This document shows, piece after piece, positions 1 through 64,000 of a stretch of DNA of 64,000 bases (positions within the stretch are counted from its first letter, which is position 1; each line of letters begins with the position of its first letter). Where the stretch lies: positions 520 through 64,519 of the forward strand of contig JAJRUP010000152.1 in NCBI GenBank assembly GCA_024277725.1, read 5' to 3'. The position numbers and the translations under genes are program-made. This DNA comes from a bacterium. Lineage in GTDB: Bacteria > CG2-30-53-67. The notes beneath the pieces were generated by a model that made no database searches, was not told the DNA's origin, and worked only from the letters and a program-made list of their open reading frames with translations.

Positions 1-414
1 CATTGCATCGGTCAGAAGGACGTCCCGATGCATGGACTGGATGCACCGCACACAACGCCGATAGGTAATGCTCCCGACATTGAGAATCCGATCGCCCTCA
101 TACCAGATGTTGAAGATGCGATTCTTGACAAAGACCTCCCCCTTTTCCACCACCTGCCCGTAAAAGGTCCCCTTCATCTGTACGGAGGTAAAGATCTCAC
201 TGCCCAGCGCCCGGATGTCGTCGGGGAGACCTTCGATCCGGTTGTTATAGAGGGTCACCTTTTTGCCCTGCAGGAGGGGGAACCATTCCCGGATGAGAAA
301 GAGGGGGACATTAATCAGTTCAACCGTCTTGTTCTTCTCAATGGCATCGCGGATGGCCTGGAATCCCTCTTCCAGAGTGAAGATCTCATCGACCTGCATT
401 TCGAGGAGAGCCAT
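1..414 (-). CDS. hypothetical protein, partial (N-terminal 138 codons in window; C-terminus lies beyond the window start)
   Basis: Reverse-complement of 1..414 is stop-free and starts with ATG at 414..412 preceded by GGAAGGG (MALLEMQVDEIFTLEEGFQAIRDAIEKNKTVELINVP...). The plus-strand ORF 28..474 is its antisense shadow. N-terminus weakly resembles roadblock/LC7 (MglB-like) proteins from memory. Confidence 0.45.
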   Translation of the reverse strand, partial: MALLEMQVDEIFTLEEGFQAIRDAIEKNKTVELINVPLFLIREWFPLLQGKKVTLYNNRIEGLPDDIRALGSEIFTSVQMKGTFYGQVVEKGEVFVKNRIFNIWYEGDRILNVGSITYRRCVRCIQSMHRDVLLTDAM

Positions 415-523
415 ACCGGCACCCTTCCATTGTTGATCCTGACAGAATACGATACAACAACAGCGAACCTTTGACAAATCTTTTTCACAACAGGGTCGGA
501 AGGACGGAATGAAAAAGAAAGGA

Positions 524-1258
524 TCAGTGGACTTCCACCGGTTGGACGGCTTTTTCAATAATACCTACGGATTGGAGCCCCATCAGAATTCGGCAGATTT
601 CAAAATCTCCGAAGGACAGCTCCCTGCAGACCTCCTGAACACTTCTCGCTTTCCGGAGGATCTCCATGGCCTTTTTTTCTTTCGGTTTCATGTAGATACT
701 CTCCTGAAGCTTTCCGATCTCAGGGCAACACCGATAATACGTTTCAAGAGAACCGATCTCCCGTCGAACAATACGCCAATCCTGAACGCGTCTTGTCCCC
801 TCCAGGATCAGATCAAGGGTCTTGGTCTTCAGGGTAATCGATTCATCCTCCAAAGGCCCCATGGAGATAAAGGAGAAGTTTCCACGATCCCAATGGAGAA
901 GGCTCATAATGATTTCTTTCACCTGTTCTTTGACGGCCCAGTTCAGATTCCGCCGGGTAATAATTCCCAAGTCAACAAGAATCTCGCCATGACGTCGGTT
1001 GGGTGTCATCAGTTTCGACGAACGTTCAAAATCCTCGTAGGAAAGGATCCCGTTACGAAAAAGATAGGTACCCAGACGATCGTTTTCCCAATTCGACGTG
1101 GCAAAGACAATATTCCCGGAATTAAAAAAGATCGATTTCTTCATCCGGCCCCTGTCAAGGGAGAGCATCCCCGTCTCGGACCGGTCACAGAGAGACTTCA
1201 GTATCACGGCAAGGGAAGAATTTTGAAGATCTCCCTCCTGTTCAAAATAGATCTGCAT
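524..1258 (-). CDS. DUF4388 (PATAN-like) domain protein with a T2SSE_N/MshEN-like RxGE(I/L)L..(G)(I/L)IT..L..A..Q segment
   Basis: ORF 524..1297 begins with TTG. The internal ATG at 1258 (MQIYFEQEGDLQNSSLAVILKSL...GNIVFATSN) matches the usual DUF4388 N-terminus. RRHGEILVDLGIITRRNLNWAVKEQ resembles the c-di-GMP-binding MshEN/GspE-N motif. Confidence 0.6.
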   Translation of the reverse strand: MQIYFEQEGDLQNSSLAVILKSLCDRSETGMLSLDRGRMKKSIFFNSGNIVFATSNWENDRLGTYLFRNGILSYEDFERSSKLMTPNRRHGEILVDLGIITRRNLNWAVKEQVKEIIMSLLHWDRGNFSFISMGPLEDESITLKTKTLDLILEGTRRVQDWRIVRREIGSLETYYRCCPEIGKLQESIYMKPKEKKAMEILRKARSVQEVCRELSFGDFEICRILMGLQSVGIIEKAVQPVEVH

Positions 1259-1388
1259 GGATATTGCCTTCTGAAAGATAAAAAGTGAAAGGAACAAGTT
1301 TTTTCTATTATATTACGAGTCTTAAAGGGTGACAACGCATTAATGACGGGGATGACCCCATGGTTGTCGCATGGCTTGCAAACCACCT

Positions 1389-2588
1389 TTACGGCGGGAA
1401 CGCTTCGTCAACAATCCGTCCGAGTATCCGGCGGGCAATCTCGGACTTGGGAAGGAGTCCGGTCTCTTCGACCTTCCCCGTCCGGTCGAGGATCAGTACC
1501 CGGTTCATGTCCGATCCAAAACCGGCACCCTCCTCCGTCACATCATTCGCCACGAGAAGGTCCACTCCCTTGGCTGTAAACTTACGGCACGCTTTTTCTC
1601 TCAAACTTCCCGTCTCGGCGGCAAAACCGACCAGAAACTGGTCCGGCCGTTTCCGCCCTGCAAGAGATTTCAGAATATCCGGGTTTTCGACAAGGTGGAG
1701 CGTCAAAGAGGCCTCCCCTTTCTTCATCTTCTCCTTTGCCGGGGTCTCAACCCTGTAGTCGCCTACCGCCGCCGTCATGATCAGCACATCATACCGGGGG
1801 AAATGTTTTTCCGCGGCTTCCTGCATCTCCCATGCGGTTTCCACGGCAACAAAGTCCACGCCTTCCGGTGGGGGCAGACAGGTCGGGCCGCTGATCAGCA
1901 TCACCTCCGCTCCCTGCCGCAGGGCCTCGGCCGCAACGGCATACCCCATCTTTCCCGAGGAACGATTGGTGAGTACACGAACGGGATCGACCGGCTCCAC
2001 CGTGGGACCGGCAGTGACGAGCAACTTCTTCCCCCGCAACGGCCCCTTGAGCAGGCCAAGATTCTCAAGGACCCGGAGGATCTCCTCCACCTCAGCCATC
2101 CGACCGGGTCCCTCCTCCCCGCAGGCAAGTTCCCCCGTCCCGGGTTCAAGGAGATGAACTCCCCGTTTGCGCAGAATCTCGAGATTTGCCTGTACCGCAG
2201 GATGCCGGTACATCCGTGTGTTCATGGCCGGGACAACCAAAAGGGGAGCATCAAGGGCGAGGACCATCGTGGAGAGGAGGTCGTCTGCAATCCCGTTGGC
2301 GATCTTCCCGATGATGTTCGCCGTGGCAGGCGCAATCACCATCAGGTCCGCACGAAAGGGCTCTTCGATATGGGGCATGGAGGAACCATGGATTTCAAAA
2401 AGGGATGTCAAAACGGGGAAACCGGACAAGGTTTCCAGTGTCAGGGGGGTCACAAATTCCCGGGCATGACGGGTCAGTACAACGCGGACTTCGTGATGAG
2501 CCTTGACAAGGCCACGGACTAGATAGGGGATCTTGTAGGCGGCAATCCCGCCGCTGACCCCCAGGAGCACACGCATCCCTTTTCCCAT
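1389..2588 (-). CDS. coaBC: bifunctional phosphopantothenoylcysteine decarboxylase / phosphopantothenate--cysteine ligase
   Basis: 399-aa translation with flavoprotein N-terminus (VLLGVSGGIAAYK, PAMNTRMY) and DFP ligase C-terminus (LVTAGPTVEPVDPVR..NRSSGKMG). Gene order gmk-rpoZ-coaBC is conserved. Confidence 0.9.
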   Translation of the reverse strand: MGKGMRVLLGVSGGIAAYKIPYLVRGLVKAHHEVRVVLTRHAREFVTPLTLETLSGFPVLTSLFEIHGSSMPHIEEPFRADLMVIAPATANIIGKIANGIADDLLSTMVLALDAPLLVVPAMNTRMYRHPAVQANLEILRKRGVHLLEPGTGELACGEEGPGRMAEVEEILRVLENLGLLKGPLRGKKLLVTAGPTVEPVDPVRVLTNRSSGKMGYAVAAEALRQGAEVMLISGPTCLPPPEGVDFVAVETAWEMQEAAEKHFPRYDVLIMTAAVGDYRVETPAKEKMKKGEASLTLHLVENPDILKSLAGRKRPDQFLVGFAAETGSLREKACRKFTAKGVDLLVANDVTEEGAGFGSDMNRVLILDRTGKVEETGLLPKSEIARRILGRIVDEAFPP

Positions 2589-2600
2589 GGCCTGAACCTC

Positions 2601-2939
2601 TTAAGCGCTCTCTTCGGCTTTCTTCTTTTCCTTGGCCTCCGCAGCCGCCTTCTGTTTTTCCTGCATGGCTTTCAGTTCCATCTCTTCCTGTTCCCGAACG
2701 CGTTTTTCCATCTCCTCCCGGATCTTCCGGGCCTCTTCCGGGTCGTAGTAAGAAACCTTTCCTTCGGCCACTTCCTGCAGTGCCATCGTAATCGCCTTGC
2801 AATACGAAGTTTCGACGAGGGGTTTTTCCCCCCGCATGAGCATCTTGGCCCGTTGCGATACAACATGGGCCAGCCGAAACTTACTCCTTTCGATCCCCTT
2901 CTCCTGAATCTCCAGCGGTAATAGAATTGCCATATCCAT
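2601..2939 (-). CDS. rpoZ: DNA-directed RNA polymerase subunit omega
   Basis: KFRLAHVVSQRAKML...TMALQEVAEG matches the omega core. Lys/Glu-rich C-terminal tail. Lies between gmk and coaBC. Confidence 0.75.
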   Translation of the reverse strand: MDMAILLPLEIQEKGIERSKFRLAHVVSQRAKMLMRGEKPLVETSYCKAITMALQEVAEGKVSYYDPEEARKIREEMEKRVREQEEMELKAMQEKQKAAAEAKEKKKAEESA

Positions 2940-3188
2940 CCTCCATCCAGACGCGCTGCACGTATCGTTCGTGAAGCCGGTCTTGCATCCTCATTCTCTA
3001 AATAGTCCCATTCATATAAGGGGGCCTGTCCGCATGCAACGCCCAGACAGGCGCTTGAGTGCCGCAAAACGGCCTCATCATCATCCCGCTCCCTGGCACC
3101 TACCTACCCGGGGGGGCCTTCGTTGCACGCCTTGAGGAGACCGCCCTGCGGCCCTTCCGATGCATCACCGTATTCACGAACAAGGCCA

Positions 3189-3824
3189 CTATGTCCCGAG
3201 GAATTCTTTTTCCACCCATCGGGAGTCCACCCTGTGGACCGATCTTCTTTCCGCACGCAGGATCGAAAGGAGATCCTCCAGTGCCTCCTCAAATTCATCA
3301 TTGATCAAAAGATAATCATACTTCTCAAACTGTGCAATCTCCTCCCGCGCCTGCTTCAGGCGTCTGATAATCTCCTCTTCAGGGTCCGAGGCCCGCCCCC
3401 GCAGCCGTTTCTCCAGTTCGGCGAAGGAGGGCGTCACAACAAAAACAAAGACCGCTTTCAGGTCCTTCCGTGCCATCAGCTTCTGCGCACCTCCGGCATC
3501 AACATCGAGGATCACGTCGGAACCTGCTTCCTGGATCTCCCGGACCACCCTTTTGGAAGTCCCGTAGAAATTCCCATGGACCGGCGCCCATTCCAGGAAC
3601 TCCCCCTTCGCCGCCATGTCTTCAAAGACGGTCGGATCGACAAAAAAGTAATCACGACCATCCACCTCCCCGGAACGGGGGGGACGGGTCGTATAAGAGA
3701 TGGAATGGGTTAACCTCGGAAGTCGCTCAACCGCCGCACGGCAAAGCGAGGTCTTGCCCGCACCGGAAGGAGCAGAGAGAACCACCAGGAGCCCTTCCCT
3801 GCCCACATGCGATTCACTCATCAT
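3189..3824 (-). CDS. gmk: guanylate kinase
   Basis: P-loop GAGKTS and YTTRPPR motif, VDGRDYFFV. Listed ORF starts at TTG (3836); ATG ATG at about 3824/3821 is more likely. Confidence 0.9.
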   Translation of the reverse strand: MMSESHVGREGLLVVLSAPSGAGKTSLCRAAVERLPRLTHSISYTTRPPRSGEVDGRDYFFVDPTVFEDMAAKGEFLEWAPVHGNFYGTSKRVVREIQEAGSDVILDVDAGGAQKLMARKDLKAVFVFVVTPSFAELEKRLRGRASDPEEEIIRRLKQAREEIAQFEKYDYLLINDEFEEALEDLLSILRAERRSVHRVDSRWVEKEFLGT

Positions 3825-3900
3825 GGAATAGTTCAAGAAGATCGATTAGAGTAAAATCCAGCAATCCATAATCGAAAAAAGAGGTGTAGACGGCAAATCC

Positions 3901-4200
3901 TCAGGATCCGGAAGAAGAAATTTCCTTTTTGCCGCCGGACTCAAAGGTCTCCTTTTCCGCCTTGGTAAAGAACCGCTGGCTGATGGTTTCCGCCTGCACC
4001 GCGGAAAGAATGACATGATCACTGTCCGTGACCAGGATGGCCCGCGTCCTTCTCCCCTGCGTGGCGTCGATCAGCTTTCCCGACCCTTTTGCCACTTCTT
4101 TCAATCTCTTCATAGGAGCGGAACTCGGCGTCACCACCGCCACAATCCGTTCCGCCACAACGACGTTTCCGTAACCGATGTTGATAAGATCTTTTGTCAT
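3901..4200 (-). CDS. DUF370 / RemA-family protein
   Basis: [33 protein letters not shown] is the typical RemA/DUF370 N-terminus. Conserved yicC-remA-gmk order. Start chosen at the internal Met. Confidence 0.7.
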
Positions 4201-4293
4201 AGGCTTCCCCCTCCTTGAGGATGAGAAAAGAAATTCGGCCACCTACCCCCGGCCCGGATCATAGTAAAATAAAACCGCATGAAAATGCAAGTT

Positions 4294-5163
4294 TTATTCA
4301 ACATTCTGGATCTGTTCCCGTAATTTTTCCAGTTCGCTCTTGCAGGTCACCACCCACTGGCTGATCTGAAGATCATTCCCCTTGGAACCGATCGTATTGA
4401 TTTCCCGGTTCATCTCCTGAAGAAGGAACTCCATCCTGCGGCCATGGGGGCCGGAAGCGTTCAGCATATCCCCAAACTGATGTATATGACTCAACAGCCG
4501 GTCTACCTCTTCCGTGATATCACAACGATCGGCAAAAAGGGACACCTCCTGAAGGAGGCGGGTTTCATCAATCTCCTCTCCCGGTTGGAGAGAAACCAAA
4601 CGTTTTGCAAGACGTTCCCGATAGGCTTCCACAACATTCGGTGCCTGTTCTTTGAAACGCTTTTGCATCTCCCCTAAAGTCTCCAAGGAGTCCACAATCC
4701 CCCGCTTCAGGTTCTCCCCTTCGGCCTGCCGCATCACATCGAGAGACGAAAGGGCTTCCTGTAGGGAAGGAAGAAGTTCCTCCCAGATCCGGTCCAGATC
4801 CTGTCCCTCTTCGACAATGCGGAAGATCTCACGATAAGCAACCAGATGATCCAGGGTAACTTCCTGCGATAAACCATAACGTTCCTTCAAACGGTTCATC
4901 GCCTGATAGACCTGGTCGGAAAGGTCTTCATTCACCGCCAACGTACATGCCTCAACGCGGGCAGGATCCGTCGGATTACAGGTGAGGTCAATGCGACCAC
5001 GTTTGATCGTCTTCTTGATCTCCTCCCGGAAACGGGCTTCCAGGGCGGCAAGACTTCGGGAAAAGTGAAAATGGGGATCACTGAAACGGTGATTCACCGA
5101 TCGGATCTCCGTACACCAGCCGCCCGCTTCCCCCCGACCGAAACCGGTCATGCTTTTGATCAT
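4294..5163 (-). CDS. yicC: YicC-family protein (stress-induced RNase YicC-like)
   Basis: MIKSMTGFGRGE N-terminus and C-terminal DUF1732-like region (EFLLQEMNREINTIGSK). Start set at the MIKSMTGFG Met. Confidence 0.8.
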   Translation of the reverse strand: MIKSMTGFGRGEAGGWCTEIRSVNHRFSDPHFHFSRSLAALEARFREEIKKTIKRGRIDLTCNPTDPARVEACTLAVNEDLSDQVYQAMNRLKERYGLSQEVTLDHLVAYREIFRIVEEGQDLDRIWEELLPSLQEALSSLDVMRQAEGENLKRGIVDSLETLGEMQKRFKEQAPNVVEAYRERLAKRLVSLQPGEEIDETRLLQEVSLFADRCDITEEVDRLLSHIHQFGDMLNASGPHGRRMEFLLQEMNREINTIGSKGNDLQISQWVVTCKSELEKLREQIQNVE

Positions 5164-5243
5164 CCTTGATCCTTGAATACGATTTTGATCTGAAGAATTC
5201 GTTTGCAACTGTTCTATAACGGCACAGTAATAAGTCCCCGCTA

Positions 5244-5346
5244 CAAGGCGCGAAGGTTTTGAGGAGTGAAGCGTACTTTTCCCGTACGCCGCAACGATCT
5301 TAAAACCTGATATACGAAGTAGATGGACTTTTTACGAAGCCGTCAT
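5244..5346 (+). repeat. copy A of a ~103-bp paralogous intergenic element (candidate structured RNA)
   Basis: caaggcgcgaaggttttgaggagtgaagcgtacttttcccgtacgccgcaacgatcttaaaacctgatatacgaagtagatggactttttacgaagccgtcat. About 85% identical to 62681-62783. Stem 5254-5263 pairs with 5299-5308. Confidence 0.5.
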
Positions 5347-5434
5347 GAATTTAACGGATTATAGATTGTATTCAGGATATTGTCAAATCAGTTTTACCTT
5401 TACAAGCGAATAATTAGATTTTAAACTTCTTTTC

Positions 5435-7159
5435 ATGGATTCTTTCATCATCAAAGCCATCCGGGATGAATGGTGGACGATACTTCCGGCAGCTCGGATT
5501 CAACGGATCACCGAGATCCGTCAAAACGAGTTTCTCTTTATCCTGCGCACTCCCGGGCGGAACCGGAAGGTATTGATTTCCTGCAATCCTTCCCACCCGT
5601 CCCTCCACCTGACGGACGCCGACTTTCAGGCCGTCTCTCCTCCCTCCCCCTTCTGCATGGTGCTGAGAAAACATTTGACCGGCGGCACCCTGCAGGAAAT
5701 CTCTCTGCCCCCCCTGGAGCGGATTCTGACGCTCACCATACACCGGCGAAAGGAATCGGGACGGCTGCAAAAAATACATCTCATCATTGAGATCATGGGC
5801 AGGAGGAGCAACCTGATCCTCGCCGACCCGGACACGGGCAACATCGTCGATTGTGCCCGGCATATCCCCGGGGAACAGAACCGATTCCGTCAACTTCTTC
5901 CGGGACACCCCTACATAGCGCCCCCCCGTCCCGGAAAGATCGACCCCCGACATCTCACCGCAGCCGACATCCCACACAATCTTCAGGAAAGCGGGTCACC
6001 CCATCAATGGGTTGTAGAGCAAATCCGGGGATTCAGCCCCCTTCTCGCAAAAGAAGTCCTTTCCCGCAGCCGACGGAACGGCATCCTCCCCGTCATTGAG
6101 AGACTCATGGATGACTATGATGCGGGACGTTTCGAGCCGGCGATCTACCGTTCCCCCGATGGGTGCAGACGGATCCTGAGCGCATGCCGGCTCGATCACC
6201 TTGCGGATTTTACAAGGATTCCCTGTGACACGATGAATGATGCCGCCGACCGTCATCGGGAGATGTCCCTTACGACGGAAGAAGTCAACCCGGCCCGTTC
6301 ATCCCTCTCCAGGGCCCTCGAAAAAGTGATCGCAAAACAGGAAAGGATCCTGGCGTACATCGAAAAGGACCGCACTGCCTGCAAGGACCTGGACCGGCTG
6401 CGGCAGACGGGGGAATGGATACAGGGAAACCTCTATCGATTAAAAAGAGGCATGACGGAAGCCGAATTAATCGACCCGATGGGAAAGGAGCCCCGTCCGT
6501 TACGGGTCGCCCTCGATCCGCAACTCGCCCCCTATGAAAATGCACAACGCTATTTCCGGCGCTACCGGAAACTTCAAAGGATGCAGGCGGCGACCGAAAA
6601 CCGGTTCAGCAAGATTACCGGGGAACTGGAATATCTCCTGCAGGTCCGGGAAACCGTCCGGCAGGCCGAGACATTAGAGGACCTCCAGGAGATCCGGGAG
6701 GAACTGGCCGCCGGAAAATACCTCCCCCCTTCCCGGCAGAAAAAGAAGAAGAAAAAGAAACAACAGATCCGGCCGCCCCGCTGTTATCTCTCCTCGGCAG
6801 GGCACATCCTCCTGGTCGGCCGGAACAACCACGACAATGATCGCCTGACCACCCGCATTGCACACCGGGAAGACCTCTGGTTTCATGCCCAGGGACTTCC
6901 CGGCGCCCATGTGATCCTGCGCAATCCACAAAGAGATGAGATTTCACCGAAGGTGCTCCATGAAGCGGCGCTCCTCGCCGCCTACTACAGCCGGGGGAAA
7001 GATCACCCCAAGGTCCCCGTGGTCTACACCCTCCGCAAACATGTCAAGAAACCTCCGGGGGCGAAACCGGGAATGGTTCTCATTCATCACGAGAAGACCC
7101 TCCTCGTCGTCCCCCGGAAAGAGGATCTCCCCACCCCCTGCCCGGTAGAGGAATCCTGA
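5435..7159 (+). CDS. rqcH: NFACT-family RNA-binding protein (FbpA/Rqc2 homologue; ribosome quality control RqcH-like)
   Basis: 574 aa. N-terminal NFACT-N (ILRTPGRNRKVLISCNPSHPSLHLT), coiled-coil middle, C-terminal DUF814/NFACT-R (GLPGAHVIL...AAYYS). Contains a KKKKKKKQQ tract. Confidence 0.75.
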   Translation: MDSFIIKAIRDEWWTILPAARIQRITEIRQNEFLFILRTPGRNRKVLISCNPSHPSLHLTDADFQAVSPPSPFCMVLRKHLTGGTLQEISLPPLERILTLTIHRRKESGRLQKIHLIIEIMGRRSNLILADPDTGNIVDCARHIPGEQNRFRQLLPGHPYIAPPRPGKIDPRHLTAADIPHNLQESGSPHQWVVEQIRGFSPLLAKEVLSRSRRNGILPVIERLMDDYDAGRFEPAIYRSPDGCRRILSACRLDHLADFTRIPCDTMNDAADRHREMSLTTEEVNPARSSLSRALEKVIAKQERILAYIEKDRTACKDLDRLRQTGEWIQGNLYRLKRGMTEAELIDPMGKEPRPLRVALDPQLAPYENAQRYFRRYRKLQRMQAATENRFSKITGELEYLLQVRETVRQAETLEDLQEIREELAAGKYLPPSRQKKKKKKKQQIRPPRCYLSSAGHILLVGRNNHDNDRLTTRIAHREDLWFHAQGLPGAHVILRNPQRDEISPKVLHEAALLAAYYSRGKDHPKVPVVYTLRKHVKKPPGAKPGMVLIHHEKTLLVVPRKEDLPTPCPVEES

Positions 7160-7169
7160 AAGAACGTTG

Positions 7170-8444
7170 TCAGGGATAGAGCCCCCGGGCCAGCATGGCA
7201 TCGGAAATCTTGCGGATCCCCTTGATGAGTGCCGCCGTCCGCATGCTGATCTTTTCCCTTTCGGCAATGCCGTAGACCTCATCAAAGGCGTGAGTAATGA
7301 TCCGTTTCAACTGCATGAGAACTTCATCGATTTCCCAGAAGAAGTTCTGCAGGTCCTGGACCCACTCGAAATAGGAGACGATGACCCCCCCCGAGTTTGC
7401 CAGGATATCGGGAATGACAAAAACCCCCTTATCGTTCAGAATCCGGTCTGCCTCAATCGTCATCGGCCCGTTGGCCCCTTCGGCTACGATCTTCGCCTGG
7501 ACGCGGTCTGCATTCTTCTCATGGATCACTCCCGAAACAGCGGCGGGGATCAGGACATCACAGGGGAGGGCCAGAAGTTCTTCATTGGTAACGACATCCC
7601 CCCCTCTGAAGCAGGAGAAATTTCCATGTTCCCTGTGACAAGCAACAAGATCGTCGTAGTTCAGTCCGGAAGGATTGTAGATCCCCCCCTTGGAGGTGCT
7701 GACGGCCACCACCGTGCCGCCCATCTCCTCGATCGTCTTTGCCGCATTGGCACCGACATTCCCGAAACCGTGCAGAGCAAAAGTCGTCTCTTTCCCGATT
7801 CCGCTTCCCCTCTTCTCCAGTGCCTTGACAACGGTATAGACCACGCCCCTGCCCGTCGCCTCGCTCCGTCCCTGGGAACCTCCCACCACAAGTGGTTTTC
7901 CCGTCACCACGCCGGGCACGACATGTCCTTTCTGCTGGCTGTAGGTATCCATCAACCAGGCCATGACCTGCTCGTTCGTCCCCATGTCGGGAGCCGGGAT
8001 ATCCTTCTCCGGACCGATGATATTCACCAACTCCGCCGTGAAGCGTCGCGTCAGATGCTGCAGTTCATGCCGGGAAAGTTCGTGAGGATCGACCGTAACC
8101 CCACCCTTGGCTCCTCCGAGGGGAAGACCGACAAGGGCGCATTTCCAGGTCATCAGCATGGCCAGGGCCGCTGTTTCACCGATCGTCACCTCGGGATGAT
8201 AACGGATACCGCCCTTGAAAGGACCGAGGACATCATTGTGCTGCACCCGGTAACCGGCAAAGATCTTCACATCACCGTTGTCCATGCGCACCGGGATGGA
8301 GATGATCACGGAGCGGTCCGGAACCTGCAAACGATTCACAATGTTGGGATCAAGATCGATACGTTTTGCCACCTCCATAAACTGCTTCGTCACATTCCGG
8401 CAGGCCGGACATTCCCAGATCGTATGACACGACTTCATCTCCAT
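7170..8444 (-). CDS. gdhA: Glu/Leu/Phe/Val dehydrogenase (glutamate dehydrogenase)
   Basis: GGIRYHP, GLPLGGAKGG, GFGNVG Rossmann motif. ORF extends to 8474 with an unusual N-terminal CHTIWECPAC segment. Confidence 0.85.
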   Translation of the reverse strand: MEMKSCHTIWECPACRNVTKQFMEVAKRIDLDPNIVNRLQVPDRSVIISIPVRMDNGDVKIFAGYRVQHNDVLGPFKGGIRYHPEVTIGETAALAMLMTWKCALVGLPLGGAKGGVTVDPHELSRHELQHLTRRFTAELVNIIGPEKDIPAPDMGTNEQVMAWLMDTYSQQKGHVVPGVVTGKPLVVGGSQGRSEATGRGVVYTVVKALEKRGSGIGKETTFALHGFGNVGANAAKTIEEMGGTVVAVSTSKGGIYNPSGLNYDDLVACHREHGNFSCFRGGDVVTNEELLALPCDVLIPAAVSGVIHEKNADRVQAKIVAEGANGPMTIEADRILNDKGVFVIPDILANSGGVIVSYFEWVQDLQNFFWEIDEVLMQLKRIITHAFDEVYGIAEREKISMRTAALIKGIRKISDAMLARGLYP

Positions 8445-8691
8445 AAGAGGTCTCCTTTCGGCAGGTTTGATCACATCCTACACCAAGCAGCGACAGGAGG
8501 CAACTTGAGGGTTTCCGCCTGCAAAAAGTCTGCAGAACTGCCTTTCGTCTCTCATTTAGGGAACGTACCCGCAAAAGGCCGGAAGAAAATTTTCCTCTTT
8601 CGGCCCGGCGGCGGGTATGTTATAAAAAGCAGAAAAGGAAAGAATCGACGGATTCTTCATCATCACCCGCACAACATCAACCAATTTCGGC

Positions 8692-10047
8692 ATGCACAGC
8701 ATTCCCCATGCCGCAACGTATCTATCATCAATGACTTCTCTGGAAAAATACAATCATTCCGTCCGGCGACATCACCGGTGGAACACCTCCGTAGGGTGGT
8801 TGGACGGGATCTTCTTCGCCCTCGGTGGAAGCCTGGTATCGCATATTACCATTCTGCCGATTTTTCTCCGTCTCCTCACCGAAAGCAAGTTGATCATCGG
8901 ACTGGTCCATACCTTCACCATGGTGGGAATCTTCTTTCCCCAGATCATCTCTGCACATCATATCGAGTCAATGCCCCTGAAAAAGGGACTGGTTATCCTG
9001 ATCTGGGCCGTCATGCGCCTCCCCTGGCTGGTCCTGGCCCTGATTCTGCCCTTGATGGTCCACCTTCCCCCCCCCTGGCCGGTGGTGATCTTCCTCCTGC
9101 TCTACCTCGTCTTCACCTTCGGCTGGGGGTTCGGTATTCCTCCCTGGCTCGACATGGTCGGCCGGATGATTCTCCCCCAAAAGCGGGGAGCCTTTCTCGG
9201 GATCCGTTTCACCCTCGGACGGATCTTCGGCATGATCGGCGCACTTTTTTCCATCTACCTGATTGAGGCCTATCCCTTCCCCTACAACTTTGCCCTCTGT
9301 TTCGCCGCCGCCTTTATCTTCATGAACATTTCTCTCTTCTTTTTCGCTCTGACCCGTGAGGTTCCTTACCCCGTCGTAAAGAAAAAAATTGCCTTTCTCG
9401 ATTTCATGCGCGCCCTGCCGGATGTCTTCCGGCGGGATCTCAATTTCTTCTATTACAACATCTCCTTTGCCCTGATCGCCTTTACGAACCTGACCCTGGC
9501 ATTCTATTCGGTCTATGCCGTGGAACGTTTTTCCCTGCCGAGCAGTTCCGCCGGGATTTTCACCACCGTCTTCATGGGCTCCCAGGCTGTTACAGGAATC
9601 GTCTGGGGATTTCTGGGAGACCGGCGGGGACATAAGTTCTGCCTGGTCCTCTCCGCGACCATGAGTATTCTGGCGGCAGTGACCGCCTACAGTGCGCCCT
9701 CGGCAACGTTCTTCTACGCCACTTTCTTTTTCGCCGGCGGGTATATGAGCGGCGCCCTGATCTCCAACATGAACATTGTTCTGGAATTCTGCTCCCCCGA
9801 AGAACGCCCCCTCTATATCGGTCTTTCCAACAGTTTTGCTGCTCCGGTCTTTATCGTCTCCCCTCTTCTCGGCGGATGGATCGTCGATCACTTCTCCTAC
9901 CGGACGGCTTTCGCAACCAATGCCATTCTTACGTCAATCGGCCTGATGGTTCTCCTCTTTTTTGTCAAAGACCCTCGCCGTATCCCCCGGCAGAAAACCT
10001 GTGAAACCGAACAGGGAGATTCCCAAAACAGACAACCTGTGATATGA
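8692..10047 (+). CDS. MFS transporter
   Basis: 451 aa with about 12 hydrophobic helices and MFS-like loop motifs (GDRRGHK). Confidence 0.7.
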   Translation: MHSIPHAATYLSSMTSLEKYNHSVRRHHRWNTSVGWLDGIFFALGGSLVSHITILPIFLRLLTESKLIIGLVHTFTMVGIFFPQIISAHHIESMPLKKGLVILIWAVMRLPWLVLALILPLMVHLPPPWPVVIFLLLYLVFTFGWGFGIPPWLDMVGRMILPQKRGAFLGIRFTLGRIFGMIGALFSIYLIEAYPFPYNFALCFAAAFIFMNISLFFFALTREVPYPVVKKKIAFLDFMRALPDVFRRDLNFFYYNISFALIAFTNLTLAFYSVYAVERFSLPSSSAGIFTTVFMGSQAVTGIVWGFLGDRRGHKFCLVLSATMSILAAVTAYSAPSATFFYATFFFAGGYMSGALISNMNIVLEFCSPEERPLYIGLSNSFAAPVFIVSPLLGGWIVDHFSYRTAFATNAILTSIGLMVLLFFVKDPRRIPRQKTCETEQGDSQNRQPVI

Positions 10048-10325
10048 TCTTCCTATTGTAGATGACGGTTGACAACGGATCGGGCGGCAAGAAAAATGGG
10101 GCAAAATTGTACATGCCGTAGGTCAAAAGTCCCGTTTCCCTGAGACAAATTCAGCAGGAAAAAAATCAGGTCCAGCTAACTTATTGAATAAAGGAAGAAT
10201 TTGTTTTTTTCTCCTGCCGGACATTTCGGGCACAATAATTGCTGTTTCAGCTGTATCATCTCCTTGCAGGGCGATTTTGTTTCCCGGTCATTCACTTCTC
10301 TCTTTTTCTCGAGGGCTACAGAATA

Positions 10326-11413
10326 TGAGCCCGAAGAAGATTCTGTGTATCGAAGACAACCCGAGCAGCAGGCTTCTCATCCGGAAGATCCTGGAACGGA
10401 ACAATTTCGAGTTTCATGAAGCCGACAACGGGATTTCAGGAATCCGGATGGCCCGCGAAATCCGGCCGGATCTCATCCTCATGGACATCAACATCCCCGG
10501 GATGGACGGGTACGAAACCACCACCCGGATCAAGGGGATCCCTGAATTGAAAAATATCCCCATCGTGGCGCTGACGGGACAATCCGGACAAGGCGATCGC
10601 GAACGGACCCTCATCGCCGGCTGTGACGGCTACCTGGCCAAACCGATCATCGCCCGCGATCTTCCCCGGAAAATCGAGGGATACCTCACCGGAACCCGTG
10701 AACGCGTCGAGGGCGTGGAGGAAGGAAACTACCTCCGGGAATACAGTCATCGCCTCGTCAACAAGCTGGAAGGAAAAATTTACGAACTGGCGGAGAAGAA
10801 CCAGCAGTTACAGGAATACGGGCTCAAGATGGAGCGGGTCTATATCGGGGTCATGAGTTCCCTGATGAATGCCTTGGAGCAGAAAGACCCTTACACCGCC
10901 GGACATTCCACACGGGTGACCCGGTTGGCGCTTTCCATCGGACGCCGGATGGGACTCTCTCCGGAGGAATTGAATACCCTGACCCGTGCGGGGGAACTGC
11001 ATGATGTGGGAAAACTGATTATCGACCTCTCCTCCATCAACAAAACCGCCCGACTGAGCGCAGAGGAATGGATCCGGATGAAAGAGCATCCGAGCATCGG
11101 TGCCCGCATCCTCATGCCCCTCACTTTTCTGCACAAAGAGATCCCCATCGTGGCCCAACATCATGAGCGATGGGACGGGCAGGGGTATCCCAACGGCCTT
11201 TCCGGGGACGACCTCAGCCTGATTACCTGCATCATCACAGCGGCCGACAGTTACGATGCCATGACCTCGGCACGCTGTTACCGCAAGAACATCACTCCGC
11301 CGGAAGAAGTGGTCGAAGAAATCAGCCGCTGCCGGGGCGCCCAGTTTCATCCCGAAGTCGCGGACGCTCTGATTGCCCTGATCGAAGAAAAGGATGTTCC
11401 TCTCCCTCACTGA
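10326..11413 (+). CDS. response regulator with HD-GYP phosphodiesterase domain
   Basis: Receiver domain (ILCIEDNPSSRLLI...DLILMDINIPGMDGYE...KP) followed by HD-GYP (HSTRV..ELHDVGK..HHERWDGQGYP). ATG at 10326 (MSPKKIL). Confidence 0.85.
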
Positions 11414-11429
11414 CCGGTCCTGTCCGGGA

Positions 11430-11801
11430 TCAGAACTCCGTTGCATCGAAGGCCCCGCGAATCAGCGCAAATTCCTTCCGTCGTCCCTTCCGGTCCGTCC
11501 GGACGGTCACCACATCAAAGCGGCAGGGCGGCAGTACCCCGCCCTTCTCGTTCAGAAAGGCCTGAGCCGTCCGAATCAACTGACGCTGCTTACGACGGTC
11601 CACCGCCTCTTGCGGCATCCCGAAAGCAGCCGTCGAACGTGTCTTGACCTCGACAAAGACGAGGGTATCCGCCTCCCGGGCAATGATGTCGATCTCCCCG
11701 AAGGGGGTCCGGTAATTGCGCCGCAGGATCTCAAAACCTTCCTGCTGAAGATAATGGACGGCCTCTCTTTCTCCGAGTTTGCCGAGGAGTAGATGTCGCA
11801 T
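11430..11801 (-). CDS. yraN: YraN-family endonuclease (UPF0102)
   Basis: GEREAVHYLQQEGFEILRRNYRTPFGEIDIIAREADTLVFVEVKTR is the UPF0102 signature. Start placed at the internal Met to avoid overlap with rnhB. Confidence 0.75.
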   Translation of the reverse strand: MRHLLLGKLGEREAVHYLQQEGFEILRRNYRTPFGEIDIIAREADTLVFVEVKTRSTAAFGMPQEAVDRRKQRQLIRTAQAFLNEKGGVLPPCRFDVVTVRTDRKGRRKEFALIRGAFDATEF

Positions 11802-11815
11802 CGCATCCTGCTCCA

Positions 11816-12511
11816 CTACTCCGGGAAGGAAAGTCGACTCCCGCCCTTTCCCGTACCGGAGCAATATTCCCGCACCCCCCGGAAGGTCCTGCGATGGATC
11901 GGGCAGGGACCCCGCTCCTGAAGAATCCTCCGATGTTCCCGGGTACCGTAACCTTTATGTCTCTGAAAATTGTATTCCGGATAGCGCTGATGAAACTCCG
12001 CCATGAGCCGGTCCCGGGTCACTTTGGCAATCACCGACGCGGCGGCAATGGAATGACTGAGAAGATCCCCTTTGATGATCCCCTTCTGGGGTCGGGGGTC
12101 ATCAATCGAAAGGGCATCAATGAGGAGATAATCGGGCGAGGGTTGAAGGGCCGCCACGGCCGCCTCCATGGCACGGCGCGTCGCTTCCAGGATATTGATC
12201 CGATCAATCAGGTCGGCATCGGAGATCCCGATCCCCCAGGCAAGAGCCTTTTCCTGAATCAAGGGGAAAAGTTCTTCCCGCAGCGCAGGAGTCAGTTTCT
12301 TGGAATCGGTGAGTCGGGGAATTCCGGATTCCCCGGGGAGGATGACCGCCGCCGCCACGACCGGCCCCGCCAAAGGTCCCCGGCCGGCCTCATCAATCCC
12401 TGCCACCCTGCAGAACCCTTCATGATACGCCCTGCGCTCAAAGAAAAAAGGATCACATCGACTCTCCTCGGGGAAGAGTTCCGCCTCTGATGTCGCAGGA
12501 CCTTTTGCCAT
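11816..12511 (-). CDS. rnhB: ribonuclease HII
   Basis: AGIDEAGRGPLAGPVVAAAVIL, DSKKL and a YGTRE-like C-terminus. Confidence 0.85.
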   Translation of the reverse strand: MAKGPATSEAELFPEESRCDPFFFERRAYHEGFCRVAGIDEAGRGPLAGPVVAAAVILPGESGIPRLTDSKKLTPALREELFPLIQEKALAWGIGISDADLIDRINILEATRRAMEAAVAALQPSPDYLLIDALSIDDPRPQKGIIKGDLLSHSIAAASVIAKVTRDRLMAEFHQRYPEYNFQRHKGYGTREHRRILQERGPCPIHRRTFRGVREYCSGTGKGGSRLSFPE

Positions 12512-12566
12512 GAACGGACCCTCCCCTTCCGTCCGGATTCAAGGATCGGTCAGGGAATCGAAATAT

Positions 12567-12953
12567 CTACCGGGAAGCGTTGTTCCCCTTCTCCAGCTTG
12601 GCCCGCTGCTCCCTGGAAACCGCCGAAATACGGGCCGCCTTCCCGGAAAGATCCCGGAGATAATTCAGCTTCGCCCGCCGGACCTTGCCGTACTGCACAA
12701 CCTCGATCCGCTCAACGATCGGCGAATGGAGCGGGAAGGTACGTTCCACCCCCACACCATTGGAAATCTTACGAACGGTGAAAGATTCACGCAGGCGGGT
12801 CCCCTGGATACCGATCACCATACCTTCAAAAACCTGGATACGTTCCTTTTTCCCTTCGATGATGCGTACATGGACCCGCACCGTCGCACCGGGACGAAGG
12901 ACCGGAAGGTCCTTTTTCAACTCTCTCGTTTCAAGGGATTCAATAATATTCAC
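12567..12953 (-). CDS. rplS: 50S ribosomal protein L19
   Basis: [28 protein letters not shown] and the conserved trmD-rplS order. Confidence 0.9.
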
Positions 12954-12968
12954 GAGCTTTTCTCCTTT

Positions 12969-13763
12969 TCATGTTCCGTTTTTCCGCTCCTCATCGCACG
13001 CTTCCCTCTCCAACCCCGCTTCATACCGTTTCCGGATCTGCAGAAGCATCTCCCGATCTTCGTTACTCAACCCGGCATCCTCCAGTAAATCGGGACGGTT
13101 GCAGAAGGTTTTCTCTAATGCACAATAACGCTGGTACCTTTTGATCCTCGCATGATGGCCCGAAAGAAGGATCTTTGGAACCTTCATCCCGCGATACTCT
13201 TCCGGCCGCGTGTACTGGGGATGTTTCAGGATCCCCCCGGAAAACGAATCCGATGCGACCGAACGTTCATCCCCCACCACACCGGGCAGATTTCTCGAAA
13301 CCGCATCAAGCACCACCAGGGCCGCCAGTTCCCCTCCGGAGATCACATAATCCCCGATGGAGATCTCTTCATCCACGAGATGGGCAACGACCCGTTCATC
13401 AACCCCTTCGTAACTGCCGCAAATCAAGGTCACAGCCTTCGTTCCGGCAGCCAGGCGCTCGGCCATCGCCTGATCGAAGACACGCACCTGAGGGGACAGA
13501 AGCACCACCCGGGTCTCAGGCCGCGTCCCGCGTATCGCATCAACGGCCCGGAAGATCGGTTCCGGTTTCAGAACCATCCCTTCACCACCGCCGTATGGAT
13601 AGTCGTCCGCCGTCCGGTGACGGTCCCGGGTGTAATCCCGGAGCGAATGAACCCGTACGGTAATCTTTTGGTCCGCCCGCGCCCGTCCGATAATCCCGGT
13701 TTCGGCATAGACCCGAATGACCTCCGGAAAGAGGGTCAGGACATCCCAATCAAATAGACTCAA
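12969..13763 (-). CDS. trmD: tRNA (guanine37-N1)-methyltransferase
   Basis: LFPEV...YGGGEGMVLKPEPIF..VLLSPQ...GSYEGVDERV SPOUT motifs. Confidence 0.9.
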   Translation of the reverse strand: MSLFDWDVLTLFPEVIRVYAETGIIGRARADQKITVRVHSLRDYTRDRHRTADDYPYGGGEGMVLKPEPIFRAVDAIRGTRPETRVVLLSPQVRVFDQAMAERLAAGTKAVTLICGSYEGVDERVVAHLVDEEISIGDYVISGGELAALVVLDAVSRNLPGVVGDERSVASDSFSGGILKHPQYTRPEEYRGMKVPKILLSGHHARIKRYQRYCALEKTFCNRPDLLEDAGLSNEDREMLLQIRKRYEAGLEREACDEERKNGT

Positions 13764-14265
13764 GAAGTCCCTCCATGACGTGGATGATCATCTCCCTCCG
13801 TTCAAGATCGACCTTCCGGATCACCTCCTCGATCGCCGGAATCAGGATTTCCTTTTTCCCCTTCCGGACCACATAAACATCGTTGCTGCCCGTCTCCAGG
13901 ATTTCCGCGATCCTGCCCAAGGCAATACCTTCCTCGGTAACCACGGAAATCCCGAGTATATCGGCGTGGTAGTAACGTCCCTCCGGCAAGGTTTGCGCCT
14001 GCGAACGGGGGATCAGGATCCGCCCCTTCAGAAAAGGCTCCACATCTTCCAGACGATCCTTCCCCGCGAAATGGAGGATCAAGCGATCCTGCTGAAATCG
14101 GACCCGGTCAATCTCGACAGGAAAACGTTCCCCCCCGGGAACTTCAACCACCACTTCCGCAAGATCCAGAAACCGCCGGGGGGAATCGGTCAGGGGGTAG
14201 ACCTTGACCTCTCCCCGGATACCATGCTTCCGGAAAATCGTACCGACCTCTATCCACTCTTCCAT
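13750..14265 (-). CDS. rimM: ribosome maturation factor RimM
   Basis: EWIEVGTIFRKHGIRGEVKVYPLTD with a PRC barrel C-terminus. Start set at the internal Met; overlaps the trmD start as usual. Confidence 0.8.
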   Translation of the reverse strand: MEEWIEVGTIFRKHGIRGEVKVYPLTDSPRRFLDLAEVVVEVPGGERFPVEIDRVRFQQDRLILHFAGKDRLEDVEPFLKGRILIPRSQAQTLPEGRYYHADILGISVVTEEGIALGRIAEILETGSNDVYVVRKGKKEILIPAIEEVIRKVDLERREMIIHVMEGLLESI

Positions 14266-14332
14266 AAAACCGGGGACACCATCACTTTGATTCCATACAC
14301 AAATAGCCGCAGATGGACTTATTGCGAAGTGA

Positions 14333-14563
14333 TCACTCAATGATTTCGAGGACGCAGCGCTTCCCCATCTTCGTCCCCGCTGCATTCAGAATGGTCCGGA
14401 GCGCACGGGCGGTTCTCCCCTGTTTGCCGATGACTTTTCCCAAATCTTCCTGGGCGACCTTCAATTCGATGACGGTCGTCTTTTCTCCCTGCACCTCCTG
14501 GACATCGACTTCATCCGGACGATCCACCAGAGCTTTCACGACGTAAATAATGAGTTCTTTCAT
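14333..14563 (-). CDS. KH-domain RNA-binding protein (UPF0109)
   Basis: 76 aa, [18 protein letters not shown] motif, between rpsP and rimM as in many bacteria. Confidence 0.75.
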
Positions 14564-14619
14564 CTTCGGCCACCCTCCTCTCGAGCATCCACTTCCCGCC
14601 TATGCCTACGGTACCGCCA

Positions 14620-14883
14620 TTACGCGGTCTGACGAAATTTGGCCCAGATTCCCGTGCTCTTGAGAAAACGTTTGACCGTCTCCGTCGGCCGGGCACCGCA
14701 GCCCAACCACTTCAATGCCGCATCTTCCTGCAAAACGATTTCGGAAGGATCCTTCCGAGGATCGTAAGTCCCGATCTGTTCAACAAATTTCCCGTCTCTG
14801 GCCTTCTCCGAATCCATCACCACAATCCGGTAAAAGGGGGACTTTTTTGCGCCGAACCGGCTCAGACGTATTGACACTGCCAT
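14620..14883 (-). CDS. rpsP: 30S ribosomal protein S16
   Basis: MAVSIRLSRFGAKKSPFYRIVV N-terminus. Confidence 0.9.
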   Translation of the reverse strand: MAVSIRLSRFGAKKSPFYRIVVMDSEKARDGKFVEQIGTYDPRKDPSEIVLQEDAALKWLGCGARPTETVKRFLKSTGIWAKFRQTA

Positions 14884-14943
14884 ACCTTTTCACCTCCCTG
14901 AATCAAGTTGAATCCTCTCCTACGCTGCTCTCCTGCAGCAGGC

Positions 14944-16350
14944 TTATCTTCTGATCTTTCTTTTCTTCTTCAATTTCTTCCGAAATCTTCCGCCGCCGCT
15001 CATGGCCAGGGAGTTGCCCATACCCATGCCCGGCATCCCGCCGGGAAAAGCCGGAGCCCCCCCTTTGGCAAACATCTTCATCATCTTCTGCATCTGGGAG
15101 AACTGCTGCAAAAGACGGTTGAGGTCCTGCACCGTCGTTCCGCTTCCCCGGGCGATCCGTTTCCTTCGGCTTCCGTTGATGATCTGATGGCGCTGCCGCT
15201 CTTCGGGGGTCATGGAGCCGATCATCGCCTCAATCTTCACGAGTTCCTTTTCATCGGGCCGGGCCGCCGAGAGTTCCGGGAGCCGTCCCATGCCGGGGAT
15301 CATCTTCATCAGGGATTCGAGGGAGCCCATCTTCTTGATATTTCTGAGCTGATCCCGAAAATCATCCAGAGTAAACTGTTCCTTACGGATCTTTCGTTCC
15401 AGCCGGGCCGCCTGCTTCTCGTCAAAGGTCGCCTCCGCCTTTTCGATCAGCGTCAACAAATCCCCCATACCCAGAATCCGGGAAGCCACCCGATCGGGAT
15501 GAAAGACCTCAAGCTGGTCCATTTTCTCACCCATCCCGACAAACTTGATCGGTTTGCCCGTCACATAACGGATGGAAAGGGCGGCACCACCCCGGGCATC
15601 GCCGTCCAACTTGGTCAGGATCACACCGGAAATGTCGAGCACTTCATTAAAGCGCTGGGAGATATTGACCGCATCCTGTCCCGTCATGGCATCGGCCACG
15701 AAGAGAATCTCGTGAGGCGAAACCTTCGCCTTGATTCGCGAAAGCTCCTCCATCAGGGTTTCATCAATATGGAGCCGCCCCGCCGTATCCATCAGGACCA
15801 GGTCAAATCCCTCGGAGCGGGCCTTGGTCATCGCCTCGTCGCAGATCGAGACGGGGTCGCGGCTCTCCGTGCTGTAGACCGGGATGCCCAGTTGCTCCCC
15901 CAGGACCTGAATCTGTCGTATGGCGGCGGGACGGTAGACATCGGCGGCCACCATGAGGGGACGGTGCCCTTTTCTCTTGTAAATCCGGGCCATCTTGCCG
16001 ATGGTCGTGGTCTTCCCCGAACCCTGCAACCCCACTACCATGATTACCGTCGGAGGGGTGGAAGCGAGTTGAATCCGGCTGTCCGTCGCCCCCATGAGGT
16101 CCGTCAATTCATCCTGGACAATCTTGATGAACTGTTGGCCCGGATTGAGACTCTGATGGACCTCCGCCCCGAGGGAACGCTCCTTCACCTTTTCGAGAAA
16201 ACTCCGGACGACTTTGTAGTTCACGTCCGCCTCAAGAAGGGCCATTTTGACTTCCTTCAAGGCCTCCCGGACGTTTTCATCGGAAAGTTTCCCCTTGCCG
16301 GTGACGTTTCTAATAATTGAATTCAGTTTTTCCGAAAGGGTATCAAACAC
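14944..16350 (-). CDS. ffh: signal recognition particle protein Ffh
   Basis: NG domain (GLQGSGKTTT, DTAGR, TKLDGDARGG) plus a Met-rich M domain and basic tail. Confidence 0.95.
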   Translation of the reverse strand: MFDTLSEKLNSIIRNVTGKGKLSDENVREALKEVKMALLEADVNYKVVRSFLEKVKERSLGAEVHQSLNPGQQFIKIVQDELTDLMGATDSRIQLASTPPTVIMVVGLQGSGKTTTIGKMARIYKRKGHRPLMVAADVYRPAAIRQIQVLGEQLGIPVYSTESRDPVSICDEAMTKARSEGFDLVLMDTAGRLHIDETLMEELSRIKAKVSPHEILFVADAMTGQDAVNISQRFNEVLDISGVILTKLDGDARGGAALSIRYVTGKPIKFVGMGEKMDQLEVFHPDRVASRILGMGDLLTLIEKAEATFDEKQAARLERKIRKEQFTLDDFRDQLRNIKKMGSLESLMKMIPGMGRLPELSAARPDEKELVKIEAMIGSMTPEERQRHQIINGSRRKRIARGSGTTVQDLNRLLQQFSQMQKMMKMFAKGGAPAFPGGMPGMGMGNSLAMSGGGRFRKKLKKKRKIRR

Positions 16351-16679
16351 ACCTAACTCCCGCGGCGCTCAGCATCGCTTTTTTACGGCAAAGCCCGAAA
16401 AAGCCTTTCCGGACTTTCCAGTCAAACCTAAAGCTTACAGATTTTATTGATTTATTATACCTCTGTCAAGAAAATAAAGTACGCCATTCCTTGATGTCTT
16501 CGTAAGAAGTCATCTTCAGGCCGAGGGCGGGTAAGCCCCGGCCTGGGGTGGGGGTGGAACCATTTGAATTGACTTCAAATGGCGGGGGAGGAATCGCCTC
16601 CCCCGCCTCGTAAAAAGGCGTTCTTCGACTTTTTACGAGGTCATCATTCCTGAAAGAGGAGAAACTGCCGGTAAGGAAA

Positions 16680-17333
16680 TCAGGCAAGCTCTTTTCGAAA
16701 ACAATCCAGGGTTTCCTGGTAATCCTCCGTACCGAAAACCGCCGATCCGGCGACCAGTACATCGGCGCCGGCCCGGACGATCTTTTTCGCATTTTCCACC
16801 GTCACACCGCCGTCAACTTCAATTTCCAGGTCGAGTCTCTTCTCCGTCACCATCTCCTTGAGATGGGCAATCTTGGAGAGGACTCCCTCAATAAAGCTCT
16901 GTCCGCCGAAACCGGGGTTGACCGTCATCAGGAGTACCAGATCGACGTCGGCAAGAACATACTCCAGGATCGAAAGCGGCTGATGGGGGTTCAGGGCCAC
17001 CCCTGCCTTCTTCCCCAGATCCTTGATCTGGTGAATCGTCCGGTCAAGATGCACACAGGCCTCAGCATGGACCGTCAGGATATCACCGCCGGCCCGGGCG
17101 AATTCCGGGATGTAGTCCGAGGGACTCTCGATCATCAGGTGTACATCGAGGGGCAGATCGGTGATCTTGCGTACCGCCGCCACTACGGCGGGACCGATGG
17201 TGATGTTCGGCACGAAGTGACCGTCCATGACATCAACGTGGATATAATCCGCCCCCGCCTTCGCCACGGCCCGGATTTCCTCTCCCAGCCGTGCAAAATC
17301 GGAAGAGAGGATCGACGGCGCCATCTTGACCAT
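16680..17333 (-). CDS. rpe: ribulose-phosphate 3-epimerase
   Basis: [38 protein letters not shown]. Confidence 0.9.
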
Positions 17334-17593
17334 GAGAAAACCTCCCGGAAGATTTAAAAAATATGGACAGCCTACCCGAATCCCTCCCTTCTGTCAAAGG
17401 GGAATTTCAGGAGAAAAGCGGAAATTATCACGAAAGGAGTAGTGCAAAAATGAGGAGATCACGAATAAATTTACCAGGATTTGAGTAATTTAGTAATTCC
17501 CGGCGATTTTTTTGTGACTTTTCCCCTCCTTATCCCACTAATATACTGATTTTTTGTTTTATCGTTCAAAACGCGAAATAAGGAGTGACAAAA

Positions 17594-18940
17594 ATGGCAA
17601 TGATCACGGAAAGAATCTCAATCGACTCAGGAAAGATCCAAAACTTCATCTTGCAGTTCATCCTCTTGACCCTCCTCCTCCCCTTCCATGCAGAGGCGGC
17701 AGCCAACTATACGTTGGGGATGATCAGCGACCCCACTTACGGAATCATCGACCGGAACCCCGTGCTCGACAACACGGGCCGGGTGGCCTGGGAACAGAAA
17801 CGGCCCAACCCCGACGGCTGGTCCTACAGCTCCGGGATCCATCTCTACGACGGCGGGACCCACACCTTCCTCGGGGACTATACCCACGAGAACGTGGGTC
17901 CGACCCTGAGCGACTCGGGCTCACTTGTGTGGAGGGACAGAACCACAAGAGAAATCAAACAATACAGCAACTCTTCGACCCAGACGATCGGTTCCTACCT
18001 GGCCTACACGGACCAGGCGGTCAGCCGGGACGGCAAGGTGGCCTGGTACTACGCCGATTCCAGCAGCGGATCGAGCAACAACGCCTTTTATCTCTACTAC
18101 CACGGCACGACGAACGTCTCCCCGAACGCAGGCTATTTCGACTATCCCGCGTACACCATATACAAACCCTACGGAAACGCTTCCGGAGCTTACGCCCCGA
18201 AGGTCAACAATGCCGGACAGACCGTCTGGATGGGAGGCGTGTACGACCAGGAGATCTTCGTCTACGACAGTGCGGCCGGGACCATCAGCAATATCAGCAA
18301 CCGGAGCTTCGACGACTACTACCCGGACATCAACGACAGCGGCGAGATCGTCTGGTATGGTGTAACCTCCACCGATACGGGATACCCATACGGATACCCC
18401 ACCGAGGCCGATCTTTTCTACTACAACGGTTCTGCCGTGCAAAGCATCACGGGAAATCCGGTAAGCACCAGCGGGGGTTATTCGGCGCCGCTCATCAACA
18501 ACAACGGCCAGATCGCCTACGTCGGCCCCGACACCGATCCCGGGGGCACCGACCTGGAGGTCTTCCTCTACGATATCGCATCCGGCACCACCCTCCAGAT
18601 CACGCACGACGATATCTGGCAGCCCTTCTATTTAAGCATGAACGATTACGGCCAGCTCGCCTGGGTCGGGGTCGCCAAAGACCTCTCCACCGACGACGAG
18701 GTCTTCGTCTGGGACGGGAGCGTCGTGCAGCAGCTCACCCACGACGACGGCAACGCCCTGAACACCTCCATCAACAACCTGGGCCAGGTGGTGTGGGAAA
18801 ACTATGATACCAATCCCTCCAACCAGGACTGGGAGGTCTGGCTCGCCACACCCACGGCCGTTCCCGAACCGGGCAGTCTCCTGTTGATCGCCTCGGGCAT
18901 CACCCTCCTCTCCCTGCGGCGTTCCCGGAACGGTTCATAA
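17594..18940 (+). CDS. secreted repeat protein with PEP-CTERM sorting signal
   Basis: ATG at 17594 with AAGGAG upstream and a signal peptide. About eight ~45-aa repeats (E[VI]F[VL][YW]DG...T......[IL]N[ND].G[QE][IV][AV]W.G, ELW-DGT-like). C-terminus VPEPGSLLLIASGITLLSLRRSR is PEP, then a TM helix, then an Arg cluster. AT-rich upstream region. Confidence 0.7.
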   Translation: MAMITERISIDSGKIQNFILQFILLTLLLPFHAEAAANYTLGMISDPTYGIIDRNPVLDNTGRVAWEQKRPNPDGWSYSSGIHLYDGGTHTFLGDYTHENVGPTLSDSGSLVWRDRTTREIKQYSNSSTQTIGSYLAYTDQAVSRDGKVAWYYADSSSGSSNNAFYLYYHGTTNVSPNAGYFDYPAYTIYKPYGNASGAYAPKVNNAGQTVWMGGVYDQEIFVYDSAAGTISNISNRSFDDYYPDINDSGEIVWYGVTSTDTGYPYGYPTEADLFYYNGSAVQSITGNPVSTSGGYSAPLINNNGQIAYVGPDTDPGGTDLEVFLYDIASGTTLQITHDDIWQPFYLSMNDYGQLAWVGVAKDLSTDDEVFVWDGSVVQQLTHDDGNALNTSINNLGQVVWENYDTNPSNQDWEVWLATPTAVPEPGSLLLIASGITLLSLRRSRNGS

Positions 18941-18958
18941 CACTCCGCTCCTGTGAGC

Positions 18959-19012
18959 GGTCTTTTCCGCTCCTCCCGAACCTGCCGAAGGAGGAGCGGA
19001 AAAGACCCATTT
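18959..19012 (+). terminator. stem-loop downstream of the PEP-CTERM gene (18-bp perfect stem)
   Basis: ggtcttttccgctcctcc / ggaggagcggaaaagacc perfect inverted repeat with a 13-nt loop, then catttctcc, 19 bp after the stop codon. Confidence 0.55.
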
Positions 19013-19072
19013 CTCCTTCAACCGACATCCCCATCGAGGATGTCGTGCAACCTCCTGAAGGTTCAGAAAAAT

Positions 19073-19101
19073 TTGACAGAACCCTCGCCGTTCACTATAA
19101 T
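19073..19101 (+). promoter_or_regulatory. consensus sigma-70-type promoter (TTGACA-17-TATAAT)
   Basis: TTGACA at 19073-19078, exact 17-nt spacer, TATAAT at 19096-19101. Predicted start about 19108, giving a ~235-nt leader before the tusA-like gene. Confidence 0.6.
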
Positions 19102-19285
19102 TTCGAAGGAAAATCGACGAATTATCAGCAATACCAGAGAAGGATAATCCCTGCAAGTGCGGCGTTCCTCATCCGCCCCGATGGGGTATGGACCCTCGCT
19201 TCACCCCGTATGGGAAACCTCCACGCTCCGGCTTGGGGATGAAGGTGCAATACCGTCAGGGTTCCGGTACGGAATGCGCTATGCA

Positions 19286-19315
19286 CAGGAACCGGCGGTT
19301 TTCCGCCGGTTCCTG
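19286..19315 (+). promoter_or_regulatory. perfect 13-bp palindrome (CAGGAACCGGCGG-TTTT-CCGCCGGTTCCTG) in the leader
   Basis: Perfect inverted repeat about 30 nt upstream of the tusA-like start codon. Either an RNA hairpin or a dimeric-regulator operator. No following U-tract. Confidence 0.4.
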
Positions 19316-19343
19316 TCTGCGGAGCGTCACAGGAGACGAAGGC

Positions 19344-19580
19344 ATGGAGGTTACAAGAGAGATCGACGTAACCGGCAGGATCTGCCCCGGTCCCCTCATT
19401 GCCGTTGCCAAGGAGATCCGCCGCCTTGATGCAGGCGCCCTCCTCCGGGTAACCGGTGACGATCCCCTCTTCGAGGAGACGATCCTTGAGTTCTGCAGGG
19501 AGGGGAACCATGTCGTCATCGAAACGAAGCGGGAGGGGAAACGGGTCTGTATCGTCCTGCAAAGGTCAACCGTTTCATGA
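19344..19580 (+). CDS. tusA: TusA-like sulfurtransferase (SirA/YedF/YeeD family)
   Basis: MEVTREIDVTGRICPGPLIAVAKEIRRL contains the CPxP active-site motif, about 78 aa, GGAGA RBS. The listed ORF 19188..19580 includes an unlikely N-terminal extension. Confidence 0.75.
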   Translation: MEVTREIDVTGRICPGPLIAVAKEIRRLDAGALLRVTGDDPLFEETILEFCREGNHVVIETKREGKRVCIVLQRSTVS

Positions 19581-19596
19581 GCGGAGGGAGGCCGGG

Positions 19597-20124
19597 ATGG
19601 CGAAAAAGGGAACGATCATGGTCGTAAGCGGTGAACTGGACCGGGTCCATACCGCCTTTCTCATCGCCACGGGGTTTGCCGCCCTCGGGGTCGAGATGAA
19701 GATGTGGTTCGTTCTCTGGGGTCATAACTGCCTCAAGAAACGGCGGGGACTCTTCGCCCGGCGCCGCAAACCCGTTCCCGACCGGGAAGGGACCTACCGG
19801 AACCTCGACACAGACAACCTGCTCCAGCCGATGGTGGAATTGATCAACCGCGGCGGCGCCGACCACCTCCCCTTGTCCCGCCTGAACCTGATGGGCCTCG
19901 GTCCGGCCCTTTTCCGGAAGATGATGAAGAAGAAGAACATCCCCACCTTGAAGGAACTGATCGCCGACGCCGATGAGCTGGGAGTGAAATTTATCCTCTG
20001 CCAGATCTGCATCGACGCCCTCGGTCTGAGTGTGGACGACCTCATTGTCCCCCATGTGGAGGTCCAGGGAGTGGCCGCCTACATGAAAGACACCATGGAG
20101 GCCCATGTGAATCTCTTTATCTGA
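19597..20124 (+). CDS. DsrE/DsrF-like family protein (DsrE2-like)
   Basis: MAKKGTIMVVSGELDRVHTAFLIATGFAALG...KFILCQICIDALGL is the DsrE-fold pattern, with conserved Cys positions in the CQIC segment. Immediately follows tusA as in TusA-DsrE2 sulfur-trafficking pairs. Confidence 0.65.
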   Translation: MAKKGTIMVVSGELDRVHTAFLIATGFAALGVEMKMWFVLWGHNCLKKRRGLFARRRKPVPDREGTYRNLDTDNLLQPMVELINRGGADHLPLSRLNLMGLGPALFRKMMKKKNIPTLKELIADADELGVKFILCQICIDALGLSVDDLIVPHVEVQGVAAYMKDTMEAHVNLFI

Positions 20125-20150
20125 CGAAATTTCTTCGAAAGAGGCATGCA

Positions 20151-22292
20151 ATGAACCGGGAAAGGAAAGAACACCTGGAAGAAATTCTGAAATTACGCGA
20201 GGAGAACGCCTTCTTCCGTAAGACCCTGAACGAAACCTCGGCAGGACAGGAACTCCTCCGGCAGCGGAAGGAATTCGCCCAGGTCCTCAAAGTCAGTCAG
20301 GCCGTCGTCTCCGAACTCGACTTGCAGAAGGTCCTGAACCTCGTGGCGCAATCGGCCCGGGAAATCATCGAGGCCGAGACAGTCGTCGTCCCGATCCTGA
20401 ACGAGGAGCGTGACCATTATGCATACATGGCGGCGGTAGGAGAAGGCGCCGGGGAATTCGCCAATCTGCAATACAAGATTCATGTCGGCATGTGCGGCTG
20501 GGTCCTCCGCAACGAACGTCCCCTCCTCTTCGGGGAACCGGCAGAGTGGTGGATAGAGGAAAAAACCCCTTGGGAGGAGGGACAGCAGTCGGCCCTCCTG
20601 GTTCCTCTCTCCGGCCGGAAAGGAATCATCGGAGGGCTTTCCGGCCTCGGCAAGAAGGGAGGCGGGAGCTTCACCGAACATGATCTCGAACTTCTGACTC
20701 TCTTTGCAAACCAGGTGAGCATCGCCATTGAAAACGCCCGCCTTTTCCAGGAAAAAGAAGAAGTCATCTCTGATCTGGAAAAGGAAAAGGAGCGGCTGGC
20801 CGTGACCCTGCGCAGTATCGGCGACGGGGTGATTACCGCCGATATGGCAGGCCGCGTCATCCTGATCAACAAGGTCGCGGAAGAACTCACCGGCTGGAGT
20901 CAAAAGGAGGCGGCAGGACAACCCCTGCAGTCGATTTTTCACATCATCAACGAGAAAACGCGTATCCGCTGCGAAGATCCCGTCGCAAAGGTCCTCAGCT
21001 CAGGAAAGGTCATCGGCCTGGCCAACCACACCCTTCTCATCGCAAAAGACGGCACGGAACGGATCATTGCCGACAGCGGAGCACCGATCCGGGACCGGGA
21101 AAGCCGGGTGATCGGCGCCGTTCTCGTCTTCCGGGATATTACCGAGAAAAGGAAAATCGAATCGGAACTGTTGAAAATCAAGAAACTTGAATCCCTGGGC
21201 GTCCTGGCCGGAGGCATCGCCCATGATTTCAACAACATCCTCGTCGCCATTCTCGGGAACCTCAGCCTCGCCACGGCAAACCTCTCACCTGAAGATAACC
21301 TCTTTCCCCTCCTCCGGGAGGCCGAGAAGGCCTCTCTCCGTGCCCAGGGATTGACCCGCCAACTGCTCACCTTCTCCAAGGGGGGAGCACCGGTCAGGAA
21401 ACTCGCCTCCATGACCGAGGTGATCCGTGATTCCTGCAACTTCGTTCTCCGGGGAAGCCGTGTCCGGTGTACCTACCGGATTCCGAAGGACCTCTGGCCG
21501 GTAGAAATCGACACCGGTCAGATGAGCCAGGTGATTCAGAACCTGGTCATCAATGCCGTCCATGCCATGCCGGAAGGCGGCACCATCGAGATCGCCTGTG
21601 CCAACCTGGCGCGAGGCAGAGAAGAGGCCCCGACGCTTTCCGAAGCTCCCTATGTAAAAATCCTCATTCGCGACCGGGGAGCGGGGATTGCCCCGGAACT
21701 GATCGACAAGATCTTCGATCCCTACTTCACCACCAAAGAGGAGGGAAGCGGCCTCGGGCTCACCGTAACCCATTCCATTGTCACCAAACACGACGGACAC
21801 ATTGCGGTTGCCTCCGAGAAGGAAGGAGGCACAATTTTCACCATTTACCTCCCCGCCGTCACAGTGAAGGTCCCCGGGGGGAAAAGCACTCCCCGGACAT
21901 CGCCGGGAAAAGGCAATGGAAAAATCCTCGTCATGGACGATAAGGAGATCGTCCGCACCGTGGCCTGGAACATGCTGACCCACGCAGGTTACGAGATCGT
22001 CTCCGTTGTCTCCGGCGAGGAAGCCGTACAATACTACCGCAAAGCCGCCGAAGACGGTCATCCCTTTGATCTGGTCATCGCGGATCTCACCGTTCCCGGA
22101 GGAATGGGAGGAACAGCCACGGCCGCAGAAATCCACCGGACCCATCCCGAAGCAAAGATCATCGCTTCCAGCGGGTATTCCAACGACTCCGTCATGGCGG
22201 ATTACGAAAAATTCGGTTTCTGCGGCGCCGTGGCCAAACCCTACCGTATGCAGGAATTGCTGGAGGTCGTCGCCCGGGTCATGGAAGAATAG
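20151..22292 (+). CDS. hybrid sensor histidine kinase (GAF - PAS - HisKA - HATPase_c - receiver)
   Basis: GAF-like N-terminus, PAS (ITADMAGRVILINKVAEELTGW), H-box (GGIAHDFNN), N/G boxes (NLVINAVHAM..DRGAGI..GSGLGL), C-terminal receiver (ILVMDDKE...DLVIADLTVPGG..KP). Confidence 0.85.
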   Translation: MNRERKEHLEEILKLREENAFFRKTLNETSAGQELLRQRKEFAQVLKVSQAVVSELDLQKVLNLVAQSAREIIEAETVVVPILNEERDHYAYMAAVGEGAGEFANLQYKIHVGMCGWVLRNERPLLFGEPAEWWIEEKTPWEEGQQSALLVPLSGRKGIIGGLSGLGKKGGGSFTEHDLELLTLFANQVSIAIENARLFQEKEEVISDLEKEKERLAVTLRSIGDGVITADMAGRVILINKVAEELTGWSQKEAAGQPLQSIFHIINEKTRIRCEDPVAKVLSSGKVIGLANHTLLIAKDGTERIIADSGAPIRDRESRVIGAVLVFRDITEKRKIESELLKIKKLESLGVLAGGIAHDFNNILVAILGNLSLATANLSPEDNLFPLLREAEKASLRAQGLTRQLLTFSKGGAPVRKLASMTEVIRDSCNFVLRGSRVRCTYRIPKDLWPVEIDTGQMSQVIQNLVINAVHAMPEGGTIEIACANLARGREEAPTLSEAPYVKILIRDRGAGIAPELIDKIFDPYFTTKEEGSGLGLTVTHSIVTKHDGHIAVASEKEGGTIFTIYLPAVTVKVPGGKSTPRTSPGKGNGKILVMDDKEIVRTVAWNMLTHAGYEIVSVVSGEEAVQYYRKAAEDGHPFDLVIADLTVPGGMGGTATAAEIHRTHPEAKIIASSGYSNDSVMADYEKFGFCGAVAKPYRMQELLEVVARVMEE

Positions 22293-22317
22293 CTTTCCCA
22301 AAGAAACCAACACAACA

Positions 22318-22593
22318 CTAAGTGGTCCTGTTCGTAAATACTGTGACGCACCGAGAGGGTCGCAGGGCGGTCTCGTCTCCGCGCGCGACGGAGGCGGTAC
22401 GTACCCCTTGTGGTACGGTGCAGGGAGCGCATCCCAAGATACCTTAATGTGTCAGCCGCCGCAGGCGGCATCAATTAAGGTAAAGCGGGAGTCTGGCCCA
22501 GCGAAGGCTTGCCTTCGCTGGGGAAAAGACAACGAAGAAGAGGCCGTCCTGCGGCACTCAAATGCCACCGTATTTACGAATAGGGCCACTAAG
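22318..22593 (+). ncRNA. candidate structured RNA / MITE-like element closed by a 24-nt inverted repeat
   Basis: ctaagtggtcctgttcgtaaatac (22318-22341) pairs with gtatttacgaatagggccactaag (22570-22593) at 21/24. Two of the three mismatches are G-U-compatible only on the plus strand. Interior holds at least four strong GC hairpins (palindrome ggtacgtacc; accttaat...attaaggt; cccagcgaagg-cttg-ccttcgctggg). Confidence 0.4.
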
Positions 22594-22709
22594 GGAGAGC
22601 CTGACCCCGGAACGCTGCAAGGCTCCACATTCGCATTGTTTCCCGAAACGTTTTGTGATATACATCATTTTCAGACTCCCTTTCAGGATCCCGGTGAAGA
22701 TATCGTTTC

Positions 22710-24623
22710 ATGAACCTCTTCCGTAAATTTTATTCCTCCAGTCCCTTTCCGGCTGTCGCAACGGTTTATCTGGCGGTCTCCCTGCTCCTGCGCCTTCTCC
22801 TTTGGTGGTCCTTCGGACGGCCTGCCGAAGTTTCTCCATGGCACCTGCCGGCCATACTCGGGTTCGGAGCCGTCAACGACCTCGCGGAACTTTTCTACCT
22901 CCTCGCACCGGTTGTCTTCTACCTGCTGCTGCTCCCCTCCGGAATCGCACGCTCCGCACGGCACCGTCGTTTCCTCACCGGATGCACCTATCTGGTCCTT
23001 TTCGGAATGCTTTATATCTCGGCAGCGGAATATTTCTTTTTCGAGGAATTCGATTCCCGGTTCAACCTGATGGCCGTCGACTATCTCGTCTATCCGCATG
23101 AGGTATGGGGCAACATCTGGGATTCGTACCCGGTCCTCCCCGTCCTTGCGGCAACAGCAATCCTTTCCATGGTCCTCCTGAAATTGATCGGACCGACGCT
23201 GCAAAACTGGCTCCTGGATCCTCCCCACCCGCTCAACCGCAGAAAGTTATTGCTCGGCTACATACTGACGCTGGCACTGATCTTTGAGGGGTTTTCCACC
23301 ACTACGCTGGCTCATTCTACAAACCGGGTGGAAAATGAACTGACCGTAAACGGAATCAGCAGCCTCTTCCAATCATTTCGTACGCATGAACTCGACTACA
23401 ATCTCTACTATCCGACCCTCGGCCACGACCGGGCCTTCCAACGTATTCGCAACCACCTTGCCGAAGGGCGAGGCACTTTGGATCCGTCGCTGGGAGAAAA
23501 CCTGAATCGAACCTTTCAAGCCGACCCCGCCGGCCTGGGAAAAATGAACGTCGTCATCATTGTCGAGGAGTCGCTGGGCGCAGGATTTGTCGGTGCCTAC
23601 GGCGATCGGCGCGGATTGACACCCGTTTTCGACAAACTGGCCGAGGGGGGGCTTCTGTTCGAAAACACCTATGCCACGGGGACCCGGACCGTGCGTGGGC
23701 TGGAGGCAATCACCGCTTCCTTCCCTCCGATCCCGAGCGTTTCAATCCTTCGGAGACCGGGCAATGAAGGGATTGCCACGTGGGGAAAGGTGATGCGGAA
23801 CAACGGTTATGCCACTTCGTTCCTCTACGGCGGTTACGGCTATTTCGACAACATGAATTATTTTTACCGGAACAACGGCTTTGCCGTCAGTGATCGGGGG
23901 GAGATCAAAAAGGTGACCTTCGCCAATATCTGGGGGGTCTGCGACGAGGACCTTTTCAACCACGCGCTTGACTATTACGATACACTCCACCGGCAGAATC
24001 GTCCTTTCTTCTCCATCGTGATGACCACCTCCAATCACAAACCCTTTACCTTCCCGGAGGGAATTCCGGGCATTCCCCACAAAGGAGGGGGAAGAAAGGC
24101 GGGGGTCCGTTACGCCGATTATGCCCTGGGACGTTTTTTCAGCCAGGCACCGCAACATCCCTGGTTCGGCAACACACTTTTTGTGATCGTAGCGGATCAC
24201 GACGCTCGCGTTTACGGACGGTTACAGATCCCCCTACGCCACTACCGGATCCCCCTGCTGATCTACGCACCGGGGAAGATCTTACCGCAGAGGGTTGCAA
24301 CCCCTACCAGCCAGATCGACATCGCCCCGACGGTCCTGGGACTGCTCGGGCTCCCTTATCGTGCACCCTTTTACGGCCGGGACATCCTGAAGGTCCCCCC
24401 CGGGGAACCCCACCCCGTCCTCCTCAGCCACAATCATGATGTGGCGCTCTTCCAGGACGGCAAGCTGACCGTGTTGGGAATGGACGGAAAACTCACCACC
24501 TTCCGTTATCTTCCAAAGAAACATCGCTTGATCCCGGTCGGGGATAACCCCGCAATTACGGAACTGGCAATTGCCTATTACCAGACCGCCTTTGAGCTTT
24601 TCAAATCCCACCGGTACCAATGA
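22710..24623 (+). CDS. LTA-synthase/sulfatase-family membrane protein (phosphoglycerol- or phosphoethanolamine-transferase-like)
   Basis: 637 aa. Five or so N-terminal TM helices, then an alkaline-phosphatase-superfamily domain (VVIIVEESLG..TRTVRG..MTTSNHKPF..VIVADHD). Confidence 0.75.
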   Translation: MNLFRKFYSSSPFPAVATVYLAVSLLLRLLLWWSFGRPAEVSPWHLPAILGFGAVNDLAELFYLLAPVVFYLLLLPSGIARSARHRRFLTGCTYLVLFGMLYISAAEYFFFEEFDSRFNLMAVDYLVYPHEVWGNIWDSYPVLPVLAATAILSMVLLKLIGPTLQNWLLDPPHPLNRRKLLLGYILTLALIFEGFSTTTLAHSTNRVENELTVNGISSLFQSFRTHELDYNLYYPTLGHDRAFQRIRNHLAEGRGTLDPSLGENLNRTFQADPAGLGKMNVVIIVEESLGAGFVGAYGDRRGLTPVFDKLAEGGLLFENTYATGTRTVRGLEAITASFPPIPSVSILRRPGNEGIATWGKVMRNNGYATSFLYGGYGYFDNMNYFYRNNGFAVSDRGEIKKVTFANIWGVCDEDLFNHALDYYDTLHRQNRPFFSIVMTTSNHKPFTFPEGIPGIPHKGGGRKAGVRYADYALGRFFSQAPQHPWFGNTLFVIVADHDARVYGRLQIPLRHYRIPLLIYAPGKILPQRVATPTSQIDIAPTVLGLLGLPYRAPFYGRDILKVPPGEPHPVLLSHNHDVALFQDGKLTVLGMDGKLTTFRYLPKKHRLIPVGDNPAITELAIAYYQTAFELFKSHRYQ

Positions 24624-24649
24624 TCCGGCCTCGGCAAGGTATTTTCTTA

Positions 24650-24678
24650 TTGACATATTCGAGAATGGTCATTAGAAT
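24650..24678 (+). promoter_or_regulatory. sigma-70-like promoter (TTGACA-17-TAGAAT) upstream of the glutamate synthase genes
   Basis: TTGACA at 24650-24655, 17-nt spacer, TAGAAT at 24673-24678. Leaves a ~195-nt leader before 24875. Confidence 0.45.
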
Positions 24679-24874
24679 AGGCGTTCGGCTTCGGAAAGAA
24701 AACGTCGTTGAAGATTGAGTTATTTTTCACATGATTTCAGGTGGTTCACCGGAAAAAGCACCCCACGACGCGCCTGCCCTTCCTTAGGCATCCCTCCCCG
24801 ATGATCAGGAATTGGATATGCAGGCCCTATCGATTTCGGGGCGTAATTCCCCGTAAGATTTCAAAGGATCCCTT

Positions 24875-25990
24875 ATGTGCCGATTAAGCGCAGTCACTTC
24901 CGACCAATACTTCTCTCCCATGGAGAACATCCTGGCCCTTGAAACCATGAAGGAAGGGCACGACGGTTCCGGTCTGGGCCTGGTCTTGAAGGACCTGGGC
25001 GGAGAATTCGAGCATCTCAAGGAATATCCGATCCTCTCCGGAATCTGTTCCAACAAAGGAATGGAAGCCCTGAATCATTATATGGAAGAAGCGGGCTTTG
25101 TAGAAAAATTCATGTGGGAACCTCGAATCCGGGAGATCCCGGGTTCGGGAATCACCCGTCGCGACCACTATTTCGCCAAGGCCTACAAATATCCACCTGC
25201 TTTCCAGGACAAAAACGAAGAAGAAAAAGAACAACTCCTTTTGGAAACCCGGTTAGCCCTCCGGGACCTGGGAGAAGCCGACGAGTCGATCTTCGTCTTC
25301 TCTTTCTATCCCGATGTCATCACCTTGAAATCGGTCGGCGACCCCCTGCAGGTGGGAGAATTCTTCGGTCTCGACAAGGATTCACTGACGGCGAAGATTA
25401 TCTTTGCCCAGGGACGGCAGAACACCAATTACGCCATTTATCTTTATGCCTGTCATCCCTTTTTCATTGAAGGCTATTGCACCATGACGAACGGGGAGAA
25501 CACGGCTTTCGTTCCGATCCGGGAATTTTTAACCAGCCGCGGGTTTGCAGGTTACCGGGGGTACAACAGCGACAGCGAGGTCTTCACCCACATCCTCCAC
25601 TATTGTCATCGACAACTCAAATTCCCCCTCCCCTATTTCAAGGATGTCATCACTCCTCTGCAGGAAGGGGAGATCGAAGGGCGTTCGGACCGTGATGCCG
25701 TCCGCCTGATCAAGAAATCCCTACGGCCCCTCTGCATCGACGGACCGAATTGCATAATCGGATTTACCCCGGACGGCACGGTCTTCATGACCCAAGACGC
25801 CAAGAAACTCCGGCCCGGCGTTGTCGGCGGCGTGCCCGGCAAATACGCCCTCATGTCCGAGGAGTGCGGGCTCGACCGGGCCGTACCGGAACGAGACAAG
25901 ACACAAGACATCTGCCCCATGAAATATGATATGGTGGTGGTTTCTCCGGGAGCCAGAAAGGTAACAAAATGGAACCAGCTGAACGTTTAG
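24875..25990 (+). CDS. glutamate synthase, class-II glutamine amidotransferase subunit (archaeal-type domain 1)
   Basis: Begins MCRL (Cys2 nucleophile typical of Ntn class-II GATases). First of three adjacent genes that together cover glutamate synthase domains. Confidence 0.8.
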   Translation: MCRLSAVTSDQYFSPMENILALETMKEGHDGSGLGLVLKDLGGEFEHLKEYPILSGICSNKGMEALNHYMEEAGFVEKFMWEPRIREIPGSGITRRDHYFAKAYKYPPAFQDKNEEEKEQLLLETRLALRDLGEADESIFVFSFYPDVITLKSVGDPLQVGEFFGLDKDSLTAKIIFAQGRQNTNYAIYLYACHPFFIEGYCTMTNGENTAFVPIREFLTSRGFAGYRGYNSDSEVFTHILHYCHRQLKFPLPYFKDVITPLQEGEIEGRSDRDAVRLIKKSLRPLCIDGPNCIIGFTPDGTVFMTQDAKKLRPGVVGGVPGKYALMSEECGLDRAVPERDKTQDICPMKYDMVVVSPGARKVTKWNQLNV

Positions 25991-27627
25991 ACGCAAACCA
26001 TGAACTGACGCTGCATGAGTTTCCCTATATCATCCAGTGGCGGGAGGACCGATGCACCCGGTGCGGGCGCTGTACCGCCGTCTGCCCGGTTCATGCCATC
26101 GAACCGACGGTCTTCTCCCAGCGAGTCGTGAAATCCGAGGGAAGTGTCCCCACACCGACAACGGTACGCAGCATCATGCAGGGCGTCCGGCAAGTTACGG
26201 AGATCGACCGGTACTGCACCGGTTGTTCCACCTGTTCCCTCGTCTGCCCGAATGTGGCGATCGAACCGGAATACAACCCCCGTCATAAATTCCTCTTCTA
26301 CAAGAACAAGGGAGGTGTTCCTTACAAACGGGGCGGGCGCCGGAACGATCCGACACCGTCCACGGTGGACCAGTTGAAATTCACCCGGATTTCCATGCTC
26401 ACCGATCCGGCCCTCGACGCCGGACGACACGAGTTCCGGATCCGGACCCTCCTGGGGCGGAACCTTCCGCCGGAGCGGCTTCCTCTGGAATCCCGTGAGG
26501 GGAAATTGAGAGTCCGGGGGGAAACCGGTTTCATCCCGCCGGTGCGGGAGATCTTTCCCATCCGGATCGGGAGCATGTCGGTGGGGGCGCTTTCTCCCCA
26601 CATGTGGGAGGGATTGGCCATGGGAGTCGCCTATCTCAATGAGGTCGAAGGACTGCCGGTCGTCATGTGCACCGGCGAGGGCGGGATCCCGCCGCGCCTT
26701 TTGAAATCCCGTTTTGCCAAATACATGATCCTCCAGATCGCCTCAGGCTATTTAGGCTGGGACGAGATCGTCCATGCCATCCCGGAAATGACGGAAGATC
26801 CGGCGGCCATCGAGATCAAATACGGCCAGGGAGCCAAACCGGGTGACGGTGGTCTCCTCATGGCCTACAAGGTCCTGAAACTGATCGCCAAGATCCGGGG
26901 CGTCCCGATGTACGTCGACCTCGCTTCCCCCCCGACACACCAGACAAAGTACTCCATCGAAGAGGCCGTGGCCAAAATGATCCAGTCGATGTCAATGGCC
27001 TGGGGCTTCCGCGTCCCCGTCTACCCGAAGATCTCGGGAACCAAGACGGCCCAGGCCGTTCTCAACAATCTGGCCCGAAATCCCTATGCGGCGGCCCTCT
27101 GTATCGACGGTGAGGACGGCGGGACCGGCGCAGCCTATAACGTCTCCATGGACAAGATGGGGCATCCCATCGCCTCCAACATCCGGGATTGCTACCTCGA
27201 TCTGGTCAAACAAGGGAAACAGAACGAACTTCCCCTGATCGCCGCCGGCGGTATCGGAAAGGGAGGCAACCTGGCCGCCAATACCGCGGCCATGATCATG
27301 CTCGGTGCCTCGGCCGTCGATATCGGGAAATATATCATGCAGGCGGCAGCCGACTGTCTCGGGAATGAGTACAATCGGTGCAACCTCTGCAACACGGGAC
27401 GCTGCCCCCGGGGGATCACCACCCAGGATCCCCGTCTCTACCGGCGGCTCGACCCGGACCGTGTGGCGGAACGGGTCGTTGACGTATTCAAGTCGGCCGA
27501 CGTGGAACTGCGGAAGGTCTTTGCTCCACTGGGACGAAGCACGGAACTTCCGATCGGAATGTCCGATGCCCTCGGCGTTGCGAACAAGGAGATTGCCGAC
27601 CGTTTGAAGATCAGTTACGTCTGTTAG
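25969..27627 (+). CDS. glutamate synthase FMN-binding (central domain) subunit with N-terminal 2x[4Fe-4S] ferredoxin motifs
   Basis: CTRCGRCTAVCP and CTGCSTCSLVCP clusters, then a GltB-central-domain-like TIM barrel (GEGGIPP..KYGQGAKPG..IAAGGIGKGG). Confidence 0.8.
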   Translation: MEPAERLDANHELTLHEFPYIIQWREDRCTRCGRCTAVCPVHAIEPTVFSQRVVKSEGSVPTPTTVRSIMQGVRQVTEIDRYCTGCSTCSLVCPNVAIEPEYNPRHKFLFYKNKGGVPYKRGGRRNDPTPSTVDQLKFTRISMLTDPALDAGRHEFRIRTLLGRNLPPERLPLESREGKLRVRGETGFIPPVREIFPIRIGSMSVGALSPHMWEGLAMGVAYLNEVEGLPVVMCTGEGGIPPRLLKSRFAKYMILQIASGYLGWDEIVHAIPEMTEDPAAIEIKYGQGAKPGDGGLLMAYKVLKLIAKIRGVPMYVDLASPPTHQTKYSIEEAVAKMIQSMSMAWGFRVPVYPKISGTKTAQAVLNNLARNPYAAALCIDGEDGGTGAAYNVSMDKMGHPIASNIRDCYLDLVKQGKQNELPLIAAGGIGKGGNLAANTAAMIMLGASAVDIGKYIMQAAADCLGNEYNRCNLCNTGRCPRGITTQDPRLYRRLDPDRVAERVVDVFKSADVELRKVFAPLGRSTELPIGMSDALGVANKEIADRLKISYVC

Positions 27628-27640
27628 ACTTCAAGGCGGT

Positions 27641-27704
27641 CAGCTTTCAGCACTCAGCTACGACAGTTCCTCTGCACATCAATTTCCCGCTTTGCTGAAA
27701 GCGA
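27641..27704. repeat. partial copy of the hairpin-module repeat family (shares cggtcagctttcagc...catcaa.tttccc with 55468-55510)
   Basis: gctttcagc (27647) and gctgaaagc (27696) form a 9-bp inverted repeat. The left part matches the R3 element near 55468. Confidence 0.4.
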
Positions 27705-27719
27705 TTTTGTGAGGAAAAT

Positions 27720-30038
27720 ATGGTCATCAAAGGAAATATCAAAGGAAAACGGATCCCCTCACGTGAACTGGAGGAACAGATCCAGCAGGCCGTCCGGGAC
27801 GGGAACCGGACCTTGACCATTCAGGCCGACGGCCAGCACGGCATCGGCGGCCGGATCTGGCCGATGGGTAAAAAGATCCGGGTCACCGTTACCGGTCCTG
27901 TCGGACAACGCCTCGGCAGCATGGGGATGGAAGGAACGGAGATCCTTGTGAAGGGAAGCGCCTCCGACGACGTCGGTTGGATCAACTGCGGCGCGAAGAT
28001 CACGGTCTTAGGTGACGTCACCAACGGCGCTCACAATGCCGGCGCCCAGGGCATCCTTTATGTCCAGGGAGGCGGCGGTGCCCGCTGTGACACGATGACC
28101 AAACATAATCCCCGTTTCGAGCCGCTCCAGTCGTGGTACTTCCGGGATGTGGGCGACTCCTTTGCGGAATTCAAGGCGGGGGGGATCGCCGTGGTCTGCG
28201 GTGTGAATCCCCGGAATCCGGACAACATCCTCGGCTACCGTCCCTGTGTCGGGATGGTGGGGGGGACCATCTATTTTCGGGGCCCCATCCAGGGATTCAG
28301 TGAAAATGATGTCAAGCAGGTCGACCTGACCCCCCAAGACTGGGACTGGCTCACCAAGAACATCAAGCCCTACCTCAAGGCGATCAACCGGATGGATCAC
28401 CTCGAGGAACTGACCCGATCGGCGGAAGACTGGAAGAAACTGATTGCCTATACCCCGGCGGAAAAGGCCGAAAAGCGCGGCCGAAAGATCCCGATGGCGG
28501 AGTTCCGCGAAACGGTCTGGGAGAAAGGGGTCGGCAAAGGCGGTATCTTCGGGGAATATCTCGAACACGATCCGACTCTCCTTCCCTACATCACAAACGG
28601 TGAGAACCGACGGTTCCGTCCGGTCTGGAACAACGACCGGTACCTGCCTCCCTGCGCCTACTCCTGCCCGTCACGGATCCCGTCGCATAAGCGGGCGAGC
28701 CTGATCCGACAAAACCGCCTCGAAGATGCCCTGGCACTGGTCCTGCAATACAGCCCGTTCCCGGCCTCCGTCTGCGGCCAGGTCTGCCCGAATCTCTGCA
28801 TGGACGCCTGTACCCGGGGACAGATCGACAAACCCCTCGACATCAAGAATCTCGGGAGTCTCAGCCTGGAACTCCCGGCTCCCCAAAAAGCCCGTTCCAC
28901 CGGCAACACCGTCGCCATCATCGGCGCCGGGCCGGCGGGACTCTCTGCGGCCTGGCAATTGGCCCTTCGGGGACACACCGTCGATCTCTATGAGTCCACG
29001 GGGAGACTGGGGGGTAAGCTGGAACTCTGCATCCCCCGGGAGCGGCTTCCTCAGGAGATCCTCGCCAAAGAGATCTCACGCTTTGAGGAGATGGGGATCA
29101 ATGTTCACCTCAAATGCAAAGTAACCCGGAAACTCTTCAAAAAACTCTACAGAGAACACGAAATCGTCATCATCGCCTGCGGCGCCCATGAGGCTCGGGT
29201 GATCCGTTTCGACGGTATCGACGATGTCACCCCCGGCATCGGATTCCTCAAGGAGATCAATTACGGGACACCGAAGGACTTGAAGGGGAAAGAAGTCATC
29301 GTCATCGGTGCCGGCAACGTCGGCATGGATATCGCCTGTCAGGCCTATGCCTGCGGTGCAAAGTCGGTCACCGCCGTCGACATCCAGCCACCGGCAAGCT
29401 TCGGCAAGGAACAACAGATGGCCCGGGAACGGGGGACCCGGATCCTCTATCCCAAAGTGACGAAGAAGTACAGCAAGCGGGCGAAAAAACTTTACTTTGA
29501 AGACGGCTCCTCACTTCACGCCGACGAAGTGATCATATCCATCGGCGAAGTGCCGGTCCTTGATTTTCTTCCTCCCGAAATCCACACGGAGCGAGGATAC
29601 GTCGTTGCAAATGAACTCGGACAGAGTTCGGATGTCAAGGTCTTTGCCGTGGGGGATGTCACACAGCCGGGCCTGATCACCCATGCCATCGGGCAGGGCC
29701 GGATCGCCGCCGACGTTATTCACCATCAGATGATGAGCTATGATTACGTCCCCGAGGAAAAGCAGGTCATCCCCTATCACCGGATCAAGACCGTCTATTA
29801 CGAGAGTTCCCGTCCCGATGAGTTTGTACCGGAAGAGGAGGCCAACCGCTGCATGTCCTGTGGTTCCTGCCGTGACTGCGGCATGTGCGAAACAAGCTGT
29901 TACTACAATGCCATCTCACGGGTGGAAGGGGAAGAAGGGAGTTTCGAATACATTGTCAACGATGATCTTTGTATCGGCTGCGGTTTCTGTGCGGGGATCT
30001 GCCCTTGCGGCGTGTGGGAGATGAAAGAAAACGTCTGA
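27720..30038 (+). CDS. glutamate synthase GXGXG domain fused to a GltD-like NAD(P)H:FAD oxidoreductase and a C-terminal 2x[4Fe-4S] ferredoxin
   Basis: N-terminal tandem-repeat GXGXG domain (IQADGQHGIGG..VLGDVTNGAHNAG..YVQGGGG). Two dinucleotide-binding motifs (IIGAGPAGLSAA; VIGAGNVGMDIA). C-terminal CxxCxxCxxxC pairs. Confidence 0.8.
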   Translation: MVIKGNIKGKRIPSRELEEQIQQAVRDGNRTLTIQADGQHGIGGRIWPMGKKIRVTVTGPVGQRLGSMGMEGTEILVKGSASDDVGWINCGAKITVLGDVTNGAHNAGAQGILYVQGGGGARCDTMTKHNPRFEPLQSWYFRDVGDSFAEFKAGGIAVVCGVNPRNPDNILGYRPCVGMVGGTIYFRGPIQGFSENDVKQVDLTPQDWDWLTKNIKPYLKAINRMDHLEELTRSAEDWKKLIAYTPAEKAEKRGRKIPMAEFRETVWEKGVGKGGIFGEYLEHDPTLLPYITNGENRRFRPVWNNDRYLPPCAYSCPSRIPSHKRASLIRQNRLEDALALVLQYSPFPASVCGQVCPNLCMDACTRGQIDKPLDIKNLGSLSLELPAPQKARSTGNTVAIIGAGPAGLSAAWQLALRGHTVDLYESTGRLGGKLELCIPRERLPQEILAKEISRFEEMGINVHLKCKVTRKLFKKLYREHEIVIIACGAHEARVIRFDGIDDVTPGIGFLKEINYGTPKDLKGKEVIVIGAGNVGMDIACQAYACGAKSVTAVDIQPPASFGKEQQMARERGTRILYPKVTKKYSKRAKKLYFEDGSSLHADEVIISIGEVPVLDFLPPEIHTERGYVVANELGQSSDVKVFAVGDVTQPGLITHAIGQGRIAADVIHHQMMSYDYVPEEKQVIPYHRIKTVYYESSRPDEFVPEEEANRCMSCGSCRDCGMCETSCYYNAISRVEGEEGSFEYIVNDDLCIGCGFCAGICPCGVWEMKENV

Positions 30039-30146
30039 TGGTTCGACAAGCTCACCATGCACGGTCTGTTTTCACAGACTCACCATGAGCGGATTCTTAT
30101 CCCTTCCCCTGAACCGGTCGAAGGGGAAACGGAAGGATCAAAGGGC

Positions 30147-31358
30147 TTACATCCCCAAACTGGCGAGCAGATCATCGACATCCTGCTGACTGCCGACATT
30201 CGCTTCACAGACACTCTCACTTGATTCCTGGCTCTGGGCGTTAAATTCAACGGCCAGTTCCGGATTCATGATGCAAAGCACCTCTCGAAGGGTTCCCGTC
30301 AACGTATTGATCTGCTGACTGACCTTGTCGGCAAATTGCAGGCTCATCTCCGCTTCATCAATCCAGGGGATCACATCCTCCGGGACCTCGTCCCGAAGCT
30401 TACCCAGAATCTTCACGATCGTTTCGGTATTGCTGGCAATCCCTTTCCGGACATGCTGTGTCTTCCGGTGAAAATCCGAGGCGTCGACAATCTCTTCCAG
30501 TTTGTTCAGCACGGCCTTATAGAGTCCCAGAATCTTTTCCCGTTCTTCCATCCGGTGATAACGGTCGAGAAAGGCCACCAACTGGTTCTTGAAGAGGTGT
30601 ACCAGGTCGACCAGACGTCCGTCATCGGACGATATTGTCTCCAGAGGCCGGACCTTCATGGAACCGGCATAATCGGCCTTGCTGAAAAAGACACGGACCG
30701 AACCGTCCTCGGAGAGGGAATGGTTGTAGGTGTTGCGGATCCGTTCCCGGATCTTTGCCTGTTTTTTCGGCTCATCCTCAAAATCGATCGAGCACTCCAT
30801 CCCCAGATCCTTGAGAGTATCTACAACCAGACGGCAGGCTTCCTCCAGATCGAGGGTTTCCTGAAGATACTGCCCGCAGTGAACCAGCCCCGCCAGATCT
30901 TCATGCAACTGGATCAGGGCACCGGCATATTCTTCCATGAGTTTTTTCGACTTCTCCAGGGCACGACATTCCTCCCGTTCCTTCCACCGGGATCGGGCTG
31001 ATCGCGCCATCTGCCGGAACATCAGTGCCGAGGCCGCCTCCGACCGGGGTTGCTCGATGATCATCGTATGATCGGACACCGGCAATCCAGCGGTGATGCC
31101 CGACGTCATCTCGTCAAGCACCACCGTACACTGGATTTCCGGAAACCTGCGGGCCAGCGCATCGGACATGGAAAAGGCATCCCGTTCCGGGGGGGAGTGG
31201 GAGATCAACACCGATGCCCCGGGACATGAATCCAATAATTCCACCGCTTCCTCTTCCGTATCGACAAGAAGGGTCCGTACATTTTCCGTGCAGAACTCCT
31301 CCCCCGGATGTGCGAAGGGGAAAGCACCCACAGCGATCACATTCCATTCCGCATCCAT
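30147..31358 (-). CDS. hypothetical protein with a degenerate receiver-like N-terminal domain
   Basis: 403 aa. The N-terminal ~110 aa (NVRTLLVDTEEEAVELL...ASVLIS) are receiver-like; the rest is a helical acidic region with no recognised motif. Divergent from lptF. Confidence 0.5.
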   Translation of the reverse strand: MDAEWNVIAVGAFPFAHPGEEFCTENVRTLLVDTEEEAVELLDSCPGASVLISHSPPERDAFSMSDALARRFPEIQCTVVLDEMTSGITAGLPVSDHTMIIEQPRSEAASALMFRQMARSARSRWKEREECRALEKSKKLMEEYAGALIQLHEDLAGLVHCGQYLQETLDLEEACRLVVDTLKDLGMECSIDFEDEPKKQAKIRERIRNTYNHSLSEDGSVRVFFSKADYAGSMKVRPLETISSDDGRLVDLVHLFKNQLVAFLDRYHRMEEREKILGLYKAVLNKLEEIVDASDFHRKTQHVRKGIASNTETIVKILGKLRDEVPEDVIPWIDEAEMSLQFADKVSQQINTLTGTLREVLCIMNPELAVEFNAQSQESSESVCEANVGSQQDVDDLLASLGM

Positions 31359-31671
31359 AAAAACTCTTTCATCATTCGTTTTTGTCAGGAAAGTAAAGCT
31401 TCACACACCAACTTTCTTTTCGGCCGACAGCAGAAAATACTTGAGGATTTTTTCTTTTTGCCCTGTCCGGTCGCCTTGCAGAGGACAAAAAACGGTTTAC
31501 ATCCTTGCATAATCCGGTTAGTATTTTCAGATTATCTCCGGAAAATTGAGTGAAAACAACAGGGGGCAAGGATTCCAGGGGTCCCGTAACGTGTTCAAAC
31601 ACTATAAGGAGTTGGAGGAGTTCGAGCGGATGCTCAAGGCACTGTTTCATCGACTCCCCGGATAGGAATTT

Positions 31672-32853
31672 ATGAGAAGAATCCTGCCCCGTTATATTCG
31701 CAAAGAGATCCTGCCCCCTTTCGCACTCTCTTTGTGCGTTTTCACCCTCGTCCTCTTCATGCAGAATGCCCTGGAGCTGTCCAACCTGATCATCACGAAA
31801 GGTGTGGCCCCTTCCAATATCGCCCGGATCGTTCTCTACACACTTCCCCCCACCCTCTGGCTCACCCTTCCCATCTCCTTTCTCACGGCGAGCTTGACAG
31901 CCCTCAGCCGGCTTTCCTCCGACAATGAAGTCATTGCCATGAATTCCCTGGGCATCGGGCTGGGAAGCTTTCTCCGCCCCGTAATGACCCTGGGCGTGCT
32001 TTTGTTCCTTCTCACCTTCGCCGTCGGAGCCCTCGCCATCCCCTGGGGGCGCACTTCCTTGAATCAGCTCGTCTACCGGATCTTCCAGGAAAGCGCAACC
32101 GCCGGGATCGAGCCCAAGGTCTTCAATGACACCTTTTCCGACCTGGTGATCTTCGCCGATGATGTCGAACGGGGGAAAAACATCCTGCGAAACGTTCTGA
32201 TTACGGATTACCGGGGAGAATTGCCGGAGACCATTTATGCACAGTCCGGAATAATCCACTCCAACCCGGACAGCCTCACTCATTCCTTGACGCTGCACAA
32301 CGGCGCCGTCCACCAGTACAACGCCCGCAAAGGGCAGTACCGTTTGATTCATTTTCAGGAGTATCAACTCTCGCTGGTCACCGACGTGGCACCGGTGGTC
32401 TATTCGATGAGCCTTGGAGAGAAGACCTATCATGAGATGACCCTGGCGGAACTCCGCAAGGCCGCACAGGAGGGAGAGCCTGTAAAGGCACGGAGTTTTC
32501 AGCTTCACTACTATGAAAAATTCGCTCTTCCCTTCTCCTGTATCATCTTCGGGCTTGTCGCTCTTCCCTTCGGAACCCGTTTTCAACGATCGGGAAAGAT
32601 GATCGGTTTTTCCTGGAGCCTGGTCATCGTCTTTTGCTATTACCTTCTCCTGGGCGCTGGACGTCATTTTGGAACGGAAAACCTGCTCCCCCCGTTGCTT
32701 GCAATCTGGCTTCCGAATCTGGTCTTCGGCCTGATCGGCATCTATGCCCTTTTCCGGGCCTCGCGGGAGATCCCGCAAGATCGAGGTTTTCTGGATGGGA
32801 CCTATGGTCTGCGACATGCCTTTCGGCGAATTGTGAAACCGGCCGGAAAGTAA
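31672..32853 (+). CDS. lptF: LPS export ABC transporter permease LptF
   Basis: MRRILPRYIRKEILPPFALSL is the typical YjgP/YjgQ N-terminus. Six TM helices with a periplasmic beta-jellyroll insert. Followed by lptG. Confidence 0.8.
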   Translation: MRRILPRYIRKEILPPFALSLCVFTLVLFMQNALELSNLIITKGVAPSNIARIVLYTLPPTLWLTLPISFLTASLTALSRLSSDNEVIAMNSLGIGLGSFLRPVMTLGVLLFLLTFAVGALAIPWGRTSLNQLVYRIFQESATAGIEPKVFNDTFSDLVIFADDVERGKNILRNVLITDYRGELPETIYAQSGIIHSNPDSLTHSLTLHNGAVHQYNARKGQYRLIHFQEYQLSLVTDVAPVVYSMSLGEKTYHEMTLAELRKAAQEGEPVKARSFQLHYYEKFALPFSCIIFGLVALPFGTRFQRSGKMIGFSWSLVIVFCYYLLLGAGRHFGTENLLPPLLAIWLPNLVFGLIGIYALFRASREIPQDRGFLDGTYGLRHAFRRIVKPAGK

Positions 32854-32864
32854 ATGAAAAAACG

Positions 32865-33947
32865 ATGAAGACCCTCTCAAAATATGTAGCCCGTGAATAT
32901 ATCAAGATGCTGCTGATCTGCTTCAGCGCCGTCACGACCGTCTACCTGCTGGTACACTTCCTCGGAAAACTCGATGAGTTTATTGAGTTCAAGGCCTCTC
33001 TTTCATTGATCATCCGAATGATCCTCCTGAAAATCCCCAGGATCTTCTATGAGGTCCTGCCGATCGTCTCGCTCCTCGCGACACTGATTACCCTGAGCCT
33101 CTTCTCCCGTCACAATGAAATCATCGCCATGCGCGCTTGTGGGATCCGTCTGAACCGGCTTCTCGTGCCGATTTTCTTTGTCACCCTCATCCTCTCCCTG
33201 CTGGCGCTGGCCGACGGGGAATGGCTGGTCCCCTATGCCAACCAGCGCCTCAGTTGGCTCGACGACGTGGCCCTGAAAAAAAAGCCCCATCTTCTGGCCT
33301 TGAAGAATAATCGAATCTGGTTTCGAACCGGCACTAACGGTTTTTGCAATATCCGAAAGGTCGATCCGGACCGCAAGATTCTTCACGGTGTCACGCTCTA
33401 TTATTTTAATTAACATTACGAGTTAAACCATCGGCTGGATGCGGACGTGGTGGTCTGGAAGGAAGGCGCCTGGATCACCCGGGAAGGGACCGAGTGGACC
33501 TTTTCGGAATCCGGAGAGATCCGGGAAGAACGTTCCTTCCAGGGCACTTTTCCGCTGGAGGAACCGCTGGAGGAAATCATCAAGGTCGAGAAACCCTCCA
33601 AGGCGATGGGCTACAAGGAACTCCGAAAATATATCAGGATCCTGAAGAAGGATGGTTATCCGACCACCGCTTATGAAGTCGACCTCCATGCGAAGATCTC
33701 CTATACCGTGATCAACCTCATCATGGTGCTCCTGGGGATCCCCTTCGCCCTGCACACCAATCGCAAAGGGGGCCTCGCCTTCAGCATCGGGATCAGTCTG
33801 GTCGTGGGATTTCTATACTGGCTGGCTTTTTCGGTGGGACTCTCCTGCGGCCATGGCGGTCTGGTATCTCCCCTCCTCGCTGCCTGGATCGCCAATCTCC
33901 TCTTCGGAACGACGGCAGGTTACCGGCTCGCCAAGGTCCGGTTCTGA
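32865..33947 (+). pseudogene. lptG: LptG interrupted by an in-frame TAA (33411-33413) inside an AT-rich patch; 5' fragment 32865..33413, 3' fragment 33414..33947
   Basis: MKTLSKYVAREYIKMLL...GVTLYYFN*HYELNHRLDADVVVWKEGAW... continues in the same frame (32634 and 33447 both frame 0) through to the C-terminal TM helices. Local sequence tattattttaattaacattacgagttaaac is atypically AT-rich. Confidence 0.6.
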
Positions 33948-34017
33948 ACCGGGGGACCCGTTCCCGAAATACCATGGCATTCGAGTGTCCCAAGACGGCA
34001 CACAAGAAAAAGGCCGA

Positions 34018-35046
34018 TCAGGAGGCCGGATGCCCTGCTTCTTCCTGCATTCCCGCCAGGCGGGCGAGTTCCTCCAACTGTTCCGGTTTCCCCACGCAGA
34101 TCAGAAGATCTCCTCTCTCTAAGACGGTCTTGGGCGGCAGGCTCGTATTCATGGTACCGTCCTCTTTCTTGACAGCAACGATCAAGACCCCCAGTTCTTC
34201 ACGGATCCGGGAGTCCATGATCCGGATACCGTCGTAGGCGGATTGCTCGGCAATGCGGACGGCATCGAGGCGAAATCCCATTCCGTCCCGACGGACGGCG
34301 GTCTCCAGGAAACTGGAAATGTGGGGCCGGAAGATCGACTCGGCAATCTTGGAAGCACCGATCAGATAGGGAGAAACCACCATGTCGGCGCCCGCCCGTT
34401 TGAACTTTTTCTCCGATCCTTCTTCCCCGGTCCGGGTAACGATCTTCAGTCGGCTATTGATCCCCCGGGCGGAAAGAACCACATAGAGATTCTCCGCGTC
34501 CGAGGTCAGGACCGTGATTAACCCCTTGGCCCTTTCGATCCCGGCGGCAATAATCACATCGTCCTGCGTAGCATCCCCCTGAATGGCGATGTACCCCTTC
34601 TCCTGAATCTCGGTTACCACCTCCGGATACTTTTCGATCACGACAAAGGGGAATCCCGCCGACGCAAATTCCGAACAGATCTGTTTCCCCATCCGACCGT
34701 ATCCGCAAATAATGTAGTGCTCCTTCATACGTCTGATTTTTTCGTTCACCTTTTTCCTCCCCAGCACTTCCCGGATCTCTCCTTCGAGAATAATCCCGAT
34801 GGCCGTCTTAAAAACATAGGCGACCGTCCCGACCCCGACCAGGATCAGAACGACCGTGAAGATCCTCCCTGCCGTATCCATCTGGTGGACTTCCATGAAA
34901 CCGATCGTCGAGAGGGTAATCATCGTCATGTAAAGCGAATCGGCGACCCCCCACCCCTCGATGATCATGTATCCCAGTGTACCAAAGGCCATGATCGCCG
35001 CCAGGATCAACAGTGAATATTGCAATTTCTTGATTGGATTGACCAA
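34018..35046 (-). CDS. potassium channel protein with RCK (TrkA-N/TrkA-C) domains
   Basis: Two TM helices plus a pore helix with selectivity filter TLSTIGFME (TxGFG-like). Rossmann GYGRMGK, then a TrkA-C domain. Confidence 0.8.
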   Translation of the reverse strand: MVNPIKKLQYSLLILAAIMAFGTLGYMIIEGWGVADSLYMTMITLSTIGFMEVHQMDTAGRIFTVVLILVGVGTVAYVFKTAIGIILEGEIREVLGRKKVNEKIRRMKEHYIICGYGRMGKQICSEFASAGFPFVVIEKYPEVVTEIQEKGYIAIQGDATQDDVIIAAGIERAKGLITVLTSDAENLYVVLSARGINSRLKIVTRTGEEGSEKKFKRAGADMVVSPYLIGASKIAESIFRPHISSFLETAVRRDGMGFRLDAVRIAEQSAYDGIRIMDSRIREELGVLIVAVKKEDGTMNTSLPPKTVLERGDLLICVGKPEQLEELARLAGMQEEAGHPAS

Positions 35047-35070
35047 GATATCCTCCCGGAAAGGAAATCC

Positions 35071-35511
35071 TCATTCATGATCTTGCAAAAGGGAAGAACA
35101 GCTCCGGACCATGTTCCGGTAATGGCTCCCCTTCCAATAAACCCGTTGACAAGACAAACAGCGACCGAATTTCGATTCGGCAAGATAGACATAATCCGGA
35201 ACAAAGGGACGAGCATCCTCCCGGGAGATGGGCGTAAGCGACCGGTTGCAGAGGATGCAACGGGAAAGGATCCGCTCCCGGAAGACCGGGTAGGCCCGGA
35301 TGACCTCCTCGAGTTGTGCCGGAGGATCGTTACAGGTGACCAGAAGATATTCCGCCACACCTCGACGCCGGACCAGACGGGTATCCCGCGTCAACAGGAC
35401 CCGCCCCTCCCTCCGGGAAATTTCAATCAGTCGCCCATCCTCCACCGGATTCAGGTAGAGGACGTCAAACCCGAGAACCCGCATCCACCGGGCCAGTTTC
35501 CCCAGCATCAT
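35071..35511 (-). CDS. Mut7-C RNase-domain protein (DUF5615-like)
   Basis: MMLGKLARWMRVLGFDVLY..RVLLTRDTRL..RCILCN..C..C is the Mut7-C pattern. Start set at the internal Met because the upstream part of ORF 35071..35718 overlaps a bidirectional terminator. Confidence 0.65.
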   Translation of the reverse strand: MMLGKLARWMRVLGFDVLYLNPVEDGRLIEISRREGRVLLTRDTRLVRRRGVAEYLLVTCNDPPAQLEEVIRAYPVFRERILSRCILCNRSLTPISREDARPFVPDYVYLAESKFGRCLSCQRVYWKGSHYRNMVRSCSSLLQDHE

Positions 35512-35621
35512 ATCGGCCGCGAAGGTCCGCTCCGGGGCTTTCGGTATCACCTTAACCGCCCTGAAATAAAAGAAAAGTCGTTTAATGTAAGATATCAAAA
35601 GCCTCGGAGAAAAGTCAAGAA

Positions 35622-35654
35622 AACCCCAAAAAAAAGCCCGCTTTCGCGGGCTTT
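35622..35654 (-). terminator. rho-independent terminator of the deacetylase gene (aagcccgc-gaaa-gcgggctt + T8 on minus strand)
   Basis: Plus strand reads aaaaaaaagcccgctttcgcgggctttca. A- and T-tracts on both sides, so possibly bidirectional. Confidence 0.7.
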
Positions 35655-35863
35655 CACAGGGGATCGGGGACCGGCGTAGCAAGGGGGATCGCATTAACCA
35701 CTCCCCGGAAATTCCCAAAGGGTATTTATATTATAAGTAACATGAGAAGGCCAAAAGTCGCGAAAAAATATAAAGAAATCCGTTTTTCTTTCAACCTGTT
35801 GATTTATAAGGTTTATCCCCCTTTGACCCGGTCTTTGTCGTAGCTGTAAGAGAAGTTCTCCGA

Positions 35864-36796
35864 TCAGTTCCGGATCAGGGCCCGCAGATGCATCCGCACC
35901 GCCCCTTTGAGTCCCTCCAGACTGTACCCCCCCTCCAGGAAGGAAAGGAGCCGTCCTCCGCAACGTTCCTCGGCCAGGGCAACCAGGAGTTTCGTCATCC
36001 CGCCGAATCCCTCATCGGTGACCATCATCCCGGCAAGGGGATCATCCCTGTGGGCATCAAAACCTGCCGAAATCAGGATCAGGTCGGGCGGGAAACTCTC
36101 CATCGCCGGGATCAGCCGGTCCACCAGTGCTTCCCGGTAGGCTTTGTCATCACCCCCGGCGGGGAGAGGAACATTCAGGGTTCTCCCTTCCCCCTCCCCC
36201 CGTCCCGTCTGGTCTGCGGCACCGCTCCCCGGATAGTGTGGATATTGATGGATGCTGAAATAAAAGACGGTCGGGTCGGCATAAAAGGTGTTCTGCGTCC
36301 CGTTGCCATGGTGAACATCCCAGTCGACGATAAGAACATTTTTCAGGTTATGTCTTGCCTGTGCATAACGAGCGGTAACGGCAATATTATTAAAGAGACA
36401 GAACCCCATGGCACGGTCACGTTCTGCATGATGCCCCGGCGGTCGTACGGCACAAAAGCCGTTTCGCACCCGCCCCGCCATCATGGCATCAAGCACCGTC
36501 AGCCCACCACCGGCCGCCCGGCGGGCCTCCTCGTAAGAGGCGGAAGAGACCATGGTATCGGGATCAAGGGCATGGATCCCACCCCTGCAGGCCTCTTCTA
36601 CCCGACAAATATAATCTCGATCATGGACCCTCGCCAATTCCTCTACCGTAGCAGAGCGGGGCTCCAGCCGAAGGAGATGAGAAGAGAACTCCGGAAGATG
36701 ACAGACCTCTTCGATGGCCCCGAGTCGATCCGCCCGTTCCGGATGCACCCCCGTATCGTGGTGGTACCCTGAAATGATCAGGCCGGTTTCGTTCAT
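35864..36796 (-). CDS. histone deacetylase-family protein (AcuC/acetylpolyamine amidohydrolase-like)
   Basis: CAVRPPGHHA, DWDVHHGNGTQ, GFDAH..D motifs. Start at MNETGLI. Confidence 0.85.
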   Translation of the reverse strand: MNETGLIISGYHHDTGVHPERADRLGAIEEVCHLPEFSSHLLRLEPRSATVEELARVHDRDYICRVEEACRGGIHALDPDTMVSSASYEEARRAAGGGLTVLDAMMAGRVRNGFCAVRPPGHHAERDRAMGFCLFNNIAVTARYAQARHNLKNVLIVDWDVHHGNGTQNTFYADPTVFYFSIHQYPHYPGSGAADQTGRGEGEGRTLNVPLPAGGDDKAYREALVDRLIPAMESFPPDLILISAGFDAHRDDPLAGMMVTDEGFGGMTKLLVALAEERCGGRLLSFLEGGYSLEGLKGAVRMHLRALIRN

Positions 36797-36970
36797 CAGT
36801 CCTCCCTCTAAAGAGATTGAATGTTTCACTGAGGTTAGACCATAAGAAGTCCGATGTCAATTATCGGTTGTCAGCGTTTCTAAAACCCTTTACAATAATA
36901 ACAAAAGTATTCTCCGGGAACGGAAAACCTGCAACAAACCTTGCCTTTTGGAAGAGAGAAGAATATTTCC

Positions 36971-37591
36971 ATGCCTGAGACTGAGACGAACTACGAAAAA
37001 GCCCTGAAGACCGCTCTCGACAATGCCGTCAATGCCCTCCTCGATCAGGACCTGCAGGCGGTCGCCGACCGAAGCGGCGCCACACTGAAAGCAGACAGAG
37101 TCCTGCAGACATACTTTCTGCACAAAAAGATCCGGGTTTCGGGAAGTTCCAGGGCAGTCTATCTCAACGATGAACCGGCGGGAATCCGCCTGTCGATCCT
37201 CGTCCTCCACTACCTGTTAAAGGCAACAGGGGTCCCTATCTCCGGAAAGAGCATCTCCTTTAAAGAGGTCCCCCAGGGGACACTCTATTTCCAGCCCTTC
37301 CGGGGACGGGTGATCTTCCCGATTCTCAGACTTTTCGATTCGGAACCAGAAGATCTGCTCACCGCGGTCGAAGAACTCGGCGGGGAAAAAACGGAGGAGG
37401 GGGATCTCTCCTTCCGACTCCAGCCCTTTCCCCGGGTCACCGTCCAATACATCTATTACCGGGGGGAGGAAGGGATTCCACCGGACCTGAATATTCTCTT
37501 TGACGCAACGGTTCCCGCCTACCTCTCCACGGAAGATATCGTTGTCCTCTGTGAAGAGATCAATCGCACGTTGAAAACCGCCCGGACATGA
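36971..37591 (+). CDS. hypothetical protein (about 207 aa, possibly DUF3786-like)
   Basis: ATG at 36971 with GGAAGAGAGAAG upstream (the listed ORF starts at TTG 36941). No catalytic motif recognised. 29-bp gap to the next gene suggests an operon. Confidence 0.5.
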   Translation: MPETETNYEKALKTALDNAVNALLDQDLQAVADRSGATLKADRVLQTYFLHKKIRVSGSSRAVYLNDEPAGIRLSILVLHYLLKATGVPISGKSISFKEVPQGTLYFQPFRGRVIFPILRLFDSEPEDLLTAVEELGGEKTEEGDLSFRLQPFPRVTVQYIYYRGEEGIPPDLNILFDATVPAYLSTEDIVVLCEEINRTLKTART

Positions 37592-37619
37592 GGGTTGCAG
37601 CTTTTGCAAGGAGTCTTCC

Positions 37620-38660
37620 ATGATCTTCCCCGGTCGCAAAGCACTGATGGAAAAGATCCCCACCGGGAACATCCGTGTGGATGATCTCATTTCCGAATTC
37701 ACCAACCGGAATTTTTCCGGTTACGCGGAATTCCGTTTTCCCGATTCCAAGGGAATCATCCTCTTTCACAGCGGGGAGATCGTGACTGCGATTTACAAGG
37801 GGGAAAGCCGCGTCAAGAGCCAGGAAGAAGGGATTGCGGCCATCAAGAACGCCTGCCGGCTTCAGGACGGAGAGATCAGTGCCTATCAGCTCCCGGGCGA
37901 AATGGCCCATATGCTCCGGGGACTCTGCAACCGGGAATTTCTCGAAGAGATCCATGTGCCGGGAAAACTCAAGTTGCTCCTCGCTGCCCGGGAAGAGGAA
38001 AACCATACCGGAACGCTTGATATTCTTTTCACCCAGCGCAAAGAGAAAGGGATGATCCTCCTGATCAACGGACGCGTGGCCAATACCTTTCTGGAGATGG
38101 ACAAAAACCTGACTCTGGAAGGGAAAGAAGCGCTGGATCGAATCTATGAACTGTTGGACGACGGGGACGGGAACTGCCGGATTTTCAAATCCGATTTTTC
38201 CCGGGAGATCTGGAAAACGAGACGGGGCACCCGAAAACCCCACGAAAGCCGGATCTACGAAATCCTGACGGAACGGGAAAAAACGAAGGAATCTCCCTTG
38301 AGCAGTATCCTGCGTGATTTTTCCAGGAAGGTCAACAACCCTCCCTTTACCGCCCTCCTCCAGGAAGACGGAACCATTCTCGCATCGGCATCGGAAACCG
38401 AAGTACCCACCGACGGCGAGGGTCCATTCAACAAATTCCTTACCGAGGCCTCGGCACTCTTTGAAACTACCCGCTTAGGCACCCTGAAGGAAGTCCTGTG
38501 CACATCGCAGGAGAAGAATCTTCTGATTCGCGCACTTCCGGAGAAGAGGTGTTTTCATGTCCTGGTGATGGAAAGGAAGAACCTCCCCCGGAATCTCCGG
38601 AAACACCTCGCGGAGCTGGACCGGGAGATGGCTGCACTGGAAGAGAAAGCCGTTTCCTGA
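37620..38660 (+). CDS. hypothetical protein with two DUF4388-like segments and a roadblock/LC7-like C-terminal segment
   Basis: AAGGAG 7 nt upstream of the ATG. Residues ~15-60 (GNIRVDDLISEFTNRNFSGYAEF..GIILFHSGEIVTAIY) and ~125-165 (GTLDILFTQRKEKGMILLINGRVANTFL) recall DUF4388. C-terminus (DGTILASASE...LLIRALPEKRCFHVLV) is roadblock-like. Pattern recognition only. Confidence 0.5.
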   Translation: MIFPGRKALMEKIPTGNIRVDDLISEFTNRNFSGYAEFRFPDSKGIILFHSGEIVTAIYKGESRVKSQEEGIAAIKNACRLQDGEISAYQLPGEMAHMLRGLCNREFLEEIHVPGKLKLLLAAREEENHTGTLDILFTQRKEKGMILLINGRVANTFLEMDKNLTLEGKEALDRIYELLDDGDGNCRIFKSDFSREIWKTRRGTRKPHESRIYEILTEREKTKESPLSSILRDFSRKVNNPPFTALLQEDGTILASASETEVPTDGEGPFNKFLTEASALFETTRLGTLKEVLCTSQEKNLLIRALPEKRCFHVLVMERKNLPRNLRKHLAELDREMAALEEKAVS

Positions 38661-38745
38661 CGGCAGGGATCCGGGACCAGAACCCGGGAAAGAGGCACTT
38701 CCGGGGGGCTGCTGATCCCTGACGATGGATCTCGGAAAACGGTTC

Positions 38746-39159
38746 TTAGTGGATTTCCAAGGCGTTAAAGAAATAGGAAATCTCGAAGGCCGCCGTCTCC
38801 GGCGCATCGGAGCCGTGGACGGCATTCTGTTCGATACTGGCGGCAAAGTCCTTCCGGATCGTTCCAACTGCTGCTTCTTCGGGATTGGTGGCCCCCATCA
38901 GCTCCCGGTTCTTCCGGATCACATCTTCCCCTTCCAGCACCATCACCACGCAGGGGCCGGAAGACATGAAATCGGTCAGGCTGGAAAAGAAGGGCCGTTC
39001 CTTGTGAACCGCGTAGAAACCTTCGGCCTCGGCCTTGGACAGATGGATCATCTTGATGGCGGCAATCCGAATCCCCGACTTCTGAAAACGGCGGATCACC
39101 TCACCGAGAATATTCTTTTTCACCCCATCGGGCTTCACAATCGACAATGTTCGTTCCAT
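38746..39159 (-). CDS. ndk: nucleoside-diphosphate kinase
   Basis: [20 protein letters not shown] active-site region. Confidence 0.95.
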
Positions 39160-39439
39160 GGATCTGCTCCTTTTTCAACAAGATTGCAAATAAAATTTGA
39201 TCTATGTAACACACAAACAAAGTGGAAGTCAAACATTATCGCAGCTTCAAATCCCATGACCTGCCTGCCGCAGGCAGGCGGAAATGGTTCTCCACCCGCG
39301 CAGCGGTGGGTCTCCTGAAGCCCCCCCGAAGGGGGGACGTAACCCCCTGTCACGCAGTCTGGCATCACAGATGAGGAAGGGAAAAAGCGCGAGAATGAAC
39401 ACAAAGCTCATACACCGGATCGGTTGAACCTCTCCGGGT

Positions 39440-39465
39440 CCGCCACCTGTGAGGTGGTGGTTTTA
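39440..39465 (+). terminator. plus-strand intrinsic terminator-like hairpin (ccgccacc-tgtga-ggtggtgg + TTTTA)
   Basis: 8-bp GC stem with one G-U wobble, 5-nt loop, U-rich tail only on the plus strand. Closes a GC-hairpin-rich ~200-nt segment (39245-39465) antisense to the ndk upstream region. Confidence 0.45.
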
Positions 39466-39565
39466 GATCAGAAGAATACGGCGGCCACAGTCTTAACTGA
39501 CGGAGGCCCCTTGGGTGAGTTTCGAGATTGTCATGGAGGAGAATTGAGAAGGTTGAGAAAATACT

Positions 39566-40117
39566 CTATTTTGCTTTTAATCTCTCCGCCTCCTCCAACC
39601 CCGCCTGAAGGGCCTTGAGATTCAGCTCTTCCGTCCCCCGGGGAACCCGCGAGAGAACCGCCTCTTCGATGGCCTTCCGTGAAACCACCCCGGTGAGTCC
39701 GACAACGGCTCCGAGTGCCACGATATTGCCAACAATCCGACGCCCGATCTTTTCCCCGGCAACCTGAAAGATCGGAACGGAGTAGACGGTGAACTCCCCC
39801 TTCGGGACCTTCTTCACTTCCTGGGGATCAACGATCAGGATGCCTCCGGGCTTGAGATCCGAAGAATACTTGTCACAGGAAACCTGTGTCAGTGCCAGCA
39901 GAATATCGATGTTCGTCGCTTTGGGGTAATCGATCTCTCCCTCACTGATAATGACCTCGGCCTTGCTCGCCCCGCCCCGGGCCTCGGGACCGTAAGACTG
40001 ACTCTGTACGGCATTCTTGTCGTCATAGATCGCCGCCGCTTCGGCCAGGATCACTCCGGCCAGAATAATCCCCTGACCGCCGGACCCGCTGAACCGGACT
40101 TCCACTCGATTGGACAT
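39566..40117 (-). CDS. korC: 2-oxoacid:ferredoxin oxidoreductase gamma subunit
   Basis: VRFSGSGGQGIILAG...YGPEARGG gamma-subunit signature. Confidence 0.85.
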   Translation of the reverse strand: MSNRVEVRFSGSGGQGIILAGVILAEAAAIYDDKNAVQSQSYGPEARGGASKAEVIISEGEIDYPKATNIDILLALTQVSCDKYSSDLKPGGILIVDPQEVKKVPKGEFTVYSVPIFQVAGEKIGRRIVGNIVALGAVVGLTGVVSRKAIEEAVLSRVPRGTEELNLKALQAGLEEAERLKAK

Positions 40118-40210
40118 GAAAAACCCTCACTTCGTTCGGTTCAAACCGTTCAAACAGTCGAATCGGTTTAAACGGCTTAAACGGTTTAAACTATTTGAAC
40201 CGTCCTTTAT
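40118..40210. repeat. AT-rich nested palindromic element between korB and korC
   Basis: cggttcaaaccgttcaaac...ggtttaaacggcttaaacggtttaaac...tttgaaccg. Outer 9-bp inverted repeat and repeated GTTTAAAC palindromes, inside a GC-rich operon. Confidence 0.5.
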
Positions 40211-41077
40211 TTAATTCCCCACCTCGCTCTTCGGGCCGCTCCCCTGGATATACCGCCGCTTACGGACCTCCGAGGCTCGTTCACTCATCTTCCGGTACCG
40301 TTCAATAAATCCGATGCGGGGATGATCCACAAAGATTCCCGTAATGATCTTTCCTTCCCGTTCCTCGTCGGTCATCTTTTCCGCCTTTTCCCTGGGAACA
40401 CTGTCCTTCTTGAAATGTTCCAGAAAGGTCACCGGGTTCGGGGTACGGTTCCGCCGGCCATAAACGGTCGGACATTGGGTTACCGCCTCGACCAGGGAAA
40501 ACCCTTCCCGATCCAGCGCTTTGGCAATATACCCTTCGAGTTGGGCGGCATGATAAACGGTACTCCGTGCCACAAAGGACGCCCCCGCGCCCTCCGTCAG
40601 CCGGACGATATCAAAATTGGGCTCCACCTGGCCGTAGGGAGCGGTACTGGCCATCTTGCCTTCCGGGGTGGCGGGGGAATATTGCCCGCCCGTCATGGCA
40701 TAGATGGAATTGTTGAAAAGGATCACCGTCAGGTCCATGTTCCGCCGTGCGGCATGGATCAGGTGGTTTCCGCCGATGGCCAGCGCATCGCCGTCACCGG
40801 TGACGACAATCACATGGAGCCGCGGTTTGGCGATTTTGATCCCCGTGGCAAAGGCGATCGCACGGCCGTGGGTCGTGTGGAGGGTGTTGAAATCGAGGTA
40901 TCCCGAAGTCCGGCTGGAACAGCCGATTCCCGAGACAACCACCACATCGTCCTTGCTCCATCCCATCTTATGAATGGCGCGGATCAGGGCTTTGACGACG
41001 ATCCCGTTCCCGCAACCGGGGCACCAGATATGGGGAAAGGTGGACGGTCGGATGTATTGCTCATAATCAAAGGCCAT
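40211..41077 (-). CDS. korB: 2-oxoacid:ferredoxin oxidoreductase beta subunit (TPP-binding)
   Basis: WCPGCGNG, GIGCS, GDGDALAIGGNH TPP motif. Confidence 0.9.
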   Translation of the reverse strand: MAFDYEQYIRPSTFPHIWCPGCGNGIVVKALIRAIHKMGWSKDDVVVVSGIGCSSRTSGYLDFNTLHTTHGRAIAFATGIKIAKPRLHVIVVTGDGDALAIGGNHLIHAARRNMDLTVILFNNSIYAMTGGQYSPATPEGKMASTAPYGQVEPNFDIVRLTEGAGASFVARSTVYHAAQLEGYIAKALDREGFSLVEAVTQCPTVYGRRNRTPNPVTFLEHFKKDSVPREKAEKMTDEEREGKIITGIFVDHPRIGFIERYRKMSERASEVRKRRYIQGSGPKSEVGN

Positions 41078-41123
41078 CGTTCAACCCTTTCGAAAAATCG
41101 CTCCCGGGATCGTACGCCTCTTC

Positions 41124-42293
41124 TCAGTCGACCTCCAGAATCCTGTCCAGGATCTCCTCCGGAGAGATGGGCAGGGCGTCGACCCGGTTGAGAGGAACCA
41201 ATCGGGACGAAGGTTCGATCCATTTGCGGACTTCCCCGGCCAACTGTCCGAAACTCAACTCCGGAACGATGATCCGCCGTACTCCCCTGCAGAACTCCCC
41301 CAGTTCCCGGATGGGAAAAGGCCAGATGGTGACGGGGCGGAAAAAACCGACGTTTTTTCCCCGTTGCCATGCCTCTTTCACGGCATGATTTGCCGCCCGC
41401 GCCGTCGAACCGAAGGCCACAACAACCGTATCGAGGGATCCCTGCTGATCTTCCGGAACGATCTGCTCCACATTCCGGATCTCCTCCGCTCCCCGTTCGA
41501 TCTTGCCAATGAGACGTTCCGCCTGACACCGGACCTGTTCCGGCAATCCCGTAGGAAATCCTGTTTCATCGTGATACAGCCCCGTGATGTGAAAGCGGTA
41601 TCCCTCGCCGAAGGCTGCCAGGGGCGAGACATCCCGATCATTGGCATAGGGAAGATACTTATCCTTCGGTCCCCCGGGAGACAACCGGTCGACCACCGAA
41701 TATTCCGCAGGATCGGGAATAACGACCTTCTCCCGCATGTGGGCCAGGATCTCATCCATGAGGAGGATCACCGGTGTCCGGAACCTCTCGGCAAGGTTGA
41801 AGGCCCGGATCGTTTCAGAAAAGACCTCCCGAACCGAGGAAGGGACGAGGACGATCATCGGGTGGTCCCCGTGGGTCCCCCAGCGTGTCTGCATCAGGTC
41901 CGCCTGGGAAGGTCCCGTGGGATGCCCCGTGGAAGGACCGGAACGCATGACATCAATGATCACACAGGGGATCTCCGCCATGCAGGCAAATCCGATGTTC
42001 TCCTGTTTCAGGGAAAATCCGGGACCGCTGGTGGCGGTCATCGATTTCACCCCGGCGATGGAGGCCCCGATCACGGCGGCAATCGAGGCGATCTCATCCT
42101 CCATCTGGATAAAGTTTCCTCCCACTCTCGGAAGGTAGAGAGAGAGAACCTCGGCAATCTCGGAAGAGGGGGTAATCGGATAGCCGGCAAAGAAACGGCA
42201 CCCCGCCGCCAGGGCGCCTTCGGCACAGGCCTCATTCCCCTGCATGAGGCGGACATCCCGCCCCTTCTTCTCTCCTTCGGCACGAGGCGTCAT
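41124..42293 (-). CDS. korA: 2-oxoacid:ferredoxin oxidoreductase alpha subunit
   Basis: LMQGNEACAEGALAAGCRFFAGYPITPSSEI. Start set at the Met near 42293; the ORF extends to 42428 into korD. Confidence 0.85.
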   Translation of the reverse strand: MTPRAEGEKKGRDVRLMQGNEACAEGALAAGCRFFAGYPITPSSEIAEVLSLYLPRVGGNFIQMEDEIASIAAVIGASIAGVKSMTATSGPGFSLKQENIGFACMAEIPCVIIDVMRSGPSTGHPTGPSQADLMQTRWGTHGDHPMIVLVPSSVREVFSETIRAFNLAERFRTPVILLMDEILAHMREKVVIPDPAEYSVVDRLSPGGPKDKYLPYANDRDVSPLAAFGEGYRFHITGLYHDETGFPTGLPEQVRCQAERLIGKIERGAEEIRNVEQIVPEDQQGSLDTVVVAFGSTARAANHAVKEAWQRGKNVGFFRPVTIWPFPIRELGEFCRGVRRIIVPELSFGQLAGEVRKWIEPSSRLVPLNRVDALPISPEEILDRILEVD

Positions 42294-42586
42294 CGACCTT
42301 TTCCTTTCCGTACAGGCACTTTTTCCTCCACCTTCCTCCCTTCCTCTTGGTTCCCCTTTTCCACGGCAGGCCCCTTCGGATGACAGAGGATGGCAAAATC
42401 GGGACAGTGCTGTTCGCACATCAGACAACCGATACAGTCCTTCATCCTTACCGGCTCACAATGAAATTCCGGATAGGTCAGCTCCAGCACCTGTTTCGGA
42501 CAGAGGGCGACACAGATCCCGCAGGACTTGCAACGTTTCGTGTCCACTACAATCTTAAACTCTTTTTTCGTCTTCTTTTCCGTCAT
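42290..42586 (-). CDS. korD: 2-oxoacid:ferredoxin oxidoreductase delta subunit (2x[4Fe-4S] ferredoxin)
   Basis: [12 protein letters not shown] and [12 protein letters not shown]. Confidence 0.8.
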
Positions 42587-43460
42587 CGTTCTCGATTAGG
42601 ACCTTTCGAATCGTTTCCCCGATTGCAGCTGGATGTTCCGCCATCCGGACACCGGCGGCGCGCAAGGCTTCGATCTTGACTTCGGCCGTTCCCCGGCCTC
42701 CGGAGATGATCGCTCCGGCATGGCCCATCCGTTTGCCCGCCGGCGCCGTCTTCCCGGAAATATATCCCACCACCGGTTTGTGAAAGGAGGTCCGGATAAA
42801 CTCCGCCGCCTCTTCTTCGGCCCTCCCGCCGATCTCGCCGATCAGGACCACGCCCTCCGTCTCCGGGTCCTCCTGGAAGAGGGCCAAAAGATCAACAAAG
42901 GAGGTCCCCACAATCGGATCGCCGCCGATGCCGATGCAGGTACTCTGTCCCTCTCCTGCTTTCGTAATCTGACGCACCGCCTCATAGGTCAGGGTCCCGC
43001 TGCGGGAGATGACCCCCACCCGCCCGGGGCGATGGATCGGACCGGGCATGATCCCGATCTTGCAGGCACCGGGCGTAATAATCCCCGGACAATTGGGGCC
43101 GATAAGACGGCTGTTCTTCCCCTTCAGAAAACGGACGACATCGGCCATATCGAGGAGGGGAATCCCTTCCGTGACACAGACAATCAGCTCCACCCCGGCT
43201 TCCACCGCCTCCAGGATGGAATCGGCCGCGTAAGGGGCCGGCACCATGATCATGGAGGCATCGATCGAATGCCGTGCGCAGGCCCGCTCCACGGTATCGT
43301 AGACGGGCACTCCGTCCACGGTCTTGCCTTCCTTCCCGGGCGTCACACCGGCGACAATCTTCGTACCGTAGTTGAGGCACTGCCGGGCGTGAAAAGAACC
43401 TTCCCGTCCCGTGATCCCCTGGATCAAGATCTTCGTTTCTCTATGAACGAATATACTCAT
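42555..43460 (-). CDS. sucD: succinyl-CoA synthetase alpha subunit
   Basis: [12 protein letters not shown], CoA-binding and phosphohistidine region (ISRSGTL..GIGGDP). Confidence 0.9.
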
Positions 43461-43609
43461 CCTTGGCCTATCCCGCAATCGGAGGAACCGCCCGTTGCTG
43501 TCTTTACTTCATCATCTCACGCCTAACCTTCATCCTCTCATGGATCAATATCGGAAACGGGGAGAAATGATTAAGGTCAGGTGAAAAACGGCATAACCAC
43601 CTCAGACGA

Positions 43610-44776
43610 TCAGGAAGCCTCCTGTACACTCCGAACGATTTTCGTCGCCGCTTCCAACATGTCGGAGGCCGTTTCGATCGCCAATTTCGACTTCCGGAAG
43701 ATCGCCCTCCCCTCCTTGACGTTGGTCCCTTCAAGACGGACAACGATGGGGAGGACCATCTTCAGCTTGGCCGCTGCTTCCACAACCCCCTCCGCCACCC
43801 GGTCACAGCGGACAATTCCGCCGAAGATATTGATCAGCACCCCCCGTACCCGTGAATCGCCCATGAGAATCCGGAAAGCCTTCTCGATCCGCTCCACGTC
43901 GGCCGCTCCGCCCACGTCGAGAAAGTTGGCGGGCGCTCCCCCCACGTGCTGGATCATGTCCATCGTCGCCATGGCGAGCCCGGCGCCATTGACCATACAT
44001 CCGATGTTCCCCTCCAGGCGGATATAACTCAGATGAGACTCCATGGCTTCCCGTTCCAGAGAATCTTCCTCCTCCGGGTCGCGCATCGCTTCGATCTCCG
44101 GCTGCCGGAAGAGGGAATTGTCATCAATCAGGATTTTGGCGTCAAGGGCCACCAGACGATGGTCCCCTGTCACCACGAGAGGGTTGACTTCCACAAGAGA
44201 ACAATCCCGGGCGATGAAGGTACTGTAAAGATTGGAGGCCACCTGCAGAAAGGACGGCAGGAGCTGTTTGCCGATCTTCAGGGCATGGGCCATCCGTCGG
44301 ACGTAAAAGGGCCTTAAACCCAACGCCGTATCAATAAAGAATCGATGGATCTTCTGAGGATGAAGGTGCGCCAGTTCTTCAATATCCACCCCTCCCGCTG
44401 CACTGGCCATGACCACTTGAGAGGCCGTCTCCCGGTCCAGGGTGATCGCCAGGTAGAGTTCCCGGTGAATCTCCAGCGCCCGCTCCACCAGGACCTGTCG
44501 CACCAGGGATCCTTCCGGACCGGTCTGGGGCGTAACCAGCTTTTGACCCAACAATTCTCCCGCGATCTTTTTTGCCTCGGAGGCATCTTCCGCCAACCGG
44601 ACCCCGCCTCCCTTTCCCCGCCCTCCGGCATGGATCTGAGCCTTGACGACAACACGCCCCGTAATCTTCTCTGCGATCTTTTCCGCCAACTCAGGCGTCG
44701 TTGCGGGATGCCCGAAGGGAACGGGGACTCCAAAGTCGTGCAGGATCGCCTTCGCCTGATATTCGTGGATCTTCAT
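43610..44776 (-). CDS. sucC: succinyl-CoA synthetase beta subunit
   Basis: MKIHEYQAKAIL, ATP-grasp, GNIGCMVNGAGLAMATMD. Confidence 0.9.
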   Translation of the reverse strand: MKIHEYQAKAILHDFGVPVPFGHPATTPELAEKIAEKITGRVVVKAQIHAGGRGKGGGVRLAEDASEAKKIAGELLGQKLVTPQTGPEGSLVRQVLVERALEIHRELYLAITLDRETASQVVMASAAGGVDIEELAHLHPQKIHRFFIDTALGLRPFYVRRMAHALKIGKQLLPSFLQVASNLYSTFIARDCSLVEVNPLVVTGDHRLVALDAKILIDDNSLFRQPEIEAMRDPEEEDSLEREAMESHLSYIRLEGNIGCMVNGAGLAMATMDMIQHVGGAPANFLDVGGAADVERIEKAFRILMGDSRVRGVLINIFGGIVRCDRVAEGVVEAAAKLKMVLPIVVRLEGTNVKEGRAIFRKSKLAIETASDMLEAATKIVRSVQEAS

Positions 44777-44811
44777 ATTCAGAGACCATCACATTTTCGG
44801 ATTGTTCTTTT

Positions 44812-45540
44812 CTATCTCCCGGACTTTGATTTTTTCCTGAGCCGCGACCGGAGGATCTCCATTTTCAGCTCTGCAATCGCCCCGGTGACGTTGATCTCCT
44901 TCGGACAGGTCTCCACACAATTGAAGATTGTATGACACTTGTAGGGGCCGGTCAAATCATTGAGAATCTCAAGGCGTTCCTCCCCCGCCTGATCCCGGGA
45001 ATCGAAGATAAAACGGTGCGCCTTGAGGAGCGCCGCAGGTCCCAGGTAGGCCTTGTCATACCAGTAGGTGGGGCAGGCCGAGGTGCAGGAACCACAGAGG
45101 ATGCATTTGGTCGGCTCGTCAATGCGGTCCCGCTCTTCAGGACTCTGAAGCCGCTCCTTTTCCGGCGGTCGATCGTTGTTAACGAACCAGGGCTTGACCG
45201 CCTCATTCCGTTCGAAAAAGGCATCGCTATCGACGATGAGATCCTTGATGACGGGAAACCCCTTCAAGGGATCAATCCGGATCACTCCCCGTTTCTTCAG
45301 GTCTCGCACGAGGGTCCGGCAGGCGAGCCGGTTCTTTCCGTTGATCATCATGGCATCGGAACCACAGACACCGTGAGCGCAGGAACGCCGAAAAGAGAGG
45401 GTTCCATCGAGTTTCCACTTGATCTCATGGATGCAATCGAGAATCCGCCAGTCCGGCTGCACGTCGATCCTGTACTCCCGGTACAGCGGGACAGAACCGT
45501 TTTCCGGATCAAAACGGAAGATTTTGAAGCATCGTTCCAT
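44812..45540 (-). CDS. sdhB: succinate dehydrogenase / fumarate reductase iron-sulfur subunit
   Basis: [2Fe-2S] (CAHGVCGSDAMMINGKNRLAC) and CILCGSCTSACP / CHTIFNCVETCP clusters. Confidence 0.9.
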   Translation of the reverse strand: MERCFKIFRFDPENGSVPLYREYRIDVQPDWRILDCIHEIKWKLDGTLSFRRSCAHGVCGSDAMMINGKNRLACRTLVRDLKKRGVIRIDPLKGFPVIKDLIVDSDAFFERNEAVKPWFVNNDRPPEKERLQSPEERDRIDEPTKCILCGSCTSACPTYWYDKAYLGPAALLKAHRFIFDSRDQAGEERLEILNDLTGPYKCHTIFNCVETCPKEINVTGAIAELKMEILRSRLRKKSKSGR

Positions 45541-45541
45541 C

Positions 45542-47275
45542 TCAGTAGGTCCTTTCCCTCGGCTGAAAACGGGTAATCACCACCGGCTTATAGGAGATTT
45601 CCGGTCCCTCCGCCCCCTTGCGGACCAGGGTATGTTTCAGAAAGTTTTCATCATCCCGGTCGGGGTAGTCTTCCCGGAAGTGCGCCCCCCGGCTCTCTTT
45701 GCGTGCCAGAGCACCGGCCACCATCGTCTCGGCAAGGGAGAGCAGATCGCCAAGCTCCCAGGCCTCGATCAGGTCGGTGTTACAAACCCGTCCCCGATCC
45801 ATGATCCGAATGCCGGCATAGCGGGTACGGAGCCGGGCCAGGTCCGCCTGCGCCTCCCGAAGGAGTTGCTCATTGCGAAAAACGGAACAGCGGAACATCA
45901 TCACCTCCTGAAGCAGCGACCGGATCCCGGCCGCCGTCTCCTCGCCGGAACCGCTTAAGAGATCCTCGATACGAAGGCAAACGGCATCGGCAACATCGGC
46001 GGCAGGTCCCGGCATACCGAGACCGCCGATATCGGTCAGGATCCGCCTCCCCGCCCGTTTTCCGAAAACGACAATGTCAAGAAGGGAGTTGCAACCAAGA
46101 CGGTTTCCACCATGGACGGAAACACAGGCACATTCCCCCGCAGCATAGAGACCGGGGACGGGGGTCCCTTTGTCATCGACGACCACCCGGCCGTCCACAT
46201 CGGTGGGGATCCCCCCCATGGCATAATGGGCCGTCGGCTGTACCGGGATCGGCTCCCGGATCGCATCAACCCCGATATAGGTCAAGGCGAAACTGTGGAT
46301 ATCGGGGAGTTTTTCCAGGATCTTCTTTTTGCCCATATGACGAATATCGAGATGGACATAGTCTTTCCCACCAATGCCCCGATTTTCGCGGATCTCCCGG
46401 TAGATCGCCCGGGAGACGACGTCTCGCGGGGCGATGTCCTTCATCGACGGGGCATAACGTTCCATGAATCGCTCTGCATGGCCGTTGAGAAGGATCCCCC
46501 CCTCCCCTCGGGCCCCCTCGGTGATGAGGATCCCCAGCTTGTAGATCCCCGTGGGGTGGAACTGGATGAATTCCATGTCCTCCAGGGGAATCCCGGCGGC
46601 ATAAGCCATGGCCATACCGTCCCCCGTATTGGCATGGGCGTTGGAAGTCGTCTTGAAAACACGGCCGTAGCCCCCCGTTGCGAGAAGGACCGCCTTGGCA
46701 TGAAAGAGATGAATCCCGCCATGTACAACGTCCCAGGCCACGACCCCCTCGACGCTCCCCTCCTCCCGGATCAGGGAGAGAGCGTAATACTCCGAATAGA
46801 AGCGGACTTCCTTCCGCAGACAATGTTCATAAAGGGTATGCAGGATCACATGCCCCGTCCGGTCCGCCGCATGACAGGCCCGCGTGGCCGAGTGCCCCCC
46901 GAAAGGGCGCTGCGAGATCCGTCCGTCGGGCAGGCGGCTGAAGGGGACGCCGAGATGCTCCAGTTCATAGACCGTCTGCGGAGCTTCCGAACAGAGAACC
47001 TCGATCGCATCCTGATCGCCGAGATAATCGCTTCCCTTCACCGTATCAAAGATATGTTTCTCGCAGGAATCGTCGTCCACATTGCCCAGGGCCGCAGCGA
47101 TCCCTCCCTGGGCGGCACCGGTATGGGACCGGGAGGGAAAGACCTTGCTGAGGACCGCCACATCAGCCCCGTCGGACGCCTCCAGGGCGGCCCGGAGTCC
47201 GGCACCGCCGGCCCCGACGATCAGCACATCATGGCGGTGCAGAACAGGAGAGGAAATTGTCGTCATAAAGGGCAC
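45542..47275 (-). CDS. sdhA: succinate dehydrogenase / fumarate reductase flavoprotein subunit
   Basis: [17 protein letters not shown] motif, covalent-FAD His region (SHTGAAQGG), HGGNRLG. Confidence 0.9.
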
Positions 47276-47281
47276 GTTCCT

Positions 47282-47644
47282 TTACGATTGAATCGTGAAA
47301 ACCGCGATCGAATAGACACCGATCATGAAAAACACCAGTGCCACCGTCCAGAGCAGGATGAGAAGCATGCGCTGCAGCTTTTCACGATGTACATATTCCA
47401 GCACCACCGTCTGAAAACCGTTAAAACCATGGAAAATTGCAAGGGTCAGAAAAAGAATGTCAAAGATCTTCCAGTAGGGCGAAGCCAGGCGGACCGCCAC
47501 CTTCCGGTAAGTCACAAAACCTTCCTGGAAATAATGGAGAAAGTAGAAGTGCGTCAGCAACAGGATCAGCAACCCCGCCGCCGTCAGGCGTTGCAGGAAC
47601 CAGAGCAGGATTCCGCCCGGTCGTCTCGCATCCACAAATGCCAT
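47282..47644 (-). CDS. sdhD: succinate dehydrogenase membrane anchor subunit (SdhD-like)
   Basis: Three TM helices. Start set at MAFVDARRPGG. Position in the sdhCDAB operon. Confidence 0.65.
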   Translation of the reverse strand: MAFVDARRPGGILLWFLQRLTAAGLLILLLTHFYFLHYFQEGFVTYRKVAVRLASPYWKIFDILFLTLAIFHGFNGFQTVVLEYVHREKLQRMLLILLWTVALVFFMIGVYSIAVFTIQS

Positions 47645-47652
47645 AACATTCC

Positions 47653-48024
47653 TCAACCGGGAAACTGCCTGCCCAGAAGATTCAGGATCGGAACGACCCC
47701 GATCAGCAGAACCACCACCGCAAGACCGGCCAACACGAAAAAGAGTCCCTTCTGATGACGGACGCCCCACCCGGTATCAATCAGAAGGAGGCGTACCCCG
47801 TTCAAGGCATGATACAGTACCGTCCCCAACAGTCCGACTTCAAAGAAGAGAAAGAGAGGAGTCTGCACCGTCGCCATAACACGATCGAACCCTTCCGGGC
47901 CCTGACCAATCGTGCGGACCACCCAGATATGGATCACCAGGTAAAGGGAAAGGAGAAGACCCGTAATCCGGTGAAGCACCCAGGCAAAGGACCCGACGTG
48001 CCATTGATACCGTTGTGCCGACAT
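47653..48024 (-). CDS. sdhC: succinate dehydrogenase cytochrome b subunit (SdhC-like)
   Basis: QRYQWHVGSFAWVLHRITG parallels the E. coli SdhC N-terminus. GGAAAGG RBS before the ATG at 48024. Confidence 0.65.
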   Translation of the reverse strand: MSAQRYQWHVGSFAWVLHRITGLLLSLYLVIHIWVVRTIGQGPEGFDRVMATVQTPLFLFFEVGLLGTVLYHALNGVRLLLIDTGWGVRHQKGLFFVLAGLAVVVLLIGVVPILNLLGRQFPG

Positions 48025-48149
48025 CTGCTGCAGCCTTTCCTCAAAGAACCGGCCGGCCGAAATCATAAGGGAGAAAAACAGAAGAATTTCTATGACTATA
48101 CCGAAGAGGCAGCAAATTTTCAATGGAATTTCTCAAATTCCTGCCCGCC

Positions 48150-48192
48150 TGCAGAAAATAAAGAAGGGCCGGGACCGGCAAACCGGTCCCGG
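48150..48192 (-). terminator. intrinsic terminator after comEA (ccgggaccgg-tttg-ccggtcccgg + T-rich on minus strand)
   Basis: 10-bp perfect stem at 48169-48192 followed on the minus strand by cccttctttattttctg. Confidence 0.65.
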
Positions 48193-48210
48193 CAGGAAAG
48201 ACCCAAGGAA

Positions 48211-48540
48211 TCAGTGGGGAAGGTCGCGGTGCTTTACCGAAACCGTCACGCGAGGCTTGATCTTTTCCAACAGTTTCTCACCAATCCCCTTGACCCGGAG
48301 AAGGTCTTCGACGGATGCAAAGTTTCCCTTCTTCAGCCGGTAGTCGATGATGGCCTGTGCCTTCTTCTCCCCGATGCCGGGCAGGGTACTGAGTTGATCG
48401 AGGCTCGCCCGGTTCAGATCGACTTTTTCCACCTTCACTTTCATGGAGACAGCGGAGTCACCGGCCGTCACCGTTGAAACCCCCAGGGCAACCAGAACGA
48501 TGACGGCAAAAATTACGGTAGTGGCGTATCTTTTTCTCAT
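48211..48540 (-). CDS. comEA: ComEA-family helix-hairpin-helix DNA-binding protein
   Basis: Signal/TM N-terminus, [26 protein letters not shown]...[10 protein letters not shown] tandem HhH. Confidence 0.75.
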
Positions 48541-48862
48541 CACTTTTCCCTCCTTGATGATATGGACGGCACGCAAAAAATCAGACGGACTTCCGAAGAA
48601 AGTTGGATCACCTCCCTTGGCGCGGATTTTGAGACAATGGCCTTGTTTTTTAGAGATGAGAGCGGTGCAGGTAGATGAGAATTTCTGCTTTAGAAGAAAA
48701 GATACCCAAAAAGCATTGTTTACGCTAACATCCGCAAGAAACGGAGTCAAGCCTTTTTTCATCTTGCTTTTTCACAAAGTCGTCAAGTTTCCTGTTGACG
48801 GAAAGGGAGATGACTTGATAAGTTTTAAAAGATCAAATCACGCAAACAACGGAGCCCTCTTT

Positions 48863-51040
48863 ATGAAAAAATGGAACATCCTGTTTTCCACCTTCCTCCT
48901 CATCTTCCTGTCCGTCCTTCCAACCTCGATTTTCGCAGAAGATCGTTATGTACCGGGAGAACTCCTGGTACGGTACAAATCGCAGGTCTCCGCATCGGCG
49001 GTGGCCCAATCCCTGAGCGCAAAGGGCGCCGAACAGATCGACGGCTCCCGCCGAAGGAGCCTTCACCATGTCCGTCTTCCCGAAGGAACCACCGTGGAGG
49101 AAGCGCTCCGGGAATTCCGGAACGACCCCGACGTCCTCTATGCCGAACCGAACTATATCGTCCATGCCCTGGGACAGACCTTTCCCAACGAAAAAGACAA
49201 TGCATCCGAAAAATGGGAGCAACAGTGGGGTCTGTACAATACGGGCCTGTCAATCGGGACAGGAAACACCACCGGCACGGCCGGGGCCGATATCAACGCC
49301 CCCGAGGCCTGGGACATTACGACCGGTTCGACCAATACGGTCATCGCCATCCTCGATACGGGGATGGACATGGACCATCCGGAGTTGGTCAACCAGCTCT
49401 GGACCAACAGTGGAGAGACGGCCGGGAATGGCCGGGATGACGACGGGAACGGCTACGTCGATGATCGTCAGGGATGGGACTTCATCAACGACGACAACGA
49501 TCCCGACGATGACAATCTTGGTGCGGGAAGCAACCAGAATAACCACGGGACCCATATCGCCGGGATTATCGGTGCGGAGGGGAACAACAGTACCGGGATC
49601 GCAGGCATCAACTGGGACGTCTCTCTCATGATCCTTAAAGTCCTCGATGCCAATGGAGAAGGCCCGGTCGACAAGATCGTCCTCGCCATCGATTACGCCA
49701 TCGACAAAGGGGCCAAGATCATCAACGCCAGTTGGGGCCTGACCAGCTTCAGCCAATCCCTGTACGATACCGTCAAAGACGCCCGGGACAGCGGTCTTCT
49801 TGTGATTGCCGCGGCAGGAAACACCTCGACCGTCGAATATCCGGCCCGGTACAATCTCGACAATATCATCTCCGTGACCGCAACCGATCTCGATGACAAC
49901 CTGGCTGATTTCGGCACCGGCACCAAGGCCGCCGTCGGTGTCCGGGACGTCGATCTCGCAGCGCCGGGGGAGCTGATCTACAGCACCTTCATCGTCGGAG
50001 ACGCCCCGGCCAACCTCTCGGACAACACAAAGGACTACTACTGGAAGGACGGAACCTCCCAGGCCGCGGCCTTCGTCTCCGGTGTGGCCGGGCTTCTCCT
50101 GGCCGACAACTCGATCTTGACCCCCGACCAGATCAAGGCCCGGATTCTGGGAAGTGTGGAGACGGATTCCATCACCGACACCTCCATCTTGAACTCCACT
50201 GCCAGCGGCGGACGGCTCAATGCGGCGGCGGCCCTAACCAGCCAGATCGTCGTCGTCCCCTACGGTACATCGCTCCTCAAAGGGGAGATCCGCCAGTTCA
50301 CCCTTGACGGCGCCGTCGCCACCGACTGGGCCACCAGCAACCCCAACGTGGGGACCATCGACGCCAACGGCCTCTTCACCGCCGAGGGGACCGGCTCCTG
50401 CACCGTCTTGGCCAACAACGAGACCTATACCTCGGGGACGATCTACGTGGAGGAGATCACCGTCAACGTGGATACCACCTCCCTCGACCCGGACGAGACC
50501 ACAACCATTACCGCCTCCGGCGGAACCGCCCCCTATACCTACACCAGCAGCGACCCGAAGGTCCTGACCGTCGATGCCGCAAGCGGCGTGGCCACCGGCG
50601 TGGACAAGGGGAGCGCCACGGTCACCGCCTCCGACGCCCGGGGCTTCTTCGGGATCTCCGAAAGCATCTCCGTCTCTTCGGCGGGGAGCGGGAAGGTCAC
50701 AGGAAACTGCTTCATCGCGACCGCCGCCTACGGCTCGCAACTGGAACCCCACGTGCGGACCCTGCGGCATTTCCGGGACCGATACCTGCTGACCAATGAC
50801 GCGGGCCGTCTCTTCGTCCGCCTTTACTATCGCTTAAGCCCCCCCCTCGCTGCAACCATCGCCGCACACCCGGCCCTGCGGACGGTCGTTCGCTTTCTCC
50901 TGCTCCCCCTGGTTCTTTTCGGATCCTTGATGGTGAAGACAGGGATCTCCTGGAAGGTCTTTTTCGCGGTACTGTTCGTGATCATCGGAGGGACGGCCAT
51001 GCTGCTGCGGCGCCGATCCGGAACGGTTCAATCACCATGA
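48863..51040 (+). CDS. secreted S8 subtilisin-like serine protease with Ig-like domains and an unusual C-terminal Cys-containing tail
   Basis: Signal peptide, inhibitor-I9-like propeptide. Catalytic D (AILDTGMD), H ([10 protein letters not shown]), S ([13 protein letters not shown]). Two Big_2-like domains. C-terminal tail described in findings. Confidence 0.8.
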
Positions 51041-51106
51041 AGGGCATGAAGAACAGGAAGGAAAACCGGTCATCCCAAAGGCAAGAGTAAAATCAAAAAG
51101 CAGAAC

Positions 51107-51198
51107 CACCGGGGGAACACGGGGAAAAACTTGTTATTCCCTCTCCCCTTGGGGAGAGGGTCAGGGTGAGGGGGGAAGTTGATGCAGCCTGAAAGCTT
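51107..51198 (+). repeat. R1 copy of the hairpin-module repeat (ccctctcccc-ttgg-ggagaggg core)
   Basis: ccaccgggggaacacgggg...ttattccctctccccttggggagagggtcagggtgaggggggaagttgatgcagcctgaaagct. Convergent intergenic between the protease and proS. Confidence 0.55.
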
Positions 51199-51206
51199 CG
51201 GCTTCT

Positions 51207-52913
51207 CTATCCCGAAATCAGGGAGAGGACCTTCGGAACCGCTTCCTCCACGGCAACCCGGGTCATCTCACCGGTCCTGCGCTCCTTGATCTCCACGACC
51301 CCCTCCTTCAGCCCCCGGTCGCCGATCACGATCCGGCAGGGGATGCCGATCAGGTCGGCGTCCTTGAACTTGAAGCCGGGACGTTCGTTCCGGTCGTCGA
51401 GAAGAACATCGATCCCTTTCTCCCTCAAGGCCCCGTAGAATTTCTCCGCCAGGTCAACAACCTCCTTTGACTTGGCGCTGAGGGGAAGGATCAGGGCCGA
51501 AAAGGGAGCGATCGGAACGGGCCAGCAGATTCCGTCGGGGTCGTGATTCTGTTCGATGGCAGCCGCAGCGGTCCGCCCCACACCGATCCCGTAGCACCCC
51601 ATGATCATCGGCCGGCTTTTGCCGTCCTCATCGAGGAAGGTCGCCCCCATCGACTCACTGTACTTCGTCCCGAGCTTGAAGATGTGCCCCACTTCGATTC
51701 CCCGGCTGATCTTCAGCCTTCCGGAACAGCGGGGACAGCCGTCCCCTTCCCGGGCGATCCGGATATCGTCGAAGGCGTCGGGTGTAAAATCACGGTTCAC
51801 CCGGACGTTGACCAGATGAAGATCGGCACGGTTCGCTCCCGTCACCCCCTCCGTGACGGAAAGAATCCCGTGATCTGCGATCACCGGCACACCGGTCAGG
51901 CCCACGGGACCGGAGAAACCGGAGGGACCGCCCGTGACCTTCTGCACCGTCTCCTCGTCGGCCAGGGTGATCGTCTCCCAGCCGAGACGGTTCTTGAGCT
52001 TGATCTCGTTCAATTCGTGATCCCCCCGGACCAGCCCCACCGCGGCGTGGCCCTCCCCGTCCATCACGATGAGGGTCTTGATCAGTTTTTCCGGCCCGAC
52101 ATTCAAAAAGGCGGAAACCTCCTCCACACTCTTTTTGCCCGGCGTCCGAACCTCCTCGAGCGTGCCCGCTTTCCCGGAAGCGGCGGCAGGCTCCTTGCGG
52201 ATCCCGGCCCGCTCCGTATTGGCGGCATAGCTGCAGGAATCGCAACAGGCCACGGCATCCTCACCGGTTTCGGCCATGACCATGAACTCATGGGAAAAGT
52301 TTCCGCCGATGGTCCCCGTATCGGCCTCAACGGCCCGGAATTCCAGGCCGCACCGCTCGAAGATCCGGCAGTAAGCATCAAACATCTTCCGGTAGCTTTC
52401 ATCGACCCCCGCCTCGTCCCGGTCGAAACTGTAGGCATCCTTCATGATGAACTCCCGCCCCCGCATCAGGCCGAAACGGGGCCGGATCTCATCGCGGAAC
52501 TTCGTCTGGATCTGGTAGAGATTGAGGGGAAGTTCCCGGTAGGAACGGACGTTCATCCGCACCAGGTCGGTAACCACCTCCTCGTGGGTCGGGCCGATGC
52601 AGAACTCCGTATCCTTCCGGTCGCGGACCCGGAGGAGTTCCCGGCCGTAGTGGTCCCAACGACCGCTCTCCTTCCAGAGCGAGGCCGGCTGCACCGCCGG
52701 CATCAGAACCTCCTGGGCACCGGCCCGGTTCATCTCCTCCCGGATGATCTGCTCCACCTTCCGGATCACCCGGTAACCGAGCGGAAGGTAGGTATAGATG
52801 CCCGCCGCCAGTTTCCGGATCATCCCGGCCCGCATCATCAACTTGTGGCTCACCACCTCGGCCTCGGCCGGGTCCTCTTTCAACGTCGGAATGAGTAACT
52901 GCGAATAGCGCAT
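51207..52913 (-). CDS. proS: proline--tRNA ligase
   Basis: Class-II aaRS motifs with an editing-domain insertion. Start at [13 protein letters not shown]. Confidence 0.9.
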
Positions 52914-52999
52914 GAAAACGCCCCTTCTGTTGAATCGCAAAAAAATGACCTGAACGATCCGATATTCTTAACAGATGAAGGCGGGAATTTCAACCGGAA

Positions 53000-53656
53000 T
53001 CAGCTCAACCGTGCAAAACCGTACCAGATGCGGACCATTTGCCACAGGGTCAGCGGCTTCGTGACCACCTCCGTCCGGCCGGCGCGGACCGCCTGCACGA
53101 TGGAAGAAATCGACCTTTCGGCATCAACGATCGTCGATGTCCTGTCAAACTGACGAAGCATGTGGGTATCGGAGGAACCAACCAGGGGGATGCCGTAGTC
53201 TCGGCAGATTCGTTCCGCCTTTCGGTTGTAATTGACCAGGCGGTGATAGAAATGGGAGAACTCGACGGCGTCGAAAAGCGTCCTGTTCTGCATGAATCGT
53301 CCGTTGAGACAGGTGGTCTTGGGAAAGAAGGGATGAGGAGCGATGATGAGCAGATGTTCATCCTTCGCCTCCCGGAGGTCCCGGAAATCCCGGATCGACT
53401 GATGTTCCGCTCTTGCATTAATCAGAAGGACATGCTTGCCTTCCACAAGGAGTTCGATCCCCGGGATCAGGAGGATCCCCCGCTCCCCGGCATAGTCCCG
53501 CAACTCCTCACTGAAGGTTACCACCCCGTGGTTGGTAATGGAGAGGACATCATACCCCTTGTGACAGGCAAGATCAATGATCTCCCGGTCCGAATAGGAG
53601 ATCCGGTCGTAAAGGTCGGAACCGGTATGGAGATGAAAATCACACTTGAGTTTCAC
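53000..53656 (-). CDS. PHP-domain metal-dependent phosphoesterase
   Basis: CDFHLHTGSDLYD..ITNHG..APHPF..GSSDTH polymerase/histidinol-phosphatase fold motifs. Confidence 0.75.
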   Translation of the reverse strand: MKLKCDFHLHTGSDLYDRISYSDREIIDLACHKGYDVLSITNHGVVTFSEELRDYAGERGILLIPGIELLVEGKHVLLINARAEHQSIRDFRDLREAKDEHLLIIAPHPFFPKTTCLNGRFMQNRTLFDAVEFSHFYHRLVNYNRKAERICRDYGIPLVGSSDTHMLRQFDRTSTIVDAERSISSIVQAVRAGRTEVVTKPLTLWQMVRIWYGFARLS

Positions 53657-53833
53657 AGGTCACCTCAACGATTATCATAGCATATTTTTCCCATTGCCGG
53701 AGGGGAAACCTCCCGCGGAAAGACGACCGGAGGCGACCTTCTGCGGCACGGTGGCCGGAAAAAGGCCCTTGTAAAAAATCACAGAGGAGGAGTTTCAACG
53801 GGGGGAGAACATGACAGGGAAATTCCAATTCGG

Positions 53834-54337
53834 CTATGCCGGGGAACCGGGGAAGACGGTGACGATCCGGTCCCCCACGTGAACATCGAATTCGGAGCAG
53901 AGCAGCACCAGTTCTGCATCCTCCAGGGGCATGTTGATCTCCAGGGCGATCGGTTTTTTCCCGGCATCCACCCGGTACCGGTAGAGGTCCTTTGCCTCCA
54001 ACAGACGTTCCGAGATCGAAAGCGGGGTCAGGTCGAAGATCCGCAACCGGTCCCGCTCCACCCGGTTCCGGTAGTAGATCTGCACGACATCCCGGAAAAC
54101 AAGCCGGTGGGGAAGATAGGGATTGACCGTCCCGGAATTGATCCGCAACCAATCCTGACACCGCAGATCGACACGAACTTCTTCGCCGTGAAGATCCAGA
54201 TCAACCGTCTCCACATCCGCCTGGTGGAAGGAGAAATCCTGCCGAAAGGTTTCGGAATCGATCCGACCTCCCGCAATGTCGTCTGCAACTTTTTTCAGAT
54301 ATTCCCGGATCTGGTCGTCCGAATAATTTTCCGTCAT
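53834..54337 (-). CDS. hypothetical protein (about 167 aa)
   Basis: No recognised motif. GTG/ATG starts at 54343/54337. Preceded on its strand by repeat copy R2. Confidence 0.45.
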   Translation of the reverse strand: MTENYSDDQIREYLKKVADDIAGGRIDSETFRQDFSFHQADVETVDLDLHGEEVRVDLRCQDWLRINSGTVNPYLPHRLVFRDVVQIYYRNRVERDRLRIFDLTPLSISERLLEAKDLYRYRVDAGKKPIALEINMPLEDAELVLLCSEFDVHVGDRIVTVFPGSPA

Positions 54338-54416
54338 TGACACCTTCTCCTTGATTCTAATTCTCCCGGTCGAAAGACGAAAGGCCGTCCCAGGTAAACC
54401 GGGACACTACTCATAA

Positions 54417-54490
54417 AGCTTTCAGCTCTTACGCCCCCTCATCCCAACCTTCTCCCCCAAGGGGAGAAGGAGAAATAACAGGTTTGGTTT
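54417..54490 (-). repeat. R2 copy (inverted orientation) of the hairpin-module repeat
   Basis: Reverse complement reads caaacctgttatttctccttctccccttgggggagaaggttgggatgagggggcgtaagagctgaaagct, collinear with R1. Confidence 0.55.
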
Positions 54491-54508
54491 TATCCTGTAG
54501 ACCCTGTC

Positions 54509-54760
54509 TGAAAGGTTTTGCCTTTCTCTGCGGCCTCCGCGTCTCTGCGGTGAATGCCTTTCGCCTTTGACTTTGGTTTTGACTTTCTCCGTGTCCTCCG
54601 TGGTCTCCGTGGTCAAAGCTTTTGGCCTTTGATTTTGACTTCTGTCTTTTCCCCCGTGACTCCCCGTGTTCCCCGTGGTGAATGCTTTTCGCCTTTGACT
54701 TGTTTTGTTTTCTCTGCGTACTTCGCGGCTCTGCGGTGAATGCCTTTCGCCTTCCATCTC
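54509..54760. repeat. degenerate ~60-bp tandem repeats (4-5 units) with direct TTTGAYTT repeats at ~11-12-bp spacing
   Basis: Units of the form cYcYgYggtgaatgcYtttcgcctttgactt(g)gttttgacttYctc. Not CRISPR-like: no unique spacers and the repeats are degenerate. Confidence 0.6.
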
Positions 54761-54761
54761 T

Positions 54762-55409
54762 TTAATCCAGCCCCACACGATCGCAGTAATCGTAGATCCG
54801 GCACTCCCCGCACTTCGGACCGATGGGACGGCAAAGGTTCTGGCCGTAGGTGACGAGCAAATCATTGATGACCTTCCAGTGTTTCTTCGGGAGTTTTTCC
54901 CGAAGGGCAAATTCCGTCTTCTCGGGCGTGGCGGTCTCCACATACCCCCACCGGTTCGTGATCCGGTGAACATGGGTGTCGACACAGATCCCGTATTTGT
55001 CATAGCCGATGGTCACCACGAGGTTGGCCGTCTTCCGTCCGACGCCGGGGAGGGTGAGGAGTTCCTCAATCGTATCGGGCACCCGGGAGTCAAAATCCGC
55101 CATCAATCTCCGGGAGATTTCCCGGACATTTTTCGCCTTGACGCGGTAGAAACCGACGGGATAGATCAATTTCTCGATTTTCCTGACCGGAAGCTTTGCC
55201 AGGGTCTCGGGCGCTCTTGCCACGGCAAAAAGACGTTTCGACGCCGCAGCGGTCGTGCCGTCCTGTGTCCGCAGAGAGAGGACGCAGGAGATCAGGATCT
55301 GGAAAGGATCCCGCGTCTTCTCGGCCACGACCCCCACAATGGGGACCTTCCACTGCTTCACTTCCTTCTTCAGGATCCGGACAACTGCGTCGATCTGTCG
55401 GTCATCCAT
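54762..55409 (-). CDS. nth: endonuclease III
   Basis: HhH-GPD (LLTLPGVGRKTANLV), catalytic K/D, [4Fe-4S] CxxxxxxCxxCxxxxxC at the C-terminus. Confidence 0.9.
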   Translation of the reverse strand: MDDRQIDAVVRILKKEVKQWKVPIVGVVAEKTRDPFQILISCVLSLRTQDGTTAAASKRLFAVARAPETLAKLPVRKIEKLIYPVGFYRVKAKNVREISRRLMADFDSRVPDTIEELLTLPGVGRKTANLVVTIGYDKYGICVDTHVHRITNRWGYVETATPEKTEFALREKLPKKHWKVINDLLVTYGQNLCRPIGPKCGECRIYDYCDRVGLD

Positions 55410-55480
55410 TGTATTCTCGAGCGTCCATCATAATCGGTTAAGCGTGATGCGCACTGCACTGAGCGATCAGCAGTCAACGG

Positions 55481-55585
55481 TCAGCTTTCAGCCTTCATCA
55501 ACTTTCCCCCTCACCCTGGCCCTCTCCCCAAAGGGAGAGGGGAGGATAAGGTTCCCCTGTGACACCCCGTGTTCCCCGTGGTTGA
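55481..55585 (-). repeat. R3 copy (inverted orientation) of the hairpin-module repeat
   Basis: Reverse complement reads cacggggaacacggggtgtcacaggggaaccttatcctcccctctccctttggggagagggccagggtgagggggaaagttgatgaaggctgaaagct, near-identical in layout to R1. Confidence 0.55.
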
Positions 55586-55690
55586 TTGCTTTTGCCTTTG
55601 TTTTTCTCTGCGTCTCTGCGGTGAAAGCTTTTCAGCTTTGTTTTTTATTCTTTGTTTTTGCTTTTTCATCTTTCATATTTTTCCCGATCT
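55565..55690. repeat. second block of the degenerate tandem repeats, overlapping the ispG 3' end
   Basis: ccccgtggttgattgcttttgcctttg / ctctgcggtgaaagcttttcagctttg and T-rich continuation. Encodes the Lys-rich ispG tail on the opposite strand. Confidence 0.5.
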
Positions 55691-56729
55691 CCTCCATGAG
55701 GGCATCGGCCAGCTCTTCTTCCCTGACCTTCCGGACGACCTTCCCTTTCCTAAAGACGAGTCCCACCCCCTTGCCGCCGGCGATCCCGAAATCGGCCTCC
55801 CGTGCCTCGCCGGGACCGTTGACGACACACCCCATGACGGCCACTTCGATCGGCCTTTTCATCTTCGTCAGACGCTCCTCCACCTCCCGGGCCAACCCGA
55901 TCAGGTCGATCTCACACCGGCCGCAGGTGGGGCAGGAGATCATCGTCGGCCCCGCCTCGCGAAGTCCCAGCGATTTGAGGATCTCGATCCCGACCCGCAC
56001 CTCCTGTACAGGGTCGTCCGTCAACGAAACCCGAAGGGTGTCTCCGATCCCCTCGCTTAGCAGGACACCCAAGCCAACGGAGGATTTCACCGTCCCCGCA
56101 AGGAAGGTCCCGGCTTCGGTGATCCCGATATGGAGAGGATAGTCGGTCTTTTGTGCAATCAGCCGATAGGCCGCCACGGTCCGGGCAACGTCATGGGCCT
56201 TGAGGGAGATCTTGATCTGCCGGAAGTCAAGATCTTCCAGGATCCGGACATGGTGCAGAGCGGACTCCACCATCGCCTCCGGCGTGGGACCACCGTACTT
56301 CTCCCACATCTCGGGCTCCAGCGATCCGGCATTCACACCGATCCGGATCGGGATCTCCCGTTCCCCGGCCGCCTCAACGATCGTTTCGACACGGGCCCGC
56401 TCCCCGATGTTCCCGGGATTGATCCGGAGGGCATCGACGCCTGCATCGATCGCCATCAGGGCCAGCCGGTAATTGAAATGGATATCAGCAACCAGGGGGA
56501 GTTCGACGGCCTTCTTGATTTCGGAAAGCGCCCGGCCCGCCGCCTCGTCGGGAACGGCAACACGGACGATTTCGCATCCCGCCTCCCGGAGGCGTTCGAT
56601 CTGGGCAACCGTCGCTTCCACATCACGGGTATCGGTGTTGCACATCGACTGCACCGAGACGGAGGCCTCCCCGCCAACGGGGACATTGCCCACCCGGATC
56701 ATAGCGGTTTTCCTGCGGATGATCTTCAT
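55632..56729 (-). CDS. ispG: 4-hydroxy-3-methylbut-2-en-1-yl diphosphate synthase
   Basis: [22 protein letters not shown] [4Fe-4S] region. Lys-rich C-terminal tail ([13 protein letters not shown]) encoded within the repeat block. Confidence 0.9.
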
Positions 56730-56757
56730 GAAACCTCCGGAACAGCCACTCCTGTGA

Positions 56758-58383
56758 TCATTTGAAGACCCGCATCAGATCGTTGTAGAAGGCGAAGATC
56801 ATGAGAGAGATCAGGAGGAAGAGTCCGATCTGCTGGGCGATTTCCCGCTTCTGCATGCTCAGGGGGCGTCCCAGCAGCCCCTCGATGACGAAGAAGAGGA
56901 TATGGCCCCCGTCCAGGATCGGGATGGGCAGAAGGTTGAGAATCCCCAGGTTGATGCTGATGAGGGCGAGAAACTTGAAGAGTTCCAGCATCCCGTACTG
57001 GATCTGCTGTCCCGCCAGTTGCGCGATCAGGATCGGACCGCCGATCGTCTCCGCGGGGATCACCTGCTGAATCAGTTTGATCAGGCTCACGATGATTAAC
57101 CGGGTAATGTCCCAGGTCATCTGCAGGCCCTTGTAGAAGGCCATAAAAGGATTATACCGCACGGAAAGGGTCGGACCGGGTTCCGGACGATAGGCGCTCA
57201 GAACACCGATCTTCCCCATGACCACTTTTTTTCCCACGGCATCTTTCGTCAAAAACTCTTCGGGCACCACCGGAAGCGTCAGGGTTTTTCCGCCACGAAC
57301 CAGTTGGACGGAAAGAGAGATACCCGGATTCCTGCCGATAATCTCCTGGAGTTCTGCAAAACTTTTCAAAATCTTTCCATCGATGGCAACGATCCTGTCC
57401 CCGGCCTGGATCCCCGCCGCCTGTGCCGGAGAATCCTCCACCAGATCCTGCACGAATAGTTCCGCCGGAAAGATTCCCAGGAGGGTCGGAACCTTTTCGG
57501 GATCGGCCTGCAACGCCTGCAGCTCACCCGGGGTGAGCGACAGAGTCAGGGTGCGTTCCTCTTCCTCCCGCTTCACCGTCAGTTCAATCGATGTTCCCCG
57601 GACCCGACGGAGGGAACGTTTTAGTTGTGGAAAGTTATTTACTTCCTCGCCGTTCACGGTCAGGATACGGTCACCCGTCCGCAGACCGCTTCGGCCGGCC
57701 GGGGAAACGGGATTAGAGATCCCCACGACGGATGCCAGAGTATGATGCAGAATCCCGATGACGGAACGCTCCTCACTTTCGCCGAAGATGTTTTTCCGAT
57801 CCCGCAGCATCGGCTGGACCGTCACTTCAAACTGTTTTTCCTCCCGACGGACCGTAAGAATCAGGGGATTCCCGTCACTCTCCTTGATCCGCTCCGTCAG
57901 CTCCTCCCACAGCCGGACCGGCTCATGGTTGACGGCCACCACATGATCTCCTCCCCGGATGCCGACCTCCCAGGCCGGAGACCCTTCCTCCACCCGGCCG
58001 ATGGTGCTGTCCTCCGAGGGATAACCGACCATGAACATCCCCATGAAGATGAGCATCGCAAAAAGGATGTTCGAAAACGGTCCTGCGGCAACGATCAAAA
58101 AACGGCTCAACAGGGGCTGGTGATTGAATGAACGTGCCTCATCTTCCGGCAACAGCGGTTCCTTCGGATCTTCCCCGATCATCTTCACATAGCCCCCTAA
58201 GGGGATGGCCGACAGAAGGTATTCCGTCTCTCCGACCCGTTTCGCGATCAACTTGGGACCGAAACCGAGAGAGAACTTTTCAACACCGACCCGGAACCAC
58301 TTGGCCATGAGGAAATGTCCCAATTCATGCACAAAGATGAGGATCCCCAGAACAACGACAAAGGCTACAAAACTGGATAGCAT
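56758..58383 (-). CDS. rseP: RIP metalloprotease RseP (site-2 protease) with tandem PDZ domains
   Basis: HELGHF zinc motif in TM1, PDZ domains, C-terminal LDGG. Start at the [11 protein letters not shown] Met. Confidence 0.85.
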
Positions 58384-58485
58384 AATATAATGAACATCCT
58401 TTTGAAGGGGTTTGTCCGATTCCTGCAATCCTGCAGACCCCGGATCCATTCCGGGGATTATAAAGGTAACATAATGAGGGGGAAA

Positions 58486-59655
58486 TCACAAACGGCCGAT
58501 CTCTTCCCGGGCCGTCTTTCGCGTCTCCAGGTCCGTCCGAAGAACCTCTTCGATCGTCTCATAATTCCGGTTCCTGCTTTTCTCCATGACCGCCCGGATC
58601 AAACGAGGGATCTGGAGAAAACCGATCCGCCCCTGCAGAAAGGAACTCACCGCCACCTCGTTGGCAGCATTCAAAACAGCCGGCATCAGCCCCCCCTGTC
58701 GCAGGGCATCCTCGGCCAGGGCAATCGCGGGGAAACGTTCACGGTCCGGCTGCTCAAAAGTCAACGGCCCCTGCTCAATCACGTTCAAGAACTCCACCCC
58801 GCTTTCCAGCCGCTCGGGATACCCGAGGGCATAGGCAATGGGGACCCGCATGTCGGGCAGTCCCATCTGGGCCAGGACCGAACCATCGCGGAACTCCACC
58901 ATCGAATGGACGATACTTTCGGGGTGCACAACGATATCAATCTGTTCGACGGGGAGATCGAACAACCAGCGCGCCTCGATCACCTCAAGCCCCTTGTTCA
59001 TCAAGGTCGCGGAATCGATCGTGATCTTTTGCCCCATCTCCCACCGGGGATGCTGCAGGGCATTCTCCGGCCGCACCCGTTCCATCTCGTTTCGGGTCAT
59101 CTCCCGGAAAGGTCCGCCCGATGCCGTCAGGACAAGACGCCGGACCTTGCCGGGGTCCTCTCCTGCCAGGCACTGATAGATGGCACTGTGTTCGCTGTCA
59201 ACGGGAATGATCTCGGCACCGTGCTCTTTCGCTTTCTCCATGACCAGGCGTCCGGCCATGACGAGGGTCTCCTTGTTCGCAAGGGCAACCCGTTTCCCCT
59301 CCTGCACGGCCGCCAGGGTCGGCACCAGTCCGGCCGCACCGACGATGGCCGAGACCACGATATCGACCTCTTTGAGTGTCGCCGCGCGCATCAGGTCTTC
59401 CACACCGGTACCGATTTCGGGGGACGATCCTTTCAGCAGGGAAGCCAGGCGTTCCCGGGCCTCCCTGTCCGCCACGACGACCTGCTTCGGAGCAATGCGC
59501 TTTGTCTGTTCCGCAAGTAATTCCACGTTCCGGTAGGCCGTCAGGGCAATCACTTCAAACCGGTCGGGATGACGGGCAATCACATCCAGGGTGTTGACCC
59601 CGATCGATCCGGTGGACCCGAGAACCACGACCTTCTGTTTACGTGATGCAGCCAT
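58486..59655 (-). CDS. dxr: 1-deoxy-D-xylulose 5-phosphate reductoisomerase
   Basis: VLGSTGSIG, LANKE, DSEHSA motifs. Confidence 0.9.
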   Translation of the reverse strand: MAASRKQKVVVLGSTGSIGVNTLDVIARHPDRFEVIALTAYRNVELLAEQTKRIAPKQVVVADREARERLASLLKGSSPEIGTGVEDLMRAATLKEVDIVVSAIVGAAGLVPTLAAVQEGKRVALANKETLVMAGRLVMEKAKEHGAEIIPVDSEHSAIYQCLAGEDPGKVRRLVLTASGGPFREMTRNEMERVRPENALQHPRWEMGQKITIDSATLMNKGLEVIEARWLFDLPVEQIDIVVHPESIVHSMVEFRDGSVLAQMGLPDMRVPIAYALGYPERLESGVEFLNVIEQGPLTFEQPDRERFPAIALAEDALRQGGLMPAVLNAANEVAVSSFLQGRIGFLQIPRLIRAVMEKSRNRNYETIEEVLRTDLETRKTAREEIGRL

Positions 59656-59679
59656 GTCGCAGGACCTTTCCCGGCAGAA

Positions 59680-60480
59680 CTATCCGATCCCGGACTGGAG
59701 AAGATAGTAGAGTGCCGGCGCGGCAAAGAGGATACTGTCGAAACGATCAAGGACCCCGCCATGCCCCGGAAAGAGAACACCGGAATCCTTGAGACCGGAG
59801 GAACGTTTCAGGATCGACTCGGCCAGGTCTCCGACCTGACCGATCAGCCCGAGTCCCGTCCCCAGAAGGGCCATCGTCACCAGTCCCTCCGGGGAGAAGA
59901 AGAAAAATTTCCCCAATCCCCCGGCCATCAGGGAACAGAACAGCCCGCCCGCCGATCCTTCCAGAGTCTTCTTGGGGCTGACCTTGGGGAAGAGTTTCCG
60001 TTTCCCGTAACGGGTCCCGATATAATAGGCACCGGTATCCCCGGCCCAGACCGTCAGGAAGAGGAAAAAGATCCAGGCCCGCCCGTCTTCCAGGCCACGA
60101 AGCAGGAGAAGATAGCCGAAAAGATAGGGAACATAAAAGAGGCCGAAACAGGTCACGCTGATTTCCCGCACAGCCTGCCCCACTTCCCGTCCCGAAAAGG
60201 TTCGAAAGACCATGGCCAGAAGAACAAAAAGAACCAGTACCCCCGACACCCAGGCGCCATTTCCGGTGTAGAATCCGGAGAGGAGCAGCGCCCCCATCAG
60301 CAGGCCATGAAATTTCTGGAGCCGAAACCCGTCGGATTCCTGCAAGTGATAGAATTCGTTCTGTCCGATAAGGGCGGTGACAAGCAGGGCAAGAAAAAAG
60401 ACAAAGGAATCGCTGAAAAAGATCAGCAGGGCAAGAACCGGAAGACCGACAAAGGCGGTCATCACTCGTTTAGGAGGCAT
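59680..60480 (-). CDS. cdsA: phosphatidate cytidylyltransferase
   Basis: Multi-TM protein with the C-terminal CTP-transferase signature (SxxKRxxGxKDxGxxxPGHGGxLDR). Confidence 0.85.
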   Translation of the reverse strand: MPPKRVMTAFVGLPVLALLIFFSDSFVFFLALLVTALIGQNEFYHLQESDGFRLQKFHGLLMGALLLSGFYTGNGAWVSGVLVLFVLLAMVFRTFSGREVGQAVREISVTCFGLFYVPYLFGYLLLLRGLEDGRAWIFFLFLTVWAGDTGAYYIGTRYGKRKLFPKVSPKKTLEGSAGGLFCSLMAGGLGKFFFFSPEGLVTMALLGTGLGLIGQVGDLAESILKRSSGLKDSGVLFPGHGGVLDRFDSILFAAPALYYLLQSGIG

Positions 60481-61282
60481 CTTCCTTCCCTTTCACCTGT
60501 TCGCCTGTCATGCCGTATCGCCGTTCCCGTTTCTGGTAATCGAGGAGTGCTTCGAGAAACTCCTTCCGTTTGAAGTCGTGCCAGAGGATAGAAGTAAAAT
60601 AGAGTTCGGTATAGACCGACTGCCAGGTGAGAAAATTACTGACCCGAAGCTCGCCGCTCGTCCGGATAATCAGGTCCGGATCGGGGCAGTCTCTCGTGTA
60701 CATCCGGGCGCTTAATACCGCTTCATCAATCTCCTCGGGCCGGATCCGGCCGTCGGCAACTTCCTGTGCCAGGGACTGCACCGCATCGATAATCTCCGCC
60801 CGTCCACCGTAACTCAAGGCAAGATTCAGAGTCATCTGTTGATTCGCTCCCGTCTCCCTCTCGGCCCAATGGAGGAGTTCCTGGATATTCTCCGGCAGGT
60901 CCCGGATCCTCCCGATGGCCCGGAAACGGATCCCCTTCTCCTGCATCACCCGAACTTTCTTTTTGATATATTCCTTGAGAATCCCCATGAGGGCCCGGAC
61001 CTCGGCCCGCGGACGCTGCCAGTTCTCCGCGGAAAAGGCATAGAGGGTCAGGACACGGACACCTGTTTCGCGGGCGCAGGCGACCACTTCGTCGACGGAA
61101 CGCACCCCTTCCTTGTGCCCCATGATACGGGGGAAGGAACGCGCTCCGGCCCATCGGCCGTTTCCATCCATAATAATGGCGACATGGTAGGGAAGTGCGG
61201 CAGGATCAATCTGGTGAAAGAGGCCCGGATAACGTTTTGCCGTCTCGTTGCATTCTCCCGTAGGAGGCAAATCTTTGTTCAT
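60470..61282 (-). CDS. uppS: isoprenyl transferase (undecaprenyl diphosphate synthase)
   Basis: HVAIIMDGNGRWA and the RTSGE...FLLWQ-like C-terminal motif. Confidence 0.9.
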   Translation of the reverse strand: MNKDLPPTGECNETAKRYPGLFHQIDPAALPYHVAIIMDGNGRWAGARSFPRIMGHKEGVRSVDEVVACARETGVRVLTLYAFSAENWQRPRAEVRALMGILKEYIKKKVRVMQEKGIRFRAIGRIRDLPENIQELLHWAERETGANQQMTLNLALSYGGRAEIIDAVQSLAQEVADGRIRPEEIDEAVLSARMYTRDCPDPDLIIRTSGELRVSNFLTWQSVYTELYFTSILWHDFKRKEFLEALLDYQKRERRYGMTGEQVKGKEDAS

Positions 61283-61333
61283 CGGATTGATTGTATCCGT
61301 TTTGGAATGACATCATCTTGCGAGGGGACCTTC

Positions 61334-61891
61334 TCAGACCGTCATGACATCTTCTTCCTTGGCCTGGAGGACCTGATCCGCCTCCTTGACAAATTCATCG
61401 GTCAGCTTCTGAATCTCGTCCATGGCTTTATGAAGTGCATCTTCGGTGATCTCTTTTTCTTTTTCCATCTTCTTGAGTTTGTCATTCGCCTCTTTCCGGG
61501 CGTGTCGAACCGCAACCCGGCAGTCTTCGGCCATATTCCGGATGACCTTCACGATCTCCCGTCTTCGCTCTTCCGTCAGTTCCGGGATGGTAATCCGGAT
61601 CACCTTGCCGTCATTGGAAGGCGTCAACCCCAGGTCCGAAGAGAGAATGGCCTTTTCGATCGCCTTCAAAGCCGAGGCATCCCAGGGCTGAACGGCAATG
61701 GTCCGGCTCTCCGGAACCGAAAGGGTGGCCATCTGGTTCAGACGGGTGGCCGTCCCGTAATAGTCGACCATGACATGGTCCAGGATCCCCGTCGAAGCAC
61801 GGCCCGTCCGGACCCGGGCGTATTCTTTCTTCAAGGCTTCGATGGCCTTCTCCATCTGCGCTTGGGTCCTCGATTTCAATTCCGTAATCAT
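61334..61891 (-). CDS. frr: ribosome recycling factor
   Basis: 185 aa with a typical RRF coiled-coil (VRTGRA..LL). Confidence 0.9.
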
Positions 61892-62613
61892 GATTCCCCT
61901 CCCCGTACCAAGGTACCGATTCTCTCTCCAGCCAACACCTTATTGATGTTTCCTTTTTTCATCATATTGAATACGATAATCGGCAGGTTGTTGTCCATGC
62001 ATAAGGAGATTGCCGTGGCATCCATCACTTTCAAGCGCTTTTGCAGGACATCGAGGTACGTCACCTCCGGCAGGAACTGTGCACGGTCGTCCTTCATCGG
62101 GTCCGCCGTATAGACACCGTCGACCTTGGTCGCCTTCATGATAACGTCGGCATTGATCTCCATGGCACGGAGGGCCGCCGCCGTATCGGTGGTGAAGAAG
62201 GGATTGCCCGTTCCGCCGCCGAAAATCACCACCCGTCCCTTCTCCAGATGGCGGGTCGCCCGTCTCCGGATGTAGGGTTCGGCCAGTTCCTTCATCTCCA
62301 GGGCGGAGAGAACCCGCGTATCGATCCCCACATTCTCCAGGACATTCTGGAGGGCCAGGGCATTCAGCATGGTCGCCAACATCCCCATGTAGTCGCCCGT
62401 GGCCCGGTCCATCCCCTGGGCAACACCGGCAACCCCCCGAAAGATATTTCCCCCGCCGATGACCAGCGCCGTCTCGACATGGAGCGCCGTAATCTCCTTG
62501 ACTTCCTCGGCAATGGTCCGGAGGGTCTCGGGATCAATCCCGTAGGCCTGTTTCCCCATCAGGGCTTCTCCGCTCAACTTGAGCAGCACCCTTCTGTATT
62601 TAAGATCTGCCAC
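61888..62613 (-). CDS. pyrH: UMP kinase
   Basis: [22 protein letters not shown] start with GGGAAAGGA RBS. Candidate -35/-10 (TTGCCG-17-TACTAT) about 40 nt upstream. Confidence 0.9.
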
Positions 62614-62680
62614 GAAATCCTTTCCCTAAATGCATAGTATAAAGTCTGATTTCATACGGCAAGGTAAAAAGCTCCGGATG

Positions 62681-62783
62681 CAAGGCGCGAAGATTTTGTG
62701 GAGTGAGGCGTACTTTTTTGTACATCGCAACGAACACAAAATCTGATAAACGCAGCAGACGGACTTTTTACGCAGCCGCCATA
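62681..62783 (+). repeat. copy B of the ~103-bp paralogous intergenic element
   Basis: caaggcgcgaagattttgtggagtgaggcgtacttttttgtacatcgcaacgaacacaaaatctgataaacgcagcagacggactttttacgcagccgccat. Stem 62691-62700 pairs with 62735-62744. Compensatory changes relative to copy A. Confidence 0.5.
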
Positions 62784-62801
62784 GAAATATTGCAGGACTC
62801 G

Positions 62802-63734
62802 TTATTCACCCTGGAGCTGGGCCTGTATTTCCGCGGCAAAATTTTCCTGCTTCTTTTCGATTCCCTCCCCCAGTTCGTAACGGACGAAGCGGCGGATCTC
62901 GAATCCCTCGCCGATCTTCGCCTGACTCTCTTTCACGAGATCGAAGATCTTTACGTCGGTATCCTTGACGAAGGGCTGCTCAAGCAGGCAAATCTCCCCG
63001 AAATATTTTTCGATACGCCCCTGGACGATCTTCTCGATAATCTTTTCCGGTTTACCCGACTCCAGGGCCTGTTCCCGGTAGACGGTCTTTTCCCGTTCCA
63101 GAACATCGGCCGCAACATCATCACGGGTCAGATAAAGGGGGCGGGCCGCTGCAATGTGCATGGTCAGGTCCTTGAGCCGTTCCTGAAATTCTTCTTTTTC
63201 CGCCATCTCCGCCGACGGACAGGCCACCTCCAGCAGGACCCCGATCTTGCCCCCCATATGGATATAGGAGGCCACCTTTACATCCTCTCCGGAATAGCGG
63301 GTAAAACGACGAATGGTCATGTTCTCCCCGATCGTCGCGATCCGGTCTTTCAGGTTTTCATCCACGCTCCGACCGTCATCCATTTTCTCCGCCGAAAGGG
63401 TCGTAAGATCCGCCGGAGCCGCATTGAGGATCACCTGGGCCACCTGGTTACAGAAGCTCTGAAACTCCTGGTTCTTCGCCACAAAATCAGTCTCTGAGTT
63501 GACTTCCAGGAGGCAACCGGTAGAGCCGTCGTCCGTTAAAGCCGCCACCACCAAGCCTTCCGAAGCAACGCGGCCGGCCTTCTTGGCCGCAGCGGAGAGC
63601 CCCTTTTTCCGCAGAAAATCGATGGCCGCCTCCAGATCTCCACCCGTTTCCGCCAGGGCCTTCTTGCAATCCATGATGCCGGCCCCGGTCCGTGTGCGCA
63701 ACTCTTTTACCTGTACTGCTGATATCCCACTCAT
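62802..63734 (-). CDS. tsf: translation elongation factor Ts
   Basis: VKELRTRTGAGIMDCKKAL N-terminal UBA-like motif. rpsB-tsf-pyrH-frr order. Confidence 0.9.
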   Translation of the reverse strand: MSGISAVQVKELRTRTGAGIMDCKKALAETGGDLEAAIDFLRKKGLSAAAKKAGRVASEGLVVAALTDDGSTGCLLEVNSETDFVAKNQEFQSFCNQVAQVILNAAPADLTTLSAEKMDDGRSVDENLKDRIATIGENMTIRRFTRYSGEDVKVASYIHMGGKIGVLLEVACPSAEMAEKEEFQERLKDLTMHIAAARPLYLTRDDVAADVLEREKTVYREQALESGKPEKIIEKIVQGRIEKYFGEICLLEQPFVKDTDVKIFDLVKESQAKIGEGFEIRRFVRYELGEGIEKKQENFAAEIQAQLQGE

Positions 63735-63797
63735 GCTTGTCTCTCCTTAATGACAAAAAACCTCAACCCTTCACATATCGAGGGTCGGGCAGATCTA

Positions 63798-64000
63798 TTC
63801 CGGGGCGGCCTCGGAAGATGCCGGGGCTTCCGCCGCAGGATCCGAACCCGCTGCAGCGACTTCGCCGGCAGCCGCCATCATTTCCGCTTCCACCTCCGGC
63901 ATCCGCTGCTCTTTTGCTTCACAGACGGCATTGGCAATCTTGGAGGCCAACAACCGGATGGAACGAATCGCATCATCATTTCCGGGAATGATATAATCGA
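63798..64000 (-). CDS. rpsB: 30S ribosomal protein S2, partial (C-terminal part; N-terminus beyond window end)
   Basis: Reverse-complement translation ...[68 protein letters not shown] matches the conserved S2 C-terminal [10 protein letters not shown] region plus an acidic tail. Confidence 0.8.

Follow-up and report, generated by a model that had tools for sequence, protein, structure and literature searches.

Two similar intergenic sequences, in a 64-kb stretch of bacterial DNA (hereafter the window, meaning the whole stretch analysed), differ by changes that preserve base pairing, and this raises the question of what kind of element they are. The original prediction took them for candidate genes of a small structured RNA read from the plus strand. 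We consider it likely that copy A and copy B are instead members of a new family of MITEs, as both loci are empty in relatives, no plus-strand promoter is found, and inverted repeats bound the element, with direct repeats beside several of its copies. Such elements are of an ordinary kind, but this family appears to be previously undescribed.

Extent and anatomy of the element

Both copies lie on the plus strand where they were first placed, at 5244-5346 (copy A) and 62681-62783 (copy B), and their conserved ends occur in these two places only in the 64-kb window (two or more matches in 0 of 100 shuffles). The likeness of the copies holds, at a lower figure than the ~85% identity first given: 85 of 104 aligned columns agree (81.7%). 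Additionally, a covariance model run over the window with filters off scored copy B at 124 bits and copy A at 101.9 bits, with the next best match at 15. The flanking genes were correctly named as yicC and rqcH for copy A and tsf and pyrH for copy B, their relatives giving YicC-like, NFACT, EF_TS and AA_kinase Pfam matches. Around copy A the YicC-like gene is on the minus strand and the NFACT/RqcH gene on the plus strand; pyrH and tsf are both on the minus strand, and copy B is thus antisense to its operon.

The similarity between the copies continues leftward for ~35-55 nt beyond the interval first described, to ~5187/5191 in copy A and 62628 in copy B. The original 103 nt is the inner core of a ~155-nt palindromic element, which in copy A measures ~154-158 nt, lies between called genes and has no long open reading frame confined to it. 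The features in the window are as follows.

5179..5186, no strand: left flanking direct repeat of copy A, ACGATTTT; a diverged copy of the target ATGATTT(GACC), with a repeat of 7-11 bp
5187..5344, plus strand: copy A, whole element, in the yicC-rqcH spacer, with its left end at 5187-5191; a 163-column insert relative to contig L048, the insert being present also in contig L049
5187..5209, plus strand: copy A, outer-left terminal repeat GATCTGAAGAATTCGTTTGCAAC; by comparison of termini across copies, it repeats the arm motif directly in degenerate form and is inverted relative to its partner, the right arm
5219..5237, plus strand: copy A, inner left arm ACGGCACAGTAATAAGTCC; forms the outer helix P0 with the right arm in the minimum-free-energy fold
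5244..5322, plus strand: copy A, conserved core with P1, P2, internal loops and P3; most of the interval first described
5325..5344, plus strand: copy A, right arm and right terminal repeat GGACTTTTTACGAAGCCGTC; the 3' module of the original prediction
5345..5351, no strand: right flanking direct repeat of copy A, ATGAATT
5358..5386, minus strand: consensus sigma-70 promoter TTGACA-17-TATAAT (12/12), outside the element, reading leftward through copy A to yicC
16493..16645, plus strand: third window element, with termini GATGTCTTCGTAAGAAGTC ... GACTTTTTACGAGGTCATC; the same terminal repeats around an unrelated core
62628..62801, plus strand: copy B, inserted block of 174 nt in the tsf-pyrH spacer; the element proper is ~62628-62780, and the last 21 nt (62781-62801) lie beyond it
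62656..62675, plus strand: copy B, inner left arm ACGGCAAGGTAAAAAGCTCC, from the fold of 62646-62792
62681..62759, plus strand: copy B, conserved core; P2 pairs 62691-62700 with 62735-62744, and the P3 hairpin is 62708-62725
62761..62780, plus strand: copy B, right arm GGACTTTTTACGCAGCCGCC

Between the terminal repeats, the core runs in the order GCAAGGCGCG, P2, GGAGTGAGGCGTAC, loop, GTACGCCGCAACGA, the second strand of P2 and AACGCNGCAGA. Because the right terminus is the pairing partner of the inner left repeat, the whole element is one rod-like hairpin comprising, from outside to inside, P0, P1 (UGC/GCA plus GCG/CGC), the 10-bp P2, an internal loop with GGAGUGA opposite CGCAACGA, and the apical P3. 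In copy A, P1 is formed by UAC/GUA plus GCG/CGA, the ten pairs of P2 join 5254-5263 to 5299-5308, the P3 hairpin spans 5271-5289, and the two internal loops read as in the general scheme.

At its termini the element has ~19-bp inverted repeats, imperfect and of the type GAYGNCTTCGTAAAAAGTC; the left repeat recurs internally in direct orientation, ~27 nt from the left end. This true left end falls outside the hairpin and repeats the arm motif in a degenerate, direct form, which is what gives the termini their inverted-repeat relation. Compared by hand, GATGAATTTGTAAAAAATC and GACGACTTTGTAAAAAGTC, the latter the reverse complement of the right end, match at 16 of 19 positions in L032, and the third window element reaches 15/19; copy A is degenerate, at ~9/18. 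The outer-left repeat is degenerate in many copies.

This arrangement recasts the conserved 3' module GGACTTTTTACGNAGCCG of the original prediction, which is present but is not a separate module: it is the 3' arm of the outer inverted repeat and pairs with ACGGCANNGTAAAAAGNCC on the left. The duplicated 7-mer said to belong to it is actually a 6-mer, found once in P1 and once in the right arm. Joint change of its two copies is no rule of the family, since L011 has ACGCAG and then ACGAAG, and L028 has ACCCAG and then ACGAAG.

Copies, covariation and strand bias

Homologues were recovered from genomes, metagenomes and viral contigs. A pattern scan of genomes found, in a Nitrospirota MAG, one complete copy (L011) and a truncated copy in tandem with a complete one (L001), as well as a divergent copy in a SEEP-SRB2 deltaproteobacterial MAG (L014); matches in Cyanobium coding sequence and at other chance sites were discarded. 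The pattern scan of metagenome contigs, in which 8 of 12 matches were chance, contributed L022, L023 and L024/L025 (the last two being one sequence). A covariance model built from seven copies then added L028, L029, L049 and a second copy in L023, on contigs of close relatives, the copies in L028 and L029 occupying the same mlaE-mlaF spacer. Viral contigs scanned with the apical motif yielded 15 loci, representing about a dozen distinct copies with up to five per 50-kb contig, and the contigs bearing them are lambda-like phages encoding terminase gpA (TerL), DnaB, major capsid protein E, head decoration protein D and an S49 head protease.

Altogether, the covariance-model search suggested for the original candidate did find relatives: the family stands at 24 copies of 32-126 bits, in housekeeping spacers of MAG and metagenome contigs and in phage contigs, with compensatory pairing across them. 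Its hosts are chromosomal contigs of uncultured Nitrospirota and of lineages labelled 'Deltaproteobacteria', in addition to the lambda-like phage contigs. By contrast with that search, the Rfam comparison proposed for a candidate RNA identified no family at gathering thresholds in the window or in nine loci, with only noise at E up to 10. No similar sequence was found by blastn of the copies in GenBank phages, PLSDB plasmids or 5,426 E. coli genomes, and thus the element is not ERIC or REP by sequence and is absent from cultured phages and plasmids. A literature search by sequence words returned unrelated primer matches only.

The pairing that drew attention to these copies is genuine. The 10-bp helix has the three compensatory changes originally reported (G-C to A-U, A-U to U-A and G-U to G-C), and both copies fold stably, copy A (5209-5354) at -48.1 kcal/mol (z = -4.3) and copy B (62646-62792) at -51.3 kcal/mol (z = -6.2). 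In a model-guided alignment of the 24 copies, which is biased towards the structure to which it was fitted and under-counts covariation in P2 owing to a one-column register shift, 83.5% of cells are paired compared with 30-41% in slid controls. In the same alignment 21 of 37 pairs change on both sides, and the observed covariation score is reached by 0 of 500 shuffles, which supports the earlier claim of selection on secondary structure through compensatory change. RNAalifold, the suggested check of a shared structure, was run independently on eight copies aligned plainly with MAFFT and gave the same helices, with 14 doubly changed pairs. Homogenisation of the arms by mismatch repair was considered as a source of the covariation and rejected, as it would not enrich G·T.

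The plus strand is the better-paired strand, in agreement with the strand first proposed. At aligned helix positions outside P2, G·U cells outnumber A·C cells on the plus strand by 41 to 11, and folding both strands of 11 copies, which are related and so are not independent trials, gave a stabler plus strand in 11/11, by 1.4-18 kcal/mol. Double-stranded cut-and-paste alone does not explain this strand-biased G·U pairing, which counts against the MITE account.

The outer arms fall into covarying subfamilies (ACGGCTTCG.../...CGAAGCCGT; ATGGCAAAG.../...GAAGCCAT; CAGGCTGATC.../...ATCAGCCTG; GATTCCGCTC.../...AGCGGAATC), across which the core is more conserved than the termini. In textbook MITEs the termini are more conserved than the core, the reverse of the present family, and the better conservation of the core is also an observation that counts against the MITE account.

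Within the core, the apical domain (GAGGAGTGAGGCGTAC, loop, GTACGCCGCAACGA) is nearly invariant in all copies, and P3 is almost invariant over the 24 copies while the sequence of its loop is free to vary. Such a pattern, with two GTAC sites within P3, could indicate that a dimeric protein, for instance a regulator or a methylase, binds the apical palindrome GGCGTAC-N5-7-GTACGCC as double-stranded DNA, with the stem conserved as sequence. We regard this as highly improbable. What variation P3 has runs through G·U (6 cells) to A-U (2 cells), with only 3 A·C cells; P0, P1 and P2 co-vary extensively, which a protein site leaves unexplained; and the conserved flanking loops are asymmetric. A K-turn or box C/D-like reading of the GA-rich loops was also rejected, as the strand order does not fit.

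Filled and empty sites and their gene context

Both window loci are empty in relatives. The tsf-pyrH spacer is 188 nt long in the window and 15, 15 and 0 nt in L027, L028 and L029, whose Tsf proteins are 81-91% identical and in which the copy-B site has coding flanks that align at 75-88% on either side. The window and L049, where the site is filled (97 bits), have a yicC-rqcH spacer of 271 nt, versus 109 nt in L048. Aligned to the window, L048 has a clean 163-column gap at the copy-A site, with the rest of the spacer almost identical, and its empty site reads ...ACTTGTT ATGATTTGACC GGATTATAG. L027 and L048 come from one MAG (GCA_964420895.1), which has copies elsewhere (L011, L001); thus this MAG has the family, though not at the two window sites.

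The phage contigs give a similar picture. Four contigs (L035, L038, L033 and L039) have the element at site 1, upstream of the terminase gene, and in two (L043 and L045) this site is empty. At site 2, L038 has the element, L045 a lone right arm, and a third contig a chimera in which the element's left end is joined to a foreign core. At site 3 the element is present in two phages, and another related phage has an unrelated palindrome.

Flanking direct repeats of roughly 7-13 bp accompany these insertions, with a length that is not constant among copies. In L035 the repeat is GCCATCAATCAT (12/12), the first four terminase codons in duplicate; in L038 it is (C/T)ATGCTTTGATGA (12/13), and in L011 it is TCATGATTG (9/9). 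The flanks of copy A are diverged copies, over 7-11 bp, of the target sequence taken from the empty L048 site. Copy B has no convincing flanking repeat, and has ~20 extra nt; this, the varying repeat length and the degenerate outer-left repeat of many copies are points against the MITE account.

Movement as a DNA single strand through a structure-specific enzyme, whether an HUH/Y1 transposase (as in IS200/IS605 and REP/RAYT) or a tyrosine recombinase (as for attC), with the folded plus strand as substrate, would suit the strand-biased pairing, the orientation bias relative to genes and the greater conservation of the core hairpin than of the ends. It would also suit phage site 1, where the target is like the element's right end, and the lone right arm at site 2 in L045. 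We nevertheless judge this quite unlikely, as the 7-13-bp flanking direct repeats are not made by HUH/Y1 or attC mechanisms. On inspection there are no attC core sites (RYYYAAC, GTTRRRY) and no GTAG/GTGG REP head, and the copies are not in cassette arrays. Furthermore, GC skew makes the plus strand the leading-strand template within the window, and it would thus not be the lagging-strand template of IS608-type movement. The resemblance of the duplicated target at site 1 to the element's right end, together with the lone arm at site 2, may point to a more site-specific mechanism.

Insertions of the element fall in intergenic DNA and at the very ends of genes, and the copies then decay. Copy A and its L049 orthologue are 89.6% identical in the insert and 97.0% identical in the flanks (spacer and gene starts), the L028 copy has lost conserved loop bases that are retained in its L029 orthologue, and truncated, nested and chimeric copies occur (L001, L023a, L036). 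The family has several of the features by which MITEs are recognized, namely small size without coding capacity (<~500 bp), terminal inverted repeats, and dispersed copies with filled and empty orthologous sites. The original prediction had itself named a mobile element as one outcome that would speak against an RNA, and that is essentially what we find, because the element is itself mobile.

Scans of copies A and B revealed no plus-strand promoter or terminator, and inspection of the sequences upstream of copies found no shared promoter-like hexamers at workable spacing. A sigma-70 promoter in the left extension was discarded because its spacing is wrong. The consensus sigma-70 promoter to the right of copy A, the sequence of which is conserved in L048 and L049, reads the minus strand through copy A to yicC, and copy A is therefore an insertion in the yicC leader. 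Copy A is thus expected to be transcribed as the minus strand, and the same would hold for copy B as part of tsf-pyrH.

These observations make it very unlikely that the family consists of independently transcribed small structured RNAs of the plus strand. The strong covariation, the plus-strand bias and the purine-rich, invariant internal loops GGAGUGAG and CGCAACGA are what such RNAs might be expected to show, and as most copies are antisense to their neighbours, a plus-strand RNA would be a cis-antisense RNA. Set against this are the promoter and terminator results (no plus-strand promoter at the window copies, no conserved upstream hexamers, no terminator after the plus-strand hairpin) and a consensus promoter whose transcript through copy A would be of the opposite strand. 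Synteny of the loci is lacking, both window sites being empty in close relatives; copies decay, copy A diverging faster than its own flanks; and Rfam provides no match. A reading as an RNA-OUT-like antisense regulator was rejected, there being no start codon for pairing.

Copies have a consistent relation to genes. Across ~18 independent sites, ~14 copies are antisense to their neighbours and 4 are sense, as judged with a crude caller of open reading frames, and in at least 9 copies the right arm contains the TGA stop of the convergent (upstream) gene, at a distance of exactly 7 nt from the core. Evidently the element either lands at the ends of genes or provides those ends itself.

This placement might fit a mobile cis-acting mRNA module of the minus (gene-sense) strand, that is, a 3'-end stabiliser, RNase III site or leaky terminator whose hairpin, just past the stop codon, is kept by phages and hosts for shaping operon expression. 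A U-rich tail such as GACUUUUUAC follows the hairpin when the element is read in the sense orientation, and phage copies fill short gaps beside highly expressed genes, including one directly downstream of the major capsid gene (L034) and one upstream of TerL. The different, unrelated palindrome at the same spot in a related phage (site 3) would also fit. However, the better-pairing strand is the other one, four copies are in the opposite orientation, and related phages lack the element at sites 1 and 2. The terminator scan, a tool that models 3-8-nt loops only, found none at copy B and nothing matching the element's hairpin at copy A. Copy A lies in the 5' leader of yicC-remA-gmk-rpoZ, where an efficient terminator would be harmful, and yet is kept in two lineages; thus, an efficient terminator in the sense orientation is unlikely. 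We leave this mRNA role a minor but real chance.

Propagation, related elements and implications

The third window element has the terminal repeats of the family around a G+C-rich, multi-hairpin core that folds at -88 kcal/mol. It is flanked by ATTCCTT (16486-16492) and ATTCCTG (16646-16652), which match at 6/7, and no other copy was found in the sequences assembled for comparison. Common ends around different insides are the pattern expected if a single transposase serves several non-autonomous elements. An autonomous insertion sequence with these termini was not found in the viral contigs scanned by terminus patterns or in the sequences assembled for comparison, which counts against the MITE account; two such viral scans returned copies of the element, chance matches, look-alikes in coding sequence (for example, DFLRCH codons) and one very divergent member (L056). 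The sole transposase among 30 phage open reading frames searched with Pfam, a DDE_Tnp_1 in L044, was rejected as a parent, as its own inverted repeats, TTAGCCTGGATTCCCATGT, are unrelated to those of the element.

We suggest that a transposase supplied in trans would recognise the shared termini, which would explain how the third window element has the same ends and a different core, and that phages would carry the family between hosts. On this MITE account, the compensatory changes would reflect selection on a single-stranded plus strand, as ssDNA or RNA, in the element's own life cycle rather than in service to the host, and a single-stranded plus-strand form would matter in the element's own propagation. 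At the window loci the element would be carried along passively and transcribed, if at all, as the minus strand.

There is also a small chance that the near-invariant apical domain (GAGGAGUGAGGCGUAC, loop, GUACGCCGCAACGA) is a functional single-stranded module, either a handle for movement or a phage-spread antisense or regulatory RNA travelling on MITE ends. If it is a folded handle, insertion would be structure-guided and in part target-matching, with the target at phage site 1 as a hint. A phage-spread RNA on MITE ends, if true, would explain both the greater conservation of the core than of the termini and the element with a different core.

Among described elements, the closest analogue to this putative MITE family is Chunjie, reportedly described by Chen et al. 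2008, which is likewise small, non-coding and deltaproteobacterial, the likeness being one of features as summarised in later papers and not of sequence. Those summaries give Chunjie of Geobacter uraniireducens Rf4 terminal inverted repeats of ~21 bp, 9-bp direct repeats and a length of 178-235 bp, and describe very stable hairpins in operons and intergenic regions, some overlapping gene ends, with many partial copies (PMC3184786, PMC10969869). By the length given there, Chunjie is longer than the present ~155-bp element. The genome pattern scan for the present element returned no Geobacter record.

No transposase is known for the Correia elements of Neisseria or the ERIC elements of Enterobacteriaceae. 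These repeats are present or absent at orthologous intergenic sites and co-transcribed with neighbouring genes, and ERIC has a conserved central core. Both are imperfect palindromes of ~100-160 bp with inverted ends (PMC3184786, and in part general knowledge). The present family is like them in its imperfect palindrome, inverted ends and filled or empty orthologous sites, and unlike them in its hosts, its carriage by phages, its duplicated left terminal repeat and its lack of similarity in the E. coli blastn. SPRITE, BOX and RUP of Streptococcus pneumoniae are dispersed structured intergenic repeats, some of them terminator-like, that cluster and insert into one another (PMC10969869); the present family differs in having an unrelated sequence and host, and no canonical terminator was found in its element.

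Other hairpin repeats resemble the family in single respects. REPINs are REP doublets moved by RAYT transposases, forming intergenic hairpins of ~100 nt with compensatory evolution of the arms. The present element shares with them a long, dispersed intergenic hairpin with compensatory arm changes, but its arms are not self-palindromic, it has no GTAG/GTGG head, direct repeats are present and RAYT genes were not observed. Integron attC sites, which directly follow a gene's stop codon, are 60-140-nt imperfect palindromes, recognised as a folded antisense single strand and conserved more in structure than in sequence. Unlike attC, the family has no R''/R' core sites, occurs as single copies in housekeeping and phage spacers, and has a strongly conserved sequence core. 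Unlike the IS200/IS605-derived PATE, with two subterminal hairpins and no target duplication, it has one spanning hairpin and direct repeats.

These findings remove a false lead, in that compensatory changes between intergenic copies suggest a regulatory RNA and here mark a mobile hairpin repeat. Additionally, annotators of uncultured Nitrospirota and Desulfobacterota-like genomes and of their phages gain a family that can be masked, with a covariance model, defined termini and a known insertion behaviour. The better conservation of the core than of the ends and the strand-biased pairing are of modest interest to specialists in mobile elements. Carriage by lambda-like phages suggests one route by which such repeats move between hosts. 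Insertion of the element into 5' leaders and at the ends of genes can also move gene boundaries and change the transcripts of operons.

A third element sharing the MITE termini

The window holds a third mobile element, which has its ends in common with copies A (yicC-rqcH spacer) and B (tsf-pyrH spacer) of the MITE, a mobile hairpin element of ~155 nt.

16486-16652, including flanks: third mobile element, terminal inverted repeats GATGTCTTCGTAAGAAGTC ... GACTTTTTACGAGGTCATC, common to copies A and B

Its core is G+C-rich, forms three local hairpins and is unrelated to the core of copies A and B, and the fold reaches -88 kcal/mol. The element is flanked by ATTCCTT and ATTCCTG, and no further copies of it were found in the window or in the compared contigs.

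Setting of copy A

A perfect sigma-70 consensus promoter (TTGACA-17-TATAAT) lies on the minus strand at 5358-5386 of the window, in a spacer that is ~97% conserved across the three genomes compared, and presumably drives yicC-remA-gmk-rpoZ. The insertion point of copy A is a few bases downstream of this promoter. The neighbouring RqcH-like ORF (5435-7159) encodes a lysine/glutamine run, KKKKKKKQQ, near residue 450, and its A-rich coding tract could be slippery. In L049, a contig of a close relative in which the copy A site is filled, rqcH is adjoined by genes for an AEP-TOTE/DEAD-helicase and an AbiEi_2 antitoxin-like protein (5886-9728). This region has the appearance of a defence or mobile island.

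Tandem, paired and nested copies

MITE copies also occur close together, in a Nitrospirota MAG contig (L001, GCA_964420895.1) and a metagenome contig (L023).

L001 568-810, minus strand: tandem MITE copies downstream of a gspE-like gene
L023 3779-3941 and 5830-5938: two mutually inverted MITE copies, with the gene for a GTP-dependent PEP carboxykinase between them

The first tandem copy is truncated, ending after GGAGTGA, and a full, divergent copy follows ~90 nt on. The first copy in the metagenome contig carries a nested insertion of ~50 nt at the junction of helices P1 and P2.

Variants and other inserts in viral contigs

Viral contigs, including those of lambda-like phages, carry altered forms of the MITE alongside other inserts.

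L035 9443-9580, L037 537-671, L040 7621-7755 and L034 10914-11059: phage subfamily, extra small hairpin GCGCACCGGAGCTTTCGGCGAC between P1 and P2
L036 ~9794-10022: chimeric element, MITE left terminal repeat and inner arm, then a foreign core
L044 6743-8790: insertion sequence in a phage contig, 582-aa DDE_Tnp_1 transposase
L056 ~9590-9865, reverse strand: very divergent MITE family member in another viral contig

The L034 copy additionally has the 3' half of P2 replaced. The chimera, whose foreign core contains a CCCCCTTTGTAAAAGGGGG hairpin, lacks the right arm and is flanked by ATTTAAT-type direct repeats.

At ~5896-6064, L035 bears a different palindromic insert of ~110 nt, made up of repeats rich in GTAAC/GTGAC, and the MITE occupies the same spot in the related phages L043 and L044; there appears to be competition among several kinds of intergenic hairpin for the same sites in phages. 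The L044 insertion sequence has inverted repeats (TTAGCCTGGATTCCCATGT, 17/18 match) that bear no relation to the MITE termini. The phage contig L040 encodes, at 3364-6280, a pair of neighbouring B12-binding radical SAM proteins, one of which contains DUF4070; such cargo is unusual for a lambda-like phage.

In the L056 member, the apical hairpin P3 has become AUAC/GUAU and the loops GAGAGCGAGG and CCGAGCAAAC. Thus, the MITE family extends beyond what is detected by the covariance model used for finding its copies.

Follow-up and report, generated by a model that had tools for sequence, protein, structure and literature searches.

A GC-rich intergenic multi-hairpin beside a hybrid histidine kinase gene is very probably one copy of a small non-coding MITE family with 3-bp TWA target duplications

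Several families of small mobile DNA are known that fold back on themselves and settle between genes. ERIC elements of enterobacteria and Correia-type elements of Neisseria are MITEs built as imperfect palindromes of ~100–160 bp that form long RNA hairpins when transcribed; both make a TA duplication, and longer ERIC variants carry internal insertions at fixed sites. REP and IS200/IS605 elements are inserted without target duplication and have no long terminal inverted repeats. The PIF/Harbinger elements, which gave rise to the Tourist MITEs, have terminal repeats of 14–25 bp with the motif G(N)5GTT, are flanked by 3-bp TTA/TAA duplications and employ an IS5-like transposase (PMC2213677). Members of the IS1031 group, which belongs to the IS5 family, recognise a three-nucleotide sequence where they insert (PMC2516522). 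The end of ISPg4, GAGACTGTTGCA, is an IS5-family end with G(N)5GTT, and bacterial MITEs with IS5-family ends have been documented (PMC4596501). Chunjie, a MITE of Geobacter uraniireducens, measures ~180–235 bp, occurs as size variants and partial copies, and gives RNA folds of ~−98 to −130 kcal/mol; it is A+T-rich and has 21-bp repeats and 9-bp direct repeats (PMC3184786, PMC10969869). The element described here is, when the evidence is taken whole, very probably one copy of a small non-coding MITE family. It is thus an ordinary kind of object and not a dedicated regulatory RNA of the neighbouring gene.

The window, meaning the whole 64,000-nucleotide stretch of DNA that was analysed, is a housekeeping piece of chromosome carrying coaBC, rpoZ, gmk, remA, yicC, sucCD, dxr, ispG and tsf. 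Its IspG is 88–98% identical to proteins of ‘Deltaproteobacteria bacterium’ entries or unnamed MAGs and ~68–70% identical to those of Geobacter and Desulfuromonas, which places the host in an uncultured lineage related to Desulfuromonadales-type bacteria. Exact-protein look-ups of the sulfatase-family protein, of gmk (two starts), of rpoZ (two starts) and of one further protein (P0011) returned no record. Upstream of the element lies a gene for a GAF-PAS-HisKA-HATPase-REC hybrid kinase (20151–22292), and downstream one for a sulfatase / LTA-synthase-family protein (22710–24623); this domain composition agrees with the flanking genes named in the first-pass annotation, which was made from the letters of the DNA.

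The same annotation had described a GC-rich multi-hairpin closed by a 24-nt terminal inverted repeat, and the sequence at 22318–22593 bears this out: the inverted repeat and the internal hairpins are there, and the fold is exceptional. The outer arms (22318–22345 and 22566–22593) are 28 nt long and 86% complementary by the repeat finder, with a 24-nt core that pairs at 21 of 24 positions; two of the three mismatches are G-U on the plus strand, just as had been stated. Inside them the repeat finder located an inner repeat of 27 nt (22355–22381 with 22533–22559, 78%) and a perfect 12-bp stem (22497–22508 with 22511–22522). A 9-bp stem (22440–22448 with 22474–22482) encloses GCCGCC-GCAG-GCGGC, and GGTACGTACC is also found within the element, so that the internal stems reported earlier are real. 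The predicted minimum free energy (MFE) of the plus-strand RNA is −156.9 kcal/mol against −101.8 ± 5.0 for dinucleotide shuffles (z = −11.1), a fold far beyond chance; the minus-strand RNA reaches −135.0 (z = −7.2), and the plus strand is therefore favoured by 22 kcal/mol. The element is 268 nt in size, and only spurious open reading frames cross it (22006–22713 on the plus strand, 22241–22474 on the minus strand).

Read along the plus strand, the parts of the element follow a simple order. A TAA (22319–22321), which is repeated identically after the 3′ repeat, precedes the 5′ terminal inverted repeat GTGGTCCTGTTCGTAAATACTGTG (22322–22345); this repeat is nearly invariant in the family alignments and pairs with 22566–22589. 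The 5′ half of the family core (22346–22429) holds a conserved subterminal loop, ACGCACCGAGAG, the 5′ strand of the inner helix (22358–22374) and a small apical hairpin region. The 3′ half (22530–22565) holds the 3′ strand of that helix (22540–22555) and a subterminal loop, ACTCAAATGC, conserved in the family alignments; in the studied copy the inner helix includes three G-U pairs. The 3′ terminal inverted repeat CACCGTATTTACGAATAGGGCCAC (22566–22589), taken from the repeat finder and from the tabulation of copies, is followed by the second TAA (22590–22592). Between the two halves of the core, and forming the apex of the fold-back, lies an extra module of ~100 nt (22430–22529) with two strong hairpins at 22440–22482 and 22497–22522. 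It is inserted near the apex, between GGGAGCG and AACGA, and is missing from all other full-length copies in the family alignment. Its first 46 nt recur, at 91% identity, only in the copy on locus L005, and no further match was found in the window or in the fetched loci. A nested repeat was considered for this module and rejected, as no other copy exists except the part in L005 and its borders show no duplication. It is this two-hairpin module that gives the studied copy its multi-branched-RNA look. The earlier remark that the interior is not self-complementary end to end consequently holds for the studied copy, which carries the module, and fails for the canonical members of ~160 nt, each of which is one nearly continuous hairpin.

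The element is not alone in the window. When the window and the first loci were searched with the element by blastn at low stringency, a second copy appeared on the minus strand at ~3190–3055, in the spacer between gmk and rpoZ (79% over 75 nt). This second copy, W2, extends over 2998–3189 and scores 49.5 bits (E = 1.5e-10) with R1, a covariance model that was trained on 27 full-length copies. W2 sits in a conserved yicC-remA-gmk-rpoZ-coaBC cluster; its 5′ repeat begins at 3189, and the first G of the repeat completes the gmk stop codon TAG. It is old and degenerate, and its own target duplication is no longer unambiguous. Several family copies are placed exactly on the stop codons of neighbouring genes. 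A third trace, possibly a solo 3′-end remnant on the minus strand at 33952–34000 in the convergent spacer between lptG and a gene for a TrkA-type channel, was detected by blastn (82% over 33 nt) and then compared by eye with the 3′ end of the family; it would consist of the 3′ strand of the inner helix and a degenerate 3′ repeat.

Beyond the window, copies were found in genomes of other uncultured bacteria. In a collection of species-representative genomes, a pattern of the shared core recovered two copies on two contigs of the MAG CAYQVN01: a complete one of 163 nt (L004), whose terminal repeats are identical to those of the studied copy, and a 3′-truncated one adjoining a tRNA-Arg gene (L005). 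This MAG is labelled Nitrospirota. A pattern of the 5′ end, GGNCNTGTTCGTNAATNCNGTGANGC, with the flanks left unspecified, matched 34 metagenome contigs, including five of the assembly CAJICE01, and blastn showed that L003, a locus with a related sulfatase gene, carries a copy at a different position, downstream of that gene and antisense to it. R1 recovered two more divergent copies (L033, 4437–4595, and L026, 2357–2505) and gives the studied copy 125.7 bits; the string GTGGYCCTRTTCGTAAATAC could serve as an alternative to the model in searches for the family. Single genomes thus hold dispersed copies, with two and one possible remnant within the 64-kb window, five contigs in CAJICE01 and two in CAYQVN01. 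The family is a small non-coding MITE dispersed in the genomes of uncultured sediment bacteria. A literature search of the searchable papers with the terminal-repeat string found no paper, and the family seems undescribed in searchable sources.

The anatomy of the family is uniform at its ends and variable inside. Canonical copies are 160–163 nt long and carry 24-bp terminal inverted repeats, GTGGYCCTRTTCGTAAATACGGTG; these repeats, and ~10 nucleotides adjoining each of them on the inner side, hardly vary among the 27 copies. The canonical copy is predicted to fold into one long rod, in which the terminal repeats form one helix, a conserved asymmetric internal loop and two or three more helices follow, and a small hairpin caps the apex. 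The interiors sort into subfamilies A (the type of the studied copy), B, C and D. Identity is ~93% within a subfamily, and the subfamilies are 60–68% identical to the studied copy; the copy in L004 matches the latter at 93% over 163 shared positions. Indels between members are not multiples of three, and three loci of a sister subfamily (L007, L014 and L016) carry another hairpin at the apical position where the studied copy has its module. More distant relatives differ in their ends. Type-2 ends (GGGYTCAC...) bound the element at 4440–4593 of L033; the hybrid in L011 combines a left end of type 1 with a right end of type 2, and both of these elements have TTA/TTA flanks. The element of L026 (2357–2505) has a third type of end. 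All three share the core motifs of subfamily B, namely GAGGCGCC, CAAGGCGCG, GCAAC and GGGATGCATCGG. This pattern is most simply read as a superfamily whose MITE lineages have diverged and recombine, and which related transposases serve.

The bases that flank the repeats show how these copies came to lie where they are. Among 27 independent full-length copies, the three bases on either side read TAA/TAA in 11 and TTA/TTA in 10; mixed pairs do not occur, and in the remaining six one or both flanks have changed. The studied copy, with TAA on both sides, belongs to the first group. The tally is unbiased because the flank positions were excluded from the search pattern. An extension of the terminal helix would place TAA opposite TTA, of which there are no cases, and the flanks are therefore not part of the helix. 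Both flank types are found inside each of subfamilies A, B and C, so that the flanks were made at each insertion and were not inherited. They are a 3-bp TWA target-site duplication. C precedes the duplication (position −4) in nearly all cases, and G or sometimes A follows it (position +4), which gives a palindromic CTWAG target used in either orientation (11 versus 10). A TA duplication in the style of IS630/Tc1 was considered and rejected, as the flanks match only under the 3-bp TWA reading.

Comparisons of the same loci in related genomes provide filled, empty and deleted alleles. At the gmk-rpoZ locus, the spacer has 255 nt in the window and 63 nt in L040 (GCA_964644985.1) and L041 (a JGI metagenome), two relatives with identical synteny and a Gmk 88–89% identical. 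By alignment, both are without a block of ~191 nt that corresponds to W2 (window 2998–3188), and they represent empty sites. At the studied locus, the closest relative is L001 (a JGI contig), with the same gene order, a sulfatase-family protein 99% identical and flanking DNA 97.5–99.1% identical. L001 retains both outer arms and is without the inner 208 nt of the studied copy; its junction coincides with a direct repeat of 7 nt that is imperfect: the window reads CTGTGAC ... CTGCGGC, and L001 reads CTGCGAC. The likeliest account of this allele is the loss of internal sequence between short imperfect repeats that lie at the foot of the fold-back, and such deletions are likely a common fate of long palindromes. 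For the studied copy, this internally deleted allele was found and no empty site among the relatives compared; L002, a Logan contig of the same locus, ends inside the element. Neither the full allele nor the allele lacking the 208 nt appears to be required by the kinase and sulfatase-family genes on either side.

The fold-back itself has been kept to a degree that deserves separate consideration. Across subfamilies, 85.3% of the cells remain paired, against 32–42% when partners are slid, and changes on both sides were seen in 27 pairs against 16.1 ± 2.3 in shuffles, in a sample of few and related lineages. The same strand folds better in 27 of 27 copies, by 2.5–26 kcal/mol. This conservation of structure across subfamilies is real. 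Selection or homogenisation of a palindrome at the DNA level would be expected to produce it just as well, and it does not turn the individual copies into RNA genes. Purely selfish DNA would require neither the compensatory conservation of the fold-back nor the preference for one strand in all 27 copies, and both observations sit awkwardly with the MITE explanation, as do the core motifs common to elements with different terminal repeats. It is conceivable, if unlikely, that the fold-back is not incidental at all, and that a superfamily of bacterial Tourist-like MITEs keeps, by compensatory changes and across different terminal repeats, a rod structure always better on the same strand together with the loop motifs CAAGGCGCG...GAGCAAC...GGGATGCATCGG. 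If so, the element would have a function as RNA or as single-stranded DNA, and this could be the recruitment or regulation of the transposase, or that of a transcript-stabilising or transcript-processing module tolerated or exploited by the host.

A different matter is whether the locus encodes a dedicated structured non-coding RNA, either a leader that regulates the sulfatase / LTA-synthase-family gene in cis or a member of a family of small RNA genes with a long closing RNA helix. The first-pass annotation had taken the two G-U mismatches of the outer arms to favour a plus-strand RNA helix over a DNA-level terminal inverted repeat, and had offered a cis-regulatory RNA for the downstream envelope gene among its options. 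The very stable fold, with its plus-strand advantage, speaks for such an RNA, as do the constancy of the favoured strand, the inner helices covarying between subfamilies, and the position of both full window copies in sense orientation between co-directional genes. The wobble positions, on the other hand, do not bear it out. In the outer arms they are U-G in 22 and G-U in 26 of the 27 copies, and a pattern present in nearly every copy has been inherited as a distinction between left end and right end and is not evidence for an RNA at one locus. Over the whole structure, wobbles fixed in a lineage comprise 10 G-U against 4 A-C pairs, in line with an RNA, whereas changes specific to a copy comprise 21 G-U against 20 A-C pairs, so that individual copies decay without regard to RNA pairing. 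The asymmetry was therefore set aside as a proof of RNA function, the lineage-fixed excess not being compelling and the copy-specific changes being symmetric; covariation among few related lineages can, moreover, also arise in DNA palindromes.

The surroundings of the copies lead away from an RNA gene as well. The genes next to family copies are unrelated from copy to copy, and crude calls of open reading frames gave 14 upstream genes co-directional with the copy and 10 opposed to it, and 11 co-directional against 16 opposed downstream genes; neither neighbourhood nor orientation is conserved. The Rfam search proposed in the annotation came back empty, both for the whole window at gathering thresholds and for 22100–22800 at E ≤ 10. 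No promoter-like or terminator-like site was predicted in the spacer between the kinase and sulfatase-family genes. The closest relative with the same gene order (L001) has deleted the whole core, and L003, whose sulfatase-family protein is 73% identical, has a different upstream gene and a spacer of 117 nt, too short for the element. The outer arms that had suggested an RNA helix are conserved terminal inverted repeats of the family, and their flanks behave as a 3-bp TWA target-site duplication, not as helix. A dedicated RNA is accordingly very unlikely, and the proposal of a cis-regulatory RNA is not supported. A retron had already been judged improbable, and this view stands: the adjacent genes encode a histidine kinase and a sulfatase-family protein, neither of them a reverse transcriptase, and copies occur at many unrelated loci. 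The remaining one of the annotation’s three options, a non-autonomous mobile element, is the one that multiple copies, terminal inverted repeats and target-site duplications sustain; the many copies with target-site duplications that it had named as the mark of a plain MITE were indeed found.

A mobile palindrome of another type, of the REP/REPIN kind, would be moved as single-stranded DNA by a RAYT or an IS200/IS605-type tyrosine (HUH) transposase, and recognition of the single-strand fold by the enzyme would account for the strand asymmetry. The element is hairpin-shaped, intergenic and multi-copy, the asymmetry of its fold is consistent, G-T is the least destabilising mismatch in single-stranded DNA, and the L001 allele looks like a REPIN-like doublet hairpin. 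Yet a 3-bp TWA duplication accompanies the 24-bp repeats in 21 of 27 copies, the unit of ~160 nt is much larger than REP units, and no gene for a RAYT or TnpA-Y1 was seen among the window open reading frames tested, all of which makes this mode of transposition extremely improbable.

The weakest alternative, an early reading of L001 in which an intrinsic host hairpin such as the terminator of the kinase gene received a separate 208-nt element in its loop, would explain why L001 retains the outer hairpin and is without exactly the inner 208 nt, with the 7-nt imperfect direct repeat at the junction, but it is rejected by the family alignment and is almost certainly wrong, as arms and core occur as one unit with the same ends at >30 unrelated loci, no part of the family is better conserved than the outer arms, and the hairpin is followed by no T-run and no predicted terminator-like site. 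Since arms and core travel together at all these loci, the L001 allele is an internal deletion of the element.

A MITE family therefore remains, dispersed in multiple copies, with 24-bp terminal inverted repeats, a 3-bp target duplication, presence and absence between related genomes, and decay of its copies regardless of RNA pairing. From its end and target signatures, its style appears to be that of Tourist and the IS5-PIF-Harbinger group. The 24-bp repeat falls within the 14–25 bp range of the latter, and positions 3–11 of the repeat, GGTCCTGTT, fit G(N)5GTT, with the motif starting at base 3, two bases off the tip of the repeat; the type-2 ends (GGGYTCAC...) are without this motif. The element would be cut and pasted by a DDE transposase acting in trans, which would bind the terminal repeats and the conserved subterminal sequences and make cuts staggered by 3 nt at TWA. 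The enzyme might come from an autonomous IS5-family insertion sequence (IS1031-like) or from a PIF/Harbinger relative, by the same logic as for Tourist MITEs. The rod-like fold-back kept across subfamilies probably aids transposition or renders a transcribed insert harmless. The studied copy would then have gained its extra two-hairpin module of 100 nt at the apex, and in the sister strain represented by L001 the same insertion would have lost its inner 208 nt by deletion between CTGTGAC and CTGCGGC.

A search for the source of the enzyme covered several sets of sequences. No transposase was present among 25 window open reading frames scanned, and no autonomous partner in the fetched loci, where repeat-like pairs up to 3 kb apart were chance pairs only; in one of these loci (L017, 117–1740) the open reading frames between two repeat-like sites were, by eye, not transposase-like. 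In plasmid and phage collections blastn found no homologue of the element, and viral contigs had no copy of the terminal repeat, only two chance hits inside a coding region. As the partner was found neither in the window nor in the fetched loci, mobilisation of the IS5/PIF type is something that we infer rather than observe.

These results have consequences for the annotation of uncultured genomes. An intergenic multi-hairpin of −157 kcal/mol mimics a new RNA of riboswitch size, and yet it is a transposon copy; R1 and the signature of repeat and TWA can be used to mask such false RNA candidates in uncultured deltaproteobacteria-like sediment bacteria. The family also breaks metagenome assemblies and marks variation at the level of strains. 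Finally, it offers a clear bacterial case of TTA/TAA duplication and CTWAG targeting, best known from the Tourist / PIF elements of plants.

How the family relates to the systems described so far can be stated point by point. Like ERIC and Correia-type elements it is a fold-back MITE, with no sequence relationship to them and with a different duplication. With Chunjie it shares the existence of size variants and partial copies and very stable predicted folds, and the delta-proteobacterial genus Geobacter, to which the host of Chunjie belongs, is also among the nearest cultured relatives of the present host. It differs from Chunjie in its 3-bp TWA duplication and GC-rich core; identity with Chunjie was considered and excluded, as the 9-bp direct repeats and A+T-rich composition of the latter mark a different family. 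The terminal repeat contains, from base 3, a stretch that fits the G(N)5GTT pattern of IS5-family ends such as GAGACTGTTGCA of ISPg4. Unlike the MITEs derived from IS5 elements, such as those of P. gingivalis with ISPg ends and the ATR/ISNme1 pair of Neisseria, it matches no end listed in PMC2516522 or PMC4596501. In ends and targets the family resembles Tourist and PIF/Harbinger: the elements are small, non-coding, multi-copy and inserted close to genes, their terminal repeats lie in the same range of length, the TTA/TAA duplication is made in a palindromic target, and GGTCCTGTT in the repeat fits a motif of the G(N)5GTT type. The studied family departs from these relatives in its bacterial host, in its GC-rich interior and in a motif that begins at base 3 and not at base 1.

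The studied MITE insertion, which in the window occupies 22318-22593 between the hybrid histidine kinase and sulfatase/LTA-synthase-family genes, is also present in the related locus of a sister strain (L001, 4821-4880), within flanks that are 97.5-99.1% identical. This allele lacks the inner 208 nt, and what remains is a 60-nt hairpin in which both terminal repeats are joined; the 5' duplication has become GAA by mutation. Two further members of the family were found in the window itself, both on the minus strand. The first is a second, degenerate copy (2998-3189) in the gmk-rpoZ spacer, where gmk ends on a TAG stop codon whose G is the first base of the copy. In L040 and L041, two relatives that share this gene order, the spacer is 63 nt long and holds no MITE copy. 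The other is a putative solo 3'-end remnant (33952-34000), located in the 70-nt spacer where an lptG-like gene and a TrkA-type channel gene converge, 18 nt past the stop codon of the channel gene.

In several copies, a long ORF next to the insertion, on one strand or the other, takes its stop codon (TAA, TGA or TAG) from the TWA duplication, alone or together with the first base of the repeat. The overlap is seen at L004 3076/2914, L022 750, L017 7271, L009 273, L012 749 and window 3189, and TAA stop codons within CTWAG seem to be favoured, or at least tolerated, as landing sites in these GC-rich genomes.

The genome carrying L004 and L005 (MAG CAYQVN01) is labelled 'uncultured Nitrospirota bacterium', and the terminal repeats of its copies are identical to those in the window, whereas the closest relatives of the window's housekeeping proteins belong to 'Deltaproteobacteria' MAGs, Geobacter and Desulfuromonas. 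This mismatch could stem from an error in binning or labelling, or the element could have spread horizontally.

One other inverted repeat of the window (18958-19008; arms of ~20 bp, GCGGTCTTTTCCGCTCCTCC / GGAGGAGCGGAAAAGACC, with one mispaired position and a 13-nt loop) has no relation to the MITE family, and its covariance model score came from the structure part only. It may be a terminator-like hairpin, although no T-run follows it. The repeat begins 17 nt past the stop codon of the ORF 17585-18940. For five window ORFs of 289-470 aa (24875-25990, 14908-16320, 30147-31358, 40322-41191 and 60839-62113), Pfam gave no match at the thresholds applied. The ORF listed first (371 aa) has the sulfatase-family gene on one side and a pair of glutamate-synthase-like genes on the other, a position kept in all three related loci examined (L001-L003).

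Core motifs of the family also occur in elements with different terminal repeats, GGGYTCAC... and GCCCGYATTTC..., at L033 4440-4593, L011 11046-11204 (minus strand) and L026 2357-2505 (minus strand). The L011 element is a hybrid whose two ends are of different types, and it retains TTA/TTA flanks.

Part of the extra module of the studied copy is held by a 3'-truncated copy in L005 (3645-3860), whose end is separated by roughly twelve bases from a tRNA-Arg(CCG) gene (3873-3949) that lies on the other strand. The fold-back apex of the MITE appears to be a hot spot of module exchange, since in one subfamily (L007 2291-2476, L014 10697-10882 and L016 5127-5312) the small apical hairpin is replaced by a longer perfect hairpin (GGTGCCAGGCAC...GTGCCTGGCACC), a swap comparable to the 100-nt module at the apex of the studied window copy.

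Follow-up and report, generated by a model that had tools for sequence, protein, structure and literature searches.

Why should a gene for lipopolysaccharide (LPS) export carry a stop codon in its middle? The question is raised by a 64-kb stretch of bacterial DNA, here called the window. In it, the lptG reading frame runs on the plus strand from an ATG at 32865 to a TGA at 33945-33947: 360 codon positions plus the terminal TGA, with one interruption. Translation of 32865-33947 gives a single internal stop in one frame, ...GVTLYYFN*HYELNHRLDADVVVWKEGAW..., and this TAA occupies 33411-33413, as codon 183. LptG is essential in the model Gram-negatives studied. Several explanations come into question: foreign DNA, recoding, a split protein, a decaying gene, or a change of one base.

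The gene itself is not in doubt. The 182 residues before the stop match positions 1-174 of the 353 in the Pfam LptF_LptG profile (E 6e-45, 154 bits), and the remaining 177 align with positions 181-352 (E 3e-33, 116 bits; the cut-off is 27.9). The two halves are collinear on the profile, with no indel, and together make a full-length match to PF03739 above its curated cut-off. Counting the stop as one position, the gene is 360 positions long, equal to its 20 closest homologues, all of which are uninterrupted; it is 92-97% identical to the intact 360-aa proteins P0001 and P0136. The locus is one lptG gene cut once, with nothing lost or added, as the first-pass annotation of this DNA had described it.

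Three features identify the gene as lptG rather than lptF: solved LptG chains match it at E 1e-18 to 1e-13, and LptF chains at 8e-10 or weaker; the homologues carry the LptG name in their source annotations; and lptF adjoins it on the same strand. That neighbour (31672-32853, plus strand, 393 aa) had also been called intact, and it is: the product covers profile positions 1-351 of 353 (E 3.7e-87), and its reading frame ends with TAA 11 nt before the lptG start. The same-species contigs introduced below also encode a 393-aa LptF. The window gene thus shares with the LptG permease of the LptB2FG LPS ABC transporter (PF03739; 5L75, 5X5Y, 6MHU, 8FRL) its full-length collinear profile match, its lptF neighbour and, by alignment, six predicted transmembrane (TM) segments, of which TM3 and TM4 flank a periplasmic domain. 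The LptG proteins found here are single polypeptides, whereas the frame of the window gene breaks within the periplasmic domain, at codon 183: the TAA at 33411-33413 keeps TM1-3, the beta-jellyroll and TM4-6 from forming a single uninterrupted frame. As written, the gene would yield a 182-aa N-terminal fragment (32865-33410, plus strand) comprising TM1-TM3 and the first half of the periplasmic domain, and a functional LptG product is probably absent from the TAA allele.

The stop lies in a conspicuous piece of sequence. Positions 33399-33428, TATTATTTTAATTAACATTACGAGTTAAAC, have a GC content of 0.17-0.20 over 30 nt, compared with 0.562 for the window (56%, slightly below the figure of about 58% first given for the genome). 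This is the lowest-GC stretch within lptG, and its first 15 nt (33399-33413) are the longest AT-only run in the window. To the first-pass annotation this composition suggested that the stop had arrived with a small insertion, through a recombination scar or at a faulty assembly join. The gene does contain a recombination mosaic, described below, although its boundary (33068-33149) lies 260-340 nt upstream of the stop. The composition is as described; the origin proposed for it fails against the alignments.

In every relative aligned, the patch has the same length and the same frame, with no gap at the site of the stop. Over the homologous 30 nt, GC content stands at 0.17 for the window, 0.20 for the same-species contig L058, 0.23 for L001 and L002, and 0.20 for L003. 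The patch stays AT-rich (0.20-0.23) across these four other lineages, one of them with an overall nucleotide identity of only about 80%. It reads TATCATTTTAATAAACGTTACGAGTTAAAC in L001 and begins TATCATTTTAATGAACGTTAT in L002. Contigs from the same species match it at all but one base. Equal length and shared AT-richness in the relatives and in the same-species contigs identify the patch as native coding sequence on the plus strand, AT-rich because it encodes Tyr, Phe, Asn, Glu or Lys, His, Tyr, Glu, Leu and Asn (Y-Y-F-N-(E)-H-Y-E-L-N). These alignments rule out an insertion, a scar or foreign DNA at 33399-33428, and leave that explanation with practically no chance of being right.

The position of the stop within the protein is unremarkable. 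Its column is variable, occupied by K, E, R, N, D, Q, S or A among homologues, and the codon at 33411-33413 is AAA (Lys), GAA (Glu) or AAT (Asn) in the more distant relatives. Conserved motifs flank it: VTLY-F-N/D on one side, and F/Y-x-L-x-x-R-x-DA on the other. Alignment to the solved LptG chains places the stop within the periplasmic beta-jellyroll domain that links TM3 to TM4, and the pattern of conservation suggests that the patch probably encodes the turn between two beta-strands of that domain.

What, then, was the codon before it became TAA? Four contigs, L058-L061, come from four other samples, of which three are JGI metagenomes and one is a Logan assembly. Over 12.3 kb their identity to the window is 98.4-99.1%, and they therefore belong to the same species. 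The samples behind L058-L061 and L001 have the accessions JGI 3300023503, 3300009408 and 3300023444, SRR5189948 and SRR18012666. All four encode the intact 360-aa LptG P0136, reading ...LYYFNEHYELNHRLDADVVVWKEGAW..., which falls in the same 90% cluster as the window lptG fragments. The four are identical to each other across lptG: four independent assemblies, one allele. In a 141-nt alignment centred on the stop, they differ from the window at position 33411 only, which is T in the window (TAA) and G in each of the contigs (GAA, Glu183). The window otherwise diverges from these contigs by about 1.1%, with 88 synonymous and 35 non-synonymous codon differences, mostly transitions. These differences look like genuine divergence between strains; among them the nonsense change stands as a singleton.

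The stop is very probably a private point nonsense change, known from this assembly alone: a single G-to-T at 33411 turns GAA (Glu183) into TAA. It involves no special mechanism: no insertion, scar, stop reassignment or conserved split. One candidate mechanism was considered and set aside. The T perfects a 5-bp stem (TTAAC..GTTAA), as template switching at a quasi-palindrome could do; yet a perfect stem of at least 5 bp also arises at 21 of 135 ordinary strain differences, so the feature is not distinctive. (The same base creates TTAATTAA at 33406-33413, an 8-bp palindrome that is a PacI site and the sole copy in the 64-kb window; this is probably coincidence.)

Comparison with the same-species contigs also revealed variation around the lptF-lptG junction. 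In the window, the first ~204 nt of lptG (32865-33068) resemble the more distant L001 (97.1% identity) more than the same-species L058 (85.3%); the other 879 nt show the reverse, with 99.5% identity to L058 and 87.7% to L001. Of the 39 differences from L058 in 32856-33947, a span that takes in lptG and the preceding 9 nt, 35 lie at 32856-33068. This pattern points to homologous recombination at the lptF/lptG junction or, less likely, to an assembly chimera. The boundary of the mosaic is unrelated to the stop.

The junction differs in length as well. L058-L061 have about 260 nt between lptF and lptG (9733-9992 in L058), where the window has an 11-nt gap (32853-32865). The extra DNA holds internal inverted repeats (CTCGTAAAAAGTC / GACTTTTTACGAG) and resembles the small repeats whose translation reads '...LRANG...VRQAHH...'; it has the look of a MITE-like insertion that varies between strains. 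Elsewhere, the window spacer at 30037-30147, between the gene for a 772-aa oxidoreductase and a minus-strand gene for a 403-aa protein, is completely unlike the corresponding L058 spacer (6879-7026), and window positions 30039-30064 contain a 26-nt match (92%) to the L058 lptF-lptG repeat. Intergenic repeat elements thus appear to turn over between strains.

How long could lptG have carried its stop? An old or decaying pseudogene would be expected to show raised dN/dS or several lesions. The window gene has one lesion, with no second stop or frameshift in lptG, and its dN/dS against L001 is 0.11, within the range of 0.08-0.11 for pairs of intact orthologues. Changes polarised with outgroups are similar on the two lineages: 21 synonymous and 9 non-synonymous in the window lineage; 21 and 11 in the intact L001 lineage. 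These values rule out an old pseudogene. From the polarised counts, lptG is estimated to have been free of selection for at most roughly a sixth of the terminal branch, with a best estimate close to zero. The lack of decay in the rest of lptG, together with the Glu codon in the same-species populations, implies that the stop is either absent from the cells or extremely young.

The lesion resembles an ordinary nonsense-mutation pseudogene, or an annotated 'internal stop', in being a single-base stop in an otherwise intact gene whose closest relatives are intact. It differs in that the gene hit is essential in model Gram-negatives, and in that no decay accompanies it: dN/dS is unchanged. Annotated internal stops are often consensus errors in draft or metagenome-assembled genomes.

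Could the TAA be read as sense? Suppression of the stop, floated in the first-pass annotation, would require a suppressor tRNA, programmed readthrough or an altered code. The stop is followed by C, and in E. coli termination UAA-C counts among the weaker UAA contexts. However, the organism evidently uses TAA as a terminator: it ends lptF directly upstream and 14 of the 58 genes predicted in the window with a codon-usage model. In several of these genes, YicC, NDK and EF-Ts among them, the TAA stands where the Pfam profile also ends. No tRNA gene was found in the window. Moreover, the same-species contigs have ordinary GAA in an otherwise identical context, and therefore no recoding signal has co-evolved with the stop. 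No bacterial genetic code is known to reassign TAA.

The other genes of the window tell the same story. About 55 were scanned against Pfam, and essentially all have end-to-end matches, including ffh, rpsP, rimM, trmD, rplS, rnhB, gmk, coaBC, ndk, ispG, dxr, a rseP-like gene, cdsA, uppS, frr, pyrH, tsf, and the genes for succinate/fumarate and 2-oxoacid:ferredoxin enzymes; lptG is the sole interrupted gene. With TAA ending lptF and so many other genes, and no second gene interrupted in the window, reassignment or general suppression of TAA in this organism is very unlikely, and decoding of this particular TAA by any of these routes is highly improbable.

Some features of these other genes deserve record. 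The segment 39566-48123 encodes an anaerobic TCA-type cluster: 2-oxoacid:ferredoxin oxidoreductase subunits (POR, TPP_enzyme_C, POR_N); both succinyl-CoA synthetase subunits; and the flavoprotein, Fe-S and membrane subunits of a fumarate reductase/succinate dehydrogenase. It agrees with the nearest MAGs, which suggest a Nitrospirota-like affiliation. Four well-scoring ORFs, 17585-18940 (+), 24875-25990 (+), 30147-31358 (-) and 53834-54343 (-), have no significant Pfam family, and the first of these has an unusually high third-position GC of 0.81. The 403-aa protein encoded next to lptF keeps this position in relatives. Finally, the MAG CAYZZU01 (binchicken_co172_212) contains two lptG homologues, L005 and L007: one 84% identical, on a 2.9-kb contig, and the other 59% identical, on a 125-kb contig. 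The double lptG could be a paralogue or a mis-binned short contig, and bears on the existence of back-up copies in the lineage.

A further alternative accepts the stop as a real, fixed allele. The strain would then be viable with Glu183 changed to stop because LptG works as two polypeptides, split at the periplasmic turn, or because LptB2FG manages without intact LptG. Some features are favourable. The first in-frame start after the stop is a GTG at 33447, 33 nt downstream, which opens the longest downstream ORF (33447-33947, plus strand; 166 aa), covering the rest of the periplasmic domain and TM4-TM6; the stop occupies a variable column, flanked by two conserved strand-like motifs, a permissive place for a split; and the assembly of the window is otherwise clean. 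Naturally split or reinitiated membrane-protein genes likewise present two ORFs in one frame that jointly cover one family profile.

The likeness ends there. No GGAG, GAGG or AGGA occurs in the 20 nt upstream of GTG 33447, and no Shine-Dalgarno sequence was found before GTG 33450, the other candidate start for the second piece. The sequence downstream of the stop is identical in the intact same-species alleles, and therefore nothing in it has adapted to a split. The reinitiation at GTG 33447 suggested earlier thus finds no support, and translation of the 166-aa ORF is doubtful. Its product would lack 11 residues (HYELNHRLDAD) of a conserved strand, and would begin with a periplasmic tail of about 80 residues that would need export without a signal sequence. 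Unlike the parts of naturally split genes, those of lptG are separated by a single stop that the same-species contigs lack, the second has no ribosome-binding site, and the split is absent from every relative.

The databases agree. All orthologues found are continuous 360-aa proteins, so the refuting condition named in the first-pass annotation, a natural split at this point in orthologues, does not apply. No split lptG orthologue is present in the databases searched, and a collection of about 15 billion proteins records the 182-aa and 166-aa fragments from the source contig (NCBI, 66,992 bp) alone. The periplasmic domain also matters in E. coli, where proline substitutions in this domain of LptG impair growth (PMC5548808), which argues against a harmless broken copy. 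A fixed allele with a two-piece or dispensable LptG is accordingly a long shot, and the specific arrangement in a viable strain, a split at the turn or a transporter that manages without intact LptG, deserves the same small credence. Nothing in the sequence suggests an adapted mechanism.

The private G-to-T change thus remains, and with it the matter of whether the base is real. About 4% of random substitutions make a stop, and in consensus sequences of the metagenome type a wrong or minority base turns up now and then. A real nonsense allele should rarely reach majority frequency in a gene that the model organisms studied cannot do without; essentiality of LptG, however, is known from proteobacteria, not from this Nitrospirota-like lineage. 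There is no sign of poor consensus quality elsewhere in the window, which slightly weakens the case for error. Moreover, the window represents a distinct strain, whose divergence of about 1.1% consists of real differences, and a private real mutation is therefore plausible.

Attempts to find the source strain elsewhere gave no second view of the base. Exact-product look-ups of the two fragments, LptF and the neighbouring channel protein returned nothing outside the source contig. The best match in a scan of a genome collection for the same strain was 88% identical, and an exact-pattern scan of metagenomes gave 0 matches, yet also missed GAA-bearing JGI contigs that fit the pattern, so this zero carries no information. 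The literature searched yielded no account of a naturally occurring nonsense or split allele of lptG; the nonsense mutations described in PMC6854846 are in oprD, not lptG.

In our judgement, the balance tips toward a consensus base error, or a minor variant captured by a metagenome-type assembly; the first-pass annotation was right to keep a sequencing or assembly fault among its options. A real and very recent loss-of-function (null) allele is a serious but clearly weaker candidate. A real allele tolerated through a split protein or leaky readthrough is improbable. In each case the lesion is an ordinary point nonsense change, with nothing new in kind.

The main value of the observation is quality control. 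The gene should be annotated as 'internal stop, verify with reads', and annotators should not take the stop as ground for calling the LPS-export pathway missing or the gene split. Should reads bear out the T at high coverage, an uncultivated lineage would offer a natural knockout or split of a supposedly essential gene, a case of modest interest.

Follow-up and report, generated by a model that had tools for sequence, protein, structure and literature searches.

A DUF3786 gene and a PATAN-PATAN-roadblock gene form a putative small operon in one Nitrospirota clade

Results

Two co-oriented genes beside a deacetylase gene

The 64-kb stretch of DNA analyzed here (the window) stems from an uncultured Nitrospirota bacterium and harbors two co-oriented genes, ORF1 (36971..37591, plus strand) and ORF2 (37620..38660, plus strand), divergent from a gene of the histone-deacetylase family (35864-36829, minus strand; Pfam Hist_deacetyl, E 8.6e-99). 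This arrangement had been recognized in a preliminary description of the DNA, which put the two ORFs 29 bp apart; the actual spacer measures 28 nt. A Shine-Dalgarno sequence, AAGGAG (37608..37613, plus strand), can be read in this spacer 6 nt before the ATG of ORF2, and no sigma-70-like site was found there. Upstream of ORF1 lies a sigma-70-like promoter candidate, TTGTCA-17-TACAAT (36868..36896, plus strand), which is a consensus match only (10/12). The short spacer with its AAGGAG and the presence of a promoter-like site before ORF1 alone suggest that co-transcription of the two genes is real. ORF2 is followed by ndk in convergent orientation, and the pair adjoins genes for NDK, OFOR, SucCD, and SDH. 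Screening of the leader and flanks for riboswitches or other RNA elements returned none, just a sub-threshold match to a snoRNA model within ndk. Both ORFs are real genes, with homologues and confident or reasonable structure models. Their products are neither transmembrane nor secreted, as the maximum 19-residue hydropathy reaches only 1.38 and 0.77 in the two proteins.

ORF1 is a full-length member of the DUF3786 family

The mechanically called ORF1 frame opens at TTG 36941, whereas its homologues start level with ATG 36971 (MPETETNYEKAL; alignment A2). ORF1 therefore spans 36971-37591 and encodes a soluble protein of 206 aa, not the 207 aa given before; a purine-rich stretch, GGAAGAGAGAAG, precedes it at 36950-36961. 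The preliminary description saw no recognizable motif in this product. Pfam nevertheless identifies it as a textbook DUF3786 protein (PF12654; E 2e-49, 168.2 bits against a cut-off of 27), with residues 27-197 covering model positions 1-173 of 176. In alignment A2, which comprises 25 sequences and includes DUF3786 members from Wood-Ljungdahl operons, residues L77, L79, H80, Y81, Y106, R113, L176, T187, E188, and D189 are invariant, so that all family-invariant elements (LxLHY, Y, R, and TED) are kept in ORF1. A Walker-A-like stretch, GVPISGKS, is not conserved in the same alignment and was therefore dismissed as chance. We collected 35 ORF1 homologues, and the DUF3786 structure prediction is confident. 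PDB sequence searches, run with the single proteins and with the whole-family profile A3, yielded nothing for DUF3786 or for the PATAN-like module of ORF2, and the predicted DUF3786 structure has no solved structural relative. NCBIfam matched neither ORF1 nor ORF2. The literature search returned an unrelated mention only for DUF3786 and no mention of PF12654.

ORF2 combines two PATAN-like domains with a roadblock domain

ORF2 encodes a soluble protein of 346 aa, for which 15 full-length homologues (49-99% identity) were found. Its parts, all on the plus strand, are a first PATAN-like (DUF4388) domain (residues 7-111; 37638..37952) with a beta-alpha-beta3-alpha-beta-alpha-beta order in the structure model, a second one (residues 113-192; 37956..38195) that holds the portion matched by the Pfam model, a linker modeled at low confidence (residues 190-223; 38187..38288), and a roadblock/LC7 domain (residues 224-345; 38289..38654) with an alpha-beta2-alpha-beta3 order plus a C-terminal helix. 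Confidence of the complete model is medium (pLDDT 72.8, pTM 0.39), with pLDDT below 50 for residues 194-223, and the domain anatomy is recovered by Foldseek at E 2e-6.

The Pfam match of ORF2 to DUF4388 is marginal (27.0 bits, cut-off 25) and begins at residue 120. The same model matches 13 of 15 close and 70 of 99 distant relatives (best E 1.3e-24). In relatives, residues 117-190 align with model positions 7-98. The tandem arrangement is evident from an internal repeat that equates residues 14-94 with 113-196 in the 99-sequence alignment (hhalign probability 99.2%, E 6.4e-20; E 0.026 with the 15 close homologues alone). The linker carries the family-wide motif S-D/E-F-S-x-E/D-x-W-K/R-x-R...S-R, in which S191, F193, S194, W198, and R201 are invariant throughout alignment A5, where overall identity falls to 23%.

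The C-terminal domain displays the alpha-beta-beta-alpha-beta-beta-beta order of the roadblock/LC7 fold and structural similarity to solved members, with MglB and MglC among the top structural neighbors of ORF2. A profile of the C-terminus of the ORF2 family matches MglC at E 5e-4 and LC7b at E 0.94. As MglB scores no better than RagC-CTD and LAMTOR, this similarity is at superfamily level. Pfam Robl_LC7 (PF03259) does not match ORF2, and its relative P0052 reaches 21.4 bits, under the cut-off of 23. No Response_reg match, and hence no REC domain, was found in ORF2, where the roadblock domain occupies the C-terminus instead. Both the tandem DUF4388/PATAN-like segments and the roadblock/LC7-like C-terminus, assigned by eye in the preliminary description, are thus borne out by profile and structure comparisons.

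Pairing is confined to one clade

Neighborhood comparison, which had been proposed for this pair, revealed ORF1 and ORF2 side by side in about 10 distinct loci, all of one Nitrospirota clade, at spacings of -4 to +33 nt and with identities of ORF1 and ORF2 down to about 50%. The genes overlap by 4 bp in locus L007 and are 3 nt apart in L005, L014, and L016, a spacing that is typical of functionally linked partners and speaks against separability. However, gene order is conserved throughout the clade all the way from LptFG to OFOR and, therefore, the conserved adjacency is weak evidence. Moreover, a locus whose ORF1 is 73% identical (L011) carries the DUF3786 gene followed, after a 66-bp gap, by the NDK gene without ORF2, and a further locus (L099, ORF1 61% identical) likewise keeps DUF3786 without ORF2. 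In the ORF1 tree, these two loci branch from within the ORF2-bearing ones, and it is the equivalent syntenic position that lacks ORF2. A 250-aa ORF filling the upstream slot in L099 was considered as an ORF2 counterpart, but is unrelated (hhalign E 0.65) and membrane-like. Outside the clade, the DUF3786 and ORF2 families were never found together, neither in 78 metagenomic loci with distant ORF2-like genes (0/78 with DUF3786) nor in three loci with distant DUF3786 genes (L008-L010; 0/3 with a PATAN gene). Of the two-gene module envisaged before, the recurrent adjacency hence stands, but it belongs to a single syntenic clade, within which ORF2 can be missing and beyond which the two families do not co-occur in the loci compared.

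Contexts of the two families and search for a partner

In loci L008-L010, two of which hold the same protein, the DUF3786 gene sits behind metF or acsE in CODH/ACS-AcsE-MetF operons. This placement in three loci and the conserved polar residues of DUF3786 point to a putative accessory role in ferredoxin- or C1-type carbon metabolism. The window itself contains no C1-pathway gene.

The N-terminal tandem module of ORF2 is common to 237 cluster representatives (E<=1e-3). The full three-part architecture is kept in relatives of 23-42% identity and is documented in the 78 metagenomic loci, with members including Nitrospirota MAGs and one Vicinamibacteria MAG. Tmk is encoded downstream in 42 and HolB in 32 of these 78 loci. 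Between the ORF2-like gene and tmk lie 220-300 bp or about 1 kb, with just 1 of 42 gaps at 150 bp or less. Given such wide spacing and the convergent orientation of ndk, we dismissed a functional tie to tmk-holB or ndk. In Acidobacteriota-type relatives, the ORF2-like gene adjoins a PATAN-PilZ gene, and a pilC/pilB(MshEN)/pilMNO/pseudopilin cluster follows about 3 kb downstream; tmk-holB-hfq-like/smpB stands between gene and cluster, and the arrangement occurs in this one subgroup only.

Motif regex searches and Pfam annotation of about 45 ORFs identified no small GTPase in the 64-kb window, Ffh being the sole GTPase, in line with the earlier statement that no GTPase gene is present. A phmmer search of the window with an MglA query found no mglA-like gene, and pilus genes are likewise absent from the window. 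No mglA-like gene was detected among the conserved neighbor clusters of 90 clustered ORF2-like loci or in the Pfam-annotated contexts.

Discussion

ORF2 is built from known kinds of domains combined in a new way. PATAN corresponds to DUF4388, and the PATAN domain of PixE by itself binds PilB1 and PilC (10.1101/2021.06.11.447907); PATAN genes sometimes lie near mglA, and MglB homologues occur close to PATAN genes (PMC4316618). PATAN and roadblock domains, previously known as occasional gene neighbors in MglA/MglB polarity circuits, here reside in one polypeptide, which supports direct functional coupling of both domain types.

We tentatively favor, at slightly under an even chance, a reading in which ORF2 dimerizes and acts as an adaptor or regulator of an NTPase whose gene lies elsewhere, and in which it shares a transcript with DUF3786 yet is separable from it. 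The locus would then be a small operon of one Nitrospirota clade, whose two proteins evolve and can exist independently. By analogy with MglB, MglC, LAMTOR, and the Rag C-terminal domains, the roadblock domain of this cytoplasmic, presumably non-enzymatic adaptor may serve as a platform for dimerization and NTPase docking, and the two PATAN-like domains could act as protein-binding output modules, comparable to PixE PATAN with PilB1 and PilC. A docking peptide may be provided by the invariant linker motif F-S-x-E-x-W-K-x-R. A nucleotide-dependent partner, such as a small GTPase or an ATPase of the PilB/AAA+ type, would be encoded outside the 64-kb window. ORF1 itself is a regular DUF3786 protein, and its co-transcription with ORF2 is probably a legacy of gene order or a sign of loosely linked regulation, not of an obligate complex.

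A dedicated two-protein module, in which binding of ORF2 regulates the activity or localization of DUF3786 in connection with the adjacent ferredoxin-dependent carbon metabolism (OFOR and TCA/rTCA genes), appears doubtful by comparison. The tight, co-directional pairing in divergent homologues, the lone promoter-like site upstream of ORF1, the operonic association of DUF3786 relatives with C1-pathway genes, and the proximity of NDK, OFOR, SucCD, and SDH all agree with such a module. Synteny of the whole LptFG-to-OFOR region, however, devalues the pairing, and two losses of ORF2 with DUF3786 retained, together with the lack of co-occurrence in the 78 ORF2-like and three Wood-Ljungdahl-type loci, argue against it. 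We hold it rather unlikely that ORF2 is a true GAP of the MglB type, extended by PATAN, which polarizes type IV pili with an MglA/SofG-like GTPase encoded elsewhere. MglB and MglC rank among its top structural neighbors, neighborhood links of PATAN with MglA/MglB and binding of PATAN to PilB/PilC are published (PMC4316618; 10.1101/2021.06.11.447907), and Acidobacteriota-type relatives lie close to PATAN-PilZ and pilus genes. Yet an mglA-like gene was found neither in the window nor in the other contexts searched, ORF2 and P0052 stay below the Pfam Robl_LC7 threshold, RagC-CTD and LAMTOR score equally well, and tmk-holB-hfq-like/smpB separates the pilus cluster from the gene in the only subgroup possessing it. 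A role of the ORF2 family in nucleotide or replication housekeeping, suggested by the neighboring ndk in the window and by the tmk-holB genes behind most distant relatives, is very improbable: ndk is convergent and remains where ORF2 is lost, the gaps to tmk are long, and tmk-holB is a generic housekeeping operon.

More speculative, and a long shot in our view, is the idea that PATAN-PATAN-roadblock proteins are widespread, unstudied, GTPase-independent scaffolds, one of which was recruited in the Nitrospirota clade to control DUF3786. The latter would then be an accessory protein of ferredoxin-dependent carbon fixation, through the Wood-Ljungdahl pathway in other phyla and within an OFOR/rTCA neighborhood here. 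If true, central carbon metabolism would be linked to a polarity-type adaptor, and a first functional handle on DUF3786 would be available. As they stand, the results on DUF3786 and PATAN-roadblock proteins do not overturn current understanding; they are of use for annotation and for framing hypotheses. ORF2 defines a sizeable uncharacterized family of candidates for pilus-motor or NTPase binding, and DUF3786 is now recorded with a confident predicted structure and with distant members in C1-fixation operons (L008-L010).

Comparison with known systems

To our knowledge, the GTPase is always fused or encoded in the same operon in Ragulator/LAMTOR, the Rag GTPase C-terminal domains, and Streptomyces conservon CvnB, whereas no GTPase is fused or adjacent to ORF2. 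With MglB and MglC, the GAP and polarity module of MglA in Myxococcus and Thermus, ORF2 shares the roadblock/LC7 fold together with the extra helix at its C-terminus. Unlike these stand-alone proteins of about 130-160 aa, its roadblock is part of a 346-aa multidomain protein, without an mglA neighbor and below the Pfam Robl_LC7 threshold, and any GAP function is putative. The N-terminal PATAN-like domains of ORF2 are homologous to PatA-type PATAN (PF14332; PixE and PixG of Synechocystis, PatA of Anabaena), but here two short domains stand in tandem, a roadblock replaces the C-terminal REC of PatA-type response regulators, and pilus genes are missing nearby (64-kb window). An alpha-helical insertion, the alpha-clip, is described for PATAN domains of Synechocystis and many other bacteria (10.1101/2021.06.11.447907) and is therefore not universal in PATAN; in the ORF2 model, both domains are compact alpha/beta folds of ~80-105 residues, with no alpha-clip or helical hairpin. 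ORF1, finally, resembles the DUF3786 proteins of CODH-ACS operons in Deltaproteobacteria/Dehalococcoidales MAGs in being a full-length member with all invariant residues present. Its identity to them is only 33-36%, however, and whereas those genes follow metF or acsE, ORF1 lies divergent from a deacetylase gene and ahead of ORF2, near ndk and OFOR.

Gene organization of the pair and its surroundings

ORF1 and ORF2 are two real, co-oriented genes, as the preliminary description had it. The mechanical start of ORF1 is a TTG at 36941; its homologues align from ATG 36971 onwards (MPETETNYEKAL; alignment A2 of the ORF1 family, 25 sequences with identity down to 25%), so ORF1 spans 36971-37591 (+, 206 aa). 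ORF2 follows at 37620-38660 (+, 346 aa). The close spacing and good ribosome-binding signals reported earlier hold, with an AAGGAG positioned 6 nt before the ORF2 ATG, while the spacer measures 28 nt rather than 29. A sigma-70-like site (TTGTCA-17-TACAAT, 36868-36896) upstream of ORF1 is a candidate promoter; no such site was found between ORF1 and ORF2, and no Rfam element in or around the ORF1 leader. The gene divergent from ORF1 (35864-36829, -) indeed belongs to the histone-deacetylase family (HDAC, E 8.6e-99). Both products of the pair are soluble (maximum 19-residue hydropathy 1.38 and 0.77, respectively).

Pfam scans of ~45 window ORFs revealed housekeeping genes throughout: CoaBC, Gmk, YicC, NFACT protein, REC-HD regulator, RNase HII, TrmD, RimM, L19, Ffh, Rpe, DsrE-like, hybrid histidine kinase, sulfatase, GltB-like proteins, LptFG, followed by the pair, NDK, OFOR, SucCD, SDH/FRD, subtilase, ProRS, IspG, RseP, Dxr, CdsA, UppS, Frr, PyrH and Tsf. 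Ffh is the sole GTPase among the scanned ORFs, which bears out the statement that no GTPase partner is encoded here; neither a Ras-like GTPase nor a second PATAN or roadblock ORF was found in the window by motif regex or by phmmer with an approximate MglA query. Convergent downstream genes (38746-47770, -) encode NDK, a four-subunit 2-oxoacid:ferredoxin oxidoreductase (OFOR), succinyl-CoA synthetase and succinate dehydrogenase/fumarate reductase, a block with the appearance of a TCA/reverse-TCA cluster; every related Nitrospirota locus retains it. A Mut7-C RNase-domain protein gene (35071-35718, -, E 9e-43) has the deacetylase gene as its neighbour in every related locus; its true start is probably internal (the mechanical ORF has 215 aa, the ORFs called in relatives 145-159 aa). 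A REC-HD(HD_5) response regulator gene (10184-11413, +) and a DsrE-like gene with a GAF-PAS-HisKA-HATPase-REC hybrid kinase gene behind it (19456-22292, +) have no evident link to the pair. Sizeable ORFs without a Pfam match at E<=1e-3 lie at 509-1288 (+), 7167-9266 (+), 24875-25990 (+), 30147-31358 (-), 47755-48477 (+), 53640-54161 (-) and 54422-55003 (-); some may be spurious antisense ORFs.

ORF1 belongs to the DUF3786 family

The ORF1 product had been described as lacking any recognizable motif, which is contradicted by a full-length match to DUF3786 (PF12654; E 1.7e-49, 168 bits against a cut-off of 27, model positions 1-173/176). ORF1 is thus simply one more member of this family, for which essentially no literature was found. 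L77, L79, H80, Y81, Y106, R113, L176, T187, E188 and D189 are invariant in alignment A2, and AlphaFold models the protein with very high confidence (pLDDT 94.6, pTM 0.90). A Walker A-like GVPISGKS (37283-37306, residues 105-112; pattern G-x4-G-K-[ST]) is conserved in no homologue and was dismissed as a chance match. Homologues at 33-36% identity follow metF in a CdhD/AcsE/MetV/MetF cluster (L008 and L009, both 5001-5651; metF gap 28 nt) and, in a Dehalococcoidales MAG, acsE in a CODH-ACS-AcsC-AcsE cluster (L010, 5001-5678). Hosts of these Wood-Ljungdahl/CODH-ACS-operon genes are Deltaproteobacteria and Dehalococcoidales MAGs. This C1-operon placement of distant members is the only functional hint for DUF3786, and it supplies a first contextual handle on the family.

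ORF2 combines tandem PATAN-like domains with a roadblock domain

In the ORF2 model (pLDDT 72.8), domain 1 spans residues 7-111 and domain 2 residues 116-192; a low-confidence linker (194-223) then leads to the fourth part, an alpha-beta-beta-alpha-beta-beta-beta-alpha domain at the C-terminus (226-345). The DUF4388-like assignment made by eye in the preliminary description is supported by Pfam: ORF2 matches DUF4388/PATAN at 27 bits (cut-off 25), as do 13/15 close homologues and 70/99 distant relatives (best E 1.3e-24). The internal repeat, weak with the 15 close sequences (E 0.026), becomes decisive with the 99-sequence alignment, in which residues 14-94 match 113-196 (probability 99.2%, E 6.4e-20), making the two domains homologous to each other. 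The C-terminal domain is of the roadblock/LC7 type, as likewise proposed earlier: Foldseek retrieved MglB, LAMTOR and one Robl structure (E 2e-6 to 3e-4, TM(target) ~0.7), and among PDB sequences a profile of 22 C-terminal segments matched MglC (7ct3_A, E 5e-4) and dynein LC7b (E 0.94). The fold searches give no query ranges, and placement of the structural matches on residues 224-345 rests on topology and the sequence-level matches. P0052, a relative sharing both halves with ORF2, has a Robl_LC7 hit in Pfam that falls just short of the threshold (E 2.2e-4). Outside the domain cores, the best-conserved element is the linker motif S-D/E-F-S-x-E/D-x-W-K/R-x-R...S-R (window 38187-38255, residues 190-212), whose S191, F193, S194, W198 and R201 do not vary even at 23% overall identity; the motif probably docks a partner.

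A word-based search yielded only 15 close homologues (341-355 aa), from uncultured Nitrospirae/Nitrospirota MAGs. An exhaustive profile search returned 237 cluster representatives (E<=1e-3), nearly all matching query positions 1 to ~195 only, that is, the tandem PATAN-like module, located at the N-terminus of proteins of ~320-420 aa. All three parts of the architecture are retained in an intermediate set at 23-42% identity, made up of 78 metagenomic loci together with a Vicinamibacteria-labelled protein and another from a 5.87-Mb genome; more distant members carry a helical C-terminus with a YPFLDPF motif in place of the roadblock domain, and thirteen of them matched archaeal DUF2226.

The pairing is clade-restricted and separable

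All close relatives share the gene order LptF/G, Trk-type channel, Mut7-C, HDAC (divergent), DUF3786, ORF2, convergent NDK and OFOR. One of these loci (L005, GCA_033723195.1) carries a DDE_Tnp_1 transposase with DUF4372 inserted between Mut7-C and HDAC (633-1799). The pair is conserved as neighbours in ~10 distinct loci of this one clade, with a spacing of -4 to +33 nt. With synteny extending over the entire block, adjacency by itself carries little weight. Two related loci show HDAC-DUF3786-NDK without ORF2: L011 (ORF1 73% identical; 66-bp gap, slot 3828-3895) and L099 (61% identical; slot 4006-5863, with an unrelated 250-aa membrane-like ORF upstream, between HDAC and DUF3786). A neighbour-joining ORF1 tree (no bootstrap) places L011 and L099 within the ORF2-bearing loci, which points to two losses of ORF2. 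Conversely, the DUF3786 HMM has no match in any of the 78 intermediate loci with an ORF2-like gene.

In those intermediate loci, a PATAN-PilZ gene and a cNMP-binding/TPR gene typically lie upstream and divergent, and tmk, holB, an hfq-like gene and smpB downstream; where the sequence reaches far enough (11 loci), these are followed by a pilC-like/pilB(MshEN)-like cluster. A T2SSF homologue lies downstream in 11 related metagenomic loci. In L101 (7309-21143, on a contig of the 5.87-Mb genome), the ORF2-like gene sits between the PATAN-PilZ and cNMP-binding pair and tmk-holB-hfq-like/smpB, and the pilC-like, MshEN-PilB-like cluster begins ~3 kb further on, continuing with pilMNO-like and pseudopilin genes; proteins closely related to its ORF2-like product include one labelled Vicinamibacteria. 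Another subgroup combines a divergent AAA+ ATPase with tandem ORF2-like paralogues. Across 90 loci, 27 extra copies were counted, with 1-3 paralogues immediately preceding the matched copy in many soil/sediment loci (L023, L031, L054, L066, L069-L071, L073, L075 and others), often adjoining a divergent AAA+ ATPase of 550 aa, an arrangement suggestive of heteromeric roadblock pairs. No small GTPase occurs among the conserved neighbour clusters of ORF2-like loci, nor in Pfam-annotated contexts.

Possible function of ORF2

Roadblock domains have been described as dimeric platforms regulating or docking NTPases (Koonin and Aravind 2000; MglB; reviewed in PMC4316618). PATAN domains act as outputs that bind proteins; that of PixE binds PilB1 and PilC on its own (10.1101/2021.06.11.447907). 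Cases of PATAN genes in the vicinity of mglA and mglB are on record (PMC4316618). As ORF2 fuses both types in one chain, we tentatively read it, at somewhat short of an even chance, as a dimerizing adaptor: its roadblock platform would dock an NTPase encoded elsewhere and couple it to a target held by the PATAN-like domains, and the linker motif would serve as docking peptide. The fusion itself argues, in Rosetta-stone fashion, for a coupling of PATAN and roadblock domains, but demonstrates no surprising mechanism.

The main rival, a direct complex of ORF2 with the DUF3786 protein, would fit the translational-coupling-type spacing; the loss and co-occurrence pattern speaks against it, and we consider it rather unlikely. 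That ORF2 is a genuine MglB-type GAP for pilus polarity agrees with the fold and the acidobacterial context, but not with the gene neighbourhoods and Pfam results, and is improbable. Gaps of 220-300 bp or ~1 kb separate the ORF2-like gene from tmk, too long for tight coupling, and a nucleotide or replication role has very little probability.

Comparison with known systems

In the literature covered, which leaves out Makarova et al. 2006, no paper was found that describes a fused PATAN-PATAN-roadblock architecture or a lineage-specific operon with DUF3786. These two features are new, whereas the kinds of component are already known, ORF2 being a member of the PATAN and roadblock superfamilies. 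Unlike PatA-type regulators, ORF2 has neither a REC domain nor the alpha-clip insertion, and is therefore not PatA-type. Compared with MglB, it lacks a GTPase neighbour and stays below threshold for Robl_LC7, and is thus related to MglB in fold rather than a demonstrable orthologue.
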